Position numbers and translations under genes: made by a program. Source: Desulfarculia bacterium (GTDB lineage Bacteria > Desulfobacterota > Desulfarculia > Adiutricales > JAGVGV01). Taken from it: a DNA stretch of 64,000 bases. A model generated the notes under the pieces. The model was given only the letters and a program-made list of their open reading frames with translations. It searched no databases and was not told where the DNA came from. How positions within the stretch are numbered: the first letter of the stretch is position 1; the number at the start of each line of letters is the position of its first letter. Positions 1 to 64,000 of the stretch are shown one piece after another. The stretch is from positions 2,560,249 through 2,624,248 of the forward strand of contig OY759590.1 of assembly GCA_963662445.1 (NCBI GenBank), written 5' to 3'.

Positions 1-1859
1 GGGCCTTGGCGTTAACCTCGGACATGACCTGAGGCGTCGCGCCCCTCGCGGGCGCGTGGATTGAAACCCACCTGCCCCTCTACGATGTTGTACCCAGGCG
101 AACGTCGCGCCCCTCGCGGGCGCGTGGATTGAAACGTACTCGCGCAGGTCCACCGACCGGCGGCTGAAGGTCGCGCCCCTCGCGGGCGCGTGGATTGAAA
201 CACAATTGGTAGCCGAAGCCCGCGGACGGCGTCGTCCCGTCGCGCCCCTCGCGGGCGCGTGGATTGAAACAATCGACGTAAACAATCCGGCATTAAAAAA
301 TCTCAGGTCGCGCCCCTCGCGGGCGCGTGGATTGAAACAAAAACCCTGTCAATATGCCAGTAAGGGAGTTTTGTCGCGCCCCTCGCGGGCGCGTGGATTG
401 AAACCGAGCGGCAACAGGTCGGTATGAACAACCCGCTCGAGTCGCGCCCCTCGCGGGCGCGTGGATTGAAACATGCAGGTCCGGGCGGATGAGGGAGGAG
501 CGGCCCGTCGCGCCCCTCGCGGGCGCGTGGATTGAAACTGTCATTGCCCATTTTGGCCAACTGAACAGTATCGTCGCGCCCCTCGCGGGCGCGTGGATTG
601 AAACAAACGGGAACTTGATGAACTGCTGTTTGAAGCCAGTCGCGCCCCTCACGGGCGCGTGGATTGAAACGTCATAGAACCCCTGATAGTAGGCCAGCAG
701 TTGGTCGCGCCCCTCGCGGGCGCGTGGATTGAAACGGGGGCTGAGCGTTCGGGGGCGGCTGGAGTTTCGCGTCGCGCCCCTCGCGGGCGCGTGGATTGAA
801 ACTTTGTGGACATTTCCCGCGATGCAGACGCCTATCTGTCGCGCCCCTCGCGGGCGCGTGGATTGAAACTGCTCGACCGGCTCAATGCCCGCCGAAGCAA
901 GGCGCGTCGCGCCCCTCGCGGGCGCGTGGATTGAAACTCCTGCACCCCGTCGATGATCGGCTGCCCGGTGGGTCGCGCCCCTCGCGGGCGCGTGGATTGA
1001 AACATTCATACAAGAGATGGCCTCCGGGCATGTTGGGTCGCGCCCCTCGCGGGCGCGTGGATTGAAACAAACAGAGACGACGGCACCTGGCGGACGCCTG
1101 AATTGTCGCGCCCCTCGCGGGCGCGTGGATTGAAACCCAAAGTCGGGCGGATGGTGCTGGTACCACCATGTCGCGCCCCTCGCGGGCGCGTGGATTGAAA
1201 CGAAATAGACGACATCTCCGAACAGGGATCAACCGGTCGCGCCCCTCGCGGGCGCGTGGATTGAAACAACCTCATACCATCGTACCGGCGAGGATTGAGA
1301 CCGTCGCGCCCCTCGCGGGCGCGTGGATTGAAACATTTTTTGCACGGTCGGGGCCGGTCTAATTGGACGTCGCGCCCCTCGCGGGCGCGTGGATTGAAAC
1401 GCTAATAATAATCAGGAGGTAACAAATGGAAAGGTCGCGCCCCTCGCGGGCGCGTGGATTGAAACTTCTGACAACCCATACGGCCTTGCCGATTGACAGT
1501 CGCGCCCCTCGCGGGCGCGTGGATTGAAACCAGAACCTGGGCGATTCAACTTGCCGGGTATGGGGTCGCGCCCCTCGCGGGCGCGTGGATTGAAACCTGG
1601 ATGCCCTGGAACGTAACGCCTACGGCTTGGTCGCGCCCCTCGCGGGCGCGTGGATTGAAACCGGTTAAGCTGGCTCAGGGCCAGGACCGGCGCGGTCGCG
1701 CCCCTCGCGGGCGCGTGGATTGAAACCGGCAGTATGATGGCGGCGCGTCCGAGGCCGACTGTCGCGCCCCTCGCGGGCGCGTGGATTGAAACTAAGGAAT
1801 TATCGGGATATGGGTCTATGTCATCATGTCGCGCCCCTCGCGGGCGCGTGAATTGAAAC
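1..1859 (+). CRISPR. CRISPR array: 28 copies of a 32-nt repeat, 27 complete spacers of 33-37 nt; open at the left window edge
   Basis: The repeat GTCGCGCCCCTCGCGGGCGCGTGGATTGAAAC starts at 36, 104, 170, 239, 307, 373, 441, 507, 573, 639, 704, 771, 838, 906, 972, 1037, 1105, 1170, 1236, 1303, 1369, 1434, 1499, 1565, 1630, 1695, 1761 and 1828. Its internal palindrome (GCGCCC..GGGCGC) and 3' ATTGAAAC match my recollection of subtype I-C repeats. The repeat at 639 carries CTCACGGG. The last repeat, at 1828, carries GTGAATTGAAAC, i.e. a degenerate trailer repeat, so the leader and cas genes should lie left of the window. Confidence 0.97.
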
Positions 1860-1927
1860 AACCGTTGCGACAGCCGCCGGGCCATGTTCAGGCCCATCCG
1901 GCCCAGTCCGATCATGCCGAGACGCAT
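1860..1927 (-). pseudogene. 5' stub (about 22 codons) of a 6-phosphogluconate / 3-hydroxyisobutyrate dehydrogenase-family gene, ending at the terminal CRISPR repeat
   Basis: The minus strand reads AAGGAGG-N6-ATG and then MRLGMIGLGRMGLNMARRLSQRL. This is a GxGxxG Rossmann N-terminus typical of gnd-like NAD(P) dehydrogenases. The reading frame then runs straight into repeat sequence, and no remainder of the gene is present in the window. Confidence 0.6.
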
Positions 1928-2230
1928 GGAATACCTCCTTGGATGTATGCCGATTGAATACCCATGATAACCTTTTAATAAAGAGAATGCCAAGGGGTGT
2001 ATGCGGGGAAATGGGCCATGCTATCTCCGTTCAGGGAGATACTATACAGGGCCTATGTTCTGGGGCCTGCATTCGTCGCCGGGAAAATGATTGTATCGTT
2101 GATATTGATGCGTTATGGTATGCGGCAAAATATTTGACTTTCGCATGCGTTACCAGTTATGCATGCTGTTAGGACGAAGAACAGTCGTGACAATAAGAAA
2201 CGTATACTGCGGGTGGTCAAAGGCTGAATA

Positions 2231-3106
2231 ATGTCCGTAAAAGGTATCATATTGGCTGGCGGGAGCGGGTCTCGCCTTTATCCCATAACCATGGTTACGT
2301 CAAAGCAGTTGCTGCCTGTTTATGACAAGCCCATGGTCTATTATCCTCTGTCCGTGCTCATGCTTGCCGGAATCAGGGATATTCTGATTATTACAACGCC
2401 CAAGGACAGGCTGCGGTTCGCCGACCTTTTGGGCGATGGACAACAGTTGGGGCTCAACTTTTCCTATGCGGAGCAAGCCGTTCCACGGGGGCTGGTTGAC
2501 GCTTTCCTGATTGGCGAGAAATTTGTCGGAAACTCCCGGGTCGCCCTGGCTCTGGGGGACAATATATTCTATGGGGGCAGCTTCAGACCCCGATTGGAAC
2601 GGGCTGCGGGCAAGGAACGGGGCGCAACCATATTCGGTTACCCGGTTGAAGACCCCGTGCGTTATGGTGTTGTCGAGTTTGATGAAAAATTTCGCGTAGT
2701 ATCGCTGGAGGAGAAGCCTGCTTCGCCCAAAAGCAATTTCGCCGTAACCGGACTGTATTTTTACGACAATGAAGTGGTGTCGCTGGCCAAGACGATCAAG
2801 CCATCCGAAAGAGGCGAACTGGAGATAACGGATCTCAACAGGATATATTTACAGAACGGATTGCTGGATGTCGAACTGTTGGGCCGGGGATTTGCCTGGT
2901 TTGACGCCGGAACCCATGAGAGCCTGCTGGACGCCTCTCAATTCGTGGAAACAATAGAAAAGAGGCAAGGCCTGAAGATTGCCTGCCTTGAAGAGATAGC
3001 CTGGAGTTCCGGGTGGATCGATTCCGAACAGGTGTTGCGGCTGGCTGCCACGATGTCTGTAAACGGCTATGGAAAATATCTGAGAAAGATGGTTGGTTCG
3101 CGGTGA
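2231..3106 (+). CDS. rfbA: glucose-1-phosphate thymidylyltransferase
   Basis: N-terminus [35 protein letters not shown], and the full-length 291-aa RmlA-like sequence. Confidence 0.93.
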
Positions 3107-4155
3107 TCGGCGGCAGTATTCTGATTACCGGCGGTGCTGGGTTTATAGGGTCGAATTTCGTCGCCTATTATCTGGATAAGCACCCCCAGGCAACAGTGGT
3201 GAATCTGGACAAATTGACGTATGCCGGGGACATGAAAAACCTGGAGGAACTCCGGGGCGATCCCAGGCACATATTTGTGCAGGGAGATGTCGGCAACAGG
3301 GAACTGGTCGAATTCCTGTTCATCACCCACGACATCAGGGGAGTCATCCATTTCGCCGCCGAGAGCCACGTGGACAATTCCATCGCCGGACCGGAAATTT
3401 TTGTCAGAACCAATGTCAATGGAGTTTTCACTCTGCTGGATGTGGCCAGGCGCTTCTGGATGGAGAAGCCTTTCGCCTGCAAGGCCGGTTATGAAAACTG
3501 CCGTTTTCACAATATCAGCACGGATGAGGTTTACGGTTCTCTGGGACAGCAGGGGTTCTTCACGGAAACTTCACCATATGCTCCTAACAGCCCGTACAGC
3601 GCCACCAAGGCTGCCGGCGACATGCTGGTGAGAAGTTTTCATCACACTTACGGACTGAATGCGGTTATTTCCAACTGTTCCAATAATTACGGACCGAAAC
3701 AGCACGATGAGAAGCTGATTCCTACCGTCATCAGGAGCGCTCTGCAGGGAAGCCCCATACCAATTTACGGAGACGGAAAAAACGTCCGGGACTGGCTCTA
3801 TGTCCTTGATCACTGCCGGGGCATAGATTCCGTCTACCACCATGGCCGGGCGGGGGAGACGTATAACATCGGCGGCCGCAATGAGCGCAGCAACAACGAA
3901 CTGGCCGTGAGCATCTGTCGTTGCTTGGACAGATTAAATCCTCGCCCGGACGGTGGAAGCTATGAAGAGCAGATCACCTACGTGGCGGACCGGCCTGGCC
4001 ACGACCGGCGTTATGCCATCGACGCGGCCAAGATAGAAGGCGAACTGGGCTGGCAGGCTGAAGAGAGCCTGGAAACCGGGATGGAAAAAACCGTCGCCTG
4101 GTATCTGGCCAAGTATAAGGGGCAGGATGCCGGCCTGCGCCAAAGAGACAATTGA
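3103..4155 (+). CDS. rfbB: dTDP-glucose 4,6-dehydratase
   Basis: [21 protein letters not shown] and YSATKAA motifs of RmlB. I chose the GTG at 3103, which overlaps the rfbA stop (GTGA). The 3013 ATG of the ORF track lies inside rfbA. Confidence 0.92.
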
Positions 4156-4217
4156 TCAAGTGTGCAGCCGGAAGGCGGCCCGCGGCTCCGAGCCGCCTTG
4201 CCGGGCTGAGAGATAAT

Positions 4218-4943
4218 ATGCCGCAGGACAACAAGAAAAAGGATTCAGGCCGCAAAATCGCCATCGTCCAGTCGAATTACATCCCCTGGAAAGGTTATTT
4301 CGACATGATCGCCGCCGTGGATGAGTTCATCCTTTACGACGACATGCAATATACGAGGCGCGATTGGCGCAACCGCAACCAGATCAAGACGCCCAAAGGG
4401 CAACAATGGCTTACAGTTCCGGTCAAGGTAAAAGGTAAATATTATCAGACGATCCGCGAAACTGAAATTGATTGCACCAATTGGGCCCAAAAGCACTGGG
4501 CTACGCTTGCACTGAACTACCGCCGTGCCCCTCACTTTAAAGAAATATCCAGTATATTCGAACCATTGTATCTCGATTGCCCGCATATTTACCTGTCTGA
4601 GCTCAACCGGTCATTTATCGAGACGGTGTGCGCCTGTCTGGGTATTACCACGAAAATAAGCAATTCATGGGATTATGACCTGGTCGAGGGCAAGACCGAG
4701 CGGCTGGTCGACCTGTGCACCAAGGCTGGAGGGACGGAATATATCTCCGGCCCGGCGGCCAAGGATTATATCGAGGAGAAGTGTTTTGAGGAAAAAGGGA
4801 TAAAACTGACCTGGTTCGAATATGATGGCTATCCCGAGTATCCCCAATTGTGGGGGGATTTCATCCATGGGGTGACCATCCTGGACCTGCTGTTCAACTG
4901 CGGCCCGGATGCGCCCAGATACATGAAATACGTGCGCCCATGA
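4218..4943 (+). CDS. WbqC-family protein (unknown function, found in glycan clusters)
   Basis: IAIVQSNYIPWKGYFDMI..ILYDDMQYTRRDWRNRNQIKT matches my recollection of the WbqC-like family. The start was taken at the internal ATG 4218. Confidence 0.72.
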   Translation: MPQDNKKKDSGRKIAIVQSNYIPWKGYFDMIAAVDEFILYDDMQYTRRDWRNRNQIKTPKGQQWLTVPVKVKGKYYQTIRETEIDCTNWAQKHWATLALNYRRAPHFKEISSIFEPLYLDCPHIYLSELNRSFIETVCACLGITTKISNSWDYDLVEGKTERLVDLCTKAGGTEYISGPAAKDYIEEKCFEEKGIKLTWFEYDGYPEYPQLWGDFIHGVTILDLLFNCGPDAPRYMKYVRP

Positions 4944-5869
4944 AGCTATCCATTGTCTCAACTCTGTACCAGTCCGCAGCATATGTAGACCGTTTTTATG
5001 AACGGGCCAGTGTGGCCGCCCGACAATTTGCCGCTGAAGACTACGAGATCATTCTGGTGAATGACGGCTCGCCGGACAACAGCCTGGACATGGCCGTAAA
5101 ACTCACCAAAAGAGACAGTCATGTGGCTGTGGTGGACCTTTCCAGGAATTTTGGCCACCATAAGGCCATGATGACCGGTCTCGCCCATGCCCGGGGGGAT
5201 TATCTGTTTCTGATTGACAGTGATCTGGAAGAGGAGCCGGAATGGTTGAGCAGATTCGCGGAGCAGATGGCGCAGGACAAGTGCGATGTCGTGTATGGCG
5301 TGCAGGAACAGCGTAAGGGCGGCTTTAACGAGCGATGGAATGGGCTGGTATTTTATCGTCTGTTCAATGCGTTGACAGGGTTGGATATCCCTGCAAACAT
5401 TGTCACAGCCAGGCTGATGACCCGCCGCTACGTCGATGCTTTGTTGCGCCATGATGAACGCGAGGTTTTCATAGCCGGCCTTTGGCATATAACGGGCTTT
5501 GACCAGCGTTCGCAAGCAGTTCATAAGCATTCCACAAGCGAAACGACCTATACGTTTCGTCGCAAGATGTCTTTGCTTATCAATTCTGTAACCGCATTCA
5601 GCAACGTTCCGCTGATCATTATCTTTTATATCGGCATCACAATACTAACGTTGGCTGGACTTTACACTGCCTATCTAATTACAAATTGGCTTTTTTTCGC
5701 CAAACCACTAAGCGGGTGGACTTCTCTCATGGCATCTATCTGGCTGTTGGGAGGCTTGATCACTTCGTTTATTGGCGTAATAGGCATCTATCTGTCTAGG
5801 ATTTTTTCTGAAACAAAGCGGCGTCCTTACACCATCGTGAGGAAGGTTTATGGCCAAAAAGACAACTGA
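4940..5869 (+). CDS. GT2 polyprenyl-phosphate glycosyltransferase (ArnC/GtrB/DPM1-like)
   Basis: N-terminal GT-A domain (LSIVSTLY..EIILVNDGSPDNS..FLIDSDLEE) plus two C-terminal hydrophobic helices, the ArnC/GtrB architecture. The ATGA overlap with the upstream stop suggests translational coupling. Confidence 0.8.
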   Translation: MKLSIVSTLYQSAAYVDRFYERASVAARQFAAEDYEIILVNDGSPDNSLDMAVKLTKRDSHVAVVDLSRNFGHHKAMMTGLAHARGDYLFLIDSDLEEEPEWLSRFAEQMAQDKCDVVYGVQEQRKGGFNERWNGLVFYRLFNALTGLDIPANIVTARLMTRRYVDALLRHDEREVFIAGLWHITGFDQRSQAVHKHSTSETTYTFRRKMSLLINSVTAFSNVPLIIIFYIGITILTLAGLYTAYLITNWLFFAKPLSGWTSLMASIWLLGGLITSFIGVIGIYLSRIFSETKRRPYTIVRKVYGQKDN

Positions 5870-6488
5870 AATAATAACAGAAGTGGCAGAGTATTATTCT
5901 GCCAAACTTGCCGAGCATGGCCGGACGCCTCGGGGCGTAGACTGGAACGGCGAAGAAAGCCAGAGATTACGTTTTTCTCAACTAACCAAGGTAATTAACG
6001 AGACAAGCGGGTTCTCTCTCAATGACATAGGCTGCGGCTACGGTGCGCTATATGACTATTTGCAAGAGAGGTATTGCGATTTTATTTACAGAGGCTGCGA
6101 TGTTTCTTTTGATATGATTCGTGCGGCTGGAGAACGCTGGGCTGACAGTTCAGGCGTTTTTTTTGCCGTGGCTGCCGAACCTGCGAATTTTGCGGACTAC
6201 GGAATAGCCAGTGGCATTTTTAACGTGAGATTAGGGTATAGCGACGCAGAGTGGCTTGAGTATATGACGGAGATAATTGGTATTATGGACAAAACCAGCA
6301 GAAGGGGATTCGCCTTTAATTGTCTGACATCATATTCTGATGCAGATAAGAAGAAAGATTATCTTTACTATGCCGATCCCTGCGCCATGTTTGACTTCTG
6401 TAAAAAGCATTATTCACGCCAAGTTGCGCTGTTGCACGACTATGGTCTTTATGAGTTTACAATTCTGGTGAGGAAACACTCATGGTAA
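5850..6488 (+). CDS. class I SAM-dependent methyltransferase
   Basis: Motif I-like LNDIGCGYGALYDYL. Overlaps the previous gene by 20 nt. Confidence 0.65.
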   Translation: MAKKTTEIITEVAEYYSAKLAEHGRTPRGVDWNGEESQRLRFSQLTKVINETSGFSLNDIGCGYGALYDYLQERYCDFIYRGCDVSFDMIRAAGERWADSSGVFFAVAAEPANFADYGIASGIFNVRLGYSDAEWLEYMTEIIGIMDKTSRRGFAFNCLTSYSDADKKKDYLYYADPCAMFDFCKKHYSRQVALLHDYGLYEFTILVRKHSW

Positions 6489-7147
6489 ACCAGTTAGTCA
6501 TTTTTGGTGCGGGCGATATCGCCCAACTGGCCCATTACTATTTTACTACTGATTCCGACTATGAAGTTGTTGGTTTTACTGTGGATTCTGCCTACATCAA
6601 GTCGCAGAAGTTTTGCGGACTTCCGATCATACCATTTGAAGAGGTGGCAGAGACTTATCCGCCTGATAATTATACTATATTTGTTGCCCTGAGTTATTCC
6701 AAACTTAATCAAATCCGCAAGCAAAAATACCTTGATTCCAAGGCATTGGGGTATCGCCTTGCCAGTTATGTCAGTTCCCATGCCACGGTTCTTAATGATG
6801 GTAGAGTTGGGGATAACTGCTTTATTCTTGAAGACAACACTGTACAACCATTCGTCACTATCGGCAACAACGTTACTTTGTGGAGCGGTAACCATATAGG
6901 GCATCATTCCACAATAGAAGACCATTGTTTTTTGGCGTCCCATATTGTGGTTTCCGGGGGGGTGGAAATCGGCGAAGCCAGTTTCATTGGTGTTAATGCC
7001 ACACTGCGGGACCATATCAAGGTCGGGGAACGTTGCGTCATCGGCGCAGGAACGTTGATACTCTCGGATGCGGAGCCTGGAAGTGTGTACATTGGACGGG
7101 CTACGGAACGGGCCGAGATATCCAGTGACCGGCTGAAAAGATTGTGA
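6482..7147 (+). CDS. NeuD/PglD-type hexapeptide-repeat sugar acyltransferase
   Basis: N-terminal Rossmann-like LVIFGAGDIAQLAHYY..EVVGF followed by left-handed beta-helix hexapeptide repeats (IGNNVTLWSGNHIGHHSTIEDHCFLASHIVVSGGVEIGE). Confidence 0.8.
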   Translation: MVNQLVIFGAGDIAQLAHYYFTTDSDYEVVGFTVDSAYIKSQKFCGLPIIPFEEVAETYPPDNYTIFVALSYSKLNQIRKQKYLDSKALGYRLASYVSSHATVLNDGRVGDNCFILEDNTVQPFVTIGNNVTLWSGNHIGHHSTIEDHCFLASHIVVSGGVEIGEASFIGVNATLRDHIKVGERCVIGAGTLILSDAEPGSVYIGRATERAEISSDRLKRL

Positions 7148-7158
7148 GGGACTAAGTC

Positions 7159-8070
7159 TTGCATTGGAAGAAACTGGGACTGATCTATTGTCCAGAGCCC
7201 ATTCATCCTAAGCTGATCACGCATGCCGCCAATCCACTGCCGGTTTTGCTTGAAGGAGACGTATACCGTGTCTTTTTTAGTGGGAGAGACGTGGAGAACC
7301 GGTCTTCGGTAGGATTTGTTGATATGGATTTGGTCAAACGTAAGGTTATTTATGTACATGACAGACCCGTATTCACACATGGCGATGAAAACAGTTTTTT
7401 CTCCCATGGCGTTAGCATTGGGAATTGCTATACGGTGAAAGGGACCCATTTTATTTTGTTTATGGCTTGGCAATGCCCGGCGGGCAGGCATTGGCGTGGG
7501 GTAGTCGGCAGATTGGTTCTCCATGACGACTGCTCTATGACCCTAGATGGTGATCGCCCGTTCATGGAGACGGATGAGACCGATCAGGTCAGCATTTCTT
7601 ACCCCTGGGTCATCCAGGATGAAGATGGACTCTATAGAATGTACTATGGTTCTACTGTTTCTTGGGATACGGGCAACGGAGAGATGTTGCATGTGATCAA
7701 TCAGGCGAGTTCGGTTGATGGGAATCAATGGAAACGTGAAGGGCTGGCAGTGCCGTACTGTATTGGTGTGGCTCAGGCATTTTCTCGACCGACTGTTGTT
7801 GGTAATAAGAATAATGGATATCACATGTGGTTTTCCTATAGGAGTGGTGCGGGAACCACATATCGTATTGGTTATGCTTTCAGTTCAGATGGCAATGTTT
7901 GGGACATTGATTTAGAAAAAGTCGGCATTGATGTTTCCCCATCAGGTTGGGATTCCGAGATGATTGAATACCCCTTTGTTATTGATCATAAAGGCCAAAG
8001 ATACATGCTCTATAATGGGAATCATTATGGTAAGACAGGATTCGGGATTGCCGTATTGAATAATGACTAA
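7159..8070 (+). CDS. predicted five-bladed beta-propeller protein (GH32/43/130-like fold), function unknown
   Basis: 303-aa ORF with repeated W/Y-rich strand motifs (YRVFFSGRD, YRMYYGST, YHMWFSYRS, YMLYNGNHY). TTG start. The family assignment is from memory only. Confidence 0.45.
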   Translation: MHWKKLGLIYCPEPIHPKLITHAANPLPVLLEGDVYRVFFSGRDVENRSSVGFVDMDLVKRKVIYVHDRPVFTHGDENSFFSHGVSIGNCYTVKGTHFILFMAWQCPAGRHWRGVVGRLVLHDDCSMTLDGDRPFMETDETDQVSISYPWVIQDEDGLYRMYYGSTVSWDTGNGEMLHVINQASSVDGNQWKREGLAVPYCIGVAQAFSRPTVVGNKNNGYHMWFSYRSGAGTTYRIGYAFSSDGNVWDIDLEKVGIDVSPSGWDSEMIEYPFVIDHKGQRYMLYNGNHYGKTGFGIAVLNND

Positions 8071-8265
8071 TTTCCTGGAACAACACACTACTGAACTGAG
8101 TATACTCAACATAATTTGATCATTCAGTCTGGGGAAAAATGCTGATCGCGTCATCACGTAGCCATTGAATGATGTTGACCTCTTTCACTACTCAGTGCTG
8201 TAGGTGACGATGTGTTGTTAAAAAAATCAAAAATTAGTGCGTTCAATATTGAGGAGAATTTGTCG

Positions 8266-8636
8266 ATGAACAACCGATTGCTGGATCATTTATATTTCCT
8301 TTTTACGATAAGCCTAACTTCATATGGCCTTTCAATTATAAAATGGCGTATTGCCAAAGTGGGCGTTTTACCACAGGAGATGATACCCAAACTACGTTTC
8401 CTGTTGCAGATGTTTCTATATCCGCTTGTATTAGTCCGGCTATATCGCGGCCTTTTTGGCTGGCTTGGCCTGGCTGGCGGCCATGACAAAATTTGATCTT
8501 AGCTACGGCTATCCGTTTATGGGTTTGAATTTCGTGGCAGTGCTTTTACTCATCGGCATTTTTCTTGGAGAGTCCATTACCCTGACTAAGGTGGCAGTTG
8601 GTAAATCTTTGTTTAGAAATACCGTATTGGAGTAAT
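8266..8636 (+). pseudogene. frameshifted small 4-TM EamA/ArnE-ArnF-like flippase subunit
   Basis: Frame 1 (MNNRLLDHLYFLFTISLTSYGLSIIKWRIAKVG..) parallels the downstream paralogue up to about 8431-8437. Homology then continues in another frame (SGYIAAFLAGLAWLAAMTKFDLSYGYPFMGLNFVAVLLL..) to the TAA at 8634-8636. Confidence 0.6.
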
Positions 8637-8644
8637 ATCAAATC

Positions 8645-9019
8645 ATGTCGCGTTTTATTGATTATCTCTATATTTTTTCTACAGTGGGTTTTACAGCTTA
8701 CGGGCAAATAGTCATTAAGTGGCGTATCGTCAAATTCGGCCCAATGCCACCGGACTTGCTGGAAAAGGTAAAATTCCTGATATTACTTATCGTTGATCCC
8801 GTGATCTTTTCCGGTTTTGCGGCTGCATTTCTGGCTTCCCTCGCGTGGATGGCCGCCATGACCAAATTTGAACTTAGCCATGCGTATCCTTTCATGAGCC
8901 TGAATTTCGTTATTGTCCTGCTTTTGAGTGGGTGGCTTCTGAAAGAACCATTGTCGATACCCCGTATAGCGGGCGTGGGGTTGATTGTGCTGGGAACTGT
9001 GGTGGCAGCCCGTGGCTGA
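8645..9019 (+). CDS. small 4-TM EamA/ArnE-ArnF-like flippase subunit
   Basis: 124 aa with four hydrophobic segments. It is a paralogue of 8266-8636. It lies downstream of an ArnC-like GT2 and upstream of GT-C candidates. Confidence 0.62.
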   Translation: MSRFIDYLYIFSTVGFTAYGQIVIKWRIVKFGPMPPDLLEKVKFLILLIVDPVIFSGFAAAFLASLAWMAAMTKFELSHAYPFMSLNFVIVLLLSGWLLKEPLSIPRIAGVGLIVLGTVVAARG

Positions 9020-10343
9020 ATATTATCTGTCTACGGAGGAATACAGGCAGATTTCAGCGAAACCGACCAATAGATATCTTGGTAGATATTTGCCACTTTT
9101 AATTCTGATTTTGGCAACTGCCATATTCTGGGGACCGGTAAAATATAAATTGATCGTGCTCATGAAAGTGCCTTTTGTCGACTATAAACAACATATTGAT
9201 ATTGCACTAAAGTTTGCTGAATGTGGAGAAATAAAGATACCATACTTCCTCTTTCATGTCATTACCGCAGGCATTCATTGGCTAACAGGCTTGGAGATTC
9301 GCTTGTCGGCCTATCTGTCTGATATGATGGCCATCATTTTGACCGCAGTTATTATGTTTCATTTTATTACTTCTGAGATTCCATCAGAGCACCTTTTTAA
9401 AGGCAGGCTGGTCGCTATTCCCATGACTTTCTTCGCTTTACTTTTTGCCCCTATTGCGTTCAACGGCTTTATGTCGAGCGCGCCTCTTGGCTCATGGTTG
9501 AGATATTTGTCATTTTACACCGGTTATTTTCATAGTGCCAATATATATCACAACCCGACTTTGTTGATGTTAAAACCAATCGCATTGTTATTATTCTGGA
9601 AATATGCTGCCATTATCAGTAAGTTTTATGCTCCGGACACACGACAGTTTAGTTTGCGTTCTGGCTTGGTAATGGTCTTGCTAATTATCTTTAACGCATT
9701 AGCTAAGCCTAATCTGTTAATCTGCTTTCTGCCAACTGTAACTATGACAATTCTCTATTTTTTTGTGATGGCTTTAAAATGTCGAGGAAATTATGCGTCT
9801 TCATTTTTCCTGTCAAGAATTAAATTCATAATATTATACGCATTTGGACCAACATTTATCGTTTTGTTAATTCAATACGCTTTCATGTTTCTAAATATAT
9901 TTGATTTGGATATAAAAGATGTTAGCCTAAAATTTGCTCCATTTGCTGTACTTGCTAACAACTTCACGTTAATATCCTTTGGGGCCAATTTTACTCTATC
10001 TGTTGCCTTTTTGATGTCTGTATATTTACTATTTCGTATGAAATTTGTTCGAAATATTTACACAATATTGGCGACTGTTCTCACTGTTGTAGGATTACTA
10101 TATGTCATACTATTTGCGGATTATATTAACCATAAGCTATCCAACGCTGGAAATCTATTTTGGAGTCTTCAGATCACACTTTTTATCACCGTCGCTGTTA
10201 CTATGAAATTTATGACTCATAATATGGTCAACTTTCACCAGCTGTCACCCCGAGATAGAACCCTTACCTTGATATCATTGACTATTTTGTCCATTCATAT
10301 TTTTTCCGGACTGTATTGGTATATTTCACTTCTTCACATTTAG
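8985..10343 (+). CDS. polytopic membrane protein, candidate GT-C glycosyltransferase or polymerase
   Basis: 452-aa, very hydrophobic, AT-rich ORF with at least 10 predicted helices by eye. No diagnostic motif was recognised. The start is uncertain (35-nt overlap with the upstream gene). Confidence 0.4.
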   Translation: MCWELWWQPVAEYYLSTEEYRQISAKPTNRYLGRYLPLLILILATAIFWGPVKYKLIVLMKVPFVDYKQHIDIALKFAECGEIKIPYFLFHVITAGIHWLTGLEIRLSAYLSDMMAIILTAVIMFHFITSEIPSEHLFKGRLVAIPMTFFALLFAPIAFNGFMSSAPLGSWLRYLSFYTGYFHSANIYHNPTLLMLKPIALLLFWKYAAIISKFYAPDTRQFSLRSGLVMVLLIIFNALAKPNLLICFLPTVTMTILYFFVMALKCRGNYASSFFLSRIKFIILYAFGPTFIVLLIQYAFMFLNIFDLDIKDVSLKFAPFAVLANNFTLISFGANFTLSVAFLMSVYLLFRMKFVRNIYTILATVLTVVGLLYVILFADYINHKLSNAGNLFWSLQITLFITVAVTMKFMTHNMVNFHQLSPRDRTLTLISLTILSIHIFSGLYWYISLLHI

Positions 10344-10357
10344 GGTTAATATACTCT

Positions 10358-11893
10358 ATGACACAATCAGCACTGCCCTCATTAAGGAATTACTGCCGGA
10401 ACTTAATATCCATGTTGGGATCGATTTCTCGCGGAATCGAGTCGGCCATGCTTGCTTTTGCCGCAGTTGTTTGTGCTTATCTGTTTGTATTTGTAATAAA
10501 TGATATTTCAATATGGGACTATTCACCATTCGAAAGCGATGCCATTTCTTATCTACTTCAAATTCGCTCTGCGGCGCATTATGGATTAGCCTCTGGTGCT
10601 TACGGAATCCAGGAATTTGCGGCATGGTTTTCACCTTCACCATTTGGAGTTCATGGCCCTCAATTTCCCTTGTCCTATGGCACCATTTTGGCGCCGTTCT
10701 CGTGGACAGATGCAAATCCATTGTTGCTGAATCATATTCTCTTTGGCCTTGCTCTATTTTATTTTTTAACCCGCTATAATGCCGGTAATTTAGATAATCT
10801 TCTATTTACCATATTTGCTGTTACATACTGGCCTATAAGCCTGATGCTGTCCATATGCATGCAGGAAGCTTTTTTAGGTTCTTTGGCCTTGGTTAGTTGT
10901 GGATTTTTGTACAAAAAAGATACAAGTAGACGTGGTTTCTGCTTTTCAATGGTTTGCTCAATATTTTCTGGCATTACCCGTCCGCTATACGCTTTCTATT
11001 TAGTAGCTGTGACGCTTCCTGGACCAGTGAAAACCTGGAAACGGGCAATTATCTTATTGGTCGGCATCGGGTGCAGTCTTGTTTTGTCTATGTTAGTTTT
11101 TTGGATGCTTTCTGCCTCGCCAGATTCTCCTTTTGCGACAGGACCTTCTCAAGAGAGAATCAGTCCAGTTATAGGTGATTTTATTCAGAGTAAAATAACC
11201 AATGGAGGCCAAAATCTTCTTGAGAATGTAAAAAGGTCTTGGATATTATTGGGATCATATACTGTTGAGTCGCATCTCATTTTTGTTTCTGTCATTTTGG
11301 TAGTTTTCCTAATTTGTTTTTCTGTGCCTAATCCATTACAAAGTGATGAGTTTCCATTGCTCATTATATTCTTATGGGCAATTATTATAAATATGATATT
11401 CTATAGAGTTCAAGGCTACATATTCTTCAGAATGATAGGTCCTGTGGTATTATTTTTATCGCCTTTTATATTAAGAAAGCGTATAGTAATTATCTCTCTA
11501 ATCATCATCAATTTTATATATCTTCCGGCGGCAGACGATTTCGTCAAGAATTATAGAGCACGTTCTTTTGTTATAGATTCAAACCATACCAATTTAAGAG
11601 GGATCAGAGAAATACTGTCACAGTTATCATTTGATCCTTTAGGAGATCGCTGGGATAATTCGATAGCAATTATAGATTCTCCAGAATTACTGCGCTATTT
11701 GCCCAGTTTACCGGTAGGATTTGGCTTTCATGTCTTTCGCAAGTTCAAAAAATCATACCAGCCAAAATGTCGCTACATCCTTGCAAAAAGAAAAGTAGTG
11801 ATAGAAGTATTGTCAGATGATAAAATACACAGTATAGCTGATGGTTATGTGCTCTACGACTTAAGAAAACTGGAACCACATCATGCGCGATGA
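10358..11893 (+). CDS. polytopic membrane protein, candidate GT-C (ArnT/PMT-like) glycosyltransferase
   Basis: About 511 aa. The first loop after TM1 carries an acidic motif (WDYSPFESDAISY) reminiscent of the GT-C catalytic loop. It has many TM segments and a soluble C-terminal tail. Confidence 0.45.
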   Translation: MTQSALPSLRNYCRNLISMLGSISRGIESAMLAFAAVVCAYLFVFVINDISIWDYSPFESDAISYLLQIRSAAHYGLASGAYGIQEFAAWFSPSPFGVHGPQFPLSYGTILAPFSWTDANPLLLNHILFGLALFYFLTRYNAGNLDNLLFTIFAVTYWPISLMLSICMQEAFLGSLALVSCGFLYKKDTSRRGFCFSMVCSIFSGITRPLYAFYLVAVTLPGPVKTWKRAIILLVGIGCSLVLSMLVFWMLSASPDSPFATGPSQERISPVIGDFIQSKITNGGQNLLENVKRSWILLGSYTVESHLIFVSVILVVFLICFSVPNPLQSDEFPLLIIFLWAIIINMIFYRVQGYIFFRMIGPVVLFLSPFILRKRIVIISLIIINFIYLPAADDFVKNYRARSFVIDSNHTNLRGIREILSQLSFDPLGDRWDNSIAIIDSPELLRYLPSLPVGFGFHVFRKFKKSYQPKCRYILAKRKVVIEVLSDDKIHSIADGYVLYDLRKLEPHHAR

Positions 11894-12149
11894 AAAATTA
11901 CCAATACAAATATGATTCAGAAAATAGAGTAGGTGTGTAAGGTGGTATGGGCAACGCTTAAGCGATTTATTCAGCGGAATTTAAAGAAAGATACCTAGTG
12001 AGGCATAGGGAGGCACGTAGATTCTACGTGCAGGCTGCTCCTCGTTTTTATAAAGGGGCAGGAGTGAGAATCCGCTGAATCTGATGATTATTTTTGTGGG
12101 CGCCCGGAAGTTTATGGAAACGCTATGGGATGTTTTCCTGGATAGACCG

Positions 12150-12480
12150 GCTCGGTTATGGCTGATGCACGGAAATCAGGATTTCAATGGAAGGAAAAGG
12201 GACGATTGGGCACGTCACAATCGAACGGCTCTGGTTGTCCCTGAAGTGTGAATGCCTCTAACTGCATGCCTTGGAGACTTGCTACCAGGCCAGGAAAGGC
12301 ATCGGAGACTGGCTTGATTACTACAACCAGAGCCGGCCCCACTCCAGTCTGGACGGCATGACCCGGATGAGGCATACTGGGGCCTGTCTGAGATGCGGAG
12401 AACTGAAGCGGCGGCATGAAAACAACCCAAGCCATCCACCTTAAGAAAGCCGCCATTATGTCCAAACAATGGGGACCACC
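12150..12480 (+). mobile_element. IS3-family transposase (OrfB) 3' remnant
   Basis: Translates as ..EIRISMEGKGTIGHVTIERLWLSLKCECL*LHALETCYQARKGIGDWLDYYNQSRPHSSLDGMT, then a frameshift, then ..HLKKAAIMSKQWGPPL. This is the conserved integrase C-terminus, with one in-frame TAA and one missing C. No 5' part and no inverted repeats were identified. Confidence 0.75.
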
Positions 12481-12630
12481 TCTTTGTGGCGCGCAGGCAA
12501 GGGGGCTTTTCAGGTCTGGCCAACTTCTGGAGTTTAGGGCAAAAAGGTCTTAACGTGATAGAATCAGGGAAACAATTCTGTCCCTCAAAACAAGGCAGGT
12601 AGGCCATTGCGCGGAGCAAGGTTAAAAAAA

Positions 12631-13770
12631 ATGAACGAATTCGTCCCTTTCAACAAACCATATATCGCAGGCAAGGAGCTGTATTACATTGCTCAGGCCG
12701 TTATCAGCAACAGCCGCATATCCGGTGACGGACCCTTCACAAACCTGTGCCAGAAATGGCTGGAAGACAATCTGAACTGCCGGAAGGTTCTGCTGACTCA
12801 TTCCTGTACGGCCGCGCTGGAGATGAGCGCCTTGCTCTGCGGAATCGGTCCCGGTGACGAAGTCATCATGCCTTCGTTCACCTTTGTCTCCACGGCCAAT
12901 GCCTTTGTTCTGCGCGGCGCGGTTCCGGTGTTTGTGGATATCCGTGAGGACGACCTGAACATTGATGAGAACCTGGCGGCCGACGCCGTTACCCCGAGGA
13001 CAAAAGCCATTGTGCCGGTGCATTATGCGGGTATTCCGTGTGATATGGAGGCTATCGTCAGCCTGGCCCGGAGCCGGGGATTGCGAGTCATCGAGGATGC
13101 GGCTCAGGGGCTGCTTTCAAAATACCAGGAACAGTATCTGGGAACGATCGGCGATCTGGGGTGTCTGAGCTTCCACGAAACAAAGAACATAATCAGCGGA
13201 GAAGGCGGGGCCCTGCTGATCAATGACCCGGAACTGCGGGAGAGAGCCGAAATCATCTGGGAGAAGGGCACCAACCGGAAACGGTTCTTCCGCGGCGAGG
13301 TGGACAAGTATACCTGGGTGGATGTGGGCTCATCGTATCTGCCCAGCGATATCATTGCGGCCTTTTTGTTCGCCCAACTGGAGATGGCTGAGACCATAAT
13401 ATCCGCCAGACGCAACATTTTTCGGCGCTATCTGGATGGGCTGGGGGGCCTTGAAGCGAAAGGCTGCATCAGGCTGCCGTTTATCGGCCAGAATGGAACC
13501 GGCAATGGGCATATAATGTATATCCTGACGGAGTCACTTGCGGCCCGCACCAGACTGATCGAGCACCTGAACAACCGCGACATCAAATCGGTATTCCATT
13601 ATGTCCCGCTGCATTCATCGCCCATGGGGGAGAAATGCTGCCGCACTTATGGACCAATGAAAGTGACAGACAGTATCAGCGACCGCCTGCTTCGTTTGCC
13701 CATGTTCTATGAAATGTCGCACGATGATGTTGACCGGGTTGTTCAGGCTTTATGTGATTTTTATGAATAG
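12631..13770 (+). CDS. wecE: dTDP-4-amino-4,6-dideoxygalactose (dTDP-4-keto-6-deoxyglucose) transaminase
   Basis: Near-colinear with my recollection of E. coli WecE/RffA: FNKPY..GKEL.Y, LLTHSCTAALEMSALL, GDEVIMPSFTFVSTANAFVLRGA, FHETKN, EKGTNR..FFRGEVDKYTWVDVGSSYL, FHYVPLH, RLLRLP. Confidence 0.9.
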   Translation: MNEFVPFNKPYIAGKELYYIAQAVISNSRISGDGPFTNLCQKWLEDNLNCRKVLLTHSCTAALEMSALLCGIGPGDEVIMPSFTFVSTANAFVLRGAVPVFVDIREDDLNIDENLAADAVTPRTKAIVPVHYAGIPCDMEAIVSLARSRGLRVIEDAAQGLLSKYQEQYLGTIGDLGCLSFHETKNIISGEGGALLINDPELRERAEIIWEKGTNRKRFFRGEVDKYTWVDVGSSYLPSDIIAAFLFAQLEMAETIISARRNIFRRYLDGLGGLEAKGCIRLPFIGQNGTGNGHIMYILTESLAARTRLIEHLNNRDIKSVFHYVPLHSSPMGEKCCRTYGPMKVTDSISDRLLRLPMFYEMSHDDVDRVVQALCDFYE

Positions 13771-13874
13771 GAATTCATGACGGGTTCCATAGGTATTCTG
13801 TCTGTTGAATAATCACGGCTGTTGCGGTTCTACTGAAGTGACTGCCCGGATTAGACCGGTTAAGGATAATATTG

Positions 13875-15998
13875 ATGACTAAGCCCAATATTTCAACCGC
13901 CAGGTGGCTGGCTCTGCAAATATTTCTGTTCGCATTATACTTCGCTCTGTCATGCCTTTACTATCACTTCTATTTGACCAATGAATACACGCCTGGTGGT
14001 GATGGAGGCAGGATATATACCTACTTGAAGTACATGGAGAAGGTTCCCGAGATCATCCCTTTCTGGCAGGCTCATAAATATCATGGTTATCCTCTCCTGG
14101 CCGATCCGGAAAATCACATGCTGTGGAGTCTTTTTCTTGATACGGAATCACCTTATTTCAATATTCAACTTAATATGGTTTTTTTCACACTGACAGCGGT
14201 GTTCGCCTTCTGCTGCCGCGGTATCGGCAGAATACTTGGTTTTTCCGAAGTGGCTGCTTTCGCTGTTGGCCTTGTTTCAATCAGTTGTGTGCCTATGGTG
14301 AGAGTGTTCATGCATGGGTCGTTGTCCTCACTGCAGCCTACGGTTTTTATTTATGTTTCCATATTCATGATATTGTATTTTGTACAGAGCCAAAATACCA
14401 AGTCTGTCTTACTGTTATTGATCTCATCTCTGCTTATGGCGGCAGCCTTAGTCACCACAGGATATTACTTTCCTTTGGCGGCTTTTCCGCCATTGGTTAT
14501 AGGACTGTCCTGTCTGTATCTGAGCAAAGAAACAAGGGCTAGGCAGATCGCTGCCCGCATATTTGTAGTCTTGTCCATCATCTCGGTTTTGACTCTTTTG
14601 TTTTCTCTTCCTTTGGTTTTGCCGGTTATTGACGGAGTTGTTTCGTCCCGGATATTTTTCTCGGATTCTCCCGTCATTAATGTCACTGATGCCCCATTAT
14701 ATAATTTTTATCTTGGACTTTGGCCTTTCATATTGCTGGCTGTTATCTATGCCAGGGGAACTCTCAGGCGCTGTGCAACATTGTTTGCGATTTTGGGAAG
14801 TGTCAATTTAATTCTTATCTTATTGGAAATTGCCGGTTGTGCCCTGTTTTTTGACGTTTGGTCTCAGATACCAATTCTGCGGAATATACGCTGGCAACAT
14901 CCGTTTACCGAGTTGGCCAGCATCGGAGCTGCGTTCTGCCTGGGTATATATCTTGATGCAAGTAGGACAAAGGAGGCTATAGAACCACCACAGACAAAAT
15001 TTGTTCTGATTGGGGGATTTTGTCTACTGATGGCAGTTCTGGCCTTTGGGCAATATCAAAATGGGGATGAATACCATCAGATTGTTATCAGTCTTCTTTT
15101 CATTTTGGTAGCCCTGGTCGGTAGAAGATTTAGAATTGCTTTGTCTCTATCTCTGGCAATATTGCTGCTTATGATCGTTAATTTTGAAAAGTGTCCTCTG
15201 GGAAATCAGCTTTATAAGGCCACCAATTCGCAAAAAATCCAGACATATGTTGGACCATACAGATGGATGGGGGGGTACGGATACGACGAATTTACCCCCA
15301 GTTTCGCTTATGGCAAGTATTCAATGGTTTTTATTAAAGAATACAGAAACATACTGTCGGTAATGACCGGTGTTGAGATTATGGCTCAGCGCCCGCATTG
15401 GGTAGGACTTTATGAAGAAATTGACGAGACCAAGGTAAACAAGAGAGTGGAACGCCTTATGGCTATAGATAATCCAGTCAGAAAGAAAGCGAAACGTAAA
15501 GACAGGAAGAATTACAAAATAAGGCCTTTCAGGGTGTATGACCGGTGGGTCGTTCTCGACGACGAGAACGCTTTAAAGATGATGACGGATGGAACTTTTT
15601 CGGTCAATGGTCCAATAATTTTGGCTCAGGAGCCACCCTTTGAAAAAGACGCCAATAAAAGGAAGTTAAATTGGGATGCTAAATTAACCGGAAAGACCGC
15701 AGATACATTGACTTTGCATGTAAAAACGGACAGGAACAGTATCTTATTTATACCAGAGATATATCATCGAGATTGGACCGCGGAGGTGGATGGCGAAAGG
15801 GCTCCTGTAATCAAGGCCTACGCTTCAATGCGCGCAGTACCAATCGGATCGGGGGAACATACGATTGTCCTGCGGTTTGTTTACCGGCCATTTTACTGGG
15901 GCTTGGCCATTTCGGGATTCATGTTATTTTTCTCTTTCTTATTACTGCTTGTTTTTCGAGATAAGGTACATCGCTACTTGAGTTTTCAACCTCTGTAG
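13875..15998 (+). CDS. YfhO-family (GT-C) membrane glycosyltransferase
   Basis: About 707 aa with many N-terminal TM helices, a soluble domain, and a C-terminal block DWTAEVDGERAPVIKAYASMRAVPIGSGEHTIVLRFVYRPFYWGLAISG followed by a final TM. This matches the YfhO C-terminus as I remember it. Confidence 0.62.
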   Translation: MTKPNISTARWLALQIFLFALYFALSCLYYHFYLTNEYTPGGDGGRIYTYLKYMEKVPEIIPFWQAHKYHGYPLLADPENHMLWSLFLDTESPYFNIQLNMVFFTLTAVFAFCCRGIGRILGFSEVAAFAVGLVSISCVPMVRVFMHGSLSSLQPTVFIYVSIFMILYFVQSQNTKSVLLLLISSLLMAAALVTTGYYFPLAAFPPLVIGLSCLYLSKETRARQIAARIFVVLSIISVLTLLFSLPLVLPVIDGVVSSRIFFSDSPVINVTDAPLYNFYLGLWPFILLAVIYARGTLRRCATLFAILGSVNLILILLEIAGCALFFDVWSQIPILRNIRWQHPFTELASIGAAFCLGIYLDASRTKEAIEPPQTKFVLIGGFCLLMAVLAFGQYQNGDEYHQIVISLLFILVALVGRRFRIALSLSLAILLLMIVNFEKCPLGNQLYKATNSQKIQTYVGPYRWMGGYGYDEFTPSFAYGKYSMVFIKEYRNILSVMTGVEIMAQRPHWVGLYEEIDETKVNKRVERLMAIDNPVRKKAKRKDRKNYKIRPFRVYDRWVVLDDENALKMMTDGTFSVNGPIILAQEPPFEKDANKRKLNWDAKLTGKTADTLTLHVKTDRNSILFIPEIYHRDWTAEVDGERAPVIKAYASMRAVPIGSGEHTIVLRFVYRPFYWGLAISGFMLFFSFLLLLVFRDKVHRYLSFQPL

Positions 15999-16115
15999 GC
16001 AGGCTGGTCTGGCCGTCAGTCTAAGCAGGGCATTGCATGGGATTCTATTCATTAGGGGCTTGCTTCGGATACTCAAAACTGATATATCGTTCCCAGAGTT
16101 ACGGAGGCAGAAACG

Positions 16116-17303
16116 ATGGCTGATATATTGATATTGGGCGGAGATGGTTATCTGGGCTGGCCCACGGCCATGTATTTTTCCAGTCAAGGGCATAGCGTGA
16201 CCGTGGCCGATAACTATTTTCGGCGCAACGCCTGCACTGAGCTGGATGTCGGCATGCTCTACCAGGTGCCTACACTTGCCAACCGAGCGAGGCTCTGGTA
16301 CGAGTTGACCGGCCGGGAGATAAAGGTCGTCGTCGGCGATCTGAGCGATGCAGAAGTCATGCGTTCATTCTTCGACGGCAGGGTTAAGTATCAATGGGCT
16401 GTCGACTCAGCTTTCAAAGGCGCACCCGAGGCGGTAGTCCATTATGCCGAGCAGCCATCGGCACCGTACTCGCTTATAGATTACAAATACGCCAATTTCA
16501 CTCTGACCAACAACCTTCTGGTTACCAATAACCTCATGTTCGCGGTGCGTGATTTTTCCCGGGAAACTCACATTATCAAGCTGGGAACCATGGGGGAATA
16601 CGGGACGCCCAATATTGATATTGAAGAAGGCTGGTTAGAGATTGAGCATAAGGGCCGGAAAGGCAGATTTTTGTTTCCCAGGCAGGCAGGTTCGTTGTAC
16701 CATACCACAAAGGTCATGGATACCGACCTGCTGTGGTTTGGTGTGCGCATGTGGGACCTTAGGGTCACAGACCTCATGCAGGGCCCTGTCTACGGCCTGG
16801 AGACAGAAGAATCGGCCGCCGATCCTCGGTTGCGGACCATATTCAATTATGACGAAGTGTTCGGCACAGTGCTGAACAGGTTCATCACCCAGGCTGTGGT
16901 GGGATATCCTTTGACGGTCTATGGCCAAGGCGGCCAGACCAGGGGATACCTGAACATCAAGGACACATTGCAGTGTGTGGGCAAGTCTCTTGAGACGCCG
17001 GCCGGAAAAGGCGAGCTGCGGATATTCAATCAGATCATGGAAACATTCAGTGTTTCCGAGCTGGCTGAATTGACGAAGAAGGTCGGTGATGCTCTTGGGT
17101 TTGATGTGGAGATCAAAAGCATCGATAACCCGCGGAAGGAAGCGGAAGAGCATTATTACAATCCTACCTATCAGGGGCTGGTGGATATTGGGGTTGAGCC
17201 ACATTACCTGACCGAAGAGGTCATGAAAGGCATGTTCCGGATCGTGGCCGAACACCGGGACAGTATCAGGCGCGATGTGATTTTCAGAGGGATTAAGTGG
17301 TGA
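16116..17303 (+). CDS. sqdB: UDP-sulfoquinovose synthase
   Basis: Long identical strings to plant SQD1 / bacterial SqdB as recalled: ILGGDGY.GWPTA, KLGTMGEYGTPNIDIEEG, GGQTRGYL.I.DT.QCV, FNQ..E.FSV.ELA, NPR.EAEEHYYN, G.EPHYL. Confidence 0.9.
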   Translation: MADILILGGDGYLGWPTAMYFSSQGHSVTVADNYFRRNACTELDVGMLYQVPTLANRARLWYELTGREIKVVVGDLSDAEVMRSFFDGRVKYQWAVDSAFKGAPEAVVHYAEQPSAPYSLIDYKYANFTLTNNLLVTNNLMFAVRDFSRETHIIKLGTMGEYGTPNIDIEEGWLEIEHKGRKGRFLFPRQAGSLYHTTKVMDTDLLWFGVRMWDLRVTDLMQGPVYGLETEESAADPRLRTIFNYDEVFGTVLNRFITQAVVGYPLTVYGQGGQTRGYLNIKDTLQCVGKSLETPAGKGELRIFNQIMETFSVSELAELTKKVGDALGFDVEIKSIDNPRKEAEEHYYNPTYQGLVDIGVEPHYLTEEVMKGMFRIVAEHRDSIRRDVIFRGIKW

Positions 17304-17308
17304 AGGTA

Positions 17309-18007
17309 ATGGCCAATTTTATATCCCGATTATCTGCTTCATATAACTGGCTAAAACGAAAGAGAGTCCGAAGGCCATGGCCGGAAGGTGAGGCAGGATT
17401 AAAAAAACGTGACCATAGGCGAATGGTTGGGGCTCGATGGGATGAACTCGGGCCTTTACAGTTTAATTTCATGACTGAAGTGGCTGGATTAAAGCCGGAT
17501 GATATTTTTTTGGAGATATCCTGTGGATCATTCCGGGCAGGGCGCTTCTTTATACAATATCTTAATGAAGGTAATTACTTAGGTATTGATAAGCAAGAAG
17601 TTCTAGTGAGGGAAGGCAAGCAACATGAAATACCTGCCCATATATGGAACGATAAAAAACCAGAAATAGTTATATCCGGTGAGTTTGATTTTAATAAGTT
17701 TTCGAAAACACCTGGGCTATCATTGGAGCAATCTCTTTTCACACATCTTACACCAAGAGATATCATAAAATGTCTAAGAAAACTTTCTCAATATGTAAGT
17801 TCATGCCATCGTTTCTATGCTACATTCAATGAAACAGATACGCCGCCATATTATATATTACCATCACATTCTAGTCGTTTCGACTATTCTTTTAAGCAAA
17901 TTGCAACTTGGGGGAAACGTTATGGATGGGATTGTACTTACATTGGGAGCTGGGGGCATCCACTTGATCAGAAGATGATAATGTTTGAGAGAAAGGATGA
18001 GCATTGA
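17309..18007 (+). CDS. putative SAM-dependent methyltransferase-like protein
   Basis: FLEISCGSFRAGRFFIQYL..YLGIDK resembles motif I / post-I of class I methyltransferases. AT-rich. The start is 17309 ATG or 17297 GTG. Confidence 0.4.
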   Translation: MANFISRLSASYNWLKRKRVRRPWPEGEAGLKKRDHRRMVGARWDELGPLQFNFMTEVAGLKPDDIFLEISCGSFRAGRFFIQYLNEGNYLGIDKQEVLVREGKQHEIPAHIWNDKKPEIVISGEFDFNKFSKTPGLSLEQSLFTHLTPRDIIKCLRKLSQYVSSCHRFYATFNETDTPPYYILPSHSSRFDYSFKQIATWGKRYGWDCTYIGSWGHPLDQKMIMFERKDEH

Positions 18008-18296
18008 ATTATAAACAGGCAACCATGAATGAATGTTGTTAGATGACAAGGGGTCTTAATTTGACGATAATGGCATAACTTTGTGGACAAATAGTTGGTA
18101 GCCTGAAGATAGTTTACGTAGTGAAAAAATTTGAGATGTAAACATTTTTTAGCATAGAATCCTTAGGTGGTGGGTAATAATTAGATTACAATCATTTTTG
18201 CTTATAGTAGTATGAAGCAATTAATAATGTGTAAGTTGAGGGGTGTTGGTAATGACTTTGAAGAGAAATTTAATCGATGATGATAGTGATATTATA

Positions 18297-18380
18297 CCAT
18301 GTGGCCTGCACAGAGATTCACTTTTTGCTGATAGAAAAAGCCATCTTAAGAAAGCCGCCATACTGTCCAAACAATGTTGA
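18297..18380 (+). mobile_element. second short IS3-type transposase 3'-end scar
   Basis: CTTAAGAAAGCCGCCATACTGTCCAAACAATG (18344-18375) matches 12440-12471 at 30 of 32 positions. Weaker similarity extends upstream (TGGCCTGCACAGAGAT versus TGGGGCCTGTCTGAGAT). Confidence 0.5.
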
Positions 18381-18497
18381 CTACCTCTAATTTCTAATAC
18401 CCCATGGGCATTGATGGGAGTTGTTGAAATAGATGACAATTGTCGATAAGTTGTATAAAGTCGTAATTAGGGGTTTGAACGGGGTCTATTAGACGGC

Positions 18498-21400
18498 ATG
18501 AAAATACTTTTTATAAGTCCTCGGCCTTTCGGTCTGATGGGGACTCCCGGAACATATCTTCTTGTGGAAGCGTATGCGCAAAATGCTCATGTCTGTGTCA
18601 TTGCCAATAAGGACCATGACGATTCGTTCAGAATCGTGCATCCTCCATCCTCCCGTGTTGAATTGCATGAGATATCTTTTAGCAATGCTGAATATCTTCT
18701 CGACATACTGAGAATTGTCCAAATATTTAGACCTGATATCGTAACAATCGGGAGTCACCCTGGATGGACATTCATTCTTGATTACCTAAAAGCGCATTAT
18801 TCAGCAGCGAAGTATGTCTATGACATAAAATCTCCTCTTCTGGCTCCGGGCAATTCGAGGAGGAGCCTTGAAACTGCAAAAAGAGGTAGAATATCTGCGA
18901 AGAATGTTGATCTGGTCCTGACCCGTTGCCTCGAAGATGTGCAGACATGGATTCCCGAATGCTCAAAGCCTGTCCTGGTCTACCCTTTGGGAGTAAAACT
19001 GACGAATTATGAGCCTATAAAAATAGGTGAGGGTTTCTCCAGCTGCACGAGATTTGTTTATGTGGGAGCCATTGCTCCACTGAGGATGCTTGAAAAACTT
19101 CTTGAATTTATAGCCGCATTGCCTTGGAAGATCAGAAAGGTCGTCAGGTTTGATTTTTATGGATCGGGCCCTGCTGAATCAAGTTTTGTAAATACAATAG
19201 ATGAACTTCGCCTTAATAAGATTGTATCGTATAATGGTTGTGCCGATACAGTCCAACTGCCCAAATTACTGACAAATTATGAAGCTGGATTAGCTTGGGT
19301 GCCCCACGAACTATATGATACGGCTCCATCTTTGAAGATAGTTGAGTATACATCTGCAGGGCTATTACCGATTGCTATGGATACTACCGCGCACAAGCGT
19401 TTTGCGGATAATGGCTTCCATGTATCATTCTTCTCTGATACAGCCAATTCCTTTGCCTGTGCAATTGGAAAAGCCGTTATCGAAGGTTACAATGCAGAAA
19501 AAAGATCCGAAAATATGGATAGAATTAGGAAGTATGATTGGTCTAACATTGTAGAAAGCTATATATTTCCGGCTTTTGTTGATCTATTAGACACGAATGC
19601 GATGATGACAAGCCAAAGGGAAAATGAGCCGGTTGACAAGAGTCACCATGCTTTCACGTATAGCGATCAGAGTATTGTTGTTCGCAATAATTGGCAACAT
19701 GATTTGCACAATATGGAAATTGAGAAAAAGAGAATACTGTTTATTGGTCCCCCTGGATTTGCTGAAAAGATATGGGATACTAGGGCAAGATATATCATTC
19801 CAGATTTGTTTGATAGTATTCCTTCGAATTGGGATGTATATTTTCTTACTGGAGAAGTGCCGGAATATGCGTGGGACGCTATTAATTCCCTCATTGAAAA
19901 ATATAAAATTAGACACATTGAAATAGGGCCAAAACCTAAAAGAATTTCATTCGATGAATATTGGGATTCAGAAATTGTCAAATACGCTAAATTTGTTCGG
20001 CCGGACTTCATCTCGAACATATTTGGGGCATTAAGGGCAGGTAAAGCCATTGCCCTTGCAGCAGAGGACGTAGGGGCAAGAGCAATATTGCGTGTCCCTG
20101 GGGATGAAATATTGTCGAGGGTTAACATGGGCGTATATCAAGAGAAGTCCAATAAATACATTGTGGATATGGAGCGGCAGCAGATTGCTTATGATCTGTC
20201 CGACGCCATCATTGCAATGTCGCCGTGGGAAAGAGAGCGCATATGCGGATTTCTCGAAGAAGATAAACATGCCAAAGTTCATATCTGTATGAGAGGTGTT
20301 GATACAGATATTTTCAAACCAAATTACGCGAAGGAAAACAATACTAAACAAATAAAACGTTTTCTTTATCTTGGAAGAATGTCTAAGGAAAAAGGCTACG
20401 ATATAGTTGAGGAAGCAGCCAAGATATGTTGGGAGAAGGAAAAAGATATTGAATTTACATTTGCTGGTAACTTTGGAACGAGTAAAATAGCTAACAGAAA
20501 CTATATCGGTTGGGTGGAGAGCTCCTCACTACCAGATATCTTCAGAGGTCATGATGCGCTAATACTGGTGTCACGAACGGAAGGATTTCCTCAAGTCGTG
20601 GCGGAAGCTATGGCTAGTGGATTACCCTGTATATTGTCCAGGTCGCTATTTTCCAAGATATTTAGAAACAAGGAAGATGCTTTACTGACAGAGATGAATC
20701 CGCAGGCGGCGTCAGATGCTGTATTGGAGCTGTATAACGACGTTCAATTATCTCATATGCTGGCAAAAAGGAGCAGGTTGATAGCGACGACATATATGAA
20801 AAAGGAAATATGGAAAGAAGTATACCGCGATATAATATTGGGTAATAATCAATATTCAACGAGAAAAAGACAATCTTACTATATGACCAAGTGGCATGAT
20901 TTTGGAAATGAATCCGGAATTGAAGCTGCATTTAATTGTGAAAGAATAACTAATTGCCACGCAGATGTTGCGAGAGTTACCAATAGACAAAGAGTGAAAA
21001 GTGTCACCACGAGTATGCGAAGGCAAAATACTCTCTACTCTGTTGCTGAAAAAAAATTAAAGATGTTGATGATTAGTCCGAGACCATTCGGCCTAATGGG
21101 GACTCCAGGCACCTATGAGTTAGCTGAACGTCTATCTGACTATATGGATGTATGTGTAGTTTCAAATTCAAATAAAGTAAAGAATATAGAAATTGTTCAT
21201 TCGGCCTCAAATAACATCAGATTGTACGGAATTGATTTTGCGGATAAGACAATAGTTTTTGCTTTGATGAAGGAGATTCTTTCTCAATATAGGCCAGATA
21301 TTGTATATCTTCTCTGTGGCGCTGATTGGTTTTCGTTTTTGGATTATTGTAAAAAAGAAAGGCCTAGTAGTAAGTATGTATTGGACATCAAATCTCCATA

Positions 21401-24035
21401 TTTCCATTCCCAAAAGATAGAACGTCATGAGTCGCTTAAGAAAAATGGTGATTCAGAGTCAAACAAACTTGACTTGATATTGAGTTATTCCGAAGAGATA
21501 ATTGACTCATGGTTTAGTAAAAGGGATGTTAATAGCATAGTATATCGTCTTGGAATTGAGAAGGCAAACTATAGTCCTAAAAAAATAAATACAGCGACAA
21601 TTCCTTGCATGAAAATTGTATATATTGGGTCTATACACCCAAAAAGGAAAATGCATCGCCTTTTGAATTATATTGAGTCATTACCTTTACAGATAAGGGA
21701 AAAGGTGCGTTTTAGCTTTTTCGGAAGCGGCCCGGGAGTTGATGATCTCTGTAAAGACATTATTAAGAAAGGGCTAAATAGAAATGTCTCATATGAAGGA
21801 TGCCTGAATGGATTAGATCTGGCAAATAGATTGAGTGAATATGATGCAGGATTGGCATGGGTTCCACATGAAATATTCAACTATTCTCCATCTTTAAAGA
21901 TATTGGAATATATGGCAGCAGGTCTTTGTCCCATAGCGATGGATACAGTTGCCCATAAACGATTGGCGGAGCAAGGTTTTGAAATTAAATTTTTTACGGA
22001 TTCAGCAGAATCATTCGCCGCTACTATCGGTGAATTAGTTAAGGGTGGTTTTTTGAATGTTCAAAGGGAAAACAATCTGAAATTGATTGATAGGCATGAT
22101 TGGGACAATATTGTGAAAGAAGAAATATTGCCAGTATTGATGGGTGTGATGGGAAAGACGGAAAAGAATATAAGAAAAAAAGACGATAAGACTAAACAAA
22201 GTGATGTCAATATGCGAACAGAAGATAACTGGGGTTTTGCAAATAATATGAACAGAAAACATGAAATCGATATAGAAAAAACATATTTTTGGGACTTGTC
22301 ATATAATATTGAGAAACACAAAAGGATAACAACCGGAAAAACACGCATAGCCGGTATAGTTGGAGAGAGACTTTTTAGCAGCATAAGATACGATGCGGAA
22401 TTACTGGTATTAACACCAAATAATTGGGAACAGATACTTAAATATGGAAAACCACGCTTTATATTGATGGAATCGACATGGTCTACGGTAACTGGTCATT
22501 GGTATATGGCACAGAGTATAAAGAATAGTGAACAAGAAGAACTATTAGAAATATTGGATCAGGCAAAGAAGCGTGGAATACCCAGCGTCTATTGGATAAC
22601 ATCTGATCACTCAATGCACGATCATTTTAGCGATTTTGCTAAGCATTTTGATTTTGTCTATTGCGCAGACATGAAAGAAATAGGTTTATTTAAAAGGGAT
22701 GGTATAAACGCGGCGATATTACTTCCTGCGGTTCAACCGGTTATTTTTAATCCCATACATAATTTCAATCAAAATAAAATAAGGAAATCAGGAATCCTTT
22801 ATGATGGCTGGGTCGATCTTTTTAGGTACCCGGAACTTGGTAATATATTGAGTAAAGTTAAAAAAGATAATCTAAATATATATCAATCTGACTTGATGAT
22901 GTACAGAACACAAGTTAAGCACACAGCTAACAATTTGGCTCAATCAATTAGAGGTACAATAACAAAAAGTGCTTTGCCATATCTTTTAAGAGACGCAGAG
23001 ATGTATATATCATTTGAGAAAACAGCCTTATCAAAGACACAAAAATTATGGTCCTTATTGGAGGCTGCTGCGTCTAGACTACCCTTAGCTCATTTAGGCA
23101 AAATAGAAGTTGATGATCCTCGCAATAAACTTGTAAAACAATTTGATAATGAATTTGAATTTATTCAATTTGTAAATCAGGAGAGTGAGTTCAGTTTTGA
23201 AATAGAAAAAAATAGGCATCTGGCCTGGAGAGAAACATTTTACAAGCATATCATGGCCAAACGTATCCAGCAGATATGTAATGACATAGGTATTGAAGAT
23301 GAATGGCAGGAATTTCCTAAGGCTACTTTAGTTACCGGAACAATGAGACGAACATTATTGCCTAAGTGTTTTGAACAGTATGAGAATCAAGTATACCCTA
23401 ATAAAGAGTTGATTCTTATCTATAATGGCAATGTTAGTGATGTCGAAGAATATAAGAAACTCTATTCTGATAGAGATGATATCATAATTGAGGCTATTTC
23501 AACTGATTTTTCCGTTGGAACAGTGTTAAATTATGGAATAATCAGGGCAAGGGGAGACTATTTTTTTCGTATTGATGACGATGACATATATGGTCCCAAT
23601 TATATTTTGGATTCATTGTTATATCTAAGGGGAACCGACGCTGATATATTTGGTAAAAGAGCCTCATATTTTAGCTTTGAAGATGATCCTGCAGTGTATC
23701 TAAGAAATAAGTTGTTACCAATAATACAAAAATTTCCATCAAAAAGACTTCATGAGAGTCATGATACGCTTATAAGTGGCTGTAGTTTTGGAGGAAAAAC
23801 TGAGTATTTAAAAAGACATAGATATCCTGACGGTATACATGCTTCAGCTGATACTGCAATCATTGATTCACTTAAGAGGCAAAAACAAGATGTTGAATGC
23901 CTAATTATGGATAGCTTAAACTTGGTTGTAAAAAGAAATAGCCGGCTTAATAGTCATACATGGAGAATGGACAATAATAAAATAAAGGACGAGGCAATAA
24001 AGGCAACTGAAAATTGCTCTGATGTCATATTTTAA
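18498..24035 (+). CDS. 1845-aa five-module glycosyltransferase: GT4-like A1, canonical GT4, GT4-like A2, CgeB/DUF3880-like, GT2
   Basis: Single uninterrupted ORF. A1 spans aa 1-365 and A2 spans aa 856-1215; they share MISPRPFGLMGTPGTY, RPDIV, KYV.DIKSP, GSGP, AGLAWVPHE, SPSLKI.EY..AGL.PIAMDT.AHKR. The GT4 module (aa 411-781) has LGRMSKEKGYD..SRTEGFPQVVAEAMASGLP. The C-terminal GT2 has YPNKELILIYNG..FFRIDDDDIYGPNY. Confidence 0.85.
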   Translation: MKILFISPRPFGLMGTPGTYLLVEAYAQNAHVCVIANKDHDDSFRIVHPPSSRVELHEISFSNAEYLLDILRIVQIFRPDIVTIGSHPGWTFILDYLKAHYSAAKYVYDIKSPLLAPGNSRRSLETAKRGRISAKNVDLVLTRCLEDVQTWIPECSKPVLVYPLGVKLTNYEPIKIGEGFSSCTRFVYVGAIAPLRMLEKLLEFIAALPWKIRKVVRFDFYGSGPAESSFVNTIDELRLNKIVSYNGCADTVQLPKLLTNYEAGLAWVPHELYDTAPSLKIVEYTSAGLLPIAMDTTAHKRFADNGFHVSFFSDTANSFACAIGKAVIEGYNAEKRSENMDRIRKYDWSNIVESYIFPAFVDLLDTNAMMTSQRENEPVDKSHHAFTYSDQSIVVRNNWQHDLHNMEIEKKRILFIGPPGFAEKIWDTRARYIIPDLFDSIPSNWDVYFLTGEVPEYAWDAINSLIEKYKIRHIEIGPKPKRISFDEYWDSEIVKYAKFVRPDFISNIFGALRAGKAIALAAEDVGARAILRVPGDEILSRVNMGVYQEKSNKYIVDMERQQIAYDLSDAIIAMSPWERERICGFLEEDKHAKVHICMRGVDTDIFKPNYAKENNTKQIKRFLYLGRMSKEKGYDIVEEAAKICWEKEKDIEFTFAGNFGTSKIANRNYIGWVESSSLPDIFRGHDALILVSRTEGFPQVVAEAMASGLPCILSRSLFSKIFRNKEDALLTEMNPQAASDAVLELYNDVQLSHMLAKRSRLIATTYMKKEIWKEVYRDIILGNNQYSTRKRQSYYMTKWHDFGNESGIEAAFNCERITNCHADVARVTNRQRVKSVTTSMRRQNTLYSVAEKKLKMLMISPRPFGLMGTPGTYELAERLSDYMDVCVVSNSNKVKNIEIVHSASNNIRLYGIDFADKTIVFALMKEILSQYRPDIVYLLCGADWFSFLDYCKKERPSSKYVLDIKSPYFHSQKIERHESLKKNGDSESNKLDLILSYSEEIIDSWFSKRDVNSIVYRLGIEKANYSPKKINTATIPCMKIVYIGSIHPKRKMHRLLNYIESLPLQIREKVRFSFFGSGPGVDDLCKDIIKKGLNRNVSYEGCLNGLDLANRLSEYDAGLAWVPHEIFNYSPSLKILEYMAAGLCPIAMDTVAHKRLAEQGFEIKFFTDSAESFAATIGELVKGGFLNVQRENNLKLIDRHDWDNIVKEEILPVLMGVMGKTEKNIRKKDDKTKQSDVNMRTEDNWGFANNMNRKHEIDIEKTYFWDLSYNIEKHKRITTGKTRIAGIVGERLFSSIRYDAELLVLTPNNWEQILKYGKPRFILMESTWSTVTGHWYMAQSIKNSEQEELLEILDQAKKRGIPSVYWITSDHSMHDHFSDFAKHFDFVYCADMKEIGLFKRDGINAAILLPAVQPVIFNPIHNFNQNKIRKSGILYDGWVDLFRYPELGNILSKVKKDNLNIYQSDLMMYRTQVKHTANNLAQSIRGTITKSALPYLLRDAEMYISFEKTALSKTQKLWSLLEAAASRLPLAHLGKIEVDDPRNKLVKQFDNEFEFIQFVNQESEFSFEIEKNRHLAWRETFYKHIMAKRIQQICNDIGIEDEWQEFPKATLVTGTMRRTLLPKCFEQYENQVYPNKELILIYNGNVSDVEEYKKLYSDRDDIIIEAISTDFSVGTVLNYGIIRARGDYFFRIDDDDIYGPNYILDSLLYLRGTDADIFGKRASYFSFEDDPAVYLRNKLLPIIQKFPSKRLHESHDTLISGCSFGGKTEYLKRHRYPDGIHASADTAIIDSLKRQKQDVECLIMDSLNLVVKRNSRLNSHTWRMDNNKIKDEAIKATENCSDVIF

Positions 24036-24099
24036 TGAAAGATAGACAAAGACAAGGCCTTTAGCATAGCAAATTCAATAATGCAAATTGGTGAGGAGT

Positions 24100-25116
24100 A
24101 TGTTAGAATATTGTAATATATTGATTACAGGTGGCTGCGGATTTATTGGGACATCAATAGTAGATAGAATTAATAGACTGTACAGTGGAAAGAAGGTATT
24201 AATTCTAGACAATTTTGTTACTGGAACTCCAAAAGATCTGGCTGAGGTGGCAAGTTTTAAAACGGCTTCAAGCGGTGATTGGCCAACGAAAGAAGGAATA
24301 ACACTGGTCAAAGGAGATATACGTGATAAGGATTGTGTTATGCAGTGTTGTAAGGGGGTCGACTGTATTATACATCTAGCGGCGAATACTGGAGTTGGCC
24401 CATCAGTTCAAAATCCATCGTTGGACATGGAATGCAATGTTGTCGGAACATTTAATTTATTGGAGGCGGCTAGATTAAATAATGTAAAAAAGTTCATATT
24501 TGCTTCTTCGGGAGCACCTGCCGGGGAAGTTGAACCACCTATACACGAAGAGTTACCTCCACATCCTGTATCACCCTATGGAGCGAGTAAATTGGCTGGA
24601 GAAGGATACTGTTCAGCTTACTACAGAACTTTTGGGTTGCGAACAATTTGTTTAAGATTCGGCAACGTATATGGTCCCAGGTCAAAGAAGAAGTCAAGCG
24701 TGGTGGCAAAATTCATCAGGCAGGCCTTGGCTGGAGAAGAGTGCGTTATATTTGGCGATGGAACACAAACCAGGGACTTTATTTATATTGATGATTTAGT
24801 AGGTGCTGTCTTGCTGGCAATGCACAAGGATGTGGGGGGGGAGACTTTTCAAATTGCCACAGGCCTGGAATGTACGGTAAGTGAGATTGCAGAATTAATT
24901 CAAAAAAAGATGCATAAAAACGGAATAGATATGAAAATTGTTTATGATAATCCGCGAATGGGAGACGTAAGACGTAACTTTGCAGATACAACAAAAGCCA
25001 AAATTGGTTTAGGCTGGACTGCTGCTGTGCCACTGGAAGAGGGATTAGAGAAAACACTATCATACTTTTTAGATATTGCTGTTAGTGACCAGAACAAGGA
25101 GATGACCGATGACTGA
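24100..25116 (+). CDS. NAD-dependent sugar-nucleotide epimerase/dehydratase (extended SDR)
   Basis: ILITGGCGFIGTSIV and the YGASKLAGE catalytic YxxxK. Substrate is not assignable. The start is ambiguous (24088 TTG or 24100 ATG). Confidence 0.85.
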   Translation: MLEYCNILITGGCGFIGTSIVDRINRLYSGKKVLILDNFVTGTPKDLAEVASFKTASSGDWPTKEGITLVKGDIRDKDCVMQCCKGVDCIIHLAANTGVGPSVQNPSLDMECNVVGTFNLLEAARLNNVKKFIFASSGAPAGEVEPPIHEELPPHPVSPYGASKLAGEGYCSAYYRTFGLRTICLRFGNVYGPRSKKKSSVVAKFIRQALAGEECVIFGDGTQTRDFIYIDDLVGAVLLAMHKDVGGETFQIATGLECTVSEIAELIQKKMHKNGIDMKIVYDNPRMGDVRRNFADTTKAKIGLGWTAAVPLEEGLEKTLSYFLDIAVSDQNKEMTDD

Positions 25117-26410
25117 TAACCAGACTAAAGATGTAGTTGTGGTATTAAGCGCCGGCAGGTCTGGTACGTCTTTACTTATGAATGTCATGAACAGGTTGGG
25201 GATGGAGCTTTCCGAGGAGATGATTCCTGGAAGGTACGGAAATCCGGATGGTTATTTTGAAGATTCTGAAATAGTTCAGATACACCAGAATTTAATTAAA
25301 GATATTTCCGCAAAGGCTAATCTGCCACTCCCAGATAACTGGCTATTGAATGAAAAGGTAAAAAGTGCTGTACCCAAACTTAAGACGATATTGAAAGATC
25401 GTCTTCAAAAATGTAACGGAACATGGGGGTTTAAAGATCCTCGTACTTCGGTGTTGTTGCCTTTATGGCTAAGAGTTTTCAATTCCGCAGTAGTAAATCC
25501 GATTTTTGTCCTGGCCATAAGACATCCAGCGGCAATGGTAGTTTCAATGCGCCGCATCGTAGACAATGACGATACGGTAACAGAACTACAATGGCTTCAC
25601 CGCACATGTGAAGCTCTGTATAACACTTCCGGCGATTGCTACATCGTTCATTATGAAGACTGGTTTAGAAGAGGGGAAGAAATAGCTGGTGAGCTACTTA
25701 ATTACACCGGTCTGGAAAATAGTTTTGGGGAAAAAGACATTAGCGATGCGCTGCGGGGACTGATAAAAGACAATTTGAACCGTTCAGTCTATGAAGATTA
25801 TGACATACAGAACAAGTATGTAGCTATGTTATATGAGAGCCTACAAAATTGTCGGGGCAAGGATTTTGATCGTTCGAAGTTGATGGAGACCGTGAAAGAA
25901 TGTCGGAATGCTATTCACGGTTTTAAGGGGTGGTACCAATTGGCTCTGGAGGCCGGGAGCGATAAGAACCAGGAAAACGTTAATAAGATAAAGAAACTAG
26001 AAAATGAGCTAAAGGACAAAGAAGAGAAGCAATCCGCCAGAATAGAAGAACTTGAGATTGATGTTGCTAAAAGTGTATCAAATTGCAATAGTTATTTACA
26101 TAAGATAAAGGATCTGGAGGATGAAGTCTGCCATTTGAGAATAAGAGTTACAGCCCTGGCTTTGGCCTCTACTAACAACGCCTCTGAAAGTGGTAGACAG
26201 TCCAAAGGTATTGTAAGCGGCTTAGACTATGAATTGAACAGGTGTCGTTGCGAGTTGCGGGCTATGAGATCTTCAGTCACCTATAGAACAGGCTATTTCG
26301 TTGTAAAAGCGTTCTCTAAGCCGGGGAAAAACACAATTTTGCTTCCTTACCGGCTGATCCGGATTTTTCTAAAACACCTGGCCACACGAAAACGGAAAGT
26401 AATAACTTGA
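25109..26410 (+). CDS. sulfotransferase-family protein with C-terminal coiled coil and basic amphipathic tail
   Basis: 5'-PSB-like VVLSAGRSGTSLLMNVM, 3'-PB-like GFKDPRTS and AIRHPAAMVVSM. Residues about 285-350 show heptad-like K/E/L-rich sequence (NKIKKLENELKDKEEKQSARIEELEIDVAK..IKDLEDEVCHLRIRV). The last ~40 aa are basic and hydrophobic. Confidence 0.72.
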   Translation: MTDNQTKDVVVVLSAGRSGTSLLMNVMNRLGMELSEEMIPGRYGNPDGYFEDSEIVQIHQNLIKDISAKANLPLPDNWLLNEKVKSAVPKLKTILKDRLQKCNGTWGFKDPRTSVLLPLWLRVFNSAVVNPIFVLAIRHPAAMVVSMRRIVDNDDTVTELQWLHRTCEALYNTSGDCYIVHYEDWFRRGEEIAGELLNYTGLENSFGEKDISDALRGLIKDNLNRSVYEDYDIQNKYVAMLYESLQNCRGKDFDRSKLMETVKECRNAIHGFKGWYQLALEAGSDKNQENVNKIKKLENELKDKEEKQSARIEELEIDVAKSVSNCNSYLHKIKDLEDEVCHLRIRVTALALASTNNASESGRQSKGIVSGLDYELNRCRCELRAMRSSVTYRTGYFVVKAFSKPGKNTILLPYRLIRIFLKHLATRKRKVIT

Positions 26411-26468
26411 TATCTATGGGATATGAAGGTCAAAAAGTATAGTTAGAAAAATTATAAAGGCTATCATA

Positions 26469-27251
26469 ATGCTACAACTCACACGCAATTTGCGCGATTA
26501 CCGCAACGCTTTGGTGATTCAGTTCTGGGTCAACATCAGAACAACTGTTGCTGCGACAAGACTCGGTGTCCTATGGTGGATTCTTGATCCGCTCATGCTC
26601 ATGATGATTTATTATTTTGTTATAAAGATTGTTTTTAACCGCGGCGGGCCGGGTTACCATTTTTATGCACTTTGTGGAATTGTGACATGGCAATCTTTTT
26701 CGCGATCTCTGACTCAGTGTACAAACGCACTGATTGGCAATTCTGCGTTAATTAAACAAGCTGTTCTGCCGATAGATCTTTATGTTTTGTTGCCCCCTAT
26801 TGTGCAGGCATTTTTTTATTTAATAGGTCTGGCTATAATAGCTATCTGGAACAATAATGTAGTGGGTTGGTATACTCCAACTGTTCTGGTATTGCTGATT
26901 CCGATGGTCCTTCTGCCATATGCTTTGGGGCTTTTTCTTGCAATACTGAGAACTAGATCTCCAGATTTGGGAAAATTTGTTCCTTATATATTAAGATTCG
27001 GGTTCTATTTCAGTCCTGTTTTGTACGGTCCAGAAAGAATTTATGATTTACACATACCGCAGCTATTTAAAACTTTATATTCTTTGAACCCTATGGTTCA
27101 CATCATAACTGCTGTGCGAGAAGTCTTGTTCGAGGGGCGTATGTTTGATTTGCGTCCGATATTATTGGTATCGATTGCCGCTATCTTATTAACACAGGCT
27201 GGACTTGTATTTTTCCGGCGATTTGCACCGTCAATTCCTAAGTATTTGTAA
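26469..27251 (+). CDS. wzm: ABC-2 type polysaccharide export permease
   Basis: 260 aa, six hydrophobic segments, ABC-2 (Wzm/TagG/KpsM-like) layout, immediately upstream of a Wzt-type ATPase. Confidence 0.85.
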   Translation: MLQLTRNLRDYRNALVIQFWVNIRTTVAATRLGVLWWILDPLMLMMIYYFVIKIVFNRGGPGYHFYALCGIVTWQSFSRSLTQCTNALIGNSALIKQAVLPIDLYVLLPPIVQAFFYLIGLAIIAIWNNNVVGWYTPTVLVLLIPMVLLPYALGLFLAILRTRSPDLGKFVPYILRFGFYFSPVLYGPERIYDLHIPQLFKTLYSLNPMVHIITAVREVLFEGRMFDLRPILLVSIAAILLTQAGLVFFRRFAPSIPKYL

Positions 27252-27317
27252 AATAGATAAAGTGAATATAAAATCGTCTCAAAACAATAAAGTTGACGGT
27301 TTAGCCGTGAGCGTAAA

Positions 27318-29321
27318 ATGAGTTTAATAATCGCCAGCATATTCTCCCGCAAACAGCAAGGTGCGGGGCTTATGGTTTACGATTTGACAAAATCGGAAGC
27401 CGCATATGTCCAGTTGCTCAATTTTGAGTCAATTCCCACGCGGCTTCATCAGCTACGAGGAATAAGCGTTCTGGCGGATCAGCTCTACGCCGTCGTTCCT
27501 GGCGCGTTGTTGATATTTCGTATTCAGACCAAAGAGAATGGTCCGCTTTTTATTCTCGAAAAGACTGTTGTACGGCCGGATTGGGTTTTGGGAAAGGAAG
27601 CCCAGGGCGACCTGCATGCGGTCTATGCTTCAACTAGACGCAATCGTCTTTTTGTGTCTTTCAACAGCCAGGCTGCCGTGGAAATCCTAGACCTGGATGG
27701 GAATTTTCTGGAAAGGCAATATCTTTGGGAAATCGCGCCAGATATATTCCCTTTGCCGACAAAGATTGCGGGGAATAGTTTTCAATTCGGCATAATCAGG
27801 CATATTTTCGAGGCGCCCGACGGGGAAGTCATGCTGACAACAGCCCTGTTGAACGGTACTCTGGAAGGCGGAATTATAAGTTACGATGACGGCCGGATGG
27901 TTCTGGGGCCGACACCGCAGCCTCCTCACGGGGGCTTGTTTTTTCAGAACAGACTTGCTTATTGCGACATACGCCAAGCGGAAGTCCCGGTTTACAAGTG
28001 GTCTTCCGGGATGAGTATTACAGCAAACGAACCAAGCAGTGTTTTCAGACCAGAGATTACCGAAAAGCGCTGGCAGGACAGCGAGCAGGCCGTTAGAGGT
28101 ATGACCTGCATTGACGAACATCTGCTATGCGGCGTTTTCTATCTTGGCAAACCTAAGAAAAAACAGATTCCCCCAAGAATGGTCGAGTTCGACCTGGATG
28201 CGGGCAAACAGATCAGGGAACACTTCCTGCCCTCTTTCAAGGGGCTGGAAGAGCCGATGATCTATGCGCTGTTGCCTGCTTCGCCGGAGATTGAAGCTGC
28301 CGCGGCAATGTATGCGGAGCCGAGATATTTCCGTGGAGATGAGCCGTTTGCACCCGAGTTGCTAAAACAGCCACAAGAAATGCCTGAGCAGTCTCCGGAA
28401 AAAGGTGCTGTTACTCCTGTGGAAGCCCAATCAGGCGTAAAGGAAAACACTAAATCAGAAGAGACAGAATCTGAAATCCAGGCTCCATCTGATTTGCATT
28501 GCGAAGCCCCGCAGTTACCGGTTATTGAAAGAAAGCCAACAGTTGTACTTGATGGAGTGAGCGTGAAGTTTGTCCGCTCGGGAAAGCTGCTGGCGAAATT
28601 CAGTAATCAGCTCCGAAAGAAGAGAATCCATTGGGCGTTGCGCGGCGTCTCCTTGTCAGTCTTCGAAGGAGAGGTTCTGGGTATCATCGGGCGTAATGGA
28701 TCTGGAAAGTCCACTATGTCGATGGTCTGCGCCGGGGTTTACCAACCAGATGAGGGAAAAATCACGGTTCAGGGGCGGGTTCAGCTTCTGGCCTTGGGTG
28801 TTGGTTTTAAAAATGAACTCAGCGGTCGGGAGAATGTCGTCATCAGCGGGAGCTTGATGGGGTTGAGCCGACGTGAGATATTGGCCAAAATGGACGAAGT
28901 TGAAGAATTTGCGGAACTGGGGGATTTTATGGATGAGCCGGTCCGCACTTATTCCAGCGGCATGCGCAGCCGTCTGGGATTCGCTGTGGCCACGGCGGTT
29001 CAGCCGGATATTCTCATTCTGGACGAGATCATGGCGACAGGCGACAGGGCCTTTCAGGACAAGGCCATGAATCGTATGAAGGAGATGCGCAGCCTTGCCA
29101 GAAGCGTGATTATCGTTTCCCATGCGCCGGGCCAGTTGAGAAAGCTGTGCGACAAGGTTCTATGGCTGGAGAAGGGGAGAACCGTCATGCTTGGGGAAAC
29201 CAAGGAGGTTCTCAACGCCTACGACAATTTCTGCCAGAATCCCCAGAAATGGCTCATGAGGCATCAGCAGGAAGTCGATATCCCGCCTGATGCAGGTGAG
29301 GGTTGTTCACAGACGGAGTAA
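27318..29321 (+). CDS. wzt: polysaccharide export ATP-binding protein with ~400-aa N-terminal extra domain
   Basis: The C-terminal NBD spans about aa 407-667: Walker A GRNGSGKST, signature YSSGMRSRLGF, Walker B ILILDE, H-loop VSHA (Wzt/TagH type). Residues 1-340 are a non-NBD, beta-rich domain. Residues 345-405 are a P/E/Q/S-rich linker. Confidence 0.85.
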   Translation: MSLIIASIFSRKQQGAGLMVYDLTKSEAAYVQLLNFESIPTRLHQLRGISVLADQLYAVVPGALLIFRIQTKENGPLFILEKTVVRPDWVLGKEAQGDLHAVYASTRRNRLFVSFNSQAAVEILDLDGNFLERQYLWEIAPDIFPLPTKIAGNSFQFGIIRHIFEAPDGEVMLTTALLNGTLEGGIISYDDGRMVLGPTPQPPHGGLFFQNRLAYCDIRQAEVPVYKWSSGMSITANEPSSVFRPEITEKRWQDSEQAVRGMTCIDEHLLCGVFYLGKPKKKQIPPRMVEFDLDAGKQIREHFLPSFKGLEEPMIYALLPASPEIEAAAAMYAEPRYFRGDEPFAPELLKQPQEMPEQSPEKGAVTPVEAQSGVKENTKSEETESEIQAPSDLHCEAPQLPVIERKPTVVLDGVSVKFVRSGKLLAKFSNQLRKKRIHWALRGVSLSVFEGEVLGIIGRNGSGKSTMSMVCAGVYQPDEGKITVQGRVQLLALGVGFKNELSGRENVVISGSLMGLSRREILAKMDEVEEFAELGDFMDEPVRTYSSGMRSRLGFAVATAVQPDILILDEIMATGDRAFQDKAMNRMKEMRSLARSVIIVSHAPGQLRKLCDKVLWLEKGRTVMLGETKEVLNAYDNFCQNPQKWLMRHQQEVDIPPDAGEGCSQTE

Positions 29322-29329
29322 CATTCAGG

Positions 29330-32266
29330 ATGAATTCTTTTTTGGAGATATATACCGAGGCTATCAAGCTGTTTCATAGAAGGCGCTTCGCCGAAGCTGA
29401 AAAGGCGATTCTGGCGTACAGGGGTGAAGCTGACTATTTTGCTTTGGAACATGTGGATAAACGTTCCGAGAAAAGACCTCTGGCCTCGGTTGTCATAGTT
29501 TCGAGAAAGGGCGAAGAAGGCCTGCTGCACTGTCTCGACTCACTGGAAAGAGAAAGCGAAACAGCATTTGAAACCATTGTGGTTAACAATGGCGAAAATG
29601 ACAGTGTTCTGGATAGATTGCTTTTGAGGGATATCTGCCTTGTGCAGGGTAATGCCGTTTTTACTCCTTCTGAAGGCCGGAACATCGGAGCGGCTTATGC
29701 CAGGTCGGAATTATTGATTTTTCTGGATGATGACGCCTTGGTTGGCCAGGATTTCGTAAAAAACGCCATTGCCGCTTTTAGGGCATATCCCTTTCTGGGC
29801 ATACGCGGCCGCGTCCTTCCCAAAACCAGCGAAGGCAACAATGCGGTTGCCGGCCACTATGACATCGGGGAACTCCCTATCCCCGCCGTGTTGGACACCG
29901 AAGGCAATATGGCCGTGCCGAAGGATGTTTATGAAGCCGTGGGCGGAATGAATCCTTTGATGTTCGGTTCGGAGGGGCTTGAACTTTCCCATCGGCTGTT
30001 GAAGGAATTTCCGGGCAGAGACATCTACTATTGGCCCTCCATGACCATACTTCATGATTTTGCCCAGGGCGGGCGGCTGGAAGCAAAAATGAAACGGTAC
30101 ATCTTGGCTACGGAATACTTCAATGCCATGATGCCCGACGCCTTGAAGATGAGAAAGCAGTACCTGGCCTGGATTCTTTCGAGACCGGGAACAGATATGA
30201 AGACTGACCGCATTATCGGGGAATCTGCGGGCTCCGAAGACATGGAAAAGGCGGAACTGCTGTTTCGGATTTCCCGCCTGGAAAAAGAGTTGGAGATTAC
30301 CACCAATTCATTTGCCTTGCGTCTGGGCCGTTTGTTGGGCCGGGCCTACTCTTCGCCATGGCGGGAGGGGCCGCTTCTGCCCCTGAAAATGTTTCGTCTC
30401 GCCAGGGAATGGCGGAGTGGAGGGAAGAACCTGTTCCGCGTGAACAATTCTCCCCGAACGGCCATTATGTCCATTGTGGGATCGGAGCTTCGCAATGAAA
30501 AAAATTATGCCACCCCGGGCAAGACGGAACATGTCTATGGTATTTTCCCAGCCTTCCGTCCATTGCGAAAAGGAAAACTGTCTTCTTCGCTCCGCATAGC
30601 CTGTATACTTGGCGAACATACATTCCGTTGTCTTGAACCTGACGCACACCTCTTTCCTCTTTCGGAAAACGGCTGGAAAGAAGAGATCGAGCATGCGGCA
30701 CCTCAGATGCTGCTGGTCGAATCTCTGTGGCAGGCCTCCGACGGCGGCTGGAAAAACGTGCTGGCTACAACGGATGATTGGCCGACCTCGTTAAAGGATA
30801 TTCTGGCTTACTGCAACGAGCGATCTATTCCGGCCGTTTTCTGGAATACCGAGGATGTTGCCCATTATCCATTTTTCAGGAATGCGGCCAAATACTTTGA
30901 GCATATATTCGCCATGGATGCCCGGGTGGTGAGTCTGTACAAGCAGGAGACAAACAAACCTGTTCATCACCTGCCGCCGGCGGTGCAACCGGTCTATCAC
31001 AATCCTGTTCGCTCGGCCGAAAACGAGCCTGAAGTGAAGGGGTTCACGTATCTGTTTGATGGATGGGCTGATCTGATTGAGAAGCCGGAAGATTTTTCTT
31101 GTCTGGATCAGCTCTGTGAACGCGGTCTGCACATTGTGGAATCAAGGTACCGGTTCAGAGCGAATAAACTGGACGAGAACCCTGCATATAAAAAATCCAT
31201 CATGGGGTGCCTTGACTACGAACAGTTGTTAACCGCCTGGAGATATTACCAGGTGGCTGTCATGTCGCCGACATCGCTGTCCACGCCTCTGGTCAGATTC
31301 AAACGCGCCATCGAGGCCGTGGCCTGCGGGACTCCCGTGCTGCACTTCGGCAAGACGGACTGGGAATGGCCCGCCCATGGAATTGTTCAGACCGAGAACG
31401 CCGCTGATTTCAAAGGCAAAGCGCGAGATCTGATCGAAGATAAGGCTCTCAATGGCCGTCTGTCTCATCTGGGCCGCCGGGAATTGTACTTGTCCCATAC
31501 CTATGCTCACCGTCTGAAGCATATATCTTCCGTGTTGGGCCTGCAAAACGACTGGGTTGAATATCCGAAGGCCTGCGTGATAACCCCCACCAAGAGGCCG
31601 GACCTTATCCCCGGCTGCATAGAAAAGTTCGAAGCTCAGGTTTATCCCAACAAGGAATTGATTATCATCGTCAACACCACGGATGCCGATTCGGACTCAA
31701 TCGGAAAAACCCTGGCCGGCCGCGACAATATCAAGTTTTTTCAGCTCCATCAGGAGAAAAATATAGGGGCCTGTCTGAACTACGGCATTTCACAGGCCAC
31801 CGGCGCCTACTGGTTCAAGATGGATGATGATGATTTTTATGGCAGGAACTATCTGCTGGATACGATGATTGCCCTAAGAGGCTTTGATGATTGCGTTTTC
31901 GGAAAGCCGCCCGGGTTTGTCTACTTTGAGGAGAATGACAAGATATTCAACAGGGGCGAAGGATTTGACGGAAAACACATCCAGGGCGACAAGCATGCGC
32001 CGTACATAAGCGGGGCGACACTTGGCGGAAAAATAGGGCTCGATATTGATTTTTCCGAGGAGCATCGTGCCTGCGTGGACAGCTTCTTTCTGGAGACCAG
32101 CAGCAGAAGGCGGGGCCTGCCCACCTATGCTTCGGATATTTTCAATTTCGTGGCCTACCGTTCCCGGAGTGCCGCCGACCATACCTGGAAAGTCGATCCC
32201 AGGGCAATAAAGAGACGTTCCGTGCCTTTTGCGGATGGACTTGATTTTACAAACATTATGATCTGA
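29330..32266 (+). CDS. three-module glycosyltransferase: GT2, CgeB/DUF3880-like, GT2
   Basis: The N-terminal GT2 has ASVVIVSRKG..ETIVVNNGEND..FLDDDA. The middle and C-terminal modules are colinear with aa 1282-1845 of the 18498-24035 product (RIA.I.GE, P..L.ES.W, IP.V.W.T.D, LP.AVQPV..NP; YPNKELI.I.N, LNYGI, DDDD.YG.NY). The ATG at 29330 was chosen. Confidence 0.8.
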   Translation: MNSFLEIYTEAIKLFHRRRFAEAEKAILAYRGEADYFALEHVDKRSEKRPLASVVIVSRKGEEGLLHCLDSLERESETAFETIVVNNGENDSVLDRLLLRDICLVQGNAVFTPSEGRNIGAAYARSELLIFLDDDALVGQDFVKNAIAAFRAYPFLGIRGRVLPKTSEGNNAVAGHYDIGELPIPAVLDTEGNMAVPKDVYEAVGGMNPLMFGSEGLELSHRLLKEFPGRDIYYWPSMTILHDFAQGGRLEAKMKRYILATEYFNAMMPDALKMRKQYLAWILSRPGTDMKTDRIIGESAGSEDMEKAELLFRISRLEKELEITTNSFALRLGRLLGRAYSSPWREGPLLPLKMFRLAREWRSGGKNLFRVNNSPRTAIMSIVGSELRNEKNYATPGKTEHVYGIFPAFRPLRKGKLSSSLRIACILGEHTFRCLEPDAHLFPLSENGWKEEIEHAAPQMLLVESLWQASDGGWKNVLATTDDWPTSLKDILAYCNERSIPAVFWNTEDVAHYPFFRNAAKYFEHIFAMDARVVSLYKQETNKPVHHLPPAVQPVYHNPVRSAENEPEVKGFTYLFDGWADLIEKPEDFSCLDQLCERGLHIVESRYRFRANKLDENPAYKKSIMGCLDYEQLLTAWRYYQVAVMSPTSLSTPLVRFKRAIEAVACGTPVLHFGKTDWEWPAHGIVQTENAADFKGKARDLIEDKALNGRLSHLGRRELYLSHTYAHRLKHISSVLGLQNDWVEYPKACVITPTKRPDLIPGCIEKFEAQVYPNKELIIIVNTTDADSDSIGKTLAGRDNIKFFQLHQEKNIGACLNYGISQATGAYWFKMDDDDFYGRNYLLDTMIALRGFDDCVFGKPPGFVYFEENDKIFNRGEGFDGKHIQGDKHAPYISGATLGGKIGLDIDFSEEHRACVDSFFLETSSRRRGLPTYASDIFNFVAYRSRSAADHTWKVDPRAIKRRSVPFADGLDFTNIMI

Positions 32267-32496
32267 GTGTAATCCGCGCCAAGAAGATGAATACGATTTG
32301 GGTGAGAGATGGGAGACGATAAACCGGCCAAAGAAAATGACCAAGAGGGAGCTGACTTTGGGGGAACTCGCGGCAATCTCGCGACACGGTTTGCGATATG
32401 GAAGACCCGTCCGGCTTCACCGGTCAATTACCAATCAACTAACCGATCACTCGAGTAGAAACCTCGTCTGGAATTGGACATCAAAGAAAAGGCTTA

Positions 32497-32808
32497 ATGG
32501 ACACAGATGATTTGACTGCAATGGCATGGGACGTCATCGCCCGGGCGGACCGCTTTTCTGGTGCGTTAAAAACCGAATTTGGTTCAATGGCCAGCCAGTT
32601 TCGATCCGAGGATGAATGGCTTCGAGGAGTTCGTGCCCATTTAGAAGAAATCACTGAAGATCCGGAAGGGTATGAGGACTATTGGGACCTTGAAAACGAG
32701 GAAGGAGCGTCGGCAGCCATGATCGGGAGTTGCGCGACAGAACTCAGTCTTCGAGTGGATGAAATACTTGCCACGCCTTTGAACAAGAGGGACGCAAGGG
32801 CATGGTGA
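32497..32808 (+). CDS. acidic hypothetical protein
   Basis: 103-aa ORF with ATGGTGA start/stop overlap with the next ORF. No family recognised. Confidence 0.35.
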   Translation: MDTDDLTAMAWDVIARADRFSGALKTEFGSMASQFRSEDEWLRGVRAHLEEITEDPEGYEDYWDLENEEGASAAMIGSCATELSLRVDEILATPLNKRDARAW

Positions 32809-33143
32809 TTGTAAGAATGCCAGAGCGCTTCAAGCCTTTCTTCAACCGTTACGTCGGCATCGACTACTCTGGAGCGGAGCCCCCTGATTCCAGCTTGAAG
32901 GGCCTTCGGGTCTACGAAGTCACTCGTGAATTCCTGCCGGTGGAAGTGGAGCCGCCGCTCAGCCCTCGCAAATTTTGGACACTGCGTGGCCTCACCGAGT
33001 GGCTGGCAGAACATTTAACTGAAGACGTGCCGAATTATCGTCGTGCCTACCACCTTACAACATTGTCCGATTTATGGGGTCCACCTCTGTTGAGTCTTGG
33101 CGCTTTAAAGAACCACCCCGTCAGAGTTGATTCCGCTCATTAG
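32802..33143 (+). pseudogene. hypothetical gene whose 3' part is IS-scar-derived (probably truncated)
   Basis: The N-terminal part (FNRYVGIDYSGAEPPDSSLKGLRVYEV..) looks genic. From about 33040 the frame reads through sequence homologous to the IS3-type scar (..LSDLWGPPLL). Confidence 0.3.
33040..33100 (+). mobile_element. third short IS3-type 3'-end scar
   Basis: CCACCTTA..TGTCCGATTTATGGGGTCCACCTCTGTTG parallels 12435-12490 (CCACCTTA..TGTCCAAACAATGGGGACCACCTCTTTGTG) with an internal deletion. Aligned by eye. Confidence 0.4.
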
Positions 33144-33169
33144 CGGGCCGGCCGGGCAGAGCTGAGCGC

Positions 33170-33314
33170 TGCATTTTGCCGCAAATCGGACCATTTTAAC
33201 CAACCATAGTTAATTGATTTAAATTACTATTATTTTCAATCTTCAGCCGCCGAAGGTGATGCATTTTGCGGCAACCGGCATCACCCGGAAACCGGTTGAT
33301 GCATTTTGATACAA
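33170..33314 (+). promoter_or_regulatory. three copies of TGCATTTTG(C/A)nnCAA; candidate enhancer-binding-protein sites
   Basis: Copies at 33170-33184, 33260-33274 and 33300-33314. The middle copy is embedded in an inverted repeat, GGTGATGC (33255-33262) / GCATCACC (33278-33285). All lie 65-200 nt upstream of the predicted -24/-12 promoter. Confidence 0.4.
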
Positions 33315-33366
33315 CGTTTTCTTTATTAAATTCGATAAATTACCACCAAGGGACTTCCTTCGCCAT

Positions 33367-33381
33367 TGGCCCGTTTGTTGC
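33367..33381 (+). promoter_or_regulatory. sigma-54 (-24/-12) promoter candidate
   Basis: TGGCCCGTTTGTTGC has GG-N10-GC spacing and fits TGGCAC-N5-TTGC at 9 of the 10 specified positions. It lies 49 nt upstream of ATG 33430, which has an AAAGGAGGTG RBS. Confidence 0.55.
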
Positions 33382-33429
33382 CATTGATAGAAGCAGAGAC
33401 AGACAGGCGTCCACAAAAGGAGGTGCCTT

Positions 33430-34353
33430 ATGACAAGAAAGACTCACAGGGCGGAAAATCCCCAACAAGTCGTTATTTACGACATGAAAACCAACCTTTG
33501 CGTCTGGAGCAGGGCTGGAGTACTGAAGCCCATGACGTGCGTCAATGCCTTTGACTGCCTGCACTGCCCGGTCGACCGTAAGATGAAGATGGAAATAAGA
33601 AACGGCAGGCTCAAGGACGGACGGGCTCTGGCCGGACGTGACTGGTTCGGCGAAATCAGGCCGCGTCCATTGGAAAACAGAAAATGCCGCCACATGCTCT
33701 CCGGCAGGGTCTCGGTAAAATACTGCATCAATGATTACGATTGCGCACGTTGCGAGTATCACCAGTTGATGATGGACGAAAACCTGGCCGAACCTCTCGG
33801 GCGGCCCGAGCAGGAGGTCGCCGGCGGCTTCATGGTTGCGCCGAACTACTACTACCATAGCGGACACGCCTGGGCCCGCGTGGAGTACGGCGGACGTGTC
33901 CGGGTGGGGCTGGATGATTTCGCAGCCCGCCTCTTCGGCCCTTTCAACCGCTTTGAACTGCCGCGCCTCGGCCAAGTGATAAAGCAGGGCGAACCTGGTT
34001 TCGGATTCATCCGCGAGGACCTGGACGCCCAGTGCCTCAGCCCCCTGGAGGGAGTTGTTGTAGCGGTCAATCCCGAAGCCAGGGAAAACGGCCGGATAGC
34101 CGACGATCCTTATGCCCGCGGCTGGCTCATGGTCATTGAGCCTCAAAAGCTGCGCCTGGGTCTGCGCAACCTGCTCTTCATGGAGGAAAGCCTTTCCTGG
34201 ATGGAAGAAGAGTCCTCCAAGCTGGTGAACTTGTTACCCGAAGAAACCGGGTTTCAACTGGCGGCCACCGGCGGTCTGGCCATCACGGATATCTTCGGAC
34301 ATTTTTCAAGTCTTGGTTGGGAACGGCTCAGAAAGGAGTTTTTAGGAACCTGA
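33430..34353 (+). CDS. GcvH-like (lipoyl/biotinyl-fold) domain protein with Cys-rich N-terminal region
   Basis: YYHSGHAWARVEYGGRVRVGLDDFAARL..GW resembles the glycine-cleavage H fold. The N-terminal 110 aa carry CxxxxCxxC and CxxC-like clusters (CVNAFDCLHCP; CINDYDCARCEYH). Confidence 0.65.
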   Translation: MTRKTHRAENPQQVVIYDMKTNLCVWSRAGVLKPMTCVNAFDCLHCPVDRKMKMEIRNGRLKDGRALAGRDWFGEIRPRPLENRKCRHMLSGRVSVKYCINDYDCARCEYHQLMMDENLAEPLGRPEQEVAGGFMVAPNYYYHSGHAWARVEYGGRVRVGLDDFAARLFGPFNRFELPRLGQVIKQGEPGFGFIREDLDAQCLSPLEGVVVAVNPEARENGRIADDPYARGWLMVIEPQKLRLGLRNLLFMEESLSWMEEESSKLVNLLPEETGFQLAATGGLAITDIFGHFSSLGWERLRKEFLGT

Positions 34354-34380
34354 ACAGGCGCCCCTGACAGCCCAAGCGGC

Positions 34381-34932
34381 TCATTCAGATATGCGACACC
34401 TGATTTCATTCTCGCAGTCACGGCAGAAGCCCATAAACAGCGCATCCAATTGTTTCAACCCCAGCGAAAAGGCCATCAGGCATTCAGGGGCGCGGCAATG
34501 CCTGAGGCCCAGAATGTGGGCAACCTCGTGGACCGCCACCTTGGCCAACCGTTCCAGGAAAATGTCCGTGCGGACCGGTTGGCCATCCGGACCTCGGCGC
34601 AAACGGTGCAAAGAGACGACGGCGGCTCGGCCGCCAACCTGGGCTTCACCGAAAACATAGCTGAGGATAGGCAGGCAAAGGTCGCCATTCATGAGCCCCA
34701 GGCGCAGCAGGCCGGAACCTTGAAGGTTTGCTGACAGATCATTGAGTATCGGCATGGCGTTGTATTGCATCCGGGGATGAAGCAAGGCATGCTCCGGCTC
34801 GGGCCAAGCCTCGGCCGCGTCAGCCGGAAGACCGGTAAAGGTCTGAATATTGGCTGCGGCGACGGCGACGGCGACTTGATCGACTCGCCCCAGGGGAATC
34901 ACTTCTATATGTCGCGGCCCGCGGGCTGCCAT
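34381..34932 (-). CDS. archaemetzincin-type zinc metallopeptidase (family M54)
   Basis: HEVAHILGLRHC (HExxHxxGxxH) followed by C..C....CxxC (CRAPECLM..FCRDCENEIRC), the two-zinc layout I recall for archaemetzincins. Confidence 0.78.
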   Translation of the reverse strand: MAARGPRHIEVIPLGRVDQVAVAVAAANIQTFTGLPADAAEAWPEPEHALLHPRMQYNAMPILNDLSANLQGSGLLRLGLMNGDLCLPILSYVFGEAQVGGRAAVVSLHRLRRGPDGQPVRTDIFLERLAKVAVHEVAHILGLRHCRAPECLMAFSLGLKQLDALFMGFCRDCENEIRCRISE

Positions 34933-34955
34933 CAGAGGGAATGCCCCAATTGTGT

Positions 34956-36296
34956 TCAGCCTAAACCATACTTTTTTATCTTCCGGGCCAAGGTGCCCCG
35001 GTTAATGCCCAACCGCTCCGCCGCCCGGGAAACGATCCCGCCGCATTCCTCCAGGGTTCTTCTGATGTGGTCTATCTCGACATCCTCCAATGATGCACCA
35101 AGCAAGGGTTCTTTCTTTTCTTTCGATAAAAAGGTTAAATCCTTCACGTCGATCATGCCGCCACGATTAAGCACTACCGCACGTTCCATCACGTTGCGCA
35201 ACTCCCGCACATTGCCTGGCCAGTCATAGGCTTTCAGGAGTTCATAAGCCGCTCTGGTCAGGCCGTCGACAGGCTTGCTCATCTCCTGGGAGAATCTCAA
35301 GACGAAGTGATTGGCCAGCAGGGCCGCGTCATCAACTCTTTCTCTCAAGGGCGGTATGTGGATGGAGATAACCTTGATCCGGTAGTAGAAATCGCTCCTG
35401 AGCAAGCCCTGAGAGAGCAGAGACTCCATGTTCCGGTGGGTAGCGCATATCAGCCGGAAATCCGTTTCCACCTCGCGGCTCCCGCCCAGCCTTATAAGTC
35501 TCTTTTCTTCCAGGACTCTCAAAAGGTTAACCTGCACATGAGTAGACACCTCGCCTACCTCGTCCAGAAACAATGTACCTTGGTCGGCCATTTCCAACCG
35601 CCCGAGGCGTGTCTTCACCGCGCCGGTAAAAGCCCCCCTTTCGTGGCCGAAAAGCTCGCTCTCCAACAGGTGTTCCGGCAAGGCGCCGCAGTTTATGGCT
35701 ATGAACGGCCCCTGTTTCCTCAGGCTCCGCGAGTGGATGGCCCTGGCCACCAACTCCTTGCCAGTGCCGGTCTCGCCGGTGATGAGAACCGGCGCTTCCG
35801 TCTTCGCCACCTCCTCAATCATGGCAAAGACTTCCTTCATGGCCCCGGAACCGCCGATCAAGTCCTCAAATGCCGAAGATTCCAGTTCGGTCAACCGGGC
35901 CCGGACGCTCATATATTCGTCCATCACCTCTTTCTGGGCTGCCATCTTCTGGATCAGCAGCATAAGATGTTCGGGATCGAAAGGCTTGAGCAGATAGTCG
36001 TTGGCTCCTTCCTTCATGGCCTCGACGGCCGATTCGATACTGCCGTAGGCCGTTATCATGACCACCATGACGGATGGATAGTCCTGTCTTATACGGCGAA
36101 GGAGTTCGAGTCCGTCCATACCCGGCATCTTGATATCCACAAGGAGCAAGTCGTGTTCCCGGCCTGACAGCAGGTTCAGAGCCTCTTCCCCGCCGGCCGC
36201 TTTAGTCACCTCATTGCCGCCCTTCTCCAGCCAGGCGGCCAGGGACTCCCTCATGGCTTCCTCATCGTCAACGATCATGATCCTCAAGTTGTTCAT
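34956..36296 (-). CDS. sigma-54-dependent response regulator (NtrC family)
   Basis: REC domain (IVDDEE..LLLVDIKMPGMDG), AAA+ domain with GETGTGKE and GAFTGA, and a C-terminal Fis-type HTH. Confidence 0.93.
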   Translation of the reverse strand: MNNLRIMIVDDEEAMRESLAAWLEKGGNEVTKAAGGEEALNLLSGREHDLLLVDIKMPGMDGLELLRRIRQDYPSVMVVMITAYGSIESAVEAMKEGANDYLLKPFDPEHLMLLIQKMAAQKEVMDEYMSVRARLTELESSAFEDLIGGSGAMKEVFAMIEEVAKTEAPVLITGETGTGKELVARAIHSRSLRKQGPFIAINCGALPEHLLESELFGHERGAFTGAVKTRLGRLEMADQGTLFLDEVGEVSTHVQVNLLRVLEEKRLIRLGGSREVETDFRLICATHRNMESLLSQGLLRSDFYYRIKVISIHIPPLRERVDDAALLANHFVLRFSQEMSKPVDGLTRAAYELLKAYDWPGNVRELRNVMERAVVLNRGGMIDVKDLTFLSKEKKEPLLGASLEDVEIDHIRRTLEECGGIVSRAAERLGINRGTLARKIKKYGLG

Positions 36297-37861
36297 AATC
36301 CTCCAAACTTGGCAGCCTCAGTCTGGACCATGGGCAGGGCGATTCTGAATGATGCCCCTTTCCCTTCCTCGCTTTTTACCGATATGTCGCCTCGATGTTC
36401 ACGGATTATGCCATAGACCATGGACAATCCAAGCCCGACCCCGTGCCCGGCCTCCTTGGTGGTAAAAAAAGGCTCAAATATGCATTCCATGGTCTCCGGG
36501 CTCATGCCCACTCCTGTATCTGATATTTCCGCCCAGACCAATCCTTCTCCGGCGTCCACCCCGCCCCGGATCGACAGCAAGCCTCCCTGGGGCATGGCTT
36601 CCATGGCGTTAAAAATCAGGTTAATCAGACACTGTTGAATCTGCGTGAAATCGCCGAGAACTTCCAGGGGCTTCTTTTCCCATTTCCAGTCCAGACTGAT
36701 ATTGGATAATTCCATTTTGTGCCGGGTCAGGCCGATTATCTGGTCGATTATCTCGCAAAGATCCAGAACCTTCGGTTCCACGGCTTTCTGCCGTGCGAAC
36801 GATAGAAGATTACTGACGATATTGCCGCACCGCTGGGCTTCCCGAAGAGTCAATTCCAGATATTTGTCATAATTTTCCAGGGCCTTCGGATTTGTTTCGC
36901 CTTCCGCAAGGGACTTCTTGATCAGCTTCGCAAAATTGATGATCGAGCAGATTGGATTATTGATTTCATGAGCGACCGAAGCCACCATCTTTCCCAGGGC
37001 CACCAGCTTGTCTTCCTGGACCAGGAGAGCGATGTCCTTCTTCAGATCCCTGGTGCGGCGTTCGAACTTTTCGTTGAGATCCTCGGTGATGTCTCTTATA
37101 ACCTCGACAACTTCCACGACGTTCCCTTCGCTGTTGAAGAGCGGGTAGGTGGAAACGTCACAGTAAGTTGTCCGGCCGCTTTTGTGCTTGTGCTCATGAA
37201 TGGCCTGGGCGGCCAGTCCGCTGGAAAGGGTTTCCTTCATGGGGCAGGGATTGTCCGGCTGGGAACATGGACTTATCTGTTGGTGGGTGACCTGGAAGCA
37301 GTATTGGCCCATGGCCTCTTCACGGGTCAATCCCGAAGCCTTGAGTTCCGCATCATTTATCCAGACTATCCGGTAGCTCGTATCCAGCACCATGACGCCA
37401 ACGATGGTAGCCTTGGACATGGCCCGGGCAAAAGATTGAGCACGCGTGATCTCGTCTGCCTGGGCGTCGATTCTTCTGCTGGCTCCCAGGATGCTCTGAA
37501 TTATCTCATGGAAAAGACGGGAAGCGGGATAAGGCAGCACAGTGACGTGCTCGGGAGCCTTGCTCTCAAGCTCCCAACCCAAGTCCTGACTGCCCGTCAG
37601 ATTGATGAGCAGTTCCAGATCGGGTAGTTTTAGAAGGTTCCGGAAGTCATCGGAAGTGAATATGCCTGAATCTCTGGCGTAGACCAAGCCTGCCGCTTCG
37701 GGGTTGATATCGGCTACGCCGAGAATCCTGATTTTCACGCCATTCTGAGCACAGAATTCCAGCGTCTGCAACAAGGACAGGCAACGCTGGCCGCCTCCCA
37801 CGACAGCCAGATTCATTTCACTCGGGGTTTTCCTTTGAGATGAACCTTTTGGTTTCGTCAT
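36293..37861 (-). CDS. cytoplasmic sensor histidine kinase (Rossmann-like N-domain, PAS, HisKA, HATPase)
   Basis: The H-box reads VASVAHEINNP. N, G1 and G2 boxes are present (NLIFNAMEAM, DTGVGM, GHGVGLGL). The PAS-like segment contains CFQVTHQQISPCSQPDNPCP. No TM segments. ATGA overlap with the regulator gene. Confidence 0.88.
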   Translation of the reverse strand: MTKPKGSSQRKTPSEMNLAVVGGGQRCLSLLQTLEFCAQNGVKIRILGVADINPEAAGLVYARDSGIFTSDDFRNLLKLPDLELLINLTGSQDLGWELESKAPEHVTVLPYPASRLFHEIIQSILGASRRIDAQADEITRAQSFARAMSKATIVGVMVLDTSYRIVWINDAELKASGLTREEAMGQYCFQVTHQQISPCSQPDNPCPMKETLSSGLAAQAIHEHKHKSGRTTYCDVSTYPLFNSEGNVVEVVEVIRDITEDLNEKFERRTRDLKKDIALLVQEDKLVALGKMVASVAHEINNPICSIINFAKLIKKSLAEGETNPKALENYDKYLELTLREAQRCGNIVSNLLSFARQKAVEPKVLDLCEIIDQIIGLTRHKMELSNISLDWKWEKKPLEVLGDFTQIQQCLINLIFNAMEAMPQGGLLSIRGGVDAGEGLVWAEISDTGVGMSPETMECIFEPFFTTKEAGHGVGLGLSMVYGIIREHRGDISVKSEEGKGASFRIALPMVQTEAAKFGGL

Positions 37862-38208
37862 GCCGTCCCCTCTGACGGTCTGTTGTTGACTTAACTTATT
37901 TTACCATTAATAGCGCCGCCTTTCCATATCGGATAGCCCCTCGCAACTAGAAAACGCGGGCCTTCGCGGAGTTCTCTAACTGGCTTCCACCTCTCTGGTT
38001 GGGTAATCTGTTCGTGAGCCAACAAGGTTTCCCACAGTTAGGCGGCTATGGGAAAGCAAGCAGGCTGTGGCCCCCGGGGCTTTGACCTGCCTGCGAGGCT
38101 CCCGCTCAGACACTGTCGCGGGTGAGCTTGGGGCATCCTCGTTCAATCGTCTTTTTCCAGTAAAAATAGCCAGCGAACGCCCTTCAATGAGCTCCTGAAA
38201 TAAGTTTT

Positions 38209-38285
38209 GCTTGACACAAGGAGTTGTTTGTGATGAATTCAATGGTAATTCAATCTGCTTCATGTACGCTTTTATCGTGAATTTG
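38209..38285 (+). promoter_or_regulatory. conserved promoter/operator-like element, copy A (upstream of the hut operon)
   Basis: TTGACA (38211-38216), a 17-nt spacer, then TGaTGAATT (extended -10-like, 38231-38239). This is followed by TTCAAT..TAATTCAAT and GTGAATTT boxes. About 70% ungapped identity over ~76 nt with 52876-52952 (counted by eye). Confidence 0.5.
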
Positions 38286-38648
38286 CATATTGAGCTTCCA
38301 GAGAAAGCTGTTCGCGGGTTCTCTGTCAAAACGGTTCAAAGCGACTCAACACGGTGCGATTGACTATGATTTCTCGTCTGAACAAAAAAAACTGTGTTTC
38401 CGCCGCCGGTTTTCGGCCTAAACCGCTGTCCGTGAATCTCGGGAGTATCGCCGATACAGGATGTCATCCCGAAAATCGCCGGACGTGCCCGGTTTGGCAT
38501 ATCAATTGGCATTATCGGAGATGGTCGGCCGCGAGTCTTCACTCGCCGATTTCGGCCGAATGAGGAAGCCTGCGTCTTGTGCTTTTAGGTAAACGATCAG
38601 AATCAAGGCAAGACCGTCTGTTCTTTCAGTTAACTTGAGGATAAGAAA

Positions 38649-40304
38649 ATGACTCGTCAGATAAAGGCCATGCGTGGTCCTGAGTTGCGCTGCAAGGGGT
38701 GGCGTCAGGAGACTCTCCTGAGAATGCTGGAGAACGTGCTGGAAGTAGGGGAGAGGCCCGAGGATCTGGTCATCTACATGTCCAGCGCCAGAGCTGCCCG
38801 CAACTGGGAATGTTTCGACGAAATTGTCCGCGTTCTCAAGACCATGAATGAGGACGAAACCCTTTTGATTCAGTCCGGCAAGCCGGTGGGGCTTTTTCAG
38901 ACTCATGCCGACGCGCCTCTGGTGATTATGGCCAATGCCAACCTGGTCGGCCAGTACTCCCGTCCCGAAGTCTTTTATGAACTCGAAGCCAAGGGCTTGA
39001 CCATGCCCGCCGGTTTCACGGCCGGCGGTTGGCAATACATAGGCACTCAAGGCATTGTCCAGGGGACCTATATGACTTTTTATGCTGTCGCCAGGCAGTA
39101 CTTCGGCGGCAGCCTGGCCGGAAAATTCGTGGTTACGGGCGGATGCGGCGGCATGGGCGGGGCTCAGCCTCTGGCGGTGACCATGAACGGCGGCGTGGCT
39201 CTGGTTGTGGATGTGAACCCGGCCAAGATACAGCGCCGGGTGGATAACGGATATTGCGACCGTATTGTCTACGACCTTGACGAAGCCCTGCTGCTTTGCC
39301 GCACGGCCTTGGCCGATAAAAGGCCTTTCTCGGTAGGGCTGGTGGGCAATACCGCTGAAGTTCTGCCTGAACTGCTGCGCCGGGGAATAATACCTGATGT
39401 CGTGACCGATCAGACCGCCGCCAGCGATCCCCTGGCGGGCGGATACGTGCCTGCCGGTTTCGATGTCAAACCGGCCGCCGAATTAGCCCGCACCAAGCCG
39501 GAAGAATATTTGAAGGAAGCCTTCAAATCCATGGGCATCCATATGAAAGCCATCCTGGAGTTCCAGAAGAGAGGCGCCGTGGCTTTCGAATACGGCAACC
39601 TGCTCAGGGAAAAAGCCCGGGACCACGGCGGAGTGGCCGATGCATTCGATGTCCCCGGTTTCATGGAGAAATTTATCAGGCCTTTCTTCTGCCAGGGCTG
39701 CGGCCCCTTCCGCTGGATAGCCGTTTCCGGTGATCCCGAGGACATAGATGTGATAGACGAATTGCTGATCCGGGAATTTCCCGATGAGCCGCACATTTCG
39801 GGCTGGCTCAAACTGGCGGCCGGGCATGTCCCCTTTGAGGGCCTTCCCGCCCGTATCTGCTGGGCCTCTCATGGGCAGAGAAGCAGAATAGGGGTCATGG
39901 TCAACAACCTGGTTATGGAAGGCAAGATCAAGGGGCCGGTGGCTTTTACAAGGGATCATCTGGATGCGGCTTCGGTGGCCATGCCTCACCGCGAAACGGA
40001 AAATATGCTTGACGGCAGCGACGCCATTGCCGATTGGCCGTTGCTGAACGCATTGCTCAATGTCACTTGCCGCGCCGACTTGGTCACCATCCATTCGGCG
40101 GCCGGGGGCAGCACCGGGGTGAGCACCAGTTGCGGGACAACCCTGATTGCCGATGGCACACGGCTGGCCGCGACCAGAATCCAGAAGACTCTGGACGCTG
40201 AAACAGGACTGGGAGTCCTTCGATATGCGGATGCGGGGTATGATACCGCCCGGGAATGCGCCCGCACTAACCATATTGGCAAGGTGTCTTTCCTGAGGAC
40301 TTAG
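38649..40304 (+). CDS. hutU: urocanate hydratase
   Basis: 551 aa, colinear with urocanases (GWRQE..LRML.N, GGWQYIGTQGIVQGTY, GGMGGAQPLA). Confidence 0.95.
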   Translation: MTRQIKAMRGPELRCKGWRQETLLRMLENVLEVGERPEDLVIYMSSARAARNWECFDEIVRVLKTMNEDETLLIQSGKPVGLFQTHADAPLVIMANANLVGQYSRPEVFYELEAKGLTMPAGFTAGGWQYIGTQGIVQGTYMTFYAVARQYFGGSLAGKFVVTGGCGGMGGAQPLAVTMNGGVALVVDVNPAKIQRRVDNGYCDRIVYDLDEALLLCRTALADKRPFSVGLVGNTAEVLPELLRRGIIPDVVTDQTAASDPLAGGYVPAGFDVKPAAELARTKPEEYLKEAFKSMGIHMKAILEFQKRGAVAFEYGNLLREKARDHGGVADAFDVPGFMEKFIRPFFCQGCGPFRWIAVSGDPEDIDVIDELLIREFPDEPHISGWLKLAAGHVPFEGLPARICWASHGQRSRIGVMVNNLVMEGKIKGPVAFTRDHLDAASVAMPHRETENMLDGSDAIADWPLLNALLNVTCRADLVTIHSAAGGSTGVSTSCGTTLIADGTRLAATRIQKTLDAETGLGVLRYADAGYDTARECARTNHIGKVSFLRT

Positions 40305-40398
40305 ACCGGCTTTTAATTTGAATGGCCCGAAGTTCCAAGGAAGCGAATAGTGAAGTGCTCAACAAACTAATGAGAACTTTTATGCAAAGGGGGAACTG

Positions 40399-41427
40399 AT
40401 GAAGACCATCAATTTTTGCAGAATCGGAATGGTAGCGCTTTTGACTCTGGCCCTGCTCTTGCCGATTGGACTGACCCCGGCGAAAGCCGTGGCCGAGGAC
40501 AAAACCCTCACGATCATGTTATGGGGCGCGACATGGAATGTGGGCGTAAAGGATGTAGCCAAGAAGTTCGAAGAAAAATACGGCGTCCCGGTCAAGGCCG
40601 TCATGCAGTCAGGGTCCTCCGAGGGGCTGGCCAAGATGATGGCCTCCCAGGGCAAGCCGGGCGTTGACGTTTGGTTCTGCGATGCGGCCATGCCCAGCAC
40701 CGCGCCTCCGGGCCTGATCGCCGACATCGACCCGGCCAAGATTACCAACAGTCCCGATCTGGTTCAAGGCGCTCTCACCAAAAAATACGTAGCCCAACTC
40801 TATTACCCGCAAGGCATCATCTACCGCAAAGACATCTGTCCCATGGAAATTAAAACCTGGGAAGACCTGTGGAAGCCGGAATTCAAAAAACAGCTGGCCG
40901 TCCCGCCGCCGGCCTTCGACCAGGGGACCTTCCTTGTTGTTGCTGCCAAACTCAACGGCGGCAGCGAAACAGACATCCAGCCCGGTTTCGAAAAGATCAA
41001 ACAGCTCATGCCCAACGTGGTCACTTTCTACGACAATGATTCAACTTCCCGCAAGCTGCTGGCCCAGGGCGAAGTGTCGGTTCTCATCGGCAATACCGGC
41101 AGCCTGGATTATCTCACTGAAGCGGGCATTCCTGCGGAAGTCGTCAATCCCAAGCCGACCCCGGTCTCCTTTGACGTCATGACCGTGGTCAACAACGGCA
41201 ATGAGGATCTGGCCCACAAGTTCATAGACATGATGGTTTCCAAGTGGGCTCAGGAAATCTCCGTGCTGCCGCACAAGTGCGCTCCGGTAAACAGCAAGGT
41301 GGACGCCACGGAAATCTTCGCGGGCGACTTTCCCAAGCCCGAAGACTCTCTGATTATCGACCACGCCGCTGTCAAGGACAACCTGGATAAGTGGATAGAG
41401 CAGTGGGACAAGGAATTCGTCAAGTAG
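40399..41427 (+). CDS. ABC transporter periplasmic substrate-binding protein (family 1, PotD-like)
   Basis: Signal peptide (MKTINFCRIGMVALLTLALLLPIGLTPAKA) and a 342-aa PotD/PotF-like sequence. Confidence 0.8.
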   Translation: MKTINFCRIGMVALLTLALLLPIGLTPAKAVAEDKTLTIMLWGATWNVGVKDVAKKFEEKYGVPVKAVMQSGSSEGLAKMMASQGKPGVDVWFCDAAMPSTAPPGLIADIDPAKITNSPDLVQGALTKKYVAQLYYPQGIIYRKDICPMEIKTWEDLWKPEFKKQLAVPPPAFDQGTFLVVAAKLNGGSETDIQPGFEKIKQLMPNVVTFYDNDSTSRKLLAQGEVSVLIGNTGSLDYLTEAGIPAEVVNPKPTPVSFDVMTVVNNGNEDLAHKFIDMMVSKWAQEISVLPHKCAPVNSKVDATEIFAGDFPKPEDSLIIDHAAVKDNLDKWIEQWDKEFVK

Positions 41428-41601
41428 GCGCGTAAGTTGACAATAGGCTCCCCAGACGTGATGACGGGAATCATCCCGTCATCACGGGACAACCGGGCAG
41501 GCGGAACAGAATGCCGCCGGTTCCTGATTCTATCGGCGCCCGCATGTCCGCCCGGCGGGCGCGGTTCCAAGGCAAATACTCCAGGGAAGTAATTGATACC
41601 T

Positions 41602-42720
41602 ATGCAGCAAACATCCCAAACCGATTATGTGGAATTCAGTGATATCTGCAAGGTTTATGGACGCAAGAAAGTACTTTCCGGCGTCTCTTTAACCATTAGA
41701 GAAGGTGAATTGCTCTCTCTGCTGGGGCCGAGCGGATGCGGCAAGACCACGCTTTTGAGAATTCTGGCCGGGTTTGTCACCCCCTCACGGGGCGAAGTCA
41801 GGGTTGGCGGCAAGCTCCTCAACCCCATACCCCCAAACAAGCGTAATGTCGGCATGGTTTTTCAACATTACTGCCTTTTTCCTCACATGACCGTGTACGA
41901 CAACGTTACGTTTGGTCTCAAGATGCGCGGCATGGATCGGAAAAAGATGGATAAAAGGGCTATGGAGTGCCTGGATCTGGTCCATCTGGCCGACCTGAAG
42001 AATCACTATCCCGGTCAATTGAGCGGCGGAATGAAGCAGAGAATCGCGCTGGCCCGCGTTCTCGCCTTCCAGCCAAGTGTTCTTCTCCTGGATGAACCTT
42101 TTGCCGCTCTGGACCGCAATCTTAAGGACGAAATGCAGTTCGAGGTCCGTAAGCTCCAGCAACTGCTAAAGATAACCACTTTGTTCGTGACCCACGACCA
42201 GAAGGAAGCCATGACCATCTCCGACCGCATTGCGGTCATGAATTACGGGCTTATAGAACACGAAGGCAAGCCTCTGGAAATATACGACCATCCACGGACC
42301 AAGTTCGTGGCCGAGTTTCTGGGCGTGCCTCACTTCTTCAGCGCGAAAGTTATAAGCACGAACGGCCGGGAAGCCACCGTGGAGCTGCTGAACGGAAAAA
42401 AGCTGACTGTGCCGGTCACACAAAAGCCTGCTTCGCCGGATGTCTCAATCGCCGTCAGGGCCGAGCGCATTCAGGTCGCCCCCAGGAACAGCAACGGCAG
42501 CGTCCAGAGGAGTCAAAACACGGACGATAGCCTGCATCTCTCAGGCGTTGTAACCTTCACGACAAATGCCGGCTACATCATAACCTACGAAATCCAGATC
42601 CCGGACGGGCCTAAGCTGATTGTCGAGGCTCCGCGACAGGAAAGGTGCGCCGGTTTCGAGCCCGATGACGAGGTGGAAATCACTATCATGGGGCAAAACT
42701 GCACCTTGATCGAAAGGTAA
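41602..42720 (+). CDS. ABC transporter ATP-binding protein (PotA-like, with C-terminal TOBE-like domain)
   Basis: Walker A GPSGCGKTT, signature LSGGMKQR, Walker B LLLDEP. ATG 41602 is preferred over TTG 41593. Confidence 0.9.
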   Translation: MQQTSQTDYVEFSDICKVYGRKKVLSGVSLTIREGELLSLLGPSGCGKTTLLRILAGFVTPSRGEVRVGGKLLNPIPPNKRNVGMVFQHYCLFPHMTVYDNVTFGLKMRGMDRKKMDKRAMECLDLVHLADLKNHYPGQLSGGMKQRIALARVLAFQPSVLLLDEPFAALDRNLKDEMQFEVRKLQQLLKITTLFVTHDQKEAMTISDRIAVMNYGLIEHEGKPLEIYDHPRTKFVAEFLGVPHFFSAKVISTNGREATVELLNGKKLTVPVTQKPASPDVSIAVRAERIQVAPRNSNGSVQRSQNTDDSLHLSGVVTFTTNAGYIITYEIQIPDGPKLIVEAPRQERCAGFEPDDEVEITIMGQNCTLIER

Positions 42721-42727
42721 GCTGACC

Positions 42728-43660
42728 GTGGCAGATGCTTCATTGACGTACGACGGCTCCATGGAAACGATTCTGGGGCAAGACAGAGACTACCAGACAC
42801 TGACCGGGAGAACCCTCTGCTTCCTGCTGGTGCCTACCCTGGTCCTGCTGCTGATTTTCTTCGTCTCCTACCTGTCATTCATCATTGAGAGTTTTCATGA
42901 ACTCGTGCCCGGCCTGGCCATGGTCGGAGACGAATGGACCCTGAACAGCTACCGGCGGTTCTTCGGCGACCCCTTGTATCCGTCCTTTTTGTGGGAATCT
43001 ATATGGCGGTCGGCCGAGATGACGGCCATCACCCTGGTGATTGCCTATCCCCTGGCTTATTTCACCGTGCGAACCAGATCGAATATGGCCAGGTACATCA
43101 TCATGATCGTCATGCTGGTTCCCCTGCTGGCCGGCGGCATCACCATCGCTTATGCCTGGATAATCATGCTGGGTAATGTGGGTCTGGTGAATTCAATCCT
43201 GAAGGGTATAGGCATCATCGACCATCCGATCAAGTTCCTGTACTCATGGCGGGGCGTGGTCATAAGCGTTGTTCATTACCTGGTGCCTTTTGCGGCCCTG
43301 GTCCTACTTGGGCCTATTCAGAACATTCCCCGTTCACTGGAAGAAGCCGCCGTGAACCTGGGCGCGACCAAGCTCAGGGTTTTCGTGAAAGTCATTTTCC
43401 CGCTTACCATATCGGGCGTGATCGAGACGGTCTCCCTGACTTTCGCCTTGGCTTTGAGTTCCTTTCTTTTCCCGCTGCTTCTGGGCGGAGGCCGGGTGAA
43501 GATGATGTCCAACATCATCTATGAAAGGATAGCCATTTCCTACGACCTGCCTTTTGCCGCCGTACTGGCCATCATGTTGCTGTTTGTTTCCCTGGCCACG
43601 GTCCTTGGCCTGGCCCGGTTGCAGAAATTCTACAAACAAAAGTATGAGCAGGGGCTGTGA
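42728..43660 (+). CDS. ABC transporter permease (PotB-like)
   Basis: Six hydrophobic segments and an EAA-like loop (SLEEAAVNLGATKLRVF). Confidence 0.85.
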   Translation: MADASLTYDGSMETILGQDRDYQTLTGRTLCFLLVPTLVLLLIFFVSYLSFIIESFHELVPGLAMVGDEWTLNSYRRFFGDPLYPSFLWESIWRSAEMTAITLVIAYPLAYFTVRTRSNMARYIIMIVMLVPLLAGGITIAYAWIIMLGNVGLVNSILKGIGIIDHPIKFLYSWRGVVISVVHYLVPFAALVLLGPIQNIPRSLEEAAVNLGATKLRVFVKVIFPLTISGVIETVSLTFALALSSFLFPLLLGGGRVKMMSNIIYERIAISYDLPFAAVLAIMLLFVSLATVLGLARLQKFYKQKYEQGL

Positions 43661-44481
43661 GAATGGCATTTATCAAGCGGCGTAACGACTTCAGCATGAT
43701 CGGCCCGGGCCTGAGCATCACCGTGGCGGCAATTGTCATCTTTATTGCCATGCCGGTGGTTTTCACCATAGCCTATTCATTCAACCCGAGTCCCTATTTC
43801 GGATTTTCCGTCACCCGTCTTTCCCTGAGGTGGTATTTCAACCTGTTTTCACTCGACTACTTCAGGCACGCTTTTCTCGTAAGCCTCGGTCTGGCGGCCT
43901 GCGTGATGCCTCTGGCCACCTTGTTCGGCATGGGAGCAGCCTATGCCCTGGTCAGGGGAGAATTCAAGGGCAAGGAATTGCTGAATTCGCTGGTGCTGTC
44001 GCCGATTGTGGTTCCGGGCATCATCACCGGTATGGCCCTGCTGACTTTTTACAGCATCGTCTGTCTGAACTGGAGCTTCGGCAAGCTGGTTCTGGCCATG
44101 ACCATCTGTACCGTGGCCTATCCCATCAGAACCATAACGGCAAATCTTCACGGACTCACTTCCCACATAGAGGAAGCCGCCATCAATATGGGCGCCAGCC
44201 GCTGGACCACCTTCTGGCGGATCGTCTTTCCTCAGATTGGGCCGGGAATCCTCAGCGGATGCATCTTCATATTCACCATGGTGCTCGAAGACGTATCCAT
44301 TGTCATCTTCCTGGTGGACATGCACACCAATACCCTGGCCATAGAAGCCATGAACTACATGCGGACCATGGATGATCCGACCATAGCGGCCATGTCCACC
44401 ATGCTGATCGTCATGACTCTGCTGCTGGCCCTGGTCATCGAAAAATTCATCGGTATCGGCAAGTTTATGAGCCTGGATTAG
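43657..44481 (+). CDS. ABC transporter permease (PotC-like)
   Basis: EAA-like loop (HIEEAAINMGASRWTTFW). Overlaps the upstream stop by 4 nt. Confidence 0.85.
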   Translation: MRMAFIKRRNDFSMIGPGLSITVAAIVIFIAMPVVFTIAYSFNPSPYFGFSVTRLSLRWYFNLFSLDYFRHAFLVSLGLAACVMPLATLFGMGAAYALVRGEFKGKELLNSLVLSPIVVPGIITGMALLTFYSIVCLNWSFGKLVLAMTICTVAYPIRTITANLHGLTSHIEEAAINMGASRWTTFWRIVFPQIGPGILSGCIFIFTMVLEDVSIVIFLVDMHTNTLAIEAMNYMRTMDDPTIAAMSTMLIVMTLLLALVIEKFIGIGKFMSLD

Positions 44482-44490
44482 AAGTCAGAT

Positions 44491-45651
44491 ATGAAAAAAG
44501 AGATCACTGAATACCTGGAAAGCATCAAGCACCAGCCGCTGAAGCACATCGAAGCTCTGGTGAATATCGAAACCAGTTCCCACGACAAGGAAGGTGTCGA
44601 CAGGGCCGGAGCATATATGGCCCGCGAACTTGAGCGCATAGGTTTTCTCATTGAAAAGAGGCCTCAAGAGGTCATCGGCGACCAGATACTGGCCCGCCGC
44701 CTTTTCGGCGGGCGGGGCCGGGTCCTTATTCTGGGGCATCTGGATACGGTCTGGCCCAAAGGGACCCTGGCCGGTTGGCCTTATGCCGTTACCAGCGACG
44801 GTTTTGCCGTGGGGCCTGGGGTTGGAGATATGAAAGGCGGCATAGTGGTCGCCCTGACCGCGCTGGAGGCGCTTATGGCCACAGGCGCGGCGGACCATCT
44901 GGAATCAATTACCTTCATGCTTGTTCCGGATGAAGAGATAGGCTCGCCCATCTCCCGGACCTGGATAGAAGAGGAAGGCGGCAAGGCCGACTGGGCCCTG
45001 GTCATGGAGCCTGGCCGGGAGAACGGCGGCGTGGTCACCAAAAGGGCGGTCATGGGCCGGTTCACCATAACCGCTCATGGCGTGAGTGCTCACTGCGCCG
45101 TGAATAAAGGTGAAGGGGCCAGCGCCATCAGGGAACTCGCGGCCAAGGTGGCCCTCCTGGAGGACCTGACCCGGATAGACCTCGGGATACTGGTCAATGT
45201 GGGGTTGTTCAAGGGGGGCGAGGCTCGGCAGGTTATTCCGGCCAGGGCGGAGATGGAGATAGATTACCGGGCTCCCAGCCAGGACGAAGCCGACAGGCTG
45301 GTGGAAAACATCCGCCGGATAGCCCTGCACAAACTGAATTCCAAGGTCTCCATCGAGTTGGAAGGACGGCAGTCGCGCCCGGAATTTCCCCGCTCTCCGG
45401 GCACGTTGGAACTCTACCGCCGGGCCCTGGCTATCGCCAATGAGATGGAAATGCCTTTACCGGAAATACACACCAAGGGCGGATCGGACGGCAGTTTCGT
45501 GGCCGCGCTGGGGGTGCCCACACTGGATGGGCTCGGCCCCATCGCCCTGGACGATTGCAGCCGCCGGGAACGGCTGCTCATCAGCAGCATCATACCCAGA
45601 ACACGCCTGCTGGCCAGACTGATCGCCGGTCTCGGCCAAGCGGAAAATTAA
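44491..45651 (+). CDS. M20-family metallohydrolase (carboxypeptidase G2 / dipeptidase / aminoacylase-like)
   Basis: LGHLDTV, GPGVGDMKGG, PDEEIGS, GGSDG motifs of the M20 family. Substrate not assignable. Confidence 0.8.
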   Translation: MKKEITEYLESIKHQPLKHIEALVNIETSSHDKEGVDRAGAYMARELERIGFLIEKRPQEVIGDQILARRLFGGRGRVLILGHLDTVWPKGTLAGWPYAVTSDGFAVGPGVGDMKGGIVVALTALEALMATGAADHLESITFMLVPDEEIGSPISRTWIEEEGGKADWALVMEPGRENGGVVTKRAVMGRFTITAHGVSAHCAVNKGEGASAIRELAAKVALLEDLTRIDLGILVNVGLFKGGEARQVIPARAEMEIDYRAPSQDEADRLVENIRRIALHKLNSKVSIELEGRQSRPEFPRSPGTLELYRRALAIANEMEMPLPEIHTKGGSDGSFVAALGVPTLDGLGPIALDDCSRRERLLISSIIPRTRLLARLIAGLGQAEN

Positions 45652-45693
45652 AATACGGACGTTGAAACGGCCTGAGTTCGAGGAGAAAACGTA

Positions 45694-47226
45694 ATGGTTG
45701 TTTTGAAGATAAATGGCAATAATCTGCAACTGGAAGACGTCATAAACGTTGCCTTGTACGGGCAGAAAGTTAAATTGGATTCCGACAGCCGCCGCGCCGT
45801 TACGGCCGCCTACAGGCAGGTGGAGAGAGCGGTTGTGCAGAATCTCAAGATATACGGTATAACAACCGGCCTGGGCCATTTGAGTGAAGTAAGCATCAGC
45901 CAGGAGATGACCAAAAAACTTCAGGAAAACCTGATCCTGAGCCATTGTTCTGGCGTCGGCGACGAATTCCCCGTGGAGATATGCCGGGCCATGATGCTGC
46001 TCCGGGCCAACGCCCTGGCCAAAGGTTATTCCGGAGTGCGCCCCGAAATCATCGAAAATCTTCTGACGCTGCTGAACGCCGGGATCACTCCGGTGATATT
46101 CAAACAGGGATCGGTCGGGGCCAGCGGTGATCTTGTTCCGCTGGCTCACATGGCCCTGCTTCTGACCGGCAAGGGCAATGCCCGCCGGAATGGAACACTC
46201 ATAACCGGTGTGGAGGGACTCAAAGCCGCCGGTTTGGAGCCAATGGAACTTGAGGCCAAGGAAGCATTGGCCCTGGTCAACGGAACCCAGGCCATGGCCT
46301 CCGTTTGCGCCCTCACCCTGAGCCGGGGATTGCATCTGGCCAAGGTGGCCGACATCGCCGGAGCAATGACTCTCGAAGCTCTGGGAGGCACGGCGGCCGC
46401 CTTTGATGCCAGAATCCATCAAGCCCGTCCCATCCCCGGCCAGGGTGAGGTGGCCGCAAACGTCCTCAAAGTCGTCAATGGCAGCTCGATCACGCCGCCT
46501 AGCCTGAATTCCAGGGTTCAGGACGCCTATTCTCTCCGCTGCATGCCCCAGGTTCACGGAAGTGTGCGGGAGGTTTTGAAGTTCGTCCGTTACCTTCTGG
46601 AGATTGAACTGAACTCCGCCACCGACAACCCTCTGGTTTTCCCGGAAGACGGCGATTTCCTGTCCGGCGGCAATTTCCATGGCGAACCTCTGGCCTTTGC
46701 CGGAGACTTCATGAGTATTGCCCTATCGGAACTGGCCAACATTAGTGACCGCCGCAGCGCCCGGCTGACCGATCCTCATTGCAGCGACCTGCCGCCCAGC
46801 CTTTCCAAATTCGCCGGTGAAGGCAACTGTTTCGGCATCCTGCAGATTGTCACCGCGTCTCTGGTTTCGGACAATAAGTCCTTGGCTCACCCGGCCAGCG
46901 TGGACAGCGTGCCCACCAGCGCCAACCAGGAAGATCACGTGAGCATGGGGCTCAACGCCGCCCGTAAGGCCTGCGATATAGCGGACAACCTGGAAAATGT
47001 CCTGGCCATAGAATGCATCTGCGCGGCCCAGGCCCTGGATTTTGTGGGGCTGGAGCGTTGCGGACGGGGAACCCGGGCGGCTCATGCGGCCATAAGGACC
47101 TGTATGCCCTGGGTTGACGGAGATGTGGCCAGACTTTTCTCGGATGACATAAGGGTGGTCAGGGAATTCATAACCAGCGGAAAATTTCTGCAAGCCGTGG
47201 TCGAGTCTGTAGGGGAGCTGCATTGA
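45694..47226 (+). CDS. hutH: histidine ammonia-lyase
   Basis: 510 aa. MIO-forming GASGDLVPLAH, NGTQ and QEDHVSMG motifs. Confidence 0.93.
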   Translation: MVVLKINGNNLQLEDVINVALYGQKVKLDSDSRRAVTAAYRQVERAVVQNLKIYGITTGLGHLSEVSISQEMTKKLQENLILSHCSGVGDEFPVEICRAMMLLRANALAKGYSGVRPEIIENLLTLLNAGITPVIFKQGSVGASGDLVPLAHMALLLTGKGNARRNGTLITGVEGLKAAGLEPMELEAKEALALVNGTQAMASVCALTLSRGLHLAKVADIAGAMTLEALGGTAAAFDARIHQARPIPGQGEVAANVLKVVNGSSITPPSLNSRVQDAYSLRCMPQVHGSVREVLKFVRYLLEIELNSATDNPLVFPEDGDFLSGGNFHGEPLAFAGDFMSIALSELANISDRRSARLTDPHCSDLPPSLSKFAGEGNCFGILQIVTASLVSDNKSLAHPASVDSVPTSANQEDHVSMGLNAARKACDIADNLENVLAIECICAAQALDFVGLERCGRGTRAAHAAIRTCMPWVDGDVARLFSDDIRVVREFITSGKFLQAVVESVGELH

Positions 47227-48503
47227 CGGTTTTTCCCGGACATCCCGACCTGATTATCCATAACGCCGGAGAACTGGCCACCCTGGCTTCAACGGGAAGA
47301 GGACCCCGATGCGGCCGGGATATGGATGAAATAGCCTCTGTAAAAAAAGGGGCTGTGGCCGTGGCTGGCGGCCGGATACTGGCCGCCGGTCCCGAGGATG
47401 AAATCACGGCCCGGTTTGAAGCCGGGCCGGAAACCCGGTTGATTGACGCCGGGGGGCGTTTTGTCTCTCCTGGACTCGTGGATGCCCACACCCACCTGGT
47501 TTTCGCCGGGTCACGCGAAAATGAGTTTCGCCTGAAAATAGTAGAGGGGCTGAGCTACGGCGAGATAGAACGCCTGGGCGGGGGGGTGCCTGAGTCGGTG
47601 AGGCAGACCAGGGCCGCCAGCCTGGAAACCCTGCTGGACCAAGCCCGCCCGGTCCTCCGGCGGATGATGAGAAACGGCGTCACCACCATAGAAGCCAAAA
47701 GCGGCTATGCTTTGAACACCGCGGGAGAGATCAGGCTGCTCGAAGCCATGCGTATTCTGGACCGGGAAGGCCCGGTTGAGATAGTGCCCACTTTGTTCGG
47801 AGCACACGACATGCCTCCGGAATACTCCGCCCGGCCGGAAGGTTTTCTTGAACTCATCATCAGCGAGATGATTCCCGCCGTGGCCGCCCGAGGCTTGGCC
47901 AGATTTTACGACAGCGGTGTTACCTTTCCTCCTGAACAGACCGCCCGGCTTTTTGAAGCCGCCAAGGCGCACGGGCTTCGGCCCAAGGTCCATGCCGACG
48001 AGTTCGCCCATATGGGCGGCGCGGCTTTGGCCGCCCGCTGTGGAGCCATCAGTGCCGAGCATTGTCTGAACTCCACCCCGGAAGACCTGGAAGCCATGCG
48101 CCGGGCCGGAGTCATGGCCGTGCTGCTGCCGGCGATCCCCATAGTGCACCGCCTGAAACAATCCGTGGATGCCCGCCGGTTTATCGACGCCGGGCTGGCC
48201 GTAGCCCTGGGGACTGATTTCAATCCCAGTTGCCCGGTTGAATCATTGTCCATGGTCATGTCCCTGGGATGCTACACAAGCGGCATGAGTCCGGCCGAAG
48301 CCCTGACTTCGGCCACGGTCAATTCAGCCCATGCCATTGGCCGGGGGGGCGAGATCGGCTCCCTGGAACCGGGAAAACAGGCTGATCTGGTGATCTGGGA
48401 TGTGGCCAATCACTTGCAACTCTGCGCCAATCCCAGCGGCGGCCTGGCTGGCATGGTCGTCAAGAAAGGCGAGATTGTCTGGGAAAGCTGTTCTTCCCGC
48501 TGA
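47223..48503 (+). CDS. hutI: imidazolonepropionase
   Basis: GLVDAHTHLVFAGSRENEF, KVHADE, GTDFNP motifs. The TTG start overlaps the hutH stop. Confidence 0.9.
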   Translation: MTVFPGHPDLIIHNAGELATLASTGRGPRCGRDMDEIASVKKGAVAVAGGRILAAGPEDEITARFEAGPETRLIDAGGRFVSPGLVDAHTHLVFAGSRENEFRLKIVEGLSYGEIERLGGGVPESVRQTRAASLETLLDQARPVLRRMMRNGVTTIEAKSGYALNTAGEIRLLEAMRILDREGPVEIVPTLFGAHDMPPEYSARPEGFLELIISEMIPAVAARGLARFYDSGVTFPPEQTARLFEAAKAHGLRPKVHADEFAHMGGAALAARCGAISAEHCLNSTPEDLEAMRRAGVMAVLLPAIPIVHRLKQSVDARRFIDAGLAVALGTDFNPSCPVESLSMVMSLGCYTSGMSPAEALTSATVNSAHAIGRGGEIGSLEPGKQADLVIWDVANHLQLCANPSGGLAGMVVKKGEIVWESCSSR

Positions 48504-48517
48504 TCTGAGGTTTTGCC

Positions 48518-48778
48518 ATGGACCAGAAAGCTTTTGCGATGCTGACAGCCCTGAGCGGCCTTGAACTGTCGGAGAGCCGCTCAAAGGAACTGTACGACTA
48601 CAGCCGGCAGTTGTTCGCCAGTCTGAAGCCGCAACCGGGACAGGATGATTCCGCTGATGAAGCGACGGCTGACCAGGTGAAGCGGATATTCGGCAAAGCC
48701 CGCTCCATCCAGGAACTGGACCTGGCCCGGGTGGAACCGGCCGTGAATTTCGGCATCGAACACCTGTCCGGGGATTGA
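48518..48778 (+). CDS. small protein, possible GatC/AtzG-like partner of the downstream amidase
   Basis: 86-aa ORF located 6 nt upstream of an amidase-signature gene. Assignment is by position and size only. Confidence 0.35.
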   Translation: MDQKAFAMLTALSGLELSESRSKELYDYSRQLFASLKPQPGQDDSADEATADQVKRIFGKARSIQELDLARVEPAVNFGIEHLSGD

Positions 48779-48784
48779 GGCCAT

Positions 48785-50203
48785 ATGTCAGCCAACGATC
48801 TCTGCTTCATGGGTATCAAAAAACTGGCCGAACTGCTCGGCCACGGTGAGATTTCGCCGGTCGAACTGACCACGGCCTGTCTGGACCGTATTGAAGCCTA
48901 TGACGCCAGAATAAATTCATTTATCAATGTATTTCGGGATGAAGCCTTGGCTCGGGCCCGGTTGGCCGAGGAGGAGATATTCAAAGGGGGCTGGCGCGGC
49001 CCGCTGCATGGAATCCCCTTCGGGCTGAAAGATCTTTTCATGGTCCAGGGTAAACCTTTCACCCTGGGCAGCCGGCTTTTTCATGATGAGATTGCTTCCC
49101 TGGACAGCACGGTGGCTCTGCGCCTGAGGCAGGCCGGGGCTATACTCCTGGGCAAACAGAACATGAATCCGCTGGCTTATGGCCCTTTTGCCACGGAACC
49201 GGGATACGACTACGGCCATACCTTCAATCCCTGGGATACAACACGCATCTCCGGCGGCTCCAGCGGCGGCTCCGGAGCGGCCGTAGCGGCTGGGTTCTGC
49301 CCCTTCTCCGTGGGCAGCGATACGGGCGGTTCGGTCCGCATACCGGCGGCCTGGTGCGGGACCGTGGCCATGAAGCCCACCTATGGGCGCATCAGCAGGC
49401 ATGGAGTGCAGGCACTGGCCTGGAGCCTGGATCATCCGGGGCCTTTCACCCGGCGGGTGGAAGACTGCGCCCTGGTGATGCAGGTCCTTAGCGGCCACGA
49501 CCCAATGGACCCGTCTTCCGCCGGAAAAAAAGCGCCTTTTTTTTCGGGCCTGCTGAACAGTGACATCAAGGGCCTGAAAATCGGCCTTCCAGTTGAATAC
49601 TGGCAGCTCCCCCTGGATCCGGAAGTGAAAAAAAAGGCCGAACAGGCCGTCATGGTCCTTGAGGAACTGGGGGCCGAGACGGTGGAATTGTCCTGGCCCA
49701 TGCTGGCCTATGCGGAAAATACCAGCAACATCATCCTGCTGGCCGAAGCATCCTCCGCTTATGAGCAGTTGGTGAAGCAGCAAGGCCAAAGGCTTTGGCC
49801 TGCCTTGAGGTTGCGGCTGGAAGCCGGTCTGCTGCTTTCGGCGGCCGACTATCTGCGGGCTCAGAAAGCCAGAACTCTGCTCGTCGCGGAAACCAACCGG
49901 CTATTCGAGAAGGTCGACCTGCTCGCCGGACCGGCCATGCCGGTCACCGCCAGCCGCCCCGGACAGGCCCTGGTGCAGGCCGGTGAGAATGAGATAGGGG
50001 TCGTCAGGGCCATGACCCAGTACAACGAGGTCTTCAATCTGACCGGACATCCGGCCCTCTGCCTGCCCTGCGGCTTTTCCGCGTCGGGACTCCCCATCGG
50101 CCTGCAACTGGTGGGAAGGCCTTTTGCCGAGGCGCTTGTTTTACAAGCGGGCCAGGCCTTCGAAACGGCGACCGGTTTCTGGAAGCCGAGGCCCGAACTT
50201 TAA
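48785..50203 (+). CDS. amidase-signature family amidase (GatA/AtzE-like)
   Basis: GIPFGLKDL (catalytic Lys), GGSSGGSGAAVAAG, GSDTGGSVRIPA. Confidence 0.88.
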   Translation: MSANDLCFMGIKKLAELLGHGEISPVELTTACLDRIEAYDARINSFINVFRDEALARARLAEEEIFKGGWRGPLHGIPFGLKDLFMVQGKPFTLGSRLFHDEIASLDSTVALRLRQAGAILLGKQNMNPLAYGPFATEPGYDYGHTFNPWDTTRISGGSSGGSGAAVAAGFCPFSVGSDTGGSVRIPAAWCGTVAMKPTYGRISRHGVQALAWSLDHPGPFTRRVEDCALVMQVLSGHDPMDPSSAGKKAPFFSGLLNSDIKGLKIGLPVEYWQLPLDPEVKKKAEQAVMVLEELGAETVELSWPMLAYAENTSNIILLAEASSAYEQLVKQQGQRLWPALRLRLEAGLLLSAADYLRAQKARTLLVAETNRLFEKVDLLAGPAMPVTASRPGQALVQAGENEIGVVRAMTQYNEVFNLTGHPALCLPCGFSASGLPIGLQLVGRPFAEALVLQAGQAFETATGFWKPRPEL

Positions 50204-50231
50204 AATCTGTTGTGAGGAGAGTCTTATACCA

Positions 50232-51638
50232 ATGCCTGAGATAATGCCCAACGAATACCGGCCCGCATCGTTGTCCGACGTGCGGAAGCTTCACGAAGCC
50301 TCCTTGCACATCCTGGAAAAAAACGGCCTGGCCTTCCATCATCAGGGAGCCCTTGAGCTATTCAGAAAGGCCGGAGCCCACATCGACGGCGACATTGTGC
50401 GCATCAAGCCAGCCCTGGTCGATTGGGCCTTACAGGCAGCGCCCAAGGAATTGACCATCTATAACCGAAATCTGGAACCGGCCATGCTGATCGGGGGCGG
50501 ACGCCGAACGAGTTATTACGGAGTGGGTTCGGACAGCATCTATATCTACGACCTCGAAAACGGCCAGCGCCGCAAAGCTGTTCTTCGTGACATATCTGAA
50601 GGCATGCGGCTTGTCTCCGGCCTTTCCAATGTCGACTTTGTCATGTCCATGTTCGTTCCCTCGGATATTTCGGCCGAGGATTACGGGCGTCATCAGATGC
50701 TGGTGATGCTCAACGAGAACATCAAGCCCATTGTCTTCACCGGGGTGACCAGGGAATGCGTCGCGGAGGCGATAGGCATGGCGGCCCTGGTGCACGGGCG
50801 GGATGAACTGAGTAAAAAACCCTTTATCATAAATTACGTCAACACCGTCACCGCGCTTAAGCACAACGAGGAGAGCGTGCAGAGGCTTATGGAAGCGGCC
50901 GTGGAAAATATACCCACCATCTATGCGCCCGGCAACTCCAGAGGCACCACGGCACCCATGACCGTGGCCGGTATGCTGGCCCTGGGCAACGCCGGGCAGT
51001 TGGGCGGGCTGGTGCTGTCCCAGTTGGTGCGAGAAGGCTCGCCGTTTATCCTGAACAATCCCAGCGTGGGTGTTATGGACATGAAAACCATGGTGGACCT
51101 GTATGTCAGCCCTGACGGCGGCATATACAGTTGCGCCCTGGCCAATCATTACGGTCTGGCAGCGCTCTGTTCAGCCGGGGCCAGCGACTCCAAGGTTTTT
51201 GACGGGCAGGCCGCCGGTGAAGCCTGCCTGACCCTCTTCAGCAATACCTTCCGGGGGGCCAACCTGATACAGAATCTGGGTTACCTGGATTCGGCCATGA
51301 CCGGCAGCTTTGAACTGATTGTCTTTTGCGATGAGATAATAGGCTGGCTGAAGCGGTTTATGGAACCGCTGGAGGTCAATGACGAAACTCTGGCCCTGGA
51401 TGTCATTGACCAGGCCGCGCCTGGGTGCAATTTCATCGCTACGGAACACACCTTCCGCCATTTCCGGGATGACTGGCAGCCCCGCCTGTTGGACCGCTGG
51501 AGTTTCAGCCAGTGGGAACAGAACGGATGCCAGAGTCTCAACCGGAGGGCCAATGCACTGGCCCGCGATCTTCTGTCAAAGGCCCCGGTTGAGCCTTTGC
51601 CGCCGGAAACTCTGGCCGGGCTTAAGGCCATGCTCTAG
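50232..51638 (+). CDS. MttB-superfamily (COG5598) corrinoid-dependent methyltransferase, non-pyrrolysine type
   Basis: About 468 aa, colinear with the second MttB homologue at 53883. Uninterrupted frame with no in-frame TAG. GAGGAG RBS upstream of ATG 50232. Confidence 0.85.
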   Translation: MPEIMPNEYRPASLSDVRKLHEASLHILEKNGLAFHHQGALELFRKAGAHIDGDIVRIKPALVDWALQAAPKELTIYNRNLEPAMLIGGGRRTSYYGVGSDSIYIYDLENGQRRKAVLRDISEGMRLVSGLSNVDFVMSMFVPSDISAEDYGRHQMLVMLNENIKPIVFTGVTRECVAEAIGMAALVHGRDELSKKPFIINYVNTVTALKHNEESVQRLMEAAVENIPTIYAPGNSRGTTAPMTVAGMLALGNAGQLGGLVLSQLVREGSPFILNNPSVGVMDMKTMVDLYVSPDGGIYSCALANHYGLAALCSAGASDSKVFDGQAAGEACLTLFSNTFRGANLIQNLGYLDSAMTGSFELIVFCDEIIGWLKRFMEPLEVNDETLALDVIDQAAPGCNFIATEHTFRHFRDDWQPRLLDRWSFSQWEQNGCQSLNRRANALARDLLSKAPVEPLPPETLAGLKAML

Positions 51639-51653
51639 TCCGTGAAAAAATTG

Positions 51654-51685
51654 CCCTTTCCCAGCCGGTTGCGGCAGGGAAGGGG
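51654..51685. terminator. hairpin between convergent genes (possible bidirectional terminator)
   Basis: CCCTTTCCC (51654-51662) pairs with GGGAAGGGG (51677-51685), including one G-U pair, with a 14-nt loop. No clear U-tract. Confidence 0.3.
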
Positions 51686-51699
51686 AGTATCTCTGCGGA

Positions 51700-52515
51700 T
51701 CAGATATGCCCGTAGTAGTCTCTGTGGGCGACTATGGAATAGGCGAAATCGAAAAGCGTCCCCCAACTGAAGACAGGTATATCTATCTCTCTTTGCAGGG
51801 CGCGGGCAAAGGGCGGAAACCCCGTGCATTCCAGGACCATGGCCCCCATATTGGGGTAAGCTTCGAAAAAGGCCACGGCCTCCGCCAGGAACTCCCTTTC
51901 CGCTTTTTCGTAGAGAGCCTGGGGAATCTCGGAACGCACACCTTCAGTCCACAGGTTGTGAAACTCCGGGCACCTCTGGTCGTCCATCACCCCGCCGATG
52001 ACATAGTTGCCCCCCAACTGTATGCCGACGTTCACTAAATGAGCGTCCTGCAGAACGTCCTGGCAGCTCATGAGAATGCCAACAACCTTTTGGGGACCGA
52101 TGATCTGCTGGGCCCAGGGCACCTGCAGGAGGCTGGACATGAAAACGGGGATGTCCACACAGGCGGCTATTTCCTTCTGAAAATAGGAGAAATAACCGCA
52201 TTCGGCCATGATGGCCCGGCAGCCCATGTATTCGAGTTTCCGGGCGGCCTTAACCAGGGGTTCCAGGCAGGCGGACTTGTCTTCCTGATAGACCAGGGCC
52301 TGTATGTCGACTCCTTCGGCTATTTCGTACTGTATTGGGTAAGGAAAGCCGCTGGCGTTGCGGACGTCGCCCGGAAACCCCGGATAGACCTCATCCAGGA
52401 GCAGCACCCCCAGCCCCATGCCGTAACAGTGTCTGTTCTTGCGGGTTGCCGCCTTTTTAATGCCCATATCCCTGTTCTGCCGCCACATCTCCCTGCACTC
52501 CTGTTCCGCTGTCAA
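51700..52515 (-). CDS. Asp/Glu/hydantoin racemase-family protein
   Basis: GVLLLD..PGDVRNA..F.YP, AIMAECGYF and LECTGFPPFA blocks, with two Cys-containing active-site-like segments. Recollection-based call; the start is uncertain. Confidence 0.55.
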   Translation of the reverse strand: MTAEQECREMWRQNRDMGIKKAATRKNRHCYGMGLGVLLLDEVYPGFPGDVRNASGFPYPIQYEIAEGVDIQALVYQEDKSACLEPLVKAARKLEYMGCRAIMAECGYFSYFQKEIAACVDIPVFMSSLLQVPWAQQIIGPQKVVGILMSCQDVLQDAHLVNVGIQLGGNYVIGGVMDDQRCPEFHNLWTEGVRSEIPQALYEKAEREFLAEAVAFFEAYPNMGAMVLECTGFPPFARALQREIDIPVFSWGTLFDFAYSIVAHRDYYGHI

Positions 52516-52875
52516 AGAAAACAGCTTCCGTGAAATATACCTATCTCTTGAATAGTAATGAATAAATACAGTTGGCCTCGCGGGTTTACGGCCTTCCGGT
52601 TCGACCCGGAGGCGATATTATGAATTTAGTATGAATCAATTGTGTTGTCTATATCAATTCAATATACCCGCAAGCCTGGCCCAATCTAAACCCGGCTGCT
52701 GAACGGCTACGCAAATCAGGTGGCCTGAACTTCGACCGTCTGGGGAACGGTGGAAAAACAATCGCATACAGCTTCTGTTTTTCCCCTTGGTATTCAAGTT
52801 TTTCAATTCTTTCCGGGCTGTCCGCTTTTTGCTGTTTGGCCGCGCCATCTTGCCGGATCGGGCCGCGATTAATTT

Positions 52876-52952
52876 TCTTGACACCCAAAATCATTTGTGG
52901 TGAATTCAATCTTAATTCAACCTGACTACGAAACGCCTTTATTGTGAATTTT
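52876..52952 (+). promoter_or_regulatory. conserved promoter/operator-like element, copy B (upstream of the corrinoid methyltransferase operon)
   Basis: TTGACA (52878-52883), a 17-nt spacer, then TGgTGAATT (52898-52906), then TTCAAT..TAATTCAAC and GTGAATTT boxes. Paralogous to 38209-38285. Confidence 0.5.
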
Positions 52953-53178
52953 TGATTGGACAGCAACTTGAACATTCACTAGGCAGGCAGAATGACAACC
53001 GATCCCACCACAACGGCGTTGCCTTGTAATGAGATACTGAGATTCAGTCTCGGATATCCGTGGCCCGGACCGATGATCCGGCCAAGGGCGGCTACGCGGA
53101 AAAGTATCGGGAATGTCCGGATAATCTCATGACCCGCAAAAAACAATTCCATCTAAAGGGAAGGAGACCGAAGAGAAT

Positions 53179-53847
53179 ATGAGCGAAATACTTGCCAACG
53201 AGTCTGCGAGAGCGGCTTTCACGGCCTTGAGCGAGGCGGTCGCCAACGGAAACATCCCCGGAGCGGTAGCTGAGACCAGGCGTCTGGTCGACGGTGGAGC
53301 AGCGGTTTCGGGCATACTGGATCTCGGACTGGTTCCGGCCATGGATAAGGTTGGAGCAAAATTCGCGGCCGGGGAAATCTTCATCCCTCAGATGCTCCTG
53401 TCCGCCAAAACCATGCAGGAATGCATGAAGGTCCTGGAGCCGCTATTCAAAAAAGGCGACAAGACCACCAAGGGCAAGGTGCTCATCGGCACCGTACAGG
53501 GCGACCTGCATGATATAGGCAAGAACCTGGTGGCGGTCATGCTGGAAGGCGCCGGTTTTACCGTTACCGACCTGGGTGTGGACGTCTCGCCGGAGAAATT
53601 CGTTCAGAAGGCGAGTGAAGTGGAACCGGATATCATCGCCATGTCGGCCCTGCTTTCCACCACCATGCCCGCCATGTCCAAAACCATCAAGGCGTTGCAG
53701 GATGCCGGGCTGAAGGACAAGATCAAGGTCATGATCGGCGGCGCGCCCGTAACCGAGAAATTCGCCGGAGAGATCAACGCGGACCTTTTCGCCCCGGATG
53801 CCGGCGCGGCCGTCATCAAAGTCAAGGAAGCCCTCAACCTGGCTTAA
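53179..53847 (+). CDS. corrinoid (B12-binding) protein, MtgC/MttC-like
   Basis: DxHxxG motif (GDLHDIGKN), SALLSTT and MIGGAPV. N-terminal helical cap domain. Confidence 0.9.
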   Translation: MSEILANESARAAFTALSEAVANGNIPGAVAETRRLVDGGAAVSGILDLGLVPAMDKVGAKFAAGEIFIPQMLLSAKTMQECMKVLEPLFKKGDKTTKGKVLIGTVQGDLHDIGKNLVAVMLEGAGFTVTDLGVDVSPEKFVQKASEVEPDIIAMSALLSTTMPAMSKTIKALQDAGLKDKIKVMIGGAPVTEKFAGEINADLFAPDAGAAVIKVKEALNLA

Positions 53848-53882
53848 TAAATTACCTGAAAAAGGACAGAAGGATATAAAAG

Positions 53883-55328
53883 ATGTCGCAGATGGATATT
53901 CCGACCTTTCAGCCTTATCTGAAGGTCCTGACCCGTGAGCAGGCATTGGCTATCCACACCGCCGCCCTGGAGGTGCTGGAGAAGATCGGTATAAAAATGG
54001 AACATCCGGAAGTACGGCAGATGCTTCTGGACAAGGGCTGCCGGTCCGGTGAGGGCGACTGGATCTACATCCCCTCCTTCCTTGTTGAGGATGCCCTGAA
54101 GTCGGCTCCGAGACAGATTGTGCTATACGATCAGTTGGGCAACAAAGCGATGCCCCTGGTGGACAACAACCCCTTCTATGGAACAGGTTCCGACACTACC
54201 TTCACCCTGGACCTGGAAACCGGTGAACGCCGCCGGACCTGCCTGAAAGACACGGCCAACTTCGCCCGCCTGGTCGATGGACTGAAAAACATCTCTTTCG
54301 CCATGTCCATGTCCAACCCGGAGGACGTGCCGGTCGACAGCATCTATGTCCATTCCTTCGCCGAGATGGTGAAGAATACAAATAAACCAATTGTCTTCAT
54401 TGCCGACAACGGCACCGATATCGCCAAGATACATGGAATCGCCAGCGCCGTGGCCGGCGGTGAGGAAAACCTCCGCCAGAAGCCTTTTCTGCTGAACTAT
54501 TCCGAGGCCATAAGTCCTCTCAGATTTCCTGCCCACGTGATGGACAGGCTTGTTTTCTGCGCTCGGAAAGGCATCCCGGTCTGTCTGCCATCAGGCTCGA
54601 ACGCCGGCGGCGGAGCCCCGGCCACTATGGCCGGAGCCATGGCCATGGGCATTGCCGAAAACCTGGCCGGTCTGACGATTCACCAGCTCGCCTACCGCGG
54701 CGCTCCGTTCCTGTTCGGACCCAATGTCAGCGTCCTGGACATGAAATCCGGTGTTGTCTCCTACGGCTGCCCGGAATGGAGCCTCACCCAGGCGGCTCTG
54801 GCCCAGATGCGTGACGAAATCTACGGCTTGCCGGTCTGGGCCTATGCGGGCGCGACGGACTCGAAACTGATGGACGCCCAGGCGGGCGCGGAATCGATGT
54901 TTTCCATTGCCACCTCCATGCTCTCCCGCTGCAACCTGATACACGACGTCGGTTACATCGAATACGGAAACACTTCCTGCCTGGAAATGATAACCATGGC
55001 CGATGAACTGGTGGAAATGTGCAAGTTCTTTGTTCAGGGCATTCCCGTCAATGAGGATACTCTGGCTCTCGACGCCATCAGGCGGGTGGGGACCGGCAGC
55101 TCCGGGCAGATATTCCTGTCTGATGAACATACCTTCAAACACTTCATGACCGCCCAGTTTCTGCCGAATCTCCTGAACCGGTCACGCCATGACGTCTGGG
55201 AAAAGGCCGGGGCCATGGACCTGTACAAACGTTGCAATGTGGAAACCAAGCGCATTCTGGCCGAGCATCAGCCTCAGCCGAAATCCTCGGATGTGCTGGC
55301 CGAAATCCGGAAAATACTCGAGTCATAG
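53883..55328 (+). CDS. MttB-superfamily corrinoid-dependent methyltransferase, non-pyrrolysine type
   Basis: 481 aa. It shares blocks with 50232-51638 (AL.IH.A.L..LEK.G; YG.GSD; VDF.MSM; NY...ISPL; GA.D.K..D.QAG.E). No in-frame TAG. Confidence 0.88.
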   Translation: MSQMDIPTFQPYLKVLTREQALAIHTAALEVLEKIGIKMEHPEVRQMLLDKGCRSGEGDWIYIPSFLVEDALKSAPRQIVLYDQLGNKAMPLVDNNPFYGTGSDTTFTLDLETGERRRTCLKDTANFARLVDGLKNISFAMSMSNPEDVPVDSIYVHSFAEMVKNTNKPIVFIADNGTDIAKIHGIASAVAGGEENLRQKPFLLNYSEAISPLRFPAHVMDRLVFCARKGIPVCLPSGSNAGGGAPATMAGAMAMGIAENLAGLTIHQLAYRGAPFLFGPNVSVLDMKSGVVSYGCPEWSLTQAALAQMRDEIYGLPVWAYAGATDSKLMDAQAGAESMFSIATSMLSRCNLIHDVGYIEYGNTSCLEMITMADELVEMCKFFVQGIPVNEDTLALDAIRRVGTGSSGQIFLSDEHTFKHFMTAQFLPNLLNRSRHDVWEKAGAMDLYKRCNVETKRILAEHQPQPKSSDVLAEIRKILES

Positions 55329-55403
55329 AAAAAGCCGAAGCATGGCGGACGGTTCGGATTACCGCCCGCCATGCGGCGAAATGAAGTTCAATGGGGAAAG
55401 CAA

Positions 55404-56204
55404 ATGATCATAGTCGGCGAAAAGATCAATACCAGCCGCAAGAAGATATCTGAAGCAGTCGAAAAACGGGACGCCGGTTTCATCTGCCAGGTGGCCCGCG
55501 AACAGGTGGACGCCGGCGCGGACTTCATTGATGTCAATGCCGGAACCTTTGTGGAAAAGGAAACCGAGTGCCTGTGCTGGCTGGTGGAGACGGTTCAGAG
55601 CGCCGTGGATGTCCCTCTGTCCCTCGACAGCCCCAGCCCGCGGGCCTTGGCTGAAGCGATAAAGCTGCATAAAGGCGAACCGATGATTAATTCCATTTCC
55701 CTGGAGGTGGAACGGCTCGGCCCTATTCTGGACATAATAACCTCCACACCATGTCACGTCGTGGCCCTGTGCATGGGACAGGCTTCCATGCCCACCACGG
55801 TCGAGGAGCGTTTCGAGGTTGGTTCGGCCCTGATCGGCAGACTCACCGGCGCTGGATTTCCCCTGGAAAAAATCCACGTGGACCCGCTGATTCAGCCCGT
55901 ATCCGTTGATCTGAACATGGGACTGGCGGCGCTCGGGACGATCAAAAGACTTATGACGGAATTCCCGGGCGTCAATACCATCTGCGGCCTGTCCAACATA
56001 TCCTACGGTCTGCCCCGGCGTCATCTGATAAACCGCAACTTCCTGGCCTTGGCCATGAGTTACGGCCTGTCCGGGGCCATACTGGACCCCAACGACAAGG
56101 AATTGATGTCCACCCTTTTTTCCATTGACATGCTCCTCGGCCGGGACGAGTACTGCGGCCGGTTCATCACGGCTTTCCAGAACGGCCGTCTGGTCGAGAG
56201 GTAA
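55404..56204 (+). CDS. methyl-tetrahydrofolate:corrinoid methyltransferase (pterin-binding, MtgA/MtrH-like)
   Basis: IIVGEKINTSRK, GADFIDVNAG, PLSLDS, PMINSIS, LSNISYGLP resemble DHPS-like pterin-binding methyltransferases. ATG 55404 was chosen. Confidence 0.8.
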   Translation: MIIVGEKINTSRKKISEAVEKRDAGFICQVAREQVDAGADFIDVNAGTFVEKETECLCWLVETVQSAVDVPLSLDSPSPRALAEAIKLHKGEPMINSISLEVERLGPILDIITSTPCHVVALCMGQASMPTTVEERFEVGSALIGRLTGAGFPLEKIHVDPLIQPVSVDLNMGLAALGTIKRLMTEFPGVNTICGLSNISYGLPRRHLINRNFLALAMSYGLSGAILDPNDKELMSTLFSIDMLLGRDEYCGRFITAFQNGRLVER

Positions 56205-56563
56205 GTCTCCGTCTTTGAGCAATAATCGGCCGGAATGAAATGTTTCACCGATTATTGATCGGGATAATGCAGCATGAAGAATAAGCAGTAAAACTTACTG
56301 GTTGATTTGACTCCGTTCCTGGTGTATTAAGACCGCCAGGAACGGGGTTCAGTGAGCAAATAAGAAGGTTTTGCGATCACGCAGGCCGAACTCTCCAGGG
56401 GCAGATAAGGGCATCTGACTATCATCGGTGACGGCGTGTTTGGACCGGTGTCCTTGTCCGAATCTTGAAGGCCCTTTCAAATGGCTGGTTGTTTTTTCAG
56501 GCGGTGCCAGCTTCTGTTGTATTCGAATAATCCGTCCCGTTTGCCATGATGAAATTTTCTGTA

Positions 56564-56617
56564 TTGACAATAAGCTATACCTGAAACTATATTGATTGTA
56601 TTCACAGTTAATTCAAT
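56564..56617 (+). promoter_or_regulatory. sigma-70-like promoter with downstream operator-like motif (upstream of the GntR gene)
   Basis: TTGACA (56564-56569), an 18-nt spacer, then TATATT (56588-56593). This is followed by ATTGTATTCACA (56595-56606) and TAATTCAAT (56609-56617). These are related to the GTGAATTCAAT / TAATTCAA boxes of elements A and B, with the first box in inverted orientation. Confidence 0.45.
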
Positions 56618-56654
56618 TTAACTCAAATCAAGATTGTATGATGTGAAGGGTGTC

Positions 56655-57266
56655 ATGGACTCGAAAAAAATTCACGAAATTCTTCGGAACAAAATAATCC
56701 ATCTGGAGATGGAGCCCGAACACATCATCAACGTCAGTGATTTGGCCACCAATTTCGGGATCAGCCGGACACCGATCAAGGAGGCTTTGATCCTGCTGCA
56801 GGGAGAGGGCTGGCTTCTGCGTCACGGCAGTCATTTCATGGTGACCCCGCTGAGCATAAAACGCCTTAAGGATAATATTGAAATCCGGCTGCTTATGGAG
56901 CCTCAGGCCTATGTCTGGGCCATGCAGCGCATGACGGAGACCGATCAGCAGGAGCTTTGGGCGCTGGAACGCGAAATGCGTGAACTCAGCACCGAGGAGC
57001 CTGCCAGAGCCTTCGGCGAGCTGGACCAGCGGTTTCACGAAACACTCCTCAAGGCTACCAATAATCAGGAAATTTTTGTCCTGCTTTCCCGTGTTATAGG
57101 CCAGTGTCTGCGTTACTGGTTGTCCCCGGTCGAAAAGGACAAGGAAAACTACTTTAATTCAGCACTGGAAATCATCGACGCCATTCGCCGTCAGGATGCC
57201 GAACGTTTAAAGGAAGCTGCTACCGAACATATCAAGATGTCTCTTCTCGAAGTAAAGCTGCTTTGA
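56655..57266 (+). CDS. GntR-family transcriptional regulator (FadR/FCD subfamily)
   Basis: wHTH segment (VSDLATNFGISRTPIKEALILLQGEGWL) plus an all-helical C-terminal FCD-like domain. The start is 56655 ATG or 56634 TTG. Confidence 0.85.
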   Translation: MDSKKIHEILRNKIIHLEMEPEHIINVSDLATNFGISRTPIKEALILLQGEGWLLRHGSHFMVTPLSIKRLKDNIEIRLLMEPQAYVWAMQRMTETDQQELWALEREMRELSTEEPARAFGELDQRFHETLLKATNNQEIFVLLSRVIGQCLRYWLSPVEKDKENYFNSALEIIDAIRRQDAERLKEAATEHIKMSLLEVKLL

Positions 57267-57724
57267 TTCCTCAGTCCAGCTTTGCACAATACAATTCCGG
57301 CTGCACTTATCCTCGAAAAACTGGCGGGTGCTTGTAGAGATTCAGGGTATCCGTAATGCTGCACCGGCAAATCGCCCAGGGACAGGCTCTCCGGGAAAAC
57401 CAGGACGCGGGCAACAGTGATCTCTGCGGCAATCCCCGTCTTTCCATCCAGTGACGGATTTTCCCCCGATCATGCCGAAACCGTGGCCGTGCATGTGCCG
57501 ACCAGGGCATGATCGACCGGCCTTGACATCAAACGGGCTAACAAGGTAATAGTGGGTGCGCCAAGGGTGTTTCCTCCTGAAGGGGTTTCAAAATGCGGGG
57601 GAGAACCATCCGGGCTTTTCATGTGCTTGTGAACATATTGGCCCGGCTGCGGCACGGTCTGCTAGGTCTGTGCCCGCAGTGCCGCAGCGTCTGATATTGA
57701 AAGATAACTGACCGAGAATTCAAC

Positions 57725-59173
57725 ATGCCTTATATCCTCATAATCGACGACGACCAGACCTATGGGGAAATGCTCGGCCTCAAGATACGGCGCATGGGGT
57801 ATGAGGTGAAAAACGCGGATTCTCTGGCCGAGGGCTTGAAAGCGGCCAGGCAGGCCGACTACGACGTTATTTTTCTGGATGTCCTACTCCCTGACGGCAA
57901 CGGTCTGGAAGCACTCACCGATTTTCAGTCCATGCCTTCCATCCCAGAAATAATCATCATAACCGGGTTGGGCGATGCCGACGGCGCTGAAATGGCCATA
58001 AAAAGCGGCGCGTGGGCTTATGTCGAGAAGGGGGCTTCCATCAAGGACGTGATTCTGCCTTTGGAACGTGCGCTGCAGTATCGTAAAGAGAAACGAGCCC
58101 ACAAGGCTCCCGTGCTTCTGAAGCGGGAAAGTATAGTTGGAACGAGTCCAAAGATCGACACCTGTCTCAGAATGACCGCCCAGGCGGCCAACGGCAATTC
58201 CCCTGTTTTGATTTCCGGGGAGACGGGTACCGGCAAGGAGCTTTTTTCGCTGGCAATACACGAGAACAGCCCCCGGGCGGCACACAATTTCGTGGTGGTG
58301 GATTGTGCCTCCCTGCCTGGCACTCTGGTGGAAAGCGTCCTTTTTGGTCACGAAAAAGGGGCCTTTACCGGAGCGGATCAGGCTCAGGACGGTTTGATCG
58401 CCCAAGCTCACAAGGGAACTTTGTTCCTGGATGAAGTAGGCGAACTGCCCCTGCCGGTTCAGAAGGCTTTTCTGCGTGTGCTGCAGGAGCATAGTTACAG
58501 ACCTGTGGGCGGACAAAAAGAGCGTTACAGCGATTTTCGGCTGGTTGCCGCCACCAACAGAGACTTGAACACAATGGCCGAGAGGGGCCAATTCCGCAAA
58601 GATCTGTTATATAGACTGCGCGGCTTTGTCATTGAACTGCCTCCCTTGCGGGAACGCCTGGAAGACACGCGGGACATCGTCTTTGATTATACGGCCAGAC
58701 TCTGCCGCAACCACGGCATGGCCATAAAAGGGTTCTCCCCCGACTTCTTCGATGCCTTGACCGCCTACGATTGGCCGGGCAATGTCCGCGAACTCCTGAA
58801 CACCATGGATCGGGTCCTGGCTGCTGCTCAGGACGATCCAACTCTGTATGTCAAGCATCTGCCTCAGCATATCCGCATAGTCGTCGCCCGAAACTCTTTG
58901 GCCGAAGAAACCGGTGAACAAGACACCAAGCATCTTTCGCCGATGAATGCCGGTGCAGGTTTCCCGGCGTTGCAGCTTTTCCGGGAAACCACTGAACGCA
59001 AGTATTTTCAGGATCTGCTGGCCGTTACCGCCGGTGACACCAAGGCGGCCTTGGAAATATCCGGCTTGTCTCGTTCGCGTTTTTATGAATTGCTGAAGAA
59101 ATATAAAATCGCCGTCCGGTCAGATCATAATAATTCCGAAATAATCGGACAAAATCCGGAATATCGGAAATAA
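57725..59173 (+). CDS. sigma-54-dependent response regulator (NtrC family), no adjacent kinase
   Basis: REC (IIDDDQ..VIFLDVLLPDGNG), AAA+ with GETGTGKE and GAFTGA, and a C-terminal HTH. Confidence 0.92.
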   Translation: MPYILIIDDDQTYGEMLGLKIRRMGYEVKNADSLAEGLKAARQADYDVIFLDVLLPDGNGLEALTDFQSMPSIPEIIIITGLGDADGAEMAIKSGAWAYVEKGASIKDVILPLERALQYRKEKRAHKAPVLLKRESIVGTSPKIDTCLRMTAQAANGNSPVLISGETGTGKELFSLAIHENSPRAAHNFVVVDCASLPGTLVESVLFGHEKGAFTGADQAQDGLIAQAHKGTLFLDEVGELPLPVQKAFLRVLQEHSYRPVGGQKERYSDFRLVAATNRDLNTMAERGQFRKDLLYRLRGFVIELPPLRERLEDTRDIVFDYTARLCRNHGMAIKGFSPDFFDALTAYDWPGNVRELLNTMDRVLAAAQDDPTLYVKHLPQHIRIVVARNSLAEETGEQDTKHLSPMNAGAGFPALQLFRETTERKYFQDLLAVTAGDTKAALEISGLSRSRFYELLKKYKIAVRSDHNNSEIIGQNPEYRK

Positions 59174-59296
59174 TCCTGAAAACAATACGGCATATTTCCT
59201 GTCTGTTCAAATCCTTTCGCCCCAATTATTCATTAATATCCTGAAAATAAACAATAATCAGACAGGGAGCACTCCGGCCGTCTTCATGGCGTCAAC

Positions 59297-59312
59297 TGGC
59301 ATGTTCTTTGTA
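59297..59312 (+). promoter_or_regulatory. weak sigma-54-like promoter candidate
   Basis: TGGCATGTTCTTTGTA has correct GG-N10 spacing, but the -12 element is GT instead of GC. It lies 70 nt upstream of ATG 59383. Confidence 0.22.
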
Positions 59313-59382
59313 TCACCCTTAAAATGCATGCTGAAAGTCAGAGTTGGATGAACCGGCCCCTGAAGAAAGGTTTGGAGAGCTG

Positions 59383-59790
59383 ATGACGGCGGTAATATGG
59401 TCTCGGGAAAACGACGGACTGAGCACATCGCTGGCCGGAATTCTGGAATCCGTTCTGCCTGTTGAGGAAATCAGGAGTTCGTCTTGCCTGGATGATCTGA
59501 GGGACATCCTGATGGGAAGCAGGTTCAAGGATTCTCTGGTCGTGCTGCTTCCCGCCGACTGTCAGGATCTCAAGGATTTACAGTCTGTTAAAGACTTGCT
59601 TGAGCGTGTCCGCATAATCCTGGTCGCTCCGGACAGGGACGCCGAGACCGTGGCTCTGGCCCACGGCCTCCGGCCTCGTTATCTCGGTTACCGTGATGGA
59701 CCCTTGTGGGACGTTGTGGCGGTCATGACCAAGATGCTGGAGAAAATGGACAGAACAGGTGCGCCGCAGGCAGGGGCGCGGGAGGAATGA
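59383..59790 (+). CDS. hypothetical protein (receiver-like alpha/beta pattern, no family recognised)
   Basis: 135-aa ORF with a GGAGAG RBS, downstream of the sigma-54 regulator gene. Confidence 0.4.
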   Translation: MTAVIWSRENDGLSTSLAGILESVLPVEEIRSSSCLDDLRDILMGSRFKDSLVVLLPADCQDLKDLQSVKDLLERVRIILVAPDRDAETVALAHGLRPRYLGYRDGPLWDVVAVMTKMLEKMDRTGAPQAGAREE

Positions 59791-59907
59791 CTGCGTTGAG
59801 CGGAACACTCAAAAATGGAGAATAGCGTTTTCCGTTTTTTCTGTGTGCATATTCAGCTTGGTAAAAGCTGTGACGCAATAAAATGAAATGCATAGGAGTA
59901 AAAGGAA

Positions 59908-61911
59908 ATGTTCGCCAAATTCAAACTGAGTACTCGAATGCTGGTATCCATCTGCAGTATTGTCGTCTTGGCTTTTGGCTTGACCATTGGCTATGTTTCG
60001 ATCAAATCGGCCCGGATGGCCGAAGATCAGGCCATGGATACAGCTATGGAAATGGCCAACAGGTATTCGGCCGAAGTCAAGGCCGACCTGGAAGTGGCCA
60101 TGGGCGCGGCCCGGACCCTGGCGCAGACCTTGGAAGGCATGAAAGCGTCGGGTATAACGCCTGACCGGGCGGTGATTGACGGCATGCTGCGCCGCTTGAT
60201 CGAATCGAACAGCTTTATCGGAGTCTGGACCTGCTGGGAGCCCAACGCCCTGGACGGGCGGGATTCAGAATTTGTCAACGCCAAGGGGCACGACCAGACC
60301 GGCCGTTATGTTCCATATTGGAATAAAGGTAGCGGTACTGCGGCGGTGGAGCCTCTGGTTGATTATGATAAACCGGGCGCCGGCGATTATTATCTGCTGG
60401 CCAGGCAATCCGGCCGTGAGATTATTCTTGACCCTTACAGCTACGAACTTGGCGGAAAGCAGGTGCTGCTGACCAGCGTTGCGGTGCCGATAAAGGACAA
60501 GGGACAGGTTGTCGGAGTGGCCGGAGTGGACATGGTTCTTACGTCTTTTTCCGATATGATCAAAAAAATCAAACCTTTTGAGGATGGTTACGCTTTTCTG
60601 GTTTCCAACAACGGAAGCTTTGTTGCTCATCCCAAAGACGATGTGCTGGGCAAAAGCATCGCCACCCTCGGCGCTAGCCCTGCTGTTGTGGCGGCCATAA
60701 GTGACGGACAGCCTATTTCCGAACGGAAAGAGGCCTTGGAGAGCGGTCTGATATCCCACGTCCAATTTATCCCCGTAGTGATAGGCAACACCGATACTCC
60801 CTGGTCCTTCGCAGTCAACATTCCCATGAATCGGGTTCTGGCCGGGGCCAGGTCTGTGACCTATTCGGCCTTGACCATCGGGCTGATATCGCTTCTCATA
60901 CTGATAGCGGTCGTCTTTTTCATTGCCCGTGGCATCGCCAAACCGATGGACAGGATAGCCCAGGGGCTGAACGCCGGAGCCGACCAGGTCGCGGCGGCGG
61001 CCGGACAGGTCTCCTCCACCAGCCAGGCGCTGGCTGAGGGGGCTTCGGAGCAGGCGGCATCGGTGGAAGAGACTTCAGCCTCACTGGAAGAGTCTTCGGC
61101 CATGGTCAAACAGAACGCTCTCAACGCCAAGGAAGCTGAAACGACGGTTAAGAGGACGAGCGTGAGTATTGAAGAGTCCGACAAGGCCATGGGCGAGTTG
61201 CAGAAATCAATGCGGTCCATTTCTGCCAGCAGTGAGGAAACCCGAAAAATCATTAAAACCATTGATGAAATAGCCTTTCAGACCAACCTGTTGGCTTTGA
61301 ACGCGGCGGTCGAGGCTGCCCGGGCTGGGGAAGCGGGAGCCGGTTTCGCCGTAGTGGCCGACGAGGTCCGGAACCTGGCCATGCGGGCGGCTGATGCGGC
61401 CAAGAATACGGCTCAGATTATCGAGGACACAGTCAAGAGGGTCGACGAGGGAGCTGGTCTGGTCGAAAGACTCACAGCCTCTTTCCGCCAGGTCGGCATA
61501 GACTCGGCCAAGGTCAGGGATCTCATCGTCGAGATCGCCGCGGCTTCGGATGAGCAGAACCAGGGCTTGGAGCAGATCAGCCAGGCCATGAATCAGATGG
61601 ACAAGGTCACCCAGCAGAATGCGGCCAGTGCGGAAGAGTCGGCCAGTGCTTCCGAGGAGTTGAGCGCACAGGCCGAACAGATGAAGGACATGGTTACCGA
61701 GCTGGTCGCTCTGGTCGAGGGTGCAGGCAGGCAGTCCGCCGAGGGATACGAGAGAGCGGCAAGGAGTGTTCCGGCGGCGAACAGAGGAAAGAAAAGAATA
61801 TCGGGCCAAAGCAAAAAGGCGTCTCTTCCCGCCAAGTCTGATTCCGGTCGCCGCAATGTTGTCAAGCCTGAGGATATTTTACCTTTGGATGATGATTTTG
61901 CTGATTTTTGA
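59908..61911 (+). CDS. methyl-accepting chemotaxis protein with periplasmic dCache-like sensor
   Basis: Two TM segments flank a ~280-aa Cache-like domain (YVPYWNK..DYYLLARQ..DPYSY..LLTSVAVPI). HAMP domain. The conserved signalling hairpin reads IAFQTNLLALNAAVEAARAGEAGAGFAVVADEVRNLA. Confidence 0.93.
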   Translation: MFAKFKLSTRMLVSICSIVVLAFGLTIGYVSIKSARMAEDQAMDTAMEMANRYSAEVKADLEVAMGAARTLAQTLEGMKASGITPDRAVIDGMLRRLIESNSFIGVWTCWEPNALDGRDSEFVNAKGHDQTGRYVPYWNKGSGTAAVEPLVDYDKPGAGDYYLLARQSGREIILDPYSYELGGKQVLLTSVAVPIKDKGQVVGVAGVDMVLTSFSDMIKKIKPFEDGYAFLVSNNGSFVAHPKDDVLGKSIATLGASPAVVAAISDGQPISERKEALESGLISHVQFIPVVIGNTDTPWSFAVNIPMNRVLAGARSVTYSALTIGLISLLILIAVVFFIARGIAKPMDRIAQGLNAGADQVAAAAGQVSSTSQALAEGASEQAASVEETSASLEESSAMVKQNALNAKEAETTVKRTSVSIEESDKAMGELQKSMRSISASSEETRKIIKTIDEIAFQTNLLALNAAVEAARAGEAGAGFAVVADEVRNLAMRAADAAKNTAQIIEDTVKRVDEGAGLVERLTASFRQVGIDSAKVRDLIVEIAAASDEQNQGLEQISQAMNQMDKVTQQNAASAEESASASEELSAQAEQMKDMVTELVALVEGAGRQSAEGYERAARSVPAANRGKKRISGQSKKASLPAKSDSGRRNVVKPEDILPLDDDFADF

Positions 61912-61920
61912 CATATAATG

Positions 61921-61953
61921 GTTTCCAGCCGGGGCTGTTCCCCGGCTGGAAAC
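61921..61953 (+). terminator. strong hairpin after the MCP gene (likely intrinsic terminator)
   Basis: GTTTCCAGCCGGGG (61921-61934) pairs perfectly with CCCCGGCTGGAAAC (61940-61953) around a 5-nt loop. The downstream U-tract is poor. Confidence 0.55.
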
Positions 61954-62025
61954 TGATTGAGACTGTTTGAAGTAATTCAAGCGGAGAGACCGGTGGTTGC
62001 AACCATTTGGGAGGGGTTCTGAAAA

Positions 62026-62538
62026 ATGGCTCAAAACGCGGAAAGGCCAAAGGGAGATATGATTAACCAGGAAGCACGTGAAGGGAAATACCTGACATTT
62101 TCCCTGGCCAGCGAAGAATACGGTATCGGCATACTCAAAGTCAGAGAGATTATCGGCATGCTGCCCATAACCTCCGTGCCGCAGACTCCGGAGTTTGTCA
62201 AAGGGGTTGTCAACCTGCGGGGCAAGGTCATACCGGTAATTGATCTGCGTCTGAAATTCGGAATGCCGGAAATTGATTATACTGAAAGAACAAGTATCAT
62301 AGTCGTGGAAGTGACTGGCCGCAGCGACACGGTGCAGATAGGCATCGTCGTGGATTCCGTGTCCGAAGTCGTCAACATCAAGTCCGAGGACATAGAAGAC
62401 ACCCCCAAATTCGGCAGCCGTCTTAACACCGGCTATATTCTGGGGATGGCCAAACTTGAAGGCCGGGTAAAGATACTGCTCAACATAGATCAGGTGCTCA
62501 GCAGCGAGGAAATCAGTCAATTGGAACAGTCTGCCTGA
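62026..62538 (+). CDS. cheW: chemotaxis coupling protein CheW
   Basis: 170 aa. YLTFSLASEEYGIGILKVREI and NLRGKVIPVIDLR motifs. Confidence 0.92.
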   Translation: MAQNAERPKGDMINQEAREGKYLTFSLASEEYGIGILKVREIIGMLPITSVPQTPEFVKGVVNLRGKVIPVIDLRLKFGMPEIDYTERTSIIVVEVTGRSDTVQIGIVVDSVSEVVNIKSEDIEDTPKFGSRLNTGYILGMAKLEGRVKILLNIDQVLSSEEISQLEQSA

Positions 62539-62686
62539 TTTGGGTTTCCCGACTTGACCGTTTTTCTATTTTGACCAGGGGGGCTGCGATAAAACGCCCC
62601 TGAAGGCCTGTTCTCCGTTTTTCTTTTCAGAAAGCCGGAGACAGCTTGCAAGAACAGTCCATGGCAGCAAGGCGTAAGGTGTGGTA

Positions 62687-64000
62687 ATGAGCGAAAATAC
62701 TATGAAGATCAAAGAACTTCTGGATGATTTGAGCTTAGGCTTGGTTATGGTCGATCCCGAGGACTTGATGGCTTTGGGGACCGTGCTGGAAAAGATTGAA
62801 AGCGTAAGCCTGGCCTATGAAGCTGAGGGTCCGGATGTGGCCAAGCATGTTGCCAATGGCCTGAAAAAGGCCCTGGAAAACATCATCCTGGAGAAGGTTA
62901 CGGACAAAGCTGCGGCCATGGAGCTTTTCGGAAGAGGTGTCAGCGTTCTGCAAGAGATTGACCGGAGCGGGGCAGCCAAGGACGATCAGCATGAACTGTT
63001 TGCCGCTTTGAACAAAACGGCGAACGTCGATATGGCTCTCATGGGAGAAAAATCCGTGGAGGCGGGTGAAGGCGGTGCTGCGCAGGACGCCGGTCCCGAA
63101 GAAGAGATACAGGATTTCAGCCAGGACAGGGACCTTTTCATCGGCTTCATCGCCGAGGCCATGGAGCACATTGAATCCATCGAGGTCAATATTGTCACCC
63201 TGGAGCAGGAACCGGACAACAGGGATACCATAAACGCGGTTTTCCGGCCGTTCCACACCATCAAAGGCGTTGCCGGATTCCTGAACCTCGGACAGGTTCA
63301 TCATTTGACTCACGAGGTGGAAAACCTTTTGGATTCCGCCCGCAACGGCAAATTGCAGGTCACCCCGCCGATGATTGACCTAATCCTGGATGCCGTTGAT
63401 ATTTTGAAGCGGATGATCAACGACCTGCAAAAATCCCTGGAAACAGGCCAGCCCGTTGAGGATGATTACAACCTCGAAGAATTTTTCGTGTGTATCAAGG
63501 ATGTTCAGTCCGGAGGGACCGACGATGACCGCGAGGATGATTACTCTCCATATGGCGGGCAGAAACTGGGCGAAATATTAGTCGAACAGGGCTTGATTAA
63601 CGAAGAAGAATTGGACGGCATGCTCAAGTCCCAGGAGGAATCGCGTCTGCGGCGTCTGGGTGAAGTCCTGGTGGAACGGGGCGTCATCGACGCCGAAGAG
63701 CTGGAGGAGACTCTGCGCCGTCAGATGGACGAGGCCGGCAAACGCCTGGGAGAACTGCTCATAGAAACCGGCAAAGCCGATCCCCTGTCGGTTTCGGAGG
63801 CCCTGGAGGAACAGATCGAGGGGCGGCAGCAGAAACTGGGCGCCATACTCATCAAGGAAAAAAAGGTCGATGCCCGTAAGGTTACAACCGCCTTGCGTGA
63901 ACAGAAAAAGTCTCCTGACGCAGGACAGGCCGCTTCCGGCCGGACGGTCAAGGTGGATACGGAGAAGCTGGACAACCTGGTGGATCTGGTCGGCGAACTG
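62687..64000 (+). CDS. cheA: chemotaxis histidine kinase CheA, 5' part (runs off the right edge)
   Basis: Open frame of 438 codons from ATG 62687 to the window end; it is not in the ORF track because it has no stop. HPt motif FRPFHTIKGVAGF (His codon at 63254-63256). The last residues, VDTEKLDNLVDLVGEL, are the start of the dimerisation domain. Confidence 0.85.
   Translation, partial: MSENTMKIKELLDDLSLGLVMVDPEDLMALGTVLEKIESVSLAYEAEGPDVAKHVANGLKKALENIILEKVTDKAAAMELFGRGVSVLQEIDRSGAAKDDQHELFAALNKTANVDMALMGEKSVEAGEGGAAQDAGPEEEIQDFSQDRDLFIGFIAEAMEHIESIEVNIVTLEQEPDNRDTINAVFRPFHTIKGVAGFLNLGQVHHLTHEVENLLDSARNGKLQVTPPMIDLILDAVDILKRMINDLQKSLETGQPVEDDYNLEEFFVCIKDVQSGGTDDDREDDYSPYGGQKLGEILVEQGLINEEELDGMLKSQEESRLRRLGEVLVERGVIDAEELEETLRRQMDEAGKRLGELLIETGKADPLSVSEALEEQIEGRQQKLGAILIKEKKVDARKVTTALREQKKSPDAGQAASGRTVKVDTEKLDNLVDLVGEL
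63563..63904 (+). other. four tandem 24-residue MshEN/T2SSE_N-like motifs inside CheA
   Basis: KLGEILVEQGLINEEELDGMLKSQ (63563-63634), a 5-aa spacer, RLGEVLVERGVIDAEELEETLRRQ (63653-63724), RLGELLIETGKADPLSVSEALEEQ (63743-63814) and KLGAILIKEKKVDARKVTTALREQ (63833-63904). They were compared with the recalled motif RLGxx(L/V/I)(L/V/I)xxG(L/V/I)(L/V/I)xxxxLxxxLxxQ. Confidence 0.6.

Follow-up and report, generated by a model that had tools for sequence, protein, structure and literature searches.

Control of polysaccharide chain length by capping is known from a few enterobacterial prototypes, in which the caps are methyl, phosphomethyl or Kdo groups. The locus described here lies in a 64,000-nucleotide stretch of a Desulfarculia bacterium genome (assembly GCA_963662445.1, contig OY759590.1), hereafter the window, and carries a gene for a sulfotransferase with a coiled coil directly before wzm. 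It raises the question of whether sulfate can also serve as a chain-terminating, length-setting cap. The layout of head, stalk and anchor found in this protein is otherwise known only from chain-capping, length-setting enzymes. We put at about even the chances that it is a stalked sulfotransferase that caps chain ends, sets their length and is docked at the assembly and export machinery. The features on which this assessment rests are collected in Table 1.

Table 1. Features of the sulfotransferase and polysaccharide export locus (positions in the window; aa, residues of the encoded protein)
Feature	Position	Strand	Basis
UDP-sulfoquinovose synthase (SQD1)-like gene	16116..17303	+	match to Arabidopsis SQD1 1qrr
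1845-aa multi-glycosyltransferase: three GT4/GT1-type regions and C-terminal GT2 region	18498..24035	+	Pfam
SDR sugar-nucleotide epimerase/dehydratase	24088..25116	+	Pfam Epimerase, 212 bits
Sulfotransferase with coiled-coil stalk and docking module, 433 aa	25109..26410	+	ORF, homologues, AF2 model
Catalytic sulfotransferase domain, aa 1-271	25109..25921	+	alpha/beta domain by AF2, Foldseek
5'-phosphosulfate-binding loop GRSGTS, aa 16-21	25154..25171	+	conservation in 120 homologues
3'-phosphate-binding motif RHPAAMVVS, aa 138-146	25520..25546	+	conservation in 120 homologues
Long helix, coiled-coil stalk, aa 273-358	25925..26182	+	AF2, heptad register
Basic amphipathic docking module, aa 376-429, core SSVTYRTGYFVVKAFSKPGKNTILLPYRLIRIFL	26234..26395	+	profile A4, 77.8 bits
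wzm, ABC-2 permease	26469..27251	+	Pfam ABC2_membrane
Wzt N-terminal beta-propeller domain, aa 1-345	27318..28352	+	AF2, Foldseek
Wzt low-complexity linker, ~aa 346-415	28353..28562	+	alignment A2, columns ~350-470
Wzt nucleotide-binding domain	28563..29321	+	Pfam ABC_tran, aa 441-571
987-aa multi-module glycosyltransferase: N-terminal GT2, docking module, Glyco_trans_1_2, GT2	29303..32266	+	Pfam
Second docking-module copy in the 987-aa glycosyltransferase, aa ~323-371	30269..30415	+	A4 hmmsearch, E 1.2e-5

The sulfotransferase gene and its catalytic head

The gene has an AAGGAG ribosome-binding site 8 nt upstream and is translationally coupled to the SDR gene before it, which is 61-67% identical to genes beside other members of the sulfotransferase family. 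An overlap with the upstream stop codon and a 58-nt gap to wzm had been given in a preliminary description of this DNA; both are correct, and the overlap measures 8 nt. The same description placed PAPS-type motifs in the N-terminal ~270 aa. These were located as GRSGTS (residues 16-21), KDPR (109-112) and RHPAAMVVS (138-146), and all are conserved. A total of 333 homologues of the protein were found, and 120 of these were aligned. In that alignment, K109, R138, S146, E51 and D52 are invariant, and G16, R17, G19 and S21 are conserved in at least 90% of the sequences. Further invariant residues are R133, R161, R260, H100, H162, H302, W89, W137 and W228. GRSGTS without a Walker A lysine, in combination with R138...S146, is a pattern that we take to be typical of sulfotransferases of the TPST/Stf0/CurM type.

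The AlphaFold2 (AF2) model of the 433-aa protein has a mean pLDDT of 92.8. When the head was compared with the PDB by Foldseek, the best seven matches were all sulfotransferases (E 1.8e-6 to 7e-4). The top matches include 4gox, 4gbm, TPST2 (3ap3) and Stf0 (1tex), with E from 1.8e-6 to 1e-3, at a sequence identity of just 13-18%. The Pfam family PF13469 (Sulfotransfer_3) scores 26.3 bits against a gathering cut-off of 27, and a PF13469 assignment is precomputed for the majority of the homologues. The predicted fold of the head is that of a sulfotransferase, and the motifs for PAPS binding are present. PAPS would be the donor of the predicted enzyme, and a lipid-linked glycan presumably its acceptor. 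No PAPS-synthesis genes were seen among the window ORFs of at least 200 aa between 2231 and 61911, a scan that excluded those inside a larger ORF on the opposite strand.

It is very unlikely that the head is instead P-loop kinase-like and adds phosphate, as the kinase of WbdD does, or that its acceptor is something other than a glycan, for example a lipid carrier or a sulfolipid. P-loop kinases do rank right behind the sulfotransferases in the fold search, but all seven matches at E <=0.001 are sulfotransferases. Similarly, the Pfam score falls slightly under its cut-off, but the glycine-rich loop lacks the Walker A lysine and is paired with the invariant R138...S146. The sulfotransferase gene of Okeania, which follows SQD1-like and GT4 genes, is possibly sulfolipid-related, whereas in the window the gene is surrounded by wzm/wzt and glycosyltransferases for polysaccharide. 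Fold ranking and motifs together make the P-loop kinase reading unlikely.

The coiled-coil stalk

Beyond the head, the AF2 model contains one uninterrupted helix over residues 273-358 (~86 residues). This helix covers residues 285-350 (nt 25961-26158), for which a charged, heptad-like coiled coil had been predicted, and the heptad statistics agree with that prediction. The heptad register is unbroken from about V291 to L352, 35% of the residues in the heptad segment are charged, and the mean heptad score was matched by just 4 of 300 shuffles of the same segment. In addition, the tail of the family profile contains weak matches to myosin, GCN4, keratin and tropomyosin.

The stalk is a family feature. 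In the 96 sulfotransferases that bear the C-terminal module described below, the spacer between head and module ranges from 26 to 361 aa (median 94) and contains just 3.5% Pro+Gly. The shuffle test was applied to the 95 members with a long enough spacer; in 74 of them, the observed heptad score was reached by no more than 3 of 60 shuffles. The stalks differ greatly in length, in contrast to the conserved C-terminal module. The stalk presumably oligomerises. Close homologues from Okeania, Allochromatium and Rhodoferax have a coiled-coil tail of 65-75 aa but lack the module, and wzm/wzt are absent from the surrounding 10 kb. The coiled coil alone may be the oligomerisation element of the family.

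The C-terminal docking module

The C-terminal ~40 aa had been described as basic and amphipathic, which was confirmed. Of the last 45 aa, 11 are K/R and none is D/E, few parts of the protein reach their hydrophobic moment of 0.54-0.55, and no transmembrane segment is present. Most of this region belongs to a conserved docking module of 54 aa, which 65 of the 120 close homologues retain. When the C-terminal 65 aa served as query in a word-indexed search for homologues, there were no matches; an exhaustive search with profile A4 found the module in 297 proteins among 1.84 billion representatives. None was found among PDB chains. When all six-frame ORFs of the window were searched with A4 by hmmsearch, the sulfotransferase and the copy in the 987-aa glycosyltransferase were recovered, and nothing else.

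In other proteins (P0141, P0214, P0238, P0244, P0199 and P0234), the module joins an N-terminal methyltransferase or pyruvyltransferase head to glycosyltransferase modules at the C-terminus. A glucuronyl C5-epimerase (P0228) bears it as well, as do plain glycosyltransferases. Its presence on the last two indicates that the module marks membership of an assembly complex, not termination. The module presumably docks at the membrane and at the polymerase.

These observations bear on internal sulfation by a tethered enzyme, which is the main rival to a terminal cap. A sulfotransferase recruited by its module would sulfate internal residues during synthesis, for example one per repeat unit, and the coiled coil would serve for oligomerisation or reach and not for measuring length. 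We regard this as a substantial possibility, although we lean against it. Characterised relatives of the glucuronyl C5-epimerase modify internal residues of the finished chain, and the module is thus shared with a polymer-level internal modifier as well as with ordinary glycosyltransferases. However, the C5-epimerase domain of P0228 ends at aa 271 and the module begins at aa 296, which leaves almost no spacer, whereas a rigid stalk of 26-361 aa would place the sulfotransferase active site far from a membrane-proximal polymerase, an awkward arrangement for modification during polymerisation. The short coiled-coil sulfotransferases that exist without wzm/wzt favour internal modification. So does precedent, since the sulfated bacterial polysaccharides described so far carry, to our knowledge, their sulfate on the repeat units. 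Against it, the head in fusion proteins occupies the exact position of the proven terminators of WbbB and Klebsiella O7 ORF6.

Family distribution and the ABC exporter

The best GTDB relatives of the sulfotransferase, at <=48% identity, come from Desulfonatronum, Desulfosarcina, Desulfocapsa, Arhodomonas and Okeania, and members of the family occur in sulfate reducers, halophiles, purple sulfur bacteria and cyanobacteria. In 80 GTDB loci, a Wzt-like nucleotide-binding domain lies within 10 kb of five of the eight module-bearing sulfotransferases, versus eight of the 72 without the module (Fisher p = 0.002). Three module-bearing loci (L009, L020 and L021) nonetheless have no ABC transporter within 10 kb. 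Both the layout of head, stalk and C-terminus and the linkage with wzm/wzt are genuine features that have been conserved in a large family.

The wzm gene is matched by the NCBIfam Wzm/RfbD and KpsM models below their cut-offs and is 56-62% identical to the wzm genes that adjoin sulfotransferase homologues. The TagH and Wzt models match Wzt at aa 424-652 with 195-215 bits. The C-terminal beta-sandwich carbohydrate-binding module is absent from this Wzt; the protein ends ~15 aa past the nucleotide-binding domain. At its N-terminus, it carries a domain that AF2 models as an all-beta propeller (pLDDT 88.6, pTM 0.90) and for which Foldseek found generic propellers only. Just 11 homologues of this propeller were found in 5.8 billion proteins, every one fused to an ABC nucleotide-binding domain, and the linker between the two domains differs in length among homologues (~65-120 aa).

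A sulfotransferase-family gene is present in the cluster at seven of the eight readable propeller loci (the window, L001, L005, L010, L083, L084 and L085). At the eighth, L082, the contig ends just before wzm in a truncated ORF that was not compared with the sulfotransferase. A scan of metagenomes for the propeller gave a single locus, a duplicate of L001. In what is a very small sample, linker length showed no obvious relation to stalk length. The propeller is a candidate reader of the glycan end or cap, and would presumably bind the cap. Some module-bearing clusters (L004 and L086) encode a short Wzt with no accessory domain, which speaks for internal sulfation.

Predicted sulfoquinovose synthesis, glycosyltransferases and fusions

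An SQD1-like gene that co-occurs with the sulfotransferase was absent from the preliminary description. Its product matches Arabidopsis SQD1 (1qrr) over the full length (389 bits, residues 3-395) and the NCBIfam equivalog at 406 bits, below the cut-off of 575. As a full-length match it resembles the SQD1/SqdB/Agl3 enzymes, but the gene lies inside a polysaccharide and ABC-exporter cluster and not beside a sulfolipid synthase. In the loci of close sulfotransferase homologues, its counterparts share 75-81% identity with it, and nearly all of these loci combine it with a GT2 and the sulfotransferase, regardless of export route. The exported polysaccharide probably contains sulfoquinovose. The constancy of the three genes whatever the export route points to a core structural modification and counts in favour of internal sulfation.

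The modules of the 1845-aa protein are homologous to glycosyltransferases of related clusters, and this protein is the candidate polymerase. The N-terminal GT2 of the 987-aa protein is kept in loci with the sulfotransferase and SQD1. In P0240, which is located in a wzm/wzt/SQD1 cluster, the sulfotransferase, stalk and module are fused to a homologue of aa 315-987 of this glycosyltransferase. Both P0240 and P0258 have the order head, stalk, glycosyltransferase in one polypeptide.

The same genes suggest another reading, in which chains are in fact capped by a terminal sulfoquinovose. The N-terminal GT2 of the 987-aa protein would add this residue, and the sulfotransferase would decorate it or its neighbour. 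SQD1, GT2 and sulfotransferase would then be a portable capping cassette. The SQD1-like gene, a GT2 like aa 1-303 (37-51% identity) and the sulfotransferase are indeed kept together while the other glycosyltransferases differ. Also, the GT2 lies N-terminal to the module, in the position of the modifying heads of other fusions, but no coiled coil separates it from the module, and the triad also occurs in loci without an ABC exporter. We consider this reading unlikely.

Comparison with known systems

The stand-alone chain terminator and molecular ruler WbdD is known from E. coli O9a and K. pneumoniae O3 and O5 (PMC3482155, PMC11231755). Like WbdD, the protein described here has its modifying enzyme at the N-terminus, followed by an extended coiled coil and a basic, putatively membrane-associating C-terminus, which in WbdD is thought to contact the polymerase. 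It is likewise a polypeptide separate from the polymerase and encoded in a wzm/wzt cluster. In contrast to the kinase and methyltransferase head of WbdD, the head here has a sulfotransferase fold, the C-terminal module belongs to a conserved family of its own with a further copy in a partner glycosyltransferase, and the Wzt encoded here is without a C-terminal carbohydrate-binding module. A phmmer search of all PDB chains, which presumably include WbdD fragments, revealed no similarity to WbdD or WbbB at E <=1 and returned a lone coiled-coil match.

In WbbB and the Klebsiella O7 terminator, the modifying head is followed by glycosyltransferase modules (PMC11231755). The order of terminator, coiled coil and polymerase in WbbB (K. 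pneumoniae O12) and O7 ORF6 is that of P0240 and P0258, and the module-bearing fusions with methyltransferase and pyruvyltransferase heads follow the same domain order. The window differs in that the sulfotransferase is encoded apart from the glycosyltransferase modules, and in that the cap would be sulfate where it is beta-Kdo or methyl phosphate in those systems. The WbdD/WbbB-like arrangement that was originally proposed is partly supported. Its layout and wzm/wzt linkage are upheld, but the lack of sequence homology to either protein and of the canonical carbohydrate-binding module on Wzt limits the support. Beyond that description, we favour such an arrangement because the stalk varies while the module is conserved, because methyltransferase and pyruvyltransferase fusions share the module, and because sulfotransferase-glycosyltransferase fusions occur.

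The Sulfotransfer_3-type enzymes TPST2, CurM/OLS domains and mycobacterial Stf0 have the fold and the 5'-PSB and 3'-PB motifs in common with the head, and Stf0 also sulfates a sugar. We know of none among them that has a docking module, is mounted on a coiled-coil stalk or is linked to an ABC exporter of glycans. As in the Wzt proteins with a carbohydrate-binding module (E. coli O9a/O8, K. pneumoniae O12), an extra cytoplasmic domain is joined to the nucleotide-binding domain and co-occurs with a coiled-coil modifying enzyme. Here, however, the extra domain is N-terminal, is a beta-propeller and not a beta-sandwich, is attached by a disordered linker and is not universal among related clusters.

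In an Aeromonas salmonicida cluster, a 216-aa ORF with a sulfotransferase domain adjoins wzt; no coiled coil has been described for it, and sulfate is not known from the O-antigen. The full-text literature yielded no paper joining a sulfotransferase with WbdD or a coiled-coil O-antigen terminator, although such a prediction may be contained in Mann, Kimber and Whitfield (2019; Glycobiology 29:822).

Proposed mechanism and significance

In the stalked-terminator reading, a PAPS-dependent carbohydrate sulfotransferase head would be held at the far end of a coiled-coil stalk of ~9-13 nm. The foot of the stalk, a basic amphipathic helix-loop-helix module, would dock on the cytoplasmic side of the membrane, close to the Wzm/Wzt exporter and to the glycosyltransferases, and the lipid-linked polysaccharide would be made by these enzymes. 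Chains would be sulfated at the growing non-reducing end only once they are long enough to reach the head. This sulfate is predicted to be terminal and chain-terminating; if it halts elongation, chain length would follow from the length of the stalk. Once capped, the chain would leave via Wzm/Wzt, its cap being read by the tethered N-terminal propeller. The gene probably defines a new, sulfate-based version of cap-and-length control.

A more inclusive proposal treats the SQD1-like synthase, GT2 and stalked sulfotransferase as one cassette, which would give a sulfoquinovose-containing polysaccharide with a ruler-set terminal sulfate cap read by the propeller. Taken as a whole this is rather doubtful. 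If true, chain termination would have a third known chemistry, cap readers would gain a new class, and a bacterial polysaccharide with sulfoquinovose would be described for the first time.

With a sulfate-adding head on this scaffold of stalk and anchor, the capping mechanism would be carried to a new chemistry. The 54-aa docking module, common to many modifying enzymes and glycosyltransferases, could explain how such complexes are assembled, and the rare N-terminal propeller of Wzt may be a new kind of substrate reader. The environmental sulfoquinovose cycle is at present ascribed mainly to sulfolipids, and the predicted sulfoquinovose polysaccharide would bear on this cycle and on that of organosulfur.

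Gene setting

The sulfotransferase gene is a genuine ORF with AAGGAG ahead of its start codon, and its overlap with the epimerase stop and its distance to wzm are as first described (see table).

Coordinates of the sulfotransferase gene and of other features in the window
Feature	Position	Strand	Remarks
Second sugar-nucleotide and modification gene set (upstream block)	2231-13770		RmlA-like, 4,6-dehydratase, WbqC, GT2, methyltransferase, hexapeptide acetyltransferase, DegT aminotransferase
Polytopic membrane ORF in upstream block	8985-10343		9 TM-like segments
Polytopic membrane ORF in upstream block	10316-11893		8 TM-like segments
YfhO-like membrane protein	13872-15998		after upstream block
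SQD1-like gene	16116-17303
236-aa ORF	17297-18007		between SQD1-like gene and 1845-aa glycosyltransferase
1845-aa multi-glycosyltransferase	18498-24035
SDR epimerase/dehydratase gene	24088-25116		directly upstream of sulfotransferase gene; its stop overlapped by 8 nt
Sulfotransferase/stalk/module gene	25109-26410	+	433 aa; ATG start; AAGGAG 8 nt upstream
wzm permease gene	26469-27251		58-nt gap after sulfotransferase gene
wzt	27318-29321		after wzm
Wzt propeller (~345 aa) and low-complexity linker (~70 aa)	27318-28562		ahead of nucleotide-binding domain
987-aa glycosyltransferase	29303-32266
Second module copy	30269-30415		aa ~323-371 of 987-aa glycosyltransferase; E 1.2e-5
Two MttB-family methyltransferase genes flanking a corrinoid-binding protein gene	50124-55328		downstream of hut genes

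The 1845-aa protein contains an internal duplication (aa 1-360 resembles aa 853-1217), with a GT4 region between the copies, both of which match single 360-370-aa genes in the homologue loci L005 and L067. The C-terminal part of the 1845-aa protein shares homology with aa 416-981 of the 987-aa one. Neither polytopic ORF matches a Pfam family or has a counterpart in related loci. Pfam and NCBIfam searches with the 236-aa ORF gave no match, and its sole weak relative is in L039. The MttB/corrinoid genes are unrelated to the glycan cluster.

Sulfotransferase head

The motifs that had suggested PAPS binding were all found: GRSGTS (residues 16-21), KDPR (109-112) and RHPAAMVVS (138-146). A sulfotransferase profile search matched Pfam Sulfotransfer_3 to residues 10-203, yet at 26.3 bits, just under the cut-off of 27; the same assignment is present on most of the 333 homologues. 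When 120 homologues were aligned, E51, D52, K109, R138 and S146 proved invariant, and conservation of G16, R17, G19 and S21 was 90% or more. By comparison with TPST, Stf0 and CurM-type enzymes, we take these positions to be the 5'-phosphosulfate loop and the 3'-phosphate R...S motif. The AlphaFold2 model from this alignment is confident (mean pLDDT 92.8), and the first seven PDB structures that it matches (E 1.8e-6 to 7e-4) are without exception sulfotransferases: the sulfotransferase domains of OLS and CurM, TPST2 and the trehalose sulfotransferase Stf0. P-loop kinases rank next in the match list; the Walker A lysine is absent from the GRSGTS loop. A kinase-like activity or a non-glycan acceptor is very improbable, and the head is very probably a PAPS-dependent sulfotransferase.

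Coiled-coil stalk

Residues 273-358 were modelled by AlphaFold2 as one unbroken helix, followed by a low-confidence break at 359-367 and three short helices up to the C-terminus. A single heptad register extends over about V291-L352, and the mean heptad score of this segment was reached by just 4 of 300 shuffles, which bears out the predicted coiled coil; the nucleotide range assigned to residues 285-350 was also correct. The tail of the family profile gives weak matches to chains of myosin, GCN4, keratin and tropomyosin. At 1.5 Å per residue the stalk is 9-13 nm long, and it presumably oligomerises.

Among 96 sulfotransferases bearing the C-terminal module described below, the spacer between catalytic domain and module ranges from 26 to 361 aa (median 94), and Pro and Gly make up just 3.5% of it. 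A shuffle test was possible for the 95 members of sufficient length, and in 74 of them no more than 3 of 60 shuffles reached the observed heptad score. A conserved head and a conserved foot joined by a stalk of variable length is the pattern that a ruler family should display. Okeania, Allochromatium and Rhodoferax have close short forms of the protein that retain a 65-75-aa coiled-coil tail without the module and without nearby wzm/wzt, so the coiled coil alone is no proof of a ruler. These exporterless short forms also favour the main rival explanation, a complex-tethered sulfotransferase acting on internal residues, which we consider possible though somewhat doubtful.

Probable C-terminal docking module

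The C-terminus is basic and amphipathic, as proposed: the last 45 residues include 11 K/R and no acidic residue, with a high hydrophobic moment. Analysis of the C-terminal region found no transmembrane segment in the 433-aa protein. A module at residues 376-429, with the rough consensus L+xS(Y/T)SFRLGQxxVNAxxKPGKNTxLxP(F/Y)(R/Y)LxKL, recurs in 65 of the 120 homologues closest to the protein. Its 54-column profile (A4), run against 1.84 billion representative proteins, found 297. A further 60 module proteins with 250 aa or more were compared with the sulfotransferase-domain profile, and 35 did not match it. Among these, according to Pfam, the module follows a methyltransferase and coiled coil and precedes GT4 or Glyco_trans_1_2+GT2 in P0141, P0214, P0238 and P0244; it lies between a polysaccharide pyruvyltransferase and glycosyltransferases in P0199 and P0234, is directly followed by glycosyltransferases in P0201, P0211, P0236 and P0254, and ends the stand-alone methyltransferases P0185 and P0251.

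P0240 (1069 aa) is a direct fusion of sulfotransferase, module and glycosyltransferase. Its sulfotransferase part is 28% identical to that of the window over residues 2-456, its glycosyltransferase part resembles aa 315-987 of the 987-aa protein (33% identical, 326 bits), and its cluster contains wzm, wzt, an SQD1-like gene and SDR genes. In the window, the second module copy is located between the N-terminal GT2 and the C-terminal Glyco_trans_1_2+GT2 region of the 987-aa protein; no further match was found among all six-frame ORFs. A second module-bearing ORF also accompanies the sulfotransferase in loci L004, L005 and L010, and in L004 and L010 it is a homologue of the 987-aa glycosyltransferase. 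Since it is found on modifying enzymes, glycosyltransferases, fusions and the 987-aa protein, the module looks like a common docking element that gathers modifying enzymes and glycosyltransferases at the membrane. The module-bearing fusions have the same order of head, stalk and glycosyltransferase modules as WbbB and Klebsiella O7 ORF6, which are proven terminator-polymerases (PMC11231755).

The module is not restricted to terminators; a glucuronyl C5-epimerase (P0228), an alpha/beta-hydrolase (P0198) and a GT2 (P0233) likewise end in it. Judging by its presence on P0199, P0234, P0228 and P0198, it may be a tag that recruits polymer-modifying enzymes in general, and the epimerase is a further point for modification of internal residues. 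The module after pyruvyltransferase heads fused to glycosyltransferases possibly indicates pyruvate caps.

Two tandem module copies with further helical sequence between them occur in some sulfotransferase homologues: L001 (203-1963), P0132, P0136, P0137, P0147 and P0180. Other sulfotransferase/coiled-coil members (P0049, P0070, P0081, P0088, P0096, P0106 and L065 606-2828) terminate in other motifs, such as W(R/G)KxKxxPxxFFxDSxxxxLRPLxxLFK or NSTSLRLTRPLQRL, which may be alternative anchors. We take the FFxDS-type motif to resemble N-terminal motifs of some capsule polymerases.

Linkage to the exporter

Linkage was assessed in the 80 best GTDB loci as a Wzt/TagH-like nucleotide-binding domain within 10 kb. 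Such a domain accompanied 5 of the 8 sulfotransferases with the module versus 8 of the 72 without it (Fisher p = 0.002). Remoter homologues beside wzm/wzt in L042, L057, L061 and L065 have long coiled-coil tails and other C-terminal motifs.

The window's Wzt has no C-terminal carbohydrate-binding module. Its residues 1-345 form a beta-propeller (AF2 pLDDT 88.6, pTM 0.90) whose structural matches among PDB entries are generic propellers only, and the linker varies in length between homologues. Just 11 homologues of this N-terminal domain were found in 5.8 billion proteins, each fused to an ABC nucleotide-binding domain. A sulfotransferase-family gene is in the same cluster at seven of eight readable propeller loci (the window, L001, L005, L010, L083, L084 and L085), and the contig of the eighth, L082, stops in a partial 180-aa ORF just before wzm; with complete readable context, the propeller is always clustered with a sulfotransferase. 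Three Arg, three His and three Trp are among the residues that do not vary in this domain. We infer that the propeller is a reasonable candidate for a reader of the modified chain end. Some module-bearing clusters (L004, L086) have a plain Wzt, and clusters whose Wzt is without the accessory domain again favour internal modification.

Sulfoquinovose

The SQD1-like gene, located within the polysaccharide/ABC-exporter cluster, aligns along its whole length with the Arabidopsis UDP-sulfoquinovose synthase SQD1 (389 bits). Homologues 75-81% identical to it were found beside each closest sulfotransferase homologue with a long enough contig, spanning Desulfobacterota, Gamma- and Betaproteobacteria and Cyanobacteria; remoter ones (57-61% identical) occur at a few remoter sulfotransferase loci, including Alphaproteobacteria. 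Besides the window, L002-L007, L009, L010, L083, L084 and L086 contain such a gene. A GT2 like aa 1-303 of the 987-aa protein (37-51% identical) is present at most SQD1/sulfotransferase loci. Because the SQD1-like gene and this GT2 travel with the sulfotransferase, the glycan is predicted from sequence to contain sulfoquinovose, and either this sugar or a residue next to it may be the acceptor of the sulfotransferase. That terminal sulfoquinovose is the real cap and sulfate its decoration is improbable. The main text of a 2026 review of bacterial sulfoquinovose cycling names no polysaccharide, glycoprotein, S-layer or lipopolysaccharide.

Proposed function

The best-supported model, with about an even chance of being correct, is a sulfate-capping terminator. 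The head would be held 9-13 nm away from a membrane-docked foot and would sulfate the non-reducing end of a chain that has grown to sufficient length; sulfation would stop elongation, and the capped chain would then be exported. In its proposed working the protein resembles WbdD, of which it is not a homologue; the chemistry of the head, the module at the foot and the accessory domain of Wzt all differ. A search of PDB chains found none similar to the 433-aa protein, coiled coils aside. No paper in the open literature was found to tie a sulfotransferase to WbdD-type termination. Such heads may have been predicted in the bioinformatic census of Mann, Kimber and Whitfield (2019). The docking module, the Wzt propeller and the link to sulfoquinovose are as interesting as the original idea of a terminator.

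What the first reader, a model, noticed from the sequence alone, without database searches (positions are those of the whole stretch)
27318..29321. Wzt ATPase with inverted architecture: ~400-aa N-terminal domain instead of a C-terminal carbohydrate-binding module
Characterised Wzt proteins that recognise capped O-polysaccharides have the NBD first and a C-terminal CBM. Here the NBD occupies aa ~407-667 with almost nothing after it. Residues 1-340 form a separate beta-rich domain with repeated hydrophobic-strand / Gly-Asp turn patterns suggestive of a propeller or lectin-like fold. It is joined to the NBD by a 60-residue P/E/Q/S-rich linker (nt ~28352-28535). Together with the adjacent putative terminator, this domain is a candidate receptor for the sulfated or sulfonated chain end.
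Basis: partly seen in the sequence, partly recalled or inferred. Interest (0 to 1): 0.65.

Follow-up and report, generated by a model that had tools for sequence, protein, structure and literature searches.

The report
Wzt exporter ATPase with N-terminal β-propeller
This polysaccharide-export ATPase has no sugar-cap-binding module at its tail; it carries an uncharacterised six-bladed β-propeller at its head, always found beside a sulfotransferase with a coiled-coil "ruler", so the propeller probably checks that the sugar chain is finished (sulfated) before export, though this is untested.

Summary
ORF 27318-29321 (+) is one uninterrupted 667-aa protein. It has a β-rich N-domain (aa 1-345), a 61-aa acidic P/E/Q/S-rich linker, and a Wzt/TagH-type ABC NBD (aa ~407-652) followed by only 15 residues, so there is no C-terminal CBM.

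With a 29-sequence alignment, AlphaFold2 models the N-domain as a six-bladed β-propeller (pLDDT 94.7). It has only generic PDB neighbours (NHL, YVTN, BtuG) and no Pfam or NCBIfam hit. More distant relatives weakly match DUF4915/TIGR03032.

The architecture is a rare but real family: 67 representatives among 1.84 billion proteins, and 38 of them are propeller-linker-NBD fusions, none with a CBM. Propeller and NBD divergence correlate (Spearman 0.78), which points to one old fusion.

In 11 of 11 loci examined, the propeller-Wzt sits next to Wzm and a homologue of the window's sulfotransferase-coiled-coil protein, which has a WbdD-like terminator layout.

A sister clade without the NBD has an invariant enzyme-like His3/Asp/Asn/Arg site. 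In the Wzt clade this site is eroded, but the arginines are kept and one is gained.

Best reading (~0.5): a tethered reader of the sulfated chain end that replaces the CBM. Rivals are a cap-processing enzyme or a docking domain. I rate it a new variant of a known kind.

The parts
27318..29321 (+). Complete ORF (667 aa plus stop): propeller-linker-NBD Wzt
   Evidence: no internal stops; full-length homologues of the same architecture
27318..28352 (+). N-terminal six-bladed β-propeller domain (aa 1-345). Blade 6 is closed by the three N-terminal strands plus strand 314-320
   Evidence: AF2 on alignment A2: pLDDT 94.7, pTM 0.93, about 26 strands. Foldseek PDB hits are generic propellers. Family-conserved R47, G48, W89, L99, G128, R133, W137, H204, G206, R260, G261 and P305 are all present
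28353..28535 (+). Acidic low-complexity linker (aa 346-406; 51% P/E/Q/S)
   Evidence: Linkers in the homologues are unconserved, polar and 29-121 aa long
28536..29273 (+). Wzt/TagH-type ABC nucleotide-binding domain (aa ~407-652). Walker A at nt 28689-28715, signature 28950-28964, Walker B 29010-29027, H-loop 29115-29123
29274..29318 (+). 15-residue C-terminal tail; no carbohydrate-binding module
   Evidence: All 38 NBD-fused homologues end 183-211 aa after Walker A
26469..27251 (+). Wzm ABC-2 permease, the partner of the ATPase
   Evidence: Pfam ABC2_membrane, NCBIfam Wzm/KpsM models. It is 42-61% identical to the Wzm upstream of (adjacent or near) every propeller-Wzt homologue examined
25109..26410 (+). 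Sulfotransferase (PAPS P-loop GRSGTS) plus coiled coil plus conserved C-terminal segment; a WbdD-like terminator layout
   Evidence: Pfam Sulfotransfer_3 and coiled-coil-type hits at aa 247-389. Homologues are present in all 11 propeller-Wzt loci
24088..25116 (+). SDR epimerase/dehydratase, conserved directly upstream of the sulfotransferase in most loci
18498..24035 (+). 1845-aa multi-module glycosyltransferase (GT4 x2-3 plus GT2), the probable polymerase
   Evidence: Homologous giant GTs occur in the P0004 and P0010 loci
29303..32266 (+). 987-aa GT2 / GT1-like / GT2 protein overlapping the wzt stop by 19 nt
   Evidence: Its homologue follows wzt in L006

Best explanation
The gene encodes the ATPase subunit of a Wzm/Wzt-type ABC exporter for an undecaprenyl-diphosphate-linked polysaccharide. 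The usual C-terminal cap-binding CBM is absent. Its role is taken by an N-terminal six-bladed β-propeller held on a flexible ~60-residue tether.

Proposed mechanism:
- The giant glycosyltransferases polymerise the chain in the cytoplasm.
- The sulfotransferase-coiled-coil protein (a WbdD-like 'ruler' terminator) sulfates the non-reducing end and stops elongation.
- The propeller captures the sulfated terminus in an arginine-lined pocket at the mouth of its central channel. Its tether lets it search the cytoplasmic space.
- The propeller hands the chain to Wzm/Wzt, so only finished chains are exported.

Shown here: the architecture, the fold, the family, the absence of a CBM, the intact ATPase motifs, and the invariable genomic partnership with the sulfotransferase and Wzm.

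Inferred: that sulfate is a terminal cap, that the propeller binds it, and where the pocket lies.
For: 1. Capped-glycan systems are defined by a coiled-coil terminator plus a CBM at the C-terminus of Wzt (PMC11231755 and PMC9445017). Here the coiled-coil terminator-like sulfotransferase is present, but no CBM exists in this Wzt or in any of the 38 fused homologues. No Wzt_C-type domain was found in the other cluster ORFs scanned.
2. Co-occurrence. All 8 propeller-Wzt loci, including the window, contain a sulfotransferase: a homologue of the window's ST-CC in seven and Sulfotransfer_3 genes in the P0010 locus. In the reverse direction, 3 of 3 full-length ST-CC homologues sampled lie beside Wzm and a propeller-Wzt. 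A short sulfotransferase without the coiled coil has neither. Gene order is conserved: SDR, ST-CC, Wzm, propeller-Wzt, GT.
3. The fusion is stable and co-evolving. Pairwise identity of propeller versus NBD correlates (Spearman 0.78), and the fused proteins form one clade.
4. Residues at the start of the inner strand of blades 1-5 form an invariant His3/Asp/Asn/Arg site in the non-NBD sister clade. In the Wzt clade that site is eroded (H100 in 6/35, H162 in 9/35, D205->G in 23/37). R47, R133 and R260 are kept (>=88%) and N161 becomes Arg in 27/35. This is the pattern expected when an enzyme scaffold becomes a binder of an anionic ligand.
5. The linker is polar, unconserved and variable in length, as expected of a tether.
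Against: No binding or export data exist, and the polysaccharide structure is unknown, so a terminal sulfate is itself a prediction.

The window protein and its closest relatives (P0001-P0003) still have H100, H162 and H204, so catalysis is not excluded.

The conserved residues are shared across loci with different glycosyltransferase sets. That would fit a common ligand such as a sulfated sugar, but equally a protein partner.

The non-NBD relatives are fused to methyltransferases, glycosyltransferases and a different sulfotransferase, sometimes in the position that a terminating enzyme occupies in WbbB.

Linker length does not track sulfotransferase (ruler) length (n=9, Spearman 0.25, p=0.52).
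Confidence: 0.5

Rival explanations
1. The propeller is an enzyme. It modifies or processes the chain terminus (or another anionic substrate) immediately before export, so the Wzt protein couples a last chemical step to transport.
For: The sister clade has an absolutely invariant His100/His162/His204/Asp205/Asn161/Asn179/Arg47/Arg133/Arg260 set (21/21) at the inferred central channel, typical of a metal-dependent propeller enzyme. The window protein retains all three His. A three-His zinc lyase propeller (PAL, 3fvz) is among the structural and weak profile hits. In P0042 the propeller sits at the distal end of a coiled coil in front of GT modules, the position of the terminating enzyme in WbbB (PMC11231755).
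Against: In the Wzt clade Asp205 is mostly Gly, Asn161 is mostly Arg, and His100/His162 are lost in most members. A conserved catalytic function across the clade is therefore unlikely. The window protein itself has R161 and G205. No similarity to any characterised enzyme family reaches significance.
Confidence: 0.2
2. The propeller is a protein-protein docking platform. It recruits the transporter to the sulfotransferase-coiled-coil / polymerase complex and sets the stoichiometry of synthesis and export, rather than binding the glycan.
For: β-propellers are common interaction platforms. There is strict co-occurrence with ST-CC, which has a conserved C-terminal segment. The propeller is found fused to different partner enzymes in the sister clade. 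In uncapped systems the transporter:synthase ratio sets chain length (PMC11231755).
Against: The conserved residues are charged or aromatic and point to a central pocket inherited from an enzyme site. This is more typical of small-ligand binding than of a protein interface. No interaction data exist, and multimer modelling could not be run.
Confidence: 0.15
3. The propeller senses a small anionic metabolite (for example PAPS/PAP or a nucleotide sugar) and gates ATPase activity according to precursor supply.
For: An arginine-rich conserved pocket and a link to PAPS-dependent chemistry.
Against: There is no nucleotide-binding motif and no precedent among Wzt proteins. A long flexible tether is an odd design for an allosteric sensor.
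Confidence: 0.06
4. The N-terminal region is a separate product, or the fusion is an annotation or assembly artefact.
For: The exact 667-aa protein, and an M19-start variant, are not in the protein collection although four neighbouring proteins are. One homologue's gene call starts at the M19-equivalent residue.
Against: The reading frame is uninterrupted. 38 independent homologues from different samples have the same fusion. N-termini align at M1, and residues 3-10 are a modelled blade strand. Composition is uniform across the gene, at 47-56% GC.
Confidence: 0.02

Closest known systems
Wzt with C-terminal carbohydrate-binding module (E. coli O9a / K. pneumoniae O3, O12; Raoultella terrigena; Aquifex aeolicus WzmWzt)
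   Same: Same NBD family (best PDB and NCBIfam matches). Adjacent Wzm permease. Sits in a glycan cluster with a coiled-coil terminator-like enzyme. An accessory domain is attached to the NBD.
   Different: The accessory domain is N-terminal, not C-terminal. It is a ~345-aa six-bladed β-propeller, not a ~150-aa jelly-roll that dimerises by strand exchange. It is joined by a long disordered tether rather than packed under the NBD hinge helix. The predicted cap is sulfate, which is not among the caps listed in the papers read here (methyl, methylphosphate, Kdo).
WbdD / WbbB coiled-coil chain terminators (molecular rulers)
   Same: The neighbouring 433-aa protein has a catalytic domain, a coiled coil and a conserved C-terminal segment, as in WbdD. 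It is invariably linked to the transporter.
   Different: Its catalytic domain is a PAPS-type sulfotransferase (Sulfotransfer_3), not a kinase/methyltransferase or a Kdo transferase. Its terminator function is predicted only.
Pfam DUF4915 (PF16261) / NCBIfam TIGR03032, uncharacterised
   Same: 19 of 67 family members (12 of 29 for TIGR03032) match these models over most of the propeller. They probably share a fold and ancestry.
   Different: All matches are below the curated cut-offs (<=30 bits against 35). The window protein does not match at all. No paper in the searchable library mentions either family, so membership would add no functional knowledge.
Six-bladed NHL / YVTN / BtuG-type β-propellers, including the three-His zinc enzyme PAL
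   Same: The predicted fold matches (Foldseek probability 1.0, TM ~0.5-0.6). There is a weak profile hit to the TRIM2 NHL domain (E=0.06).
   Different: Only 8-14% identity, and no Pfam NHL/Kelch match at threshold. The similarity is at the level of the general fold only.
Propeller 'readers' of anionic marks (e.g. the WD40 domains of Cdc4/Fbw7 binding phosphodegrons through top-face arginines); recalled from my own knowledge
   Same: Conserved arginines are arranged around the central channel on one face of a propeller, as proposed here for sulfate recognition.
   Different: Unrelated sequence, different blade number, and a protein rather than a glycan ligand. This is an analogy only and was not tested.

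Membership tests
Wzt/TagH-type ABC exporter ATPase | ABC NBD with Walker A, signature, Walker B and H-loop, most similar to Wzt/TagH | tested here: met
   Pfam ABC_tran at 80 bits. TagH / galactan-Wzt NCBIfam models at E 1e-58 to 1e-64, below the equivalog cut-offs. PDB TagH/TarH/Aquifex Wzt at E 1e-53 to 1e-58. All motifs present
Wzt/TagH-type ABC exporter ATPase | Adjacent ABC-2 (Wzm) permease in a glycan-biosynthesis cluster | tested here: met
   Wzm at 26469-27251, flanked by glycosyltransferases and SDRs. The same pairing occurs in 10 other loci
Capped-glycan (terminator plus CBM) ABC export systems | Carbohydrate-binding jelly-roll module at the C-terminus of Wzt | tested here: not met
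   Only 15 residues follow the NBD, and there is no Wzt_C hit. This is true of all 38 fused homologues
Capped-glycan (terminator plus CBM) ABC export systems | Terminating enzyme carrying an extended coiled coil | tested here: inconclusive
   The sulfotransferase at 25109-26410 has coiled-coil-type hits at aa 247-389 and a conserved C-terminal segment. Homologues are labelled with coiled-coil Pfams. Terminating activity was not tested
Capped-glycan (terminator plus CBM) ABC export systems | Export depends on the terminal cap being recognised by the transporter | not testable with these tools
   Requires genetics and biochemistry
DUF4915 / TIGR03032 | Match to the family model at its curated threshold | tested here: not met
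   No hit for the window N-domain even at E<=1. Relatives score 12.7-30 bits against a cut-off of 35
Six-bladed β-propeller fold (NHL/YVTN-like) | Six four-stranded antiparallel blades around a central axis | tested here: met
   AF2 model at pLDDT 94.7. 24 blade strands can be assigned, with N/C-terminal 'velcro' closure. The top 50 Foldseek PDB hits listed (672 at E<=1e-3) are propeller proteins. Blade assignment is from the secondary-structure string, not from coordinates

The most novel reading that the evidence does not exclude
The propeller is not merely a passive reader. In the window's sub-clade, which retains His100/His162/His204, it is a still-active metal-dependent enzyme descended from the DUF4915-like family. 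It would chemically edit the sulfated chain end, for example by removing or transforming the cap, as an obligatory step coupled to ABC export. That would be a catalytic proof-reading checkpoint with no precedent in glycan export.
Probability: 0.12. Interest if true: 0.85.

Novelty: new variant of a known kind. Interest (0 to 1): 0.62.

Why it matters
In ABC-transporter-dependent glycan assembly, the only known way to couple chain termination to export is a C-terminal jelly-roll CBM on Wzt that reads a methyl, methylphosphate or Kdo cap.

This family suggests a second, independently evolved solution. It uses a different fold, at the other end of the protein, on a flexible tether. It is paired with a sulfotransferase terminator, which would make sulfate a new cap chemistry.

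It also gives the first functional handle on the uncharacterised DUF4915/TIGR03032 propellers. It shows an apparent enzyme-to-reader transition. It gives censuses that use the CBM as a search hallmark a reason to look again.

One genome assembly labelled as a strain rather than a MAG (Desulfonatronum sp. SC1, GCA_003046795.1) carries the system, so it may be directly testable if that strain is in culture.

Tried and rejected
- Single-sequence AF2 of the full protein failed (pLDDT 33).
- The word-indexed homologue search found nothing with the N-domain and only 5 non-NBD relatives with the profile. The exhaustive HMMER search was needed.
The family does exist in at least one NCBI genome assembly (Desulfonatronum sp. 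SC1), so those negatives reflect the motif-based search, not absence.
- A profile search of PDB sequences gave only marginal NHL hits.
- No papers mention DUF4915 or TIGR03032, and none combine sulfotransferase, coiled coil and chain termination. The 2019 census by Mann, Kimber and Whitfield could not be read.
- Tether length against ruler (sulfotransferase) length showed no significant correlation.
- The second 667-aa ORF at 59908-61911 is an unrelated dCache chemoreceptor.
- P0064's fused sulfotransferase is not homologous to the window's beyond the P-loop.
- The C-terminal β-rich domain of the ~500-aa sister class has no Pfam or PDB match.
- Promoter and terminator scans around the cluster were at background level, and there were no Rfam hits.
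- The source organism could not be named. Neighbouring proteins map to an unnamed 4.83-Mb NCBI/ENA contig.
Full report
**Observation.** The ORF at 27318-29321 (+) is a single uninterrupted 667-codon frame. ATG 27318 is the first start after the in-frame stop at 27294-27296. Pfam and NCBIfam place an ABC nucleotide-binding domain at about aa 424-652, with the best models being TagH and galactan Wzt/RfbE. The closest solved structures are TagH/TarH and Aquifex aeolicus Wzt. They align from their residue ~33-36 to query 438, which puts the start of the NBD at about aa 403-408. Walker A (458), signature YSSGM (545), Walker B ILILDE (565) and the H-loop (600) are intact. Only 15 residues follow the NBD, so there is no C-terminal CBM. 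The intervening 61 residues (346-406) are acidic, 51% P/E/Q/S and strongly hydrophilic. No segment looks transmembrane.

**The N-domain is real and folds as a propeller.** It has no Pfam or NCBIfam hit, and a word-indexed search found nothing. An exhaustive phmmer scan of 1.84 billion cluster representatives found 67 relatives, 27 of them at E<=1e-30. Single-sequence AlphaFold failed (pLDDT 33). With a 29-sequence alignment of N-domains (A2) the model reached pLDDT 94.7 and pTM 0.93, and it is all-β. The strand order gives six four-stranded blades. Blade 6 is made of strand 314-320 plus the three N-terminal strands (3-10, 15-22, 27-33). This also supports M1 as the true start, as does the alignment of the homologues' N-termini. 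Foldseek against the PDB returns only generic propellers (YbhE, BtuG, NHL of TRIM2/3, YVTN, nidogen, PAL) at TM ~0.5 and 8-14% identity. A profile search of PDB sequences gives only a marginal NHL hit. More distant family members weakly match DUF4915/TIGR03032, below the curated cut-offs. No paper in the library mentions either family.

**The architecture is a conserved family.**
- 38 of the 67 representatives have Walker A and signature motifs downstream of the propeller.
- In all of them the layout is a propeller of ~330-345 aa, an unconserved polar linker of 29-121 aa, and the NBD. Only 183-211 residues follow Walker A, so none has a CBM.
- Clustering on the propeller alone separates a Wzt-fused clade from a non-NBD clade of 21 sequences. 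The Wzt-fused clade holds 31 fused proteins, two probably truncated calls, and one fused outlier that clusters apart.
- Pairwise identity of propeller and NBD is strongly correlated (Spearman 0.78).
- This indicates one old fusion that has evolved as a unit.
- Public annotations call these proteins only 'ABC-type polysaccharide/polyol phosphate transport system ATPase subunit' or 'ATP-binding cassette domain-containing protein'.

**Genomic context.** In the window the gene order is: 1845-aa multi-GT, SDR epimerase/dehydratase, a 433-aa sulfotransferase with a coiled coil and a conserved C-terminal segment, Wzm, propeller-Wzt, and a 987-aa multi-GT.

I recovered seven further propeller-Wzt loci: L002 and L003, and the loci of P0010, P0008, P0004, P0012 and P0003. 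Six contain a clear homologue of the window's sulfotransferase-coiled-coil protein (31-42% identity, often over the full length including the C-terminal segment) and a 42-61% identical Wzm. The P0010 locus, for which no DNA was available, carries Sulfotransfer_3 genes.

In the reverse direction, three full-length ST-CC homologues chosen from a separate search all lie in the order SDR, ST-CC, Wzm, long Wzt. They come from Desulfonatronum sp. SC1, a JGI metagenome and a Desulfocapsa MAG. An HMM of the propeller confirms the domain in each of those Wzt proteins. A short homologue lacking the coiled coil (Limnospira) has neither an ABC transporter nor a propeller nearby.

The count is thus 11 of 11, with no counter-example.

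**What the literature says the partnership means.** In capped ABC-transporter-dependent systems, a terminating enzyme with a coiled-coil ruler adds a cap. [quoted passage not shown] The coiled-coil protein is described as a characteristic marker of the strategy (PMC11231755; PMC9445017). The present clusters have the marker, with a sulfotransferase as catalytic domain, but no CBM. The only accessory domain on the transporter is the propeller. This is the core argument that the propeller is the functional replacement of the CBM.

**Clues from residue conservation.** The family-wide conserved residues are R47-G48, P87-E88-W89, L99, D122, G128, R133, L136-W137, G184, G192, P202, H204, G206, R260-G261, P305 and P313. 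The window protein has all of them, or conservative D/E swaps.

Aligning the blades shows that R47/G48, L99/H100, R161/H162, H204/G205 and R260/G261 occupy equivalent positions at the start of the innermost strand of blades 1-5. By the standard geometry of propellers they would ring one mouth of the central channel.

In the non-NBD clade this ring is invariant in 21 of 21 sequences: R47, H100, N161, H162, N179, H204, D205 and R260, plus W89 and R133. That pattern is typical of a metal-dependent propeller enzyme.

In the Wzt clade the ring is eroded or remodelled. H100 is kept in 6/35, H162 in 9/35 and H204 in 22/37. D205 becomes Gly in 23/37, and N161 becomes Arg in 27/35. R47, R133 and R260 stay at >=88%.

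The simplest reading is an enzyme scaffold turned into a binder of an anionic group, which fits sulfate. The caveat is that the window protein and its nearest relatives (P0001-P0003) still have all three histidines, although with R161 and G205/S205. Residual catalysis therefore cannot be excluded.

**Sister-clade fusions.** In the non-NBD clade the propeller occurs in several forms:
- alone;
- with a ~150-aa β-rich C-terminal domain that has no Pfam or PDB match;
- fused to a methyltransferase (P0051);
- fused to TPR plus methyltransferase (P0053);
- fused to a coiled coil plus an unrelated sulfotransferase (P0064);
- fused to a coiled coil plus GT1-like and GT2 modules (P0042). This layout mirrors WbbB, with the propeller where the terminating enzyme sits.

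One such gene lies in a Wzx-type polysaccharide cluster. These fusions tie the whole superfamily to the cytoplasmic steps of glycan assembly. They keep the enzyme hypothesis alive for the sister clade.

**Mechanism and ranking.**
- Tethered reader of the sulfated chain end that replaces the CBM: ~0.5.
- Cap-processing or other enzyme: ~0.2.
- Docking platform for the ST-CC/polymerase complex: ~0.15.
- Metabolite sensor: ~0.06.
- Artefact or separate product: ~0.02.

A test of one prediction of the tether idea was negative or inconclusive: linker length did not scale with ruler length (n=9).

**Novelty.** The NBD, Wzm and the capping logic are known. An N-terminal propeller as the accessory domain, the complete absence of a CBM, and a sulfotransferase as the ruler-bearing terminator are not described in anything I could search or read. 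I could not read the 2019 census by Mann, Kimber and Whitfield. It may list sulfotransferase terminators, but it used CBMs as a hallmark. I therefore rate this a new variant of a known kind, of solid interest to the glycan-export field.

**Loose ends.** The exact 667-aa protein and an M19-start variant are missing from the protein collection, although four neighbours from the same 4.83-Mb contig are present. I have no explanation beyond a different gene call in the source record. The source organism could not be named. The nearest named relatives of the module are Desulfonatronum and Desulfocapsa.

Noticed in passing
window 8000-27300 versus 27300-33000: There is a sharp composition step in the wzm-wzt intergenic region. 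The genes from ~8 kb to wzm are 34-43% GC apart from a ~52% stretch at 12-14 kb, whereas wzt and everything downstream are 47-57% and the flanks reach 63%. The cluster looks mosaic even though the gene order SDR, ST-CC, Wzm, Wzt is conserved in other organisms.
   Followed up: partly
proteins P0020, P0027, P0036, P0041, P0045, P0069 and others (alignment A5); locus L001 10001-11527: The non-NBD sister clade of the propeller has an invariant His100/Asn161/His162/Asn179/His204/Asp205/Arg47/Arg133/Arg260 constellation (21/21), which suggests an uncharacterised metal-dependent enzyme. Many members carry a ~150-aa β-rich C-terminal domain with no Pfam or PDB sequence match.
   Followed up: partly
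proteins P0042 (1045 aa), P0053 (1129 aa), P0051 (586 aa), P0064 (481 aa): Sister-clade propellers are fused to a coiled coil plus GT1-like plus GT2 (a WbbB-like layout with the propeller in the terminator position), to TPR plus methyltransferase, to Methyltransf_24, and to a coiled coil plus an unrelated sulfotransferase.
   Followed up: partly
window 27318-29318; neighbours 18498-24032, 16116-17300, 25109-26407, 26469-27248: The exact Wzt protein (and an M19-start version) is absent from the 15-billion-protein collection. Four neighbouring proteins are present, all on one unnamed 4.83-Mb NCBI/ENA contig. One homologue (L010) is gene-called from the M19-equivalent residue, which clips the first propeller strand.
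   Followed up: partly
window 8985-10343 and 10316-11893 (+): Two overlapping ORFs of 452 and 525 aa in the lowest-GC, T-rich part of the cluster (AT skew about -0.15 to -0.17) have no Pfam hit. They may be integral membrane proteins of the glycan pathway.
   Followed up: no
window 13872-15998 (+): [quoted passage not shown] This hints at a periplasmic modification step in the same cluster.
   Followed up: no
loci L002 1304-3619, L003 12287-13453, L009 14292-16790, L011 17815-20169: Several propeller-Wzt clusters also encode TagF-like CDP-glycerol glycerophosphotransferase domains, often fused to GT2, right next to the transporter. The window's cluster has a GT2 / GT1-like / GT2 protein at that position instead.
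   Followed up: no
window 59908-61911 (+): A second ORF of exactly 667 aa is an unrelated dCache methyl-accepting chemotaxis protein. The equal length is a coincidence.
   Followed up: yes
window 33430-34353 (+): A 307-aa protein carries a glycine-cleavage H-protein (lipoyl) domain only in its middle (aa 141-242). That is unusually long for a GcvH.
   Followed up: no

What the first reader, a model, noticed from the sequence alone, without database searches (positions are those of the whole stretch)
38209..38285. The same ~76-nt promoter/operator-like element precedes the hut operon and the corrinoid methyltransferase operon
Segments 38209-38285 and 52876-52952 align without gaps at about 70% identity (my manual count is roughly 53 of 76). 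The aligned region runs from a perfect TTGACA, through a 17-nt spacer and a TGnTGAATT extended -10-like box, into conserved downstream boxes (TTCAAT-nn-TAATTCAA and CG.CTTTAT.GTGAATTT). Both copies lie 300-430 nt upstream of their operons, so both leaders are long. The antisense ORFs called at 37976-38329 and 52649-52975 look homologous only because of this DNA element. The shared architecture argues that histidine catabolism and the corrinoid methyltransfer system form one regulon. It also argues that the repeated (A)TTCAAT / GTGAAT half-sites bind a common factor.
Basis: seen in the sequence. Interest (0 to 1): 0.65.

Follow-up and report, generated by a model that had tools for sequence, protein, structure and literature searches.

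The report
Shared promoter-operator of a hut/methyltransferase regulon
The two similar ~80-base segments are real, evolutionarily conserved promoter-plus-repressor-site modules that most likely put histidine-breakdown genes and vitamin-B12-dependent methyltransferase genes under one neighbouring GntR-type regulator; this is an ordinary kind of control device, with a new DNA motif and an unusual gene combination.

Summary
Window 38209-38285 and 52876-52952 align without gaps at 55/77 identities, and nothing else in the 64 kb exceeds 41/76.

Both copies are sharp conservation islands (64-76% identity against 40-55% in the flanks). They sit at the orthologous positions in eight related genomes: four copies upstream of hutU and four upstream of the corrinoid-protein gene.

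The anatomy is CTTGACA, a 17-nt spacer, then T(G/A)AATT. This is followed by two ATTCA boxes 11 bp apart that overlap the -10/+1 region. A 13-mer, TTTRTNRTGWATT, occurs twice, 44 bp apart.

ATTCA-N6-ATTCA occurs exactly four times in the window (0.27 expected). All four lie in promoters of this cluster, each oriented with its gene: hutU, the divergent racemase-like gene, the corrinoid operon, and the GntR/FCD regulator gene itself. A sequence profile of the element finds only these promoter classes in 255 kb.

There is no Rfam hit, no covariation, no conserved leader and no sigma-54 promoter. The antisense ORFs are not conserved.

Best reading: a sigma-70-type promoter with an overlapping operator for the syntenic, autoregulated GntR/FCD repressor, forming a four-promoter local regulon. 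This is inferred; no transcription start or binding data exist.

The device is a known kind with a new motif. The co-regulated hut-plus-MttB/corrinoid gene set is the more interesting part.

The parts
38203..38285 (+). Full element copy A, upstream of hutU. It contains an AT-rich tract, the -35 CTTGACA, a 17-nt spacer, TGn plus the TGAATT -10-like hexamer, boxes O1 and O2, and the distal box O3.
   Evidence: It is conserved at the orthologous site in L089, L090/L091, L092 and L093. Profile R1 scores it at 73.4 bits, E=3e-21.
38211..38216 (+). -35 hexamer TTGACA of copy A.
   Evidence: CTTGAC is invariant in 10/10 aligned copies.
38231..38239 (+). TGA + TGAATT: an extended -10-like motif and the -10-position hexamer of copy A, 17 nt after the -35.
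   Evidence: The hexamer is TAAATT in L092 and L093 and TGnATT preceded by TGn in the other eight copies.
38237..38252 (+). Operator core O1-O2 of copy A: ATTCA-N6-ATTCA, a direct repeat with an 11-bp period.
   Evidence: 4 matches in the window, 0.27 expected.
38271..38284 (+). Distal box O3 of copy A (TTTATCGTGAATTT). It is the second copy of the 13-mer TTTRTNRTGWATT, 44 nt after the first at 38227-38239.
   Evidence: It is conserved in all 10 copies.
52870..52952 (+). Full element copy B, upstream of the corrinoid-protein/MttB/pterin-methyltransferase operon.
   Evidence: It is conserved in L072, L073, L074, L075 and L076. R1 scores it at 74.7 bits, E=1e-21.
52878..52883 (+). -35 hexamer TTGACA of copy B.
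52898..52906 (+). TGG + TGAATT: the extended -10-like motif and -10-position hexamer of copy B.
52904..52919 (+). Operator core O1-O2 of copy B (ATTCA-N6-ATTCA).
52938..52951 (+). Distal box O3 of copy B (TTTATTGTGAATTT).
52621..52651 (-). Predicted promoter of the divergent racemase-like gene: TAGACA-N17-TAAATT. An ATTCA-N6-ATTCA box pair (52636-52621) overlaps the spacer and the -10.
   Evidence: The equivalent sites in L072, L073 and L076 are shown. R1 gives E=0.013-0.03 in L076 and L073.
56564..56616 (+). Promoter of the regulator gene: TTGACA (56564-69), an 18-nt spacer, TATATT (56588-93), then the operator TGTATTCA-CAG-TTAATTCAA (56597-56616) at about +1 to +20.
   Evidence: R1 gives E=9e-5 here, 1e-4 in L072 and 6e-4 in L073.
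56655..57266 (+). GntR-family regulator with an FCD effector domain (203 aa from the ATG). It is the candidate repressor.
   Evidence: Pfam GntR 45.5 bits and FCD 74.6 bits, both above the cut-offs. Orthologues lie on the same contigs as the cluster.
38649..51638 (+). Regulated operon 1: hutU, an ABC importer, an M20 hydrolase, hutH, hutI, an 86-aa ORF, an amidase and MttB-family methyltransferase 1.
   Evidence: The same gene order is found in L073/L089, L074, L090, L092 and L093.
51700..52515 (-). Regulated gene: Asp/Glu/hydantoin-racemase-like protein (NF005679 subfamily).
53179..56204 (+). Regulated operon 2: a corrinoid protein, MttB-family methyltransferase 2 and a pterin-binding methyltransferase.
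   Evidence: Synteny is shown.

Best explanation
Each ~83-bp segment is a sigma-70-type promoter fused to a multi-box operator.

Promoter. RNA polymerase would use CTTGACA as the -35. After a fixed 17-nt spacer it would use T(G/A)AATT as the -10, helped by a TGn extended -10 where the hexamer is weak.

Operator. Two ATTCA boxes 11 bp apart (one helical turn) overlap the -10 and the predicted start site. A third related box, GTGAATT, lies 44 bp downstream of the first.

Repressor. A protein bound to these boxes would exclude or trap polymerase. The best candidate is the GntR-family regulator with an FCD effector domain encoded at 56655-57266. An effector derived from the pathway substrate would release it.

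Regulon. The same box pair sits in the regulator's own promoter (autoregulation) and in the promoter of the divergent racemase-like gene. Four transcription units therefore form one local regulon. It couples the hutU-hutH-hutI/transport/MttB1 operon to the corrinoid protein/MttB2/methyl-THF methyltransferase operon.

Shown here: the repeat, its conservation, its geometry, and its exclusive occurrence at these four promoter classes.

Inferred: promoter use, the sign of regulation, the identity of the binding protein and the effector.
For: Pair similarity. 55/77 identities, with no other copy in the window. The corrected P is 1e-7 to 1e-5.

Conservation. Orthologous copies lie upstream of the corrinoid gene in L072-L076 and upstream of hutU in L089-L093. 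All align without gaps. Identity is 64-76% inside the element and 40-55% in the flanks.

Promoter features:
- CTTGAC is invariant and the 17-nt spacer is fixed.
- The hexamer is TAAATT in L092 and L093, where TGn is absent.
- The hexamer is TGnATT with TGn present in 8/8 other copies.

Operator distribution:
- ATTCA-N6-ATTCA gives 4 hits in 64 kb against 0.27 expected, and 0 of 100 shuffles reach 4. All four are in promoters of the cluster and co-oriented with the gene.
- In about 190 kb of related loci, all 14 hits fall in the same four promoter classes.
- The 26-nt PWM ranks the gntR-upstream site third in the window and second in L073, L074 and L075.
- Profile R1 finds only gntR promoters (E=9e-5, 1e-4, 6e-4) and racemase-like promoters (E=0.013-0.03) beyond the full copies in 255 kb.
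- The gntR promoter is itself a conserved island in which the boxes follow TTGACA-N18-TATATT.

Regulator. It carries GntR and FCD domains. It is syntenic in relatives. Its orthologue family is narrow, with 13 clusters at 66% identity or more, and lies on the same contigs as the cluster.

Gene logic. MttB1 in operon 1 has its corrinoid and methyl-THF partners only in operon 2.

Precedent. GntR/FadR-subfamily regulators that use direct repeats or extra boxes 7-12 nt from the main site are documented (PMC4494728, PMC8012715).
Against: There is no transcription start, expression or binding data.

The -10-position hexamer of both window copies is TGAATT, with G at position 2, where sigma-70 promoters almost always have A. 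The consensus scanner does not call it. An alternative weak promoter inside the element, TTCAAy-N18-TATyGT, cannot be excluded.

The box sequence does not fit the usual FadR-subfamily palindrome TKGT-N2-3-ACMA. Only the gntR-promoter site approaches TKGT-N4-ACMA.

The TGn/-10 reciprocity rests on one phylogenetic split (L092 and L093 against the rest).

In L076 the gntR promoter lacks the second ATTCA box.

The rest of the source genome could not be scanned. The regulon may therefore be larger, or the motif may belong to a more global factor.
Confidence: 0.65

Rival explanations
1. The promoter-operator architecture and the regulon are as described, but the boxes are bound by a different protein. 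Candidates are a response regulator of the OmpR/PhoB type, which typically reads direct repeats with a 10-11-bp period, or a more global factor. In this reading the GntR gene is merely one of the targets.
For: The ATTCA-N6-ATTCA direct repeat with an 11-bp period is the classic geometry of winged-helix response regulators (my own knowledge). The boxes do not fit the usual FadR-subfamily palindrome described in PMC4494728. The genome outside the window could not be searched.
Against: No such regulator is syntenic with the cluster in relatives. The GntR/FCD gene is syntenic and carries the boxes in its own promoter in at least four genomes. Direct-repeat operators are known within the GntR family, for example NanR and FarR (PMC4494728).
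Confidence: 0.2
2. The element is an upstream activating sequence (enhancer) for one of the NtrC-type sigma-54 activators encoded in the window (34956-36296 or 57725-59173). The real promoter would then be a -24/-12 site further downstream, which would explain the long distance to the start codons.
For: A PAS histidine kinase and a sigma-54 activator are divergent from hutU, and a second activator follows gntR. The element lies 300-430 nt before the ATGs. A near-sigma-54 sequence, TTGGCATATCAATTGGCATTA, is at 38494-38514.
Against: Neither copy has a GG-N10-GC promoter-like site downstream of it. The 38494 sequence has 11-nt spacing and lies in a window-specific insertion. The kinase/activator pair is absent upstream of hutU in L089, L090, L092 and L093. 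In L075 and L093 only about 50-75 nt separate the element from the ATG, leaving no room for an enhancer-promoter arrangement. CTTGACA at a fixed 17 nt from a -10-like hexamer is unexplained by this model.
Confidence: 0.03
3. The conserved block is transcribed and acts as RNA. It could be a 5' leader element or small RNA, for example a hairpin between the AAUUCA of box O2 and the UGAAUU of box O3, or an unknown riboswitch.
For: O2 and O3 are inverted repeats that pair in 93% of cells. L074 shows one double change that keeps the pair. Leaders are 230-400 nt in most genomes.
Against: No Rfam family matches at the gathering threshold or at E<=1. The RNAalifold consensus is -0.66 kcal/mol with 0 covarying pairs. 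The single compensatory cell is reached by 106 of 500 shuffles. Single-sequence folds are not consistently better than shuffles: z = -2.5, +0.6, -0.1 and -1.1. Half of the conserved block (the -35 and spacer) would lie upstream of any transcript. The leader sequence and length are not conserved. No terminator-like hairpins occur in the leaders. The L074 change also fits a TGWATT half-site seen in other boxes.
Confidence: 0.05
4. The two segments are copies of a dispersed or mobile repeat, or a recent intragenomic duplication or gene-conversion tract, with no regulatory role.
For: They are two similar non-coding segments 14.7 kb apart. The source genome outside the window could not be scanned.
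Against: There are only two full copies in 64 kb, and copies in 190 kb of relatives occur only at orthologous positions. Both copies are retained across species whose HutU proteins are only 79-88% identical, while the flanks have randomised. The copies have no terminal inverted repeats and no extension beyond about 83 bp. Public genome and metagenome scans returned only isolated chance-like hits without the -35 or O3 parts.
Confidence: 0.02

Closest known systems
NanR and its (GGTATA)3 operator in Escherichia coli (GntR family, FadR subfamily with FCD domain; PMC8012715)
   Same: It is a local catabolic repressor of the same domain type. It binds tandem direct repeats rather than the family's usual palindrome, and several dimers assemble cooperatively over the promoter. 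A pathway metabolite relieves binding.
   Different: The NanR repeats are contiguous 6-bp units. Here the boxes are ATTCA with an 11-bp period, plus a third box 44 bp away. Sequence similarity of the regulator to NanR is marginal (NCBIfam 35 bits against a cut-off of 260). Binding is untested here.
FadR-subfamily GntR operators with an additional half-site box 7-12 nt from the main site, and autoregulatory sites in divergent or adjacent operons (comparative study PMC4494728)
   Same: The regulator gene is next to its target operons. There are sites in its own promoter and in the structural-gene promoters. A main site is accompanied by a weaker neighbouring box about one helical turn away.
   Different: The usual consensus TKGT-N2-3-ACMA is not met. 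The best sites here read TKGW-ATTC-AMW. The orthologue group is not in that study and is restricted to a small uncultured clade.
HutC-controlled hut operons of Pseudomonas and Klebsiella (GntR family, HutC subfamily, urocanate as inducer; my own knowledge)
   Same: A GntR-family repressor controls several hut promoters, including its own, through operators that overlap the promoters.
   Different: The regulator here has an FCD domain, not a UTRA effector domain. The operator sequence differs. The regulon also contains two MttB-family methyltransferases, a corrinoid protein and a pterin-binding methyltransferase.
FarR (MngR) direct repeats TGTATTAWTT (HutC subfamily; cited in PMC4494728)
   Same: A GntR-family winged helix reads direct repeats that begin TGTATT. 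The boxes in the gntR promoter here read TGTATTCA.
   Different: FarR belongs to a different subfamily and has a different repeat length and regulon. The resemblance covers six bases and was not tested.

Membership tests
Sigma-70-type promoter | -35 hexamer close to TTGACA | tested here: met
   TTGACA is perfect in both window copies. CTTGAC is invariant in 10/10 orthologous copies.
Sigma-70-type promoter | Spacer of 16-18 nt between the hexamers | tested here: met
   The spacer is 17 nt in all 10 full copies, whose alignment has no gaps. It is 18 nt in the gntR promoter and 17 nt in the racemase-like promoter.
Sigma-70-type promoter | -10 hexamer close to TATAAT, with A at position 2 and T at position 6 | tested here: inconclusive
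   The window copies read TGAATT, with G at position 2, and the scanner does not call them. L092 and L093 read TAAATT at the same place. A TGn extended -10 is present in the 8 copies with the weak hexamer.
Sigma-70-type promoter | Mapped transcription start 5-9 nt after the -10 | not testable with these tools
   No transcript data are available.
Operator of a GntR-family (FadR/FCD subfamily) repressor | A regulator with an N-terminal GntR winged helix and a C-terminal FCD domain encoded at the locus | tested here: met
   Pfam GntR scores 45.5 bits (cut-off 27) and FCD scores 74.6 bits (cut-off 24.3) for 56634/56655-57266. The gene is syntenic in L072-L076.
Operator of a GntR-family (FadR/FCD subfamily) repressor | Palindromic site matching TKGT-N2-3-ACMA | tested here: not met
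   The main copies read TGA-ATTC-AA. Only the gntR-promoter site, TTGT-ATTC-ACAG, approaches the pattern, with a 4-nt centre. Direct-repeat exceptions exist in the family (PMC4494728).
Operator of a GntR-family (FadR/FCD subfamily) repressor | Site in the regulator's own promoter (autoregulation) as well as in target promoters | tested here: met
   The window site 56597-56616 is the third-best PWM hit in 64 kb. The equivalent site is second best in L073, L074 and L075. Profile E-values are 9e-5 to 6e-4. The region is a conserved island.
Operator of a GntR-family (FadR/FCD subfamily) repressor | Direct, effector-sensitive binding of the protein to the site | not testable with these tools
   This needs EMSA or footprinting.
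Sigma-54 enhancer (UAS) with a downstream -24/-12 promoter | A GG-N10-GC promoter between the element and the gene | tested here: not met
   No candidate lies downstream of either copy. The 38494-38514 sequence has the wrong spacing and is window-specific.
Sigma-54 enhancer (UAS) with a downstream -24/-12 promoter | A cognate activator conserved with the element | tested here: not met
   The kinase/activator pair is absent from the hutU-upstream regions of L089, L090, L092 and L093.
Cis-regulatory leader RNA / riboswitch (including the cobalamin riboswitch) | Match to a described RNA family | tested here: not met
   There are 0 Rfam hits at the gathering threshold in the whole window and 0 at E<=1 in both intergenic regions.
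Cis-regulatory leader RNA / riboswitch (including the cobalamin riboswitch) | Conserved secondary structure supported by covariation | tested here: not met
   RNAalifold gives -0.66 kcal/mol and 0 compensatory pairs. The O2:O3 helix has 1 compensatory cell, not above the shuffles.
Dispersed repeat / MITE / REP element | Many copies at unrelated loci | tested here: inconclusive
   No such copies occur in the 64-kb window or in 190 kb of related loci. Public scans gave only chance-like partial hits. The remainder of the source genome was not available.
ARG box (ArgR operator) | An 18-bp palindrome TGAAT-N4(AT-rich)-ATTCA, usually in tandem pairs | tested here: not met
   TGAAT and ATTCA overlap here (TGAATTCA), or ATTCA recurs as a direct repeat 11 bp on. 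No TGAAT-N4-ATTCA unit is present. The family definition is from my own knowledge.

The most novel reading that the evidence does not exclude
The four-promoter regulon marks an undescribed anaerobic pathway. In it, a methylated histidine-related compound would be imported, demethylated by two non-pyrrolysine MttB-family enzymes through one corrinoid protein onto tetrahydrofolate, and then degraded by HutH/HutU/HutI together with an AtzE-like amidase and an M20 hydrolase. The clade-specific GntR/FCD protein would be its dedicated sensor, and it would read an atypical three-box, helically phased operator. No paper in the searchable library links urocanate or hut genes with MttB or corrinoid methyl transfer.
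Probability: 0.3. Interest if true: 0.65.

Novelty: new member of a known kind. Interest (0 to 1): 0.4.

Why it matters
The element gives a concrete, testable cis-regulatory code for an uncharacterised GntR/FCD regulator in an uncultured bacterial clade. That code consists of the boxes, their spacing and four target promoters.

It also provides independent, regulation-based evidence that classical histidine-utilisation genes and a cobalamin-dependent MttB methyltransferase system work together. Substrates of most non-pyrrolysine MttB enzymes are unknown. A regulon that ties two of them to hutH/U/I narrows the search for their substrate, and supplies a candidate sensor protein whose ligand could reveal it.

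As a regulatory device it is conventional.

Tried and rejected
1. Sigma-54 enhancer idea. A scan for GG-N10-GC promoters found none downstream of either copy, and the activator and kinase are not syntenic. Rejected.

2. Known RNA families. Rfam gave nothing at the gathering threshold or at E<=1.

3. RNA structure. RNAalifold, single-sequence folds and a direct count on the O2:O3 inverted repeat gave no support.

4. Genome-collection scan with TGAATTCAATNNTAATTCAA. It returned 71 single hits in unrelated, mostly AT-rich taxa, and none extends into the rest of the element.

5. Metagenome scan with TTTRTGRTGMATTCANNNNWAATWCAA. It returned 10 hits, none with the -35 or O3. Five are one locus inside an ORF. 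I treated these as chance.

6. Exact-protein look-up of the corrinoid protein found nothing. Relatives were reached through MttB2 and HutU homologues instead.

7. Leader peptides and attenuators. There are no conserved small ORFs and no terminator-like hairpins in the leaders.

8. ARG box, CRP/FNR, Rex and IHF consensus sequences were compared by eye from memory. None fits.

9. Organism identity could not be established. The sources give no names apart from 'MAG: Pseudomonadota bacterium' for one relative.

10. Literature searches for ergothioneine+MttB, hercynine+corrinoid, thiourocanate hydratase, and urocanate+trimethylamine methyltransferase returned nothing relevant.
Full report
**Observation**

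They align without gaps at 55 of 77 positions, and MAFFT returns the same gapless block.

When either copy is slid along both strands of the window, the mean score is 19 (sd 3.9). The best unrelated position reaches 41 of 76, so the window holds exactly two full copies. The binomial tail for 55/77 is 1e-17 to 1e-15. After correction for every pair of positions it is 1e-7 to 1e-5.

| Feature | Copy A | Copy B |
|---|---|---|
| TTGACA | 38211-38216 | 52878-52883 |
| Spacer | 17 nt | 17 nt |
| TGn + TGAATT (hexamer) | 38234-38239 | 52901-52906 |
| AATTCAAT-nn-TAATTCAA | present | present |
| TTTATyGTGAATTT | 38271-38284 | 38271-38284 + 14667 = 52938-52951 |

**Gene context**

Pfam and NCBIfam give the following layout.

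- Copy A lies in the 788-nt gap between a PAS histidine kinase plus an NtrC-type sigma-54 activator (34956-37861, minus strand) and an eleven-gene operon.
- That operon runs hutU (38649), an ABC importer, an M20 hydrolase, a histidine ammonia-lyase with the MIO motif GSVGASGDL, hutI, an 86-aa ORF, an AtzE-like amidase, and a non-pyrrolysine MttB-family methyltransferase that ends at 51638.
- Copy B lies in the 664-nt gap between a divergent Asp/Glu/hydantoin-racemase-like gene (51700-52515, minus strand) and a second operon.
- The second operon encodes a corrinoid protein (53179), a second MttB (34% identical to the first) and a pterin-binding methyltransferase.
- A GntR-family regulator with an FCD domain follows at 56655-57266.

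The first operon therefore contains a corrinoid-dependent methyltransferase whose corrinoid partner and methyl-acceptor enzyme are encoded only in the second operon. Co-regulation makes functional sense for that reason.

**Comparative evidence**

Homologues of MttB2 and HutU led to contigs from related uncultured bacteria with the same gene order.

The element is present at the orthologous place:
- Upstream of the corrinoid gene in L072 (same species), L073, L074, L075 and L076.
- Upstream of hutU in L089 (the same contig as L073), L090/L091, L092 and L093.

All ten distinct copies align without a single gap.

In alignments of the whole intergenic regions the element stands out as an island. 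Identity to the window copy is 64-76% inside the element and 40-55% in both flanks, which is what MAFFT gives for unrelated DNA.

A more distant cluster, L094 (HutU 76% identical, with an RpiR regulator upstream), has no element.

The predicted leader length, measured from the hexamer to the ATG, varies from about 87 nt (L093) and 114 nt (L075) to about 403 nt (window hutU). The leader sequence is not conserved. The 'long leader' is therefore not a conserved property.

**Anatomy**

The ten-copy consensus is AATTT-CTTGACAc-(10 variable)-TTTrTGrTGaATTCAa-nn-ttAATtCAa-nnTG-(13 variable)-TTTAT-y-GTGaATT.

Three points stand out.

*Promoter-like geometry.* CTTGAC is invariant and lies exactly 17 nt before a hexamer. 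That hexamer is TAAATT in the two most diverged copies (L092, L093). It is TGAATT, TGCATT or TGTATT in the other eight. Those eight, and only those, have TGn directly in front of the hexamer. This is the pattern expected of a -35/-10 promoter in which an extended -10 compensates for a poor -10. It rests on one phylogenetic split, and G at position 2 of the hexamer is unusual. The consensus scanner does not call the window copies for that reason.

*Box pair O1-O2.* The hexamer overlaps the first of two ATTCA boxes spaced 11 bp apart.

*Repeated 13-mer.* The 13-mer TTTRTNRTGWATT occurs without mismatch four times in the window. These are two per element, 44 nt apart. A third box, O3, therefore sits about four helical turns downstream of O1.

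**The same boxes at two further promoters**

The bare pattern ATTCA-N6-ATTCA has four matches in the 64-kb window, against 0.27 expected. None of 100 shuffles reaches four. The four matches are:

| Position (strand) | Promoter |
|---|---|
| 38237 (+) | hutU |
| 52904 (+) | corrinoid operon |
| 56600 (+) | upstream of the GntR gene |
| 52636-52621 (-) | upstream of the divergent racemase-like gene |

Each match is oriented with the gene it precedes.

- At gntR the boxes follow a good promoter, TTGACA-N18-TATATT, and cover about +1 to +20.
- At the racemase-like gene they overlap the spacer and -10 of TAGACA-N17-TAAATT.
- In about 190 kb of related loci, all 14 matches of ATTCA-N6-ATT[CA]A fall into these same four promoter classes.
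- A 26-nt weight matrix built from the ten full copies ranks the gntR-upstream site third in the window and second in L073, L074 and L075.
- The gntR promoter is itself a conservation island.
- A sequence-only profile of the whole element (R1) searched over 255 kb finds the eleven full copies (E below 1e-13). It then finds only gntR promoters (window E=9e-5, L072 1e-4, L073 6e-4) and racemase-like promoters (E=0.013-0.03).

**The regulator**

The GntR/FCD gene is adjacent to the second operon in the window, L072, L073, L074 and L075. It lies a few genes away in L076, where it is 77% identical.

Its orthologue group is very small. There are 13 clusters at 66% identity or more among 5.8 billion proteins.

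By contrast, the kinase and sigma-54 activator next to hutU in the window are replaced in relatives by sarcosine-oxidase-like genes, a PKD-repeat protein, unrelated enzymes or transposases.

**Mechanism proposed**

A sigma-70-type promoter is overlapped by an operator made of helically phased boxes, and the neighbouring, autoregulated GntR/FCD protein occupies that operator. Boxes at the -10/+1 (two large operons), at the spacer/-10 (racemase-like gene) and at +1/+20 (gntR) are all positions from which a bound protein blocks polymerase. Repression relieved by a pathway metabolite is therefore the most likely logic.

O3 may stabilise a higher-order complex.

*Shown:* repeat, conservation, geometry and exclusive distribution.

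*Inferred:* promoter use, repression, and the identity of the protein and the effector.

**Rivals**

- *Sigma-54 enhancer.* There is no GG-N10-GC promoter downstream of either copy. The activator is not syntenic. In L075 and L093 there is no room between the element and the gene.
- *RNA element.* Rfam gives no hit at the gathering threshold or at E<=1. RNAalifold gives -0.66 kcal/mol and no covariation. Single-sequence folds are not consistently better than shuffles. The O2:O3 inverted repeat has a single compensatory change, which 106 of 500 shuffles equal.
- *Coding.* The antisense ORFs 37976-38329 and 52649-52975 are open in the window, but their frame has one to four stops in six of the eight relatives and is open in L076 and L093.
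- *Dispersed repeat.* No extra copies occur in the window or in related loci. Public genome and metagenome scans returned only isolated partial matches lacking the -35 and O3. The rest of the source genome could not be scanned.
- *A different binding protein.* This remains the main open alternative. An 11-bp direct repeat is typical of OmpR-type response regulators, and the boxes do not fit the usual FadR-subfamily palindrome.

**Comparison with known systems**

The device works like the local repressor-operator systems of the GntR family. These are typically autoregulated, have sites in several promoters of one catabolic cluster, and are relieved by an effector.

Within the FadR/FCD subfamily the usual operator is a TKGT-N2-3-ACMA palindrome. 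Exceptions with direct repeats exist (NanR TGGTATAW, FarR TGTATTAWTT), and extra boxes 7-12 nt from the main site are frequent (PMC4494728). NanR assembles three dimers on three tandem repeats over its promoter (PMC8012715).

The present boxes fail the palindrome test. I therefore file the element as working like such an operator, not as a proven member.

It also parallels HutC control of hut operons (my own knowledge). However, the regulator has an FCD rather than a UTRA domain, and the regulon includes cobalamin-dependent methyl transfer.

**Novelty and interest**

As a regulatory device this is a new member of a known kind: a new motif for an uncharacterised, clade-restricted regulator.

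The more interesting implication is biological. The conserved shared control, together with the split of MttB1 from its corrinoid partner, argues that histidine utilisation and MttB-type methyl transfer form one pathway. The searchable literature does not describe such a link.

NCBIfam places hutH, hutU and hutI above their cut-offs. hutU scores even higher against the (S-methyl)thiourocanate hydratase models, though below their cut-offs. The substrate therefore remains open.

Overall interest is 0.4.

Noticed in passing
window 38649-56204: The 'hut' operon is unusual. It combines hutU/H/I with an ABC importer, an M20 hydrolase, an 86-aa ORF directly before an AtzE-like amidase (possibly a GatC/AtzG-like small subunit), and a non-pyrrolysine MttB. 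The corrinoid protein, a second MttB (34% identical) and the pterin-binding methyltransferase lie in the next operon. HutU scores higher against the NCBIfam (S-methyl)thiourocanate hydratase models than against hutU, but below their cut-offs. No paper in the library links hut genes with MttB.
   Followed up: partly
window 38494-38514 (and 34956-37861, minus strand): TTGGCATATCAATTGGCATTA resembles a sigma-54 -24/-12 promoter, but its GG..GC spacing is 11 nt instead of 10. It lies in a roughly 95-nt stretch of the hutU leader that L089 and L090 lack. The adjacent PAS kinase and sigma-54 activator pair is also specific to this genome. This may be a lineage-specific second layer of control, or it may be chance.
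   Followed up: partly
L089 828-4592; L076 9540-13954: Heterotetrameric sarcosine-oxidase-like genes (DAO, SoxD, Fer2_4, SO_alpha_A3/GCV_T) lie next to the cluster in two relatives. This hints at further N-demethylation steps associated with the pathway.
   Followed up: no
L094 9700-10001: A more distant version of the same operon (HutU 76% identical) lacks the element. It has an RpiR-type regulator (HTH_6 + SIS) immediately upstream and a different TTGACA-containing promoter region. The regulator and operator have apparently been swapped.
   Followed up: no
L076 15600-15660: The promoter of the orthologous GntR gene (77% identical) keeps TTGACA and one GTATTCA box. It replaces the second direct box with an inverted arrangement, TGAAT-N9-ATTCA.
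   Followed up: no
L093 1-9544: In this relative the hut cluster is preceded by IS66- and IS91-type transposases, a phage-type integrase and a reverse transcriptase. The element lies only about 50 nt before hutU. The cluster may be mobile or recently rearranged.
   Followed up: no
L074 5461-6880 and 9351-10000, 12898-13164: The amidase is split into two ORFs. No corrinoid-protein gene was called between the element and MttB2. A B12-binding_2 fragment lies after gntR. These may be frameshifts from assembly errors or real gene decay.
   Followed up: no
L079, L081, L084, L086, L088 (e.g. L086 968-994): Five sediment metagenome contigs share one 27-nt match to the O1-O2 pattern (TTTTGTGGTGAATTCAGRGTAAATACAA). 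It lies inside a 156-aa ORF and has no -35 or O3. I judged it a chance match present in several samples.
   Followed up: partly
window 57725-59173: A second sigma-54 activator (receiver + AAA+ domains) directly downstream of gntR shows no HTH_8 DNA-binding domain in Pfam. A similar gene abuts gntR in L075 on the opposite strand.
   Followed up: no
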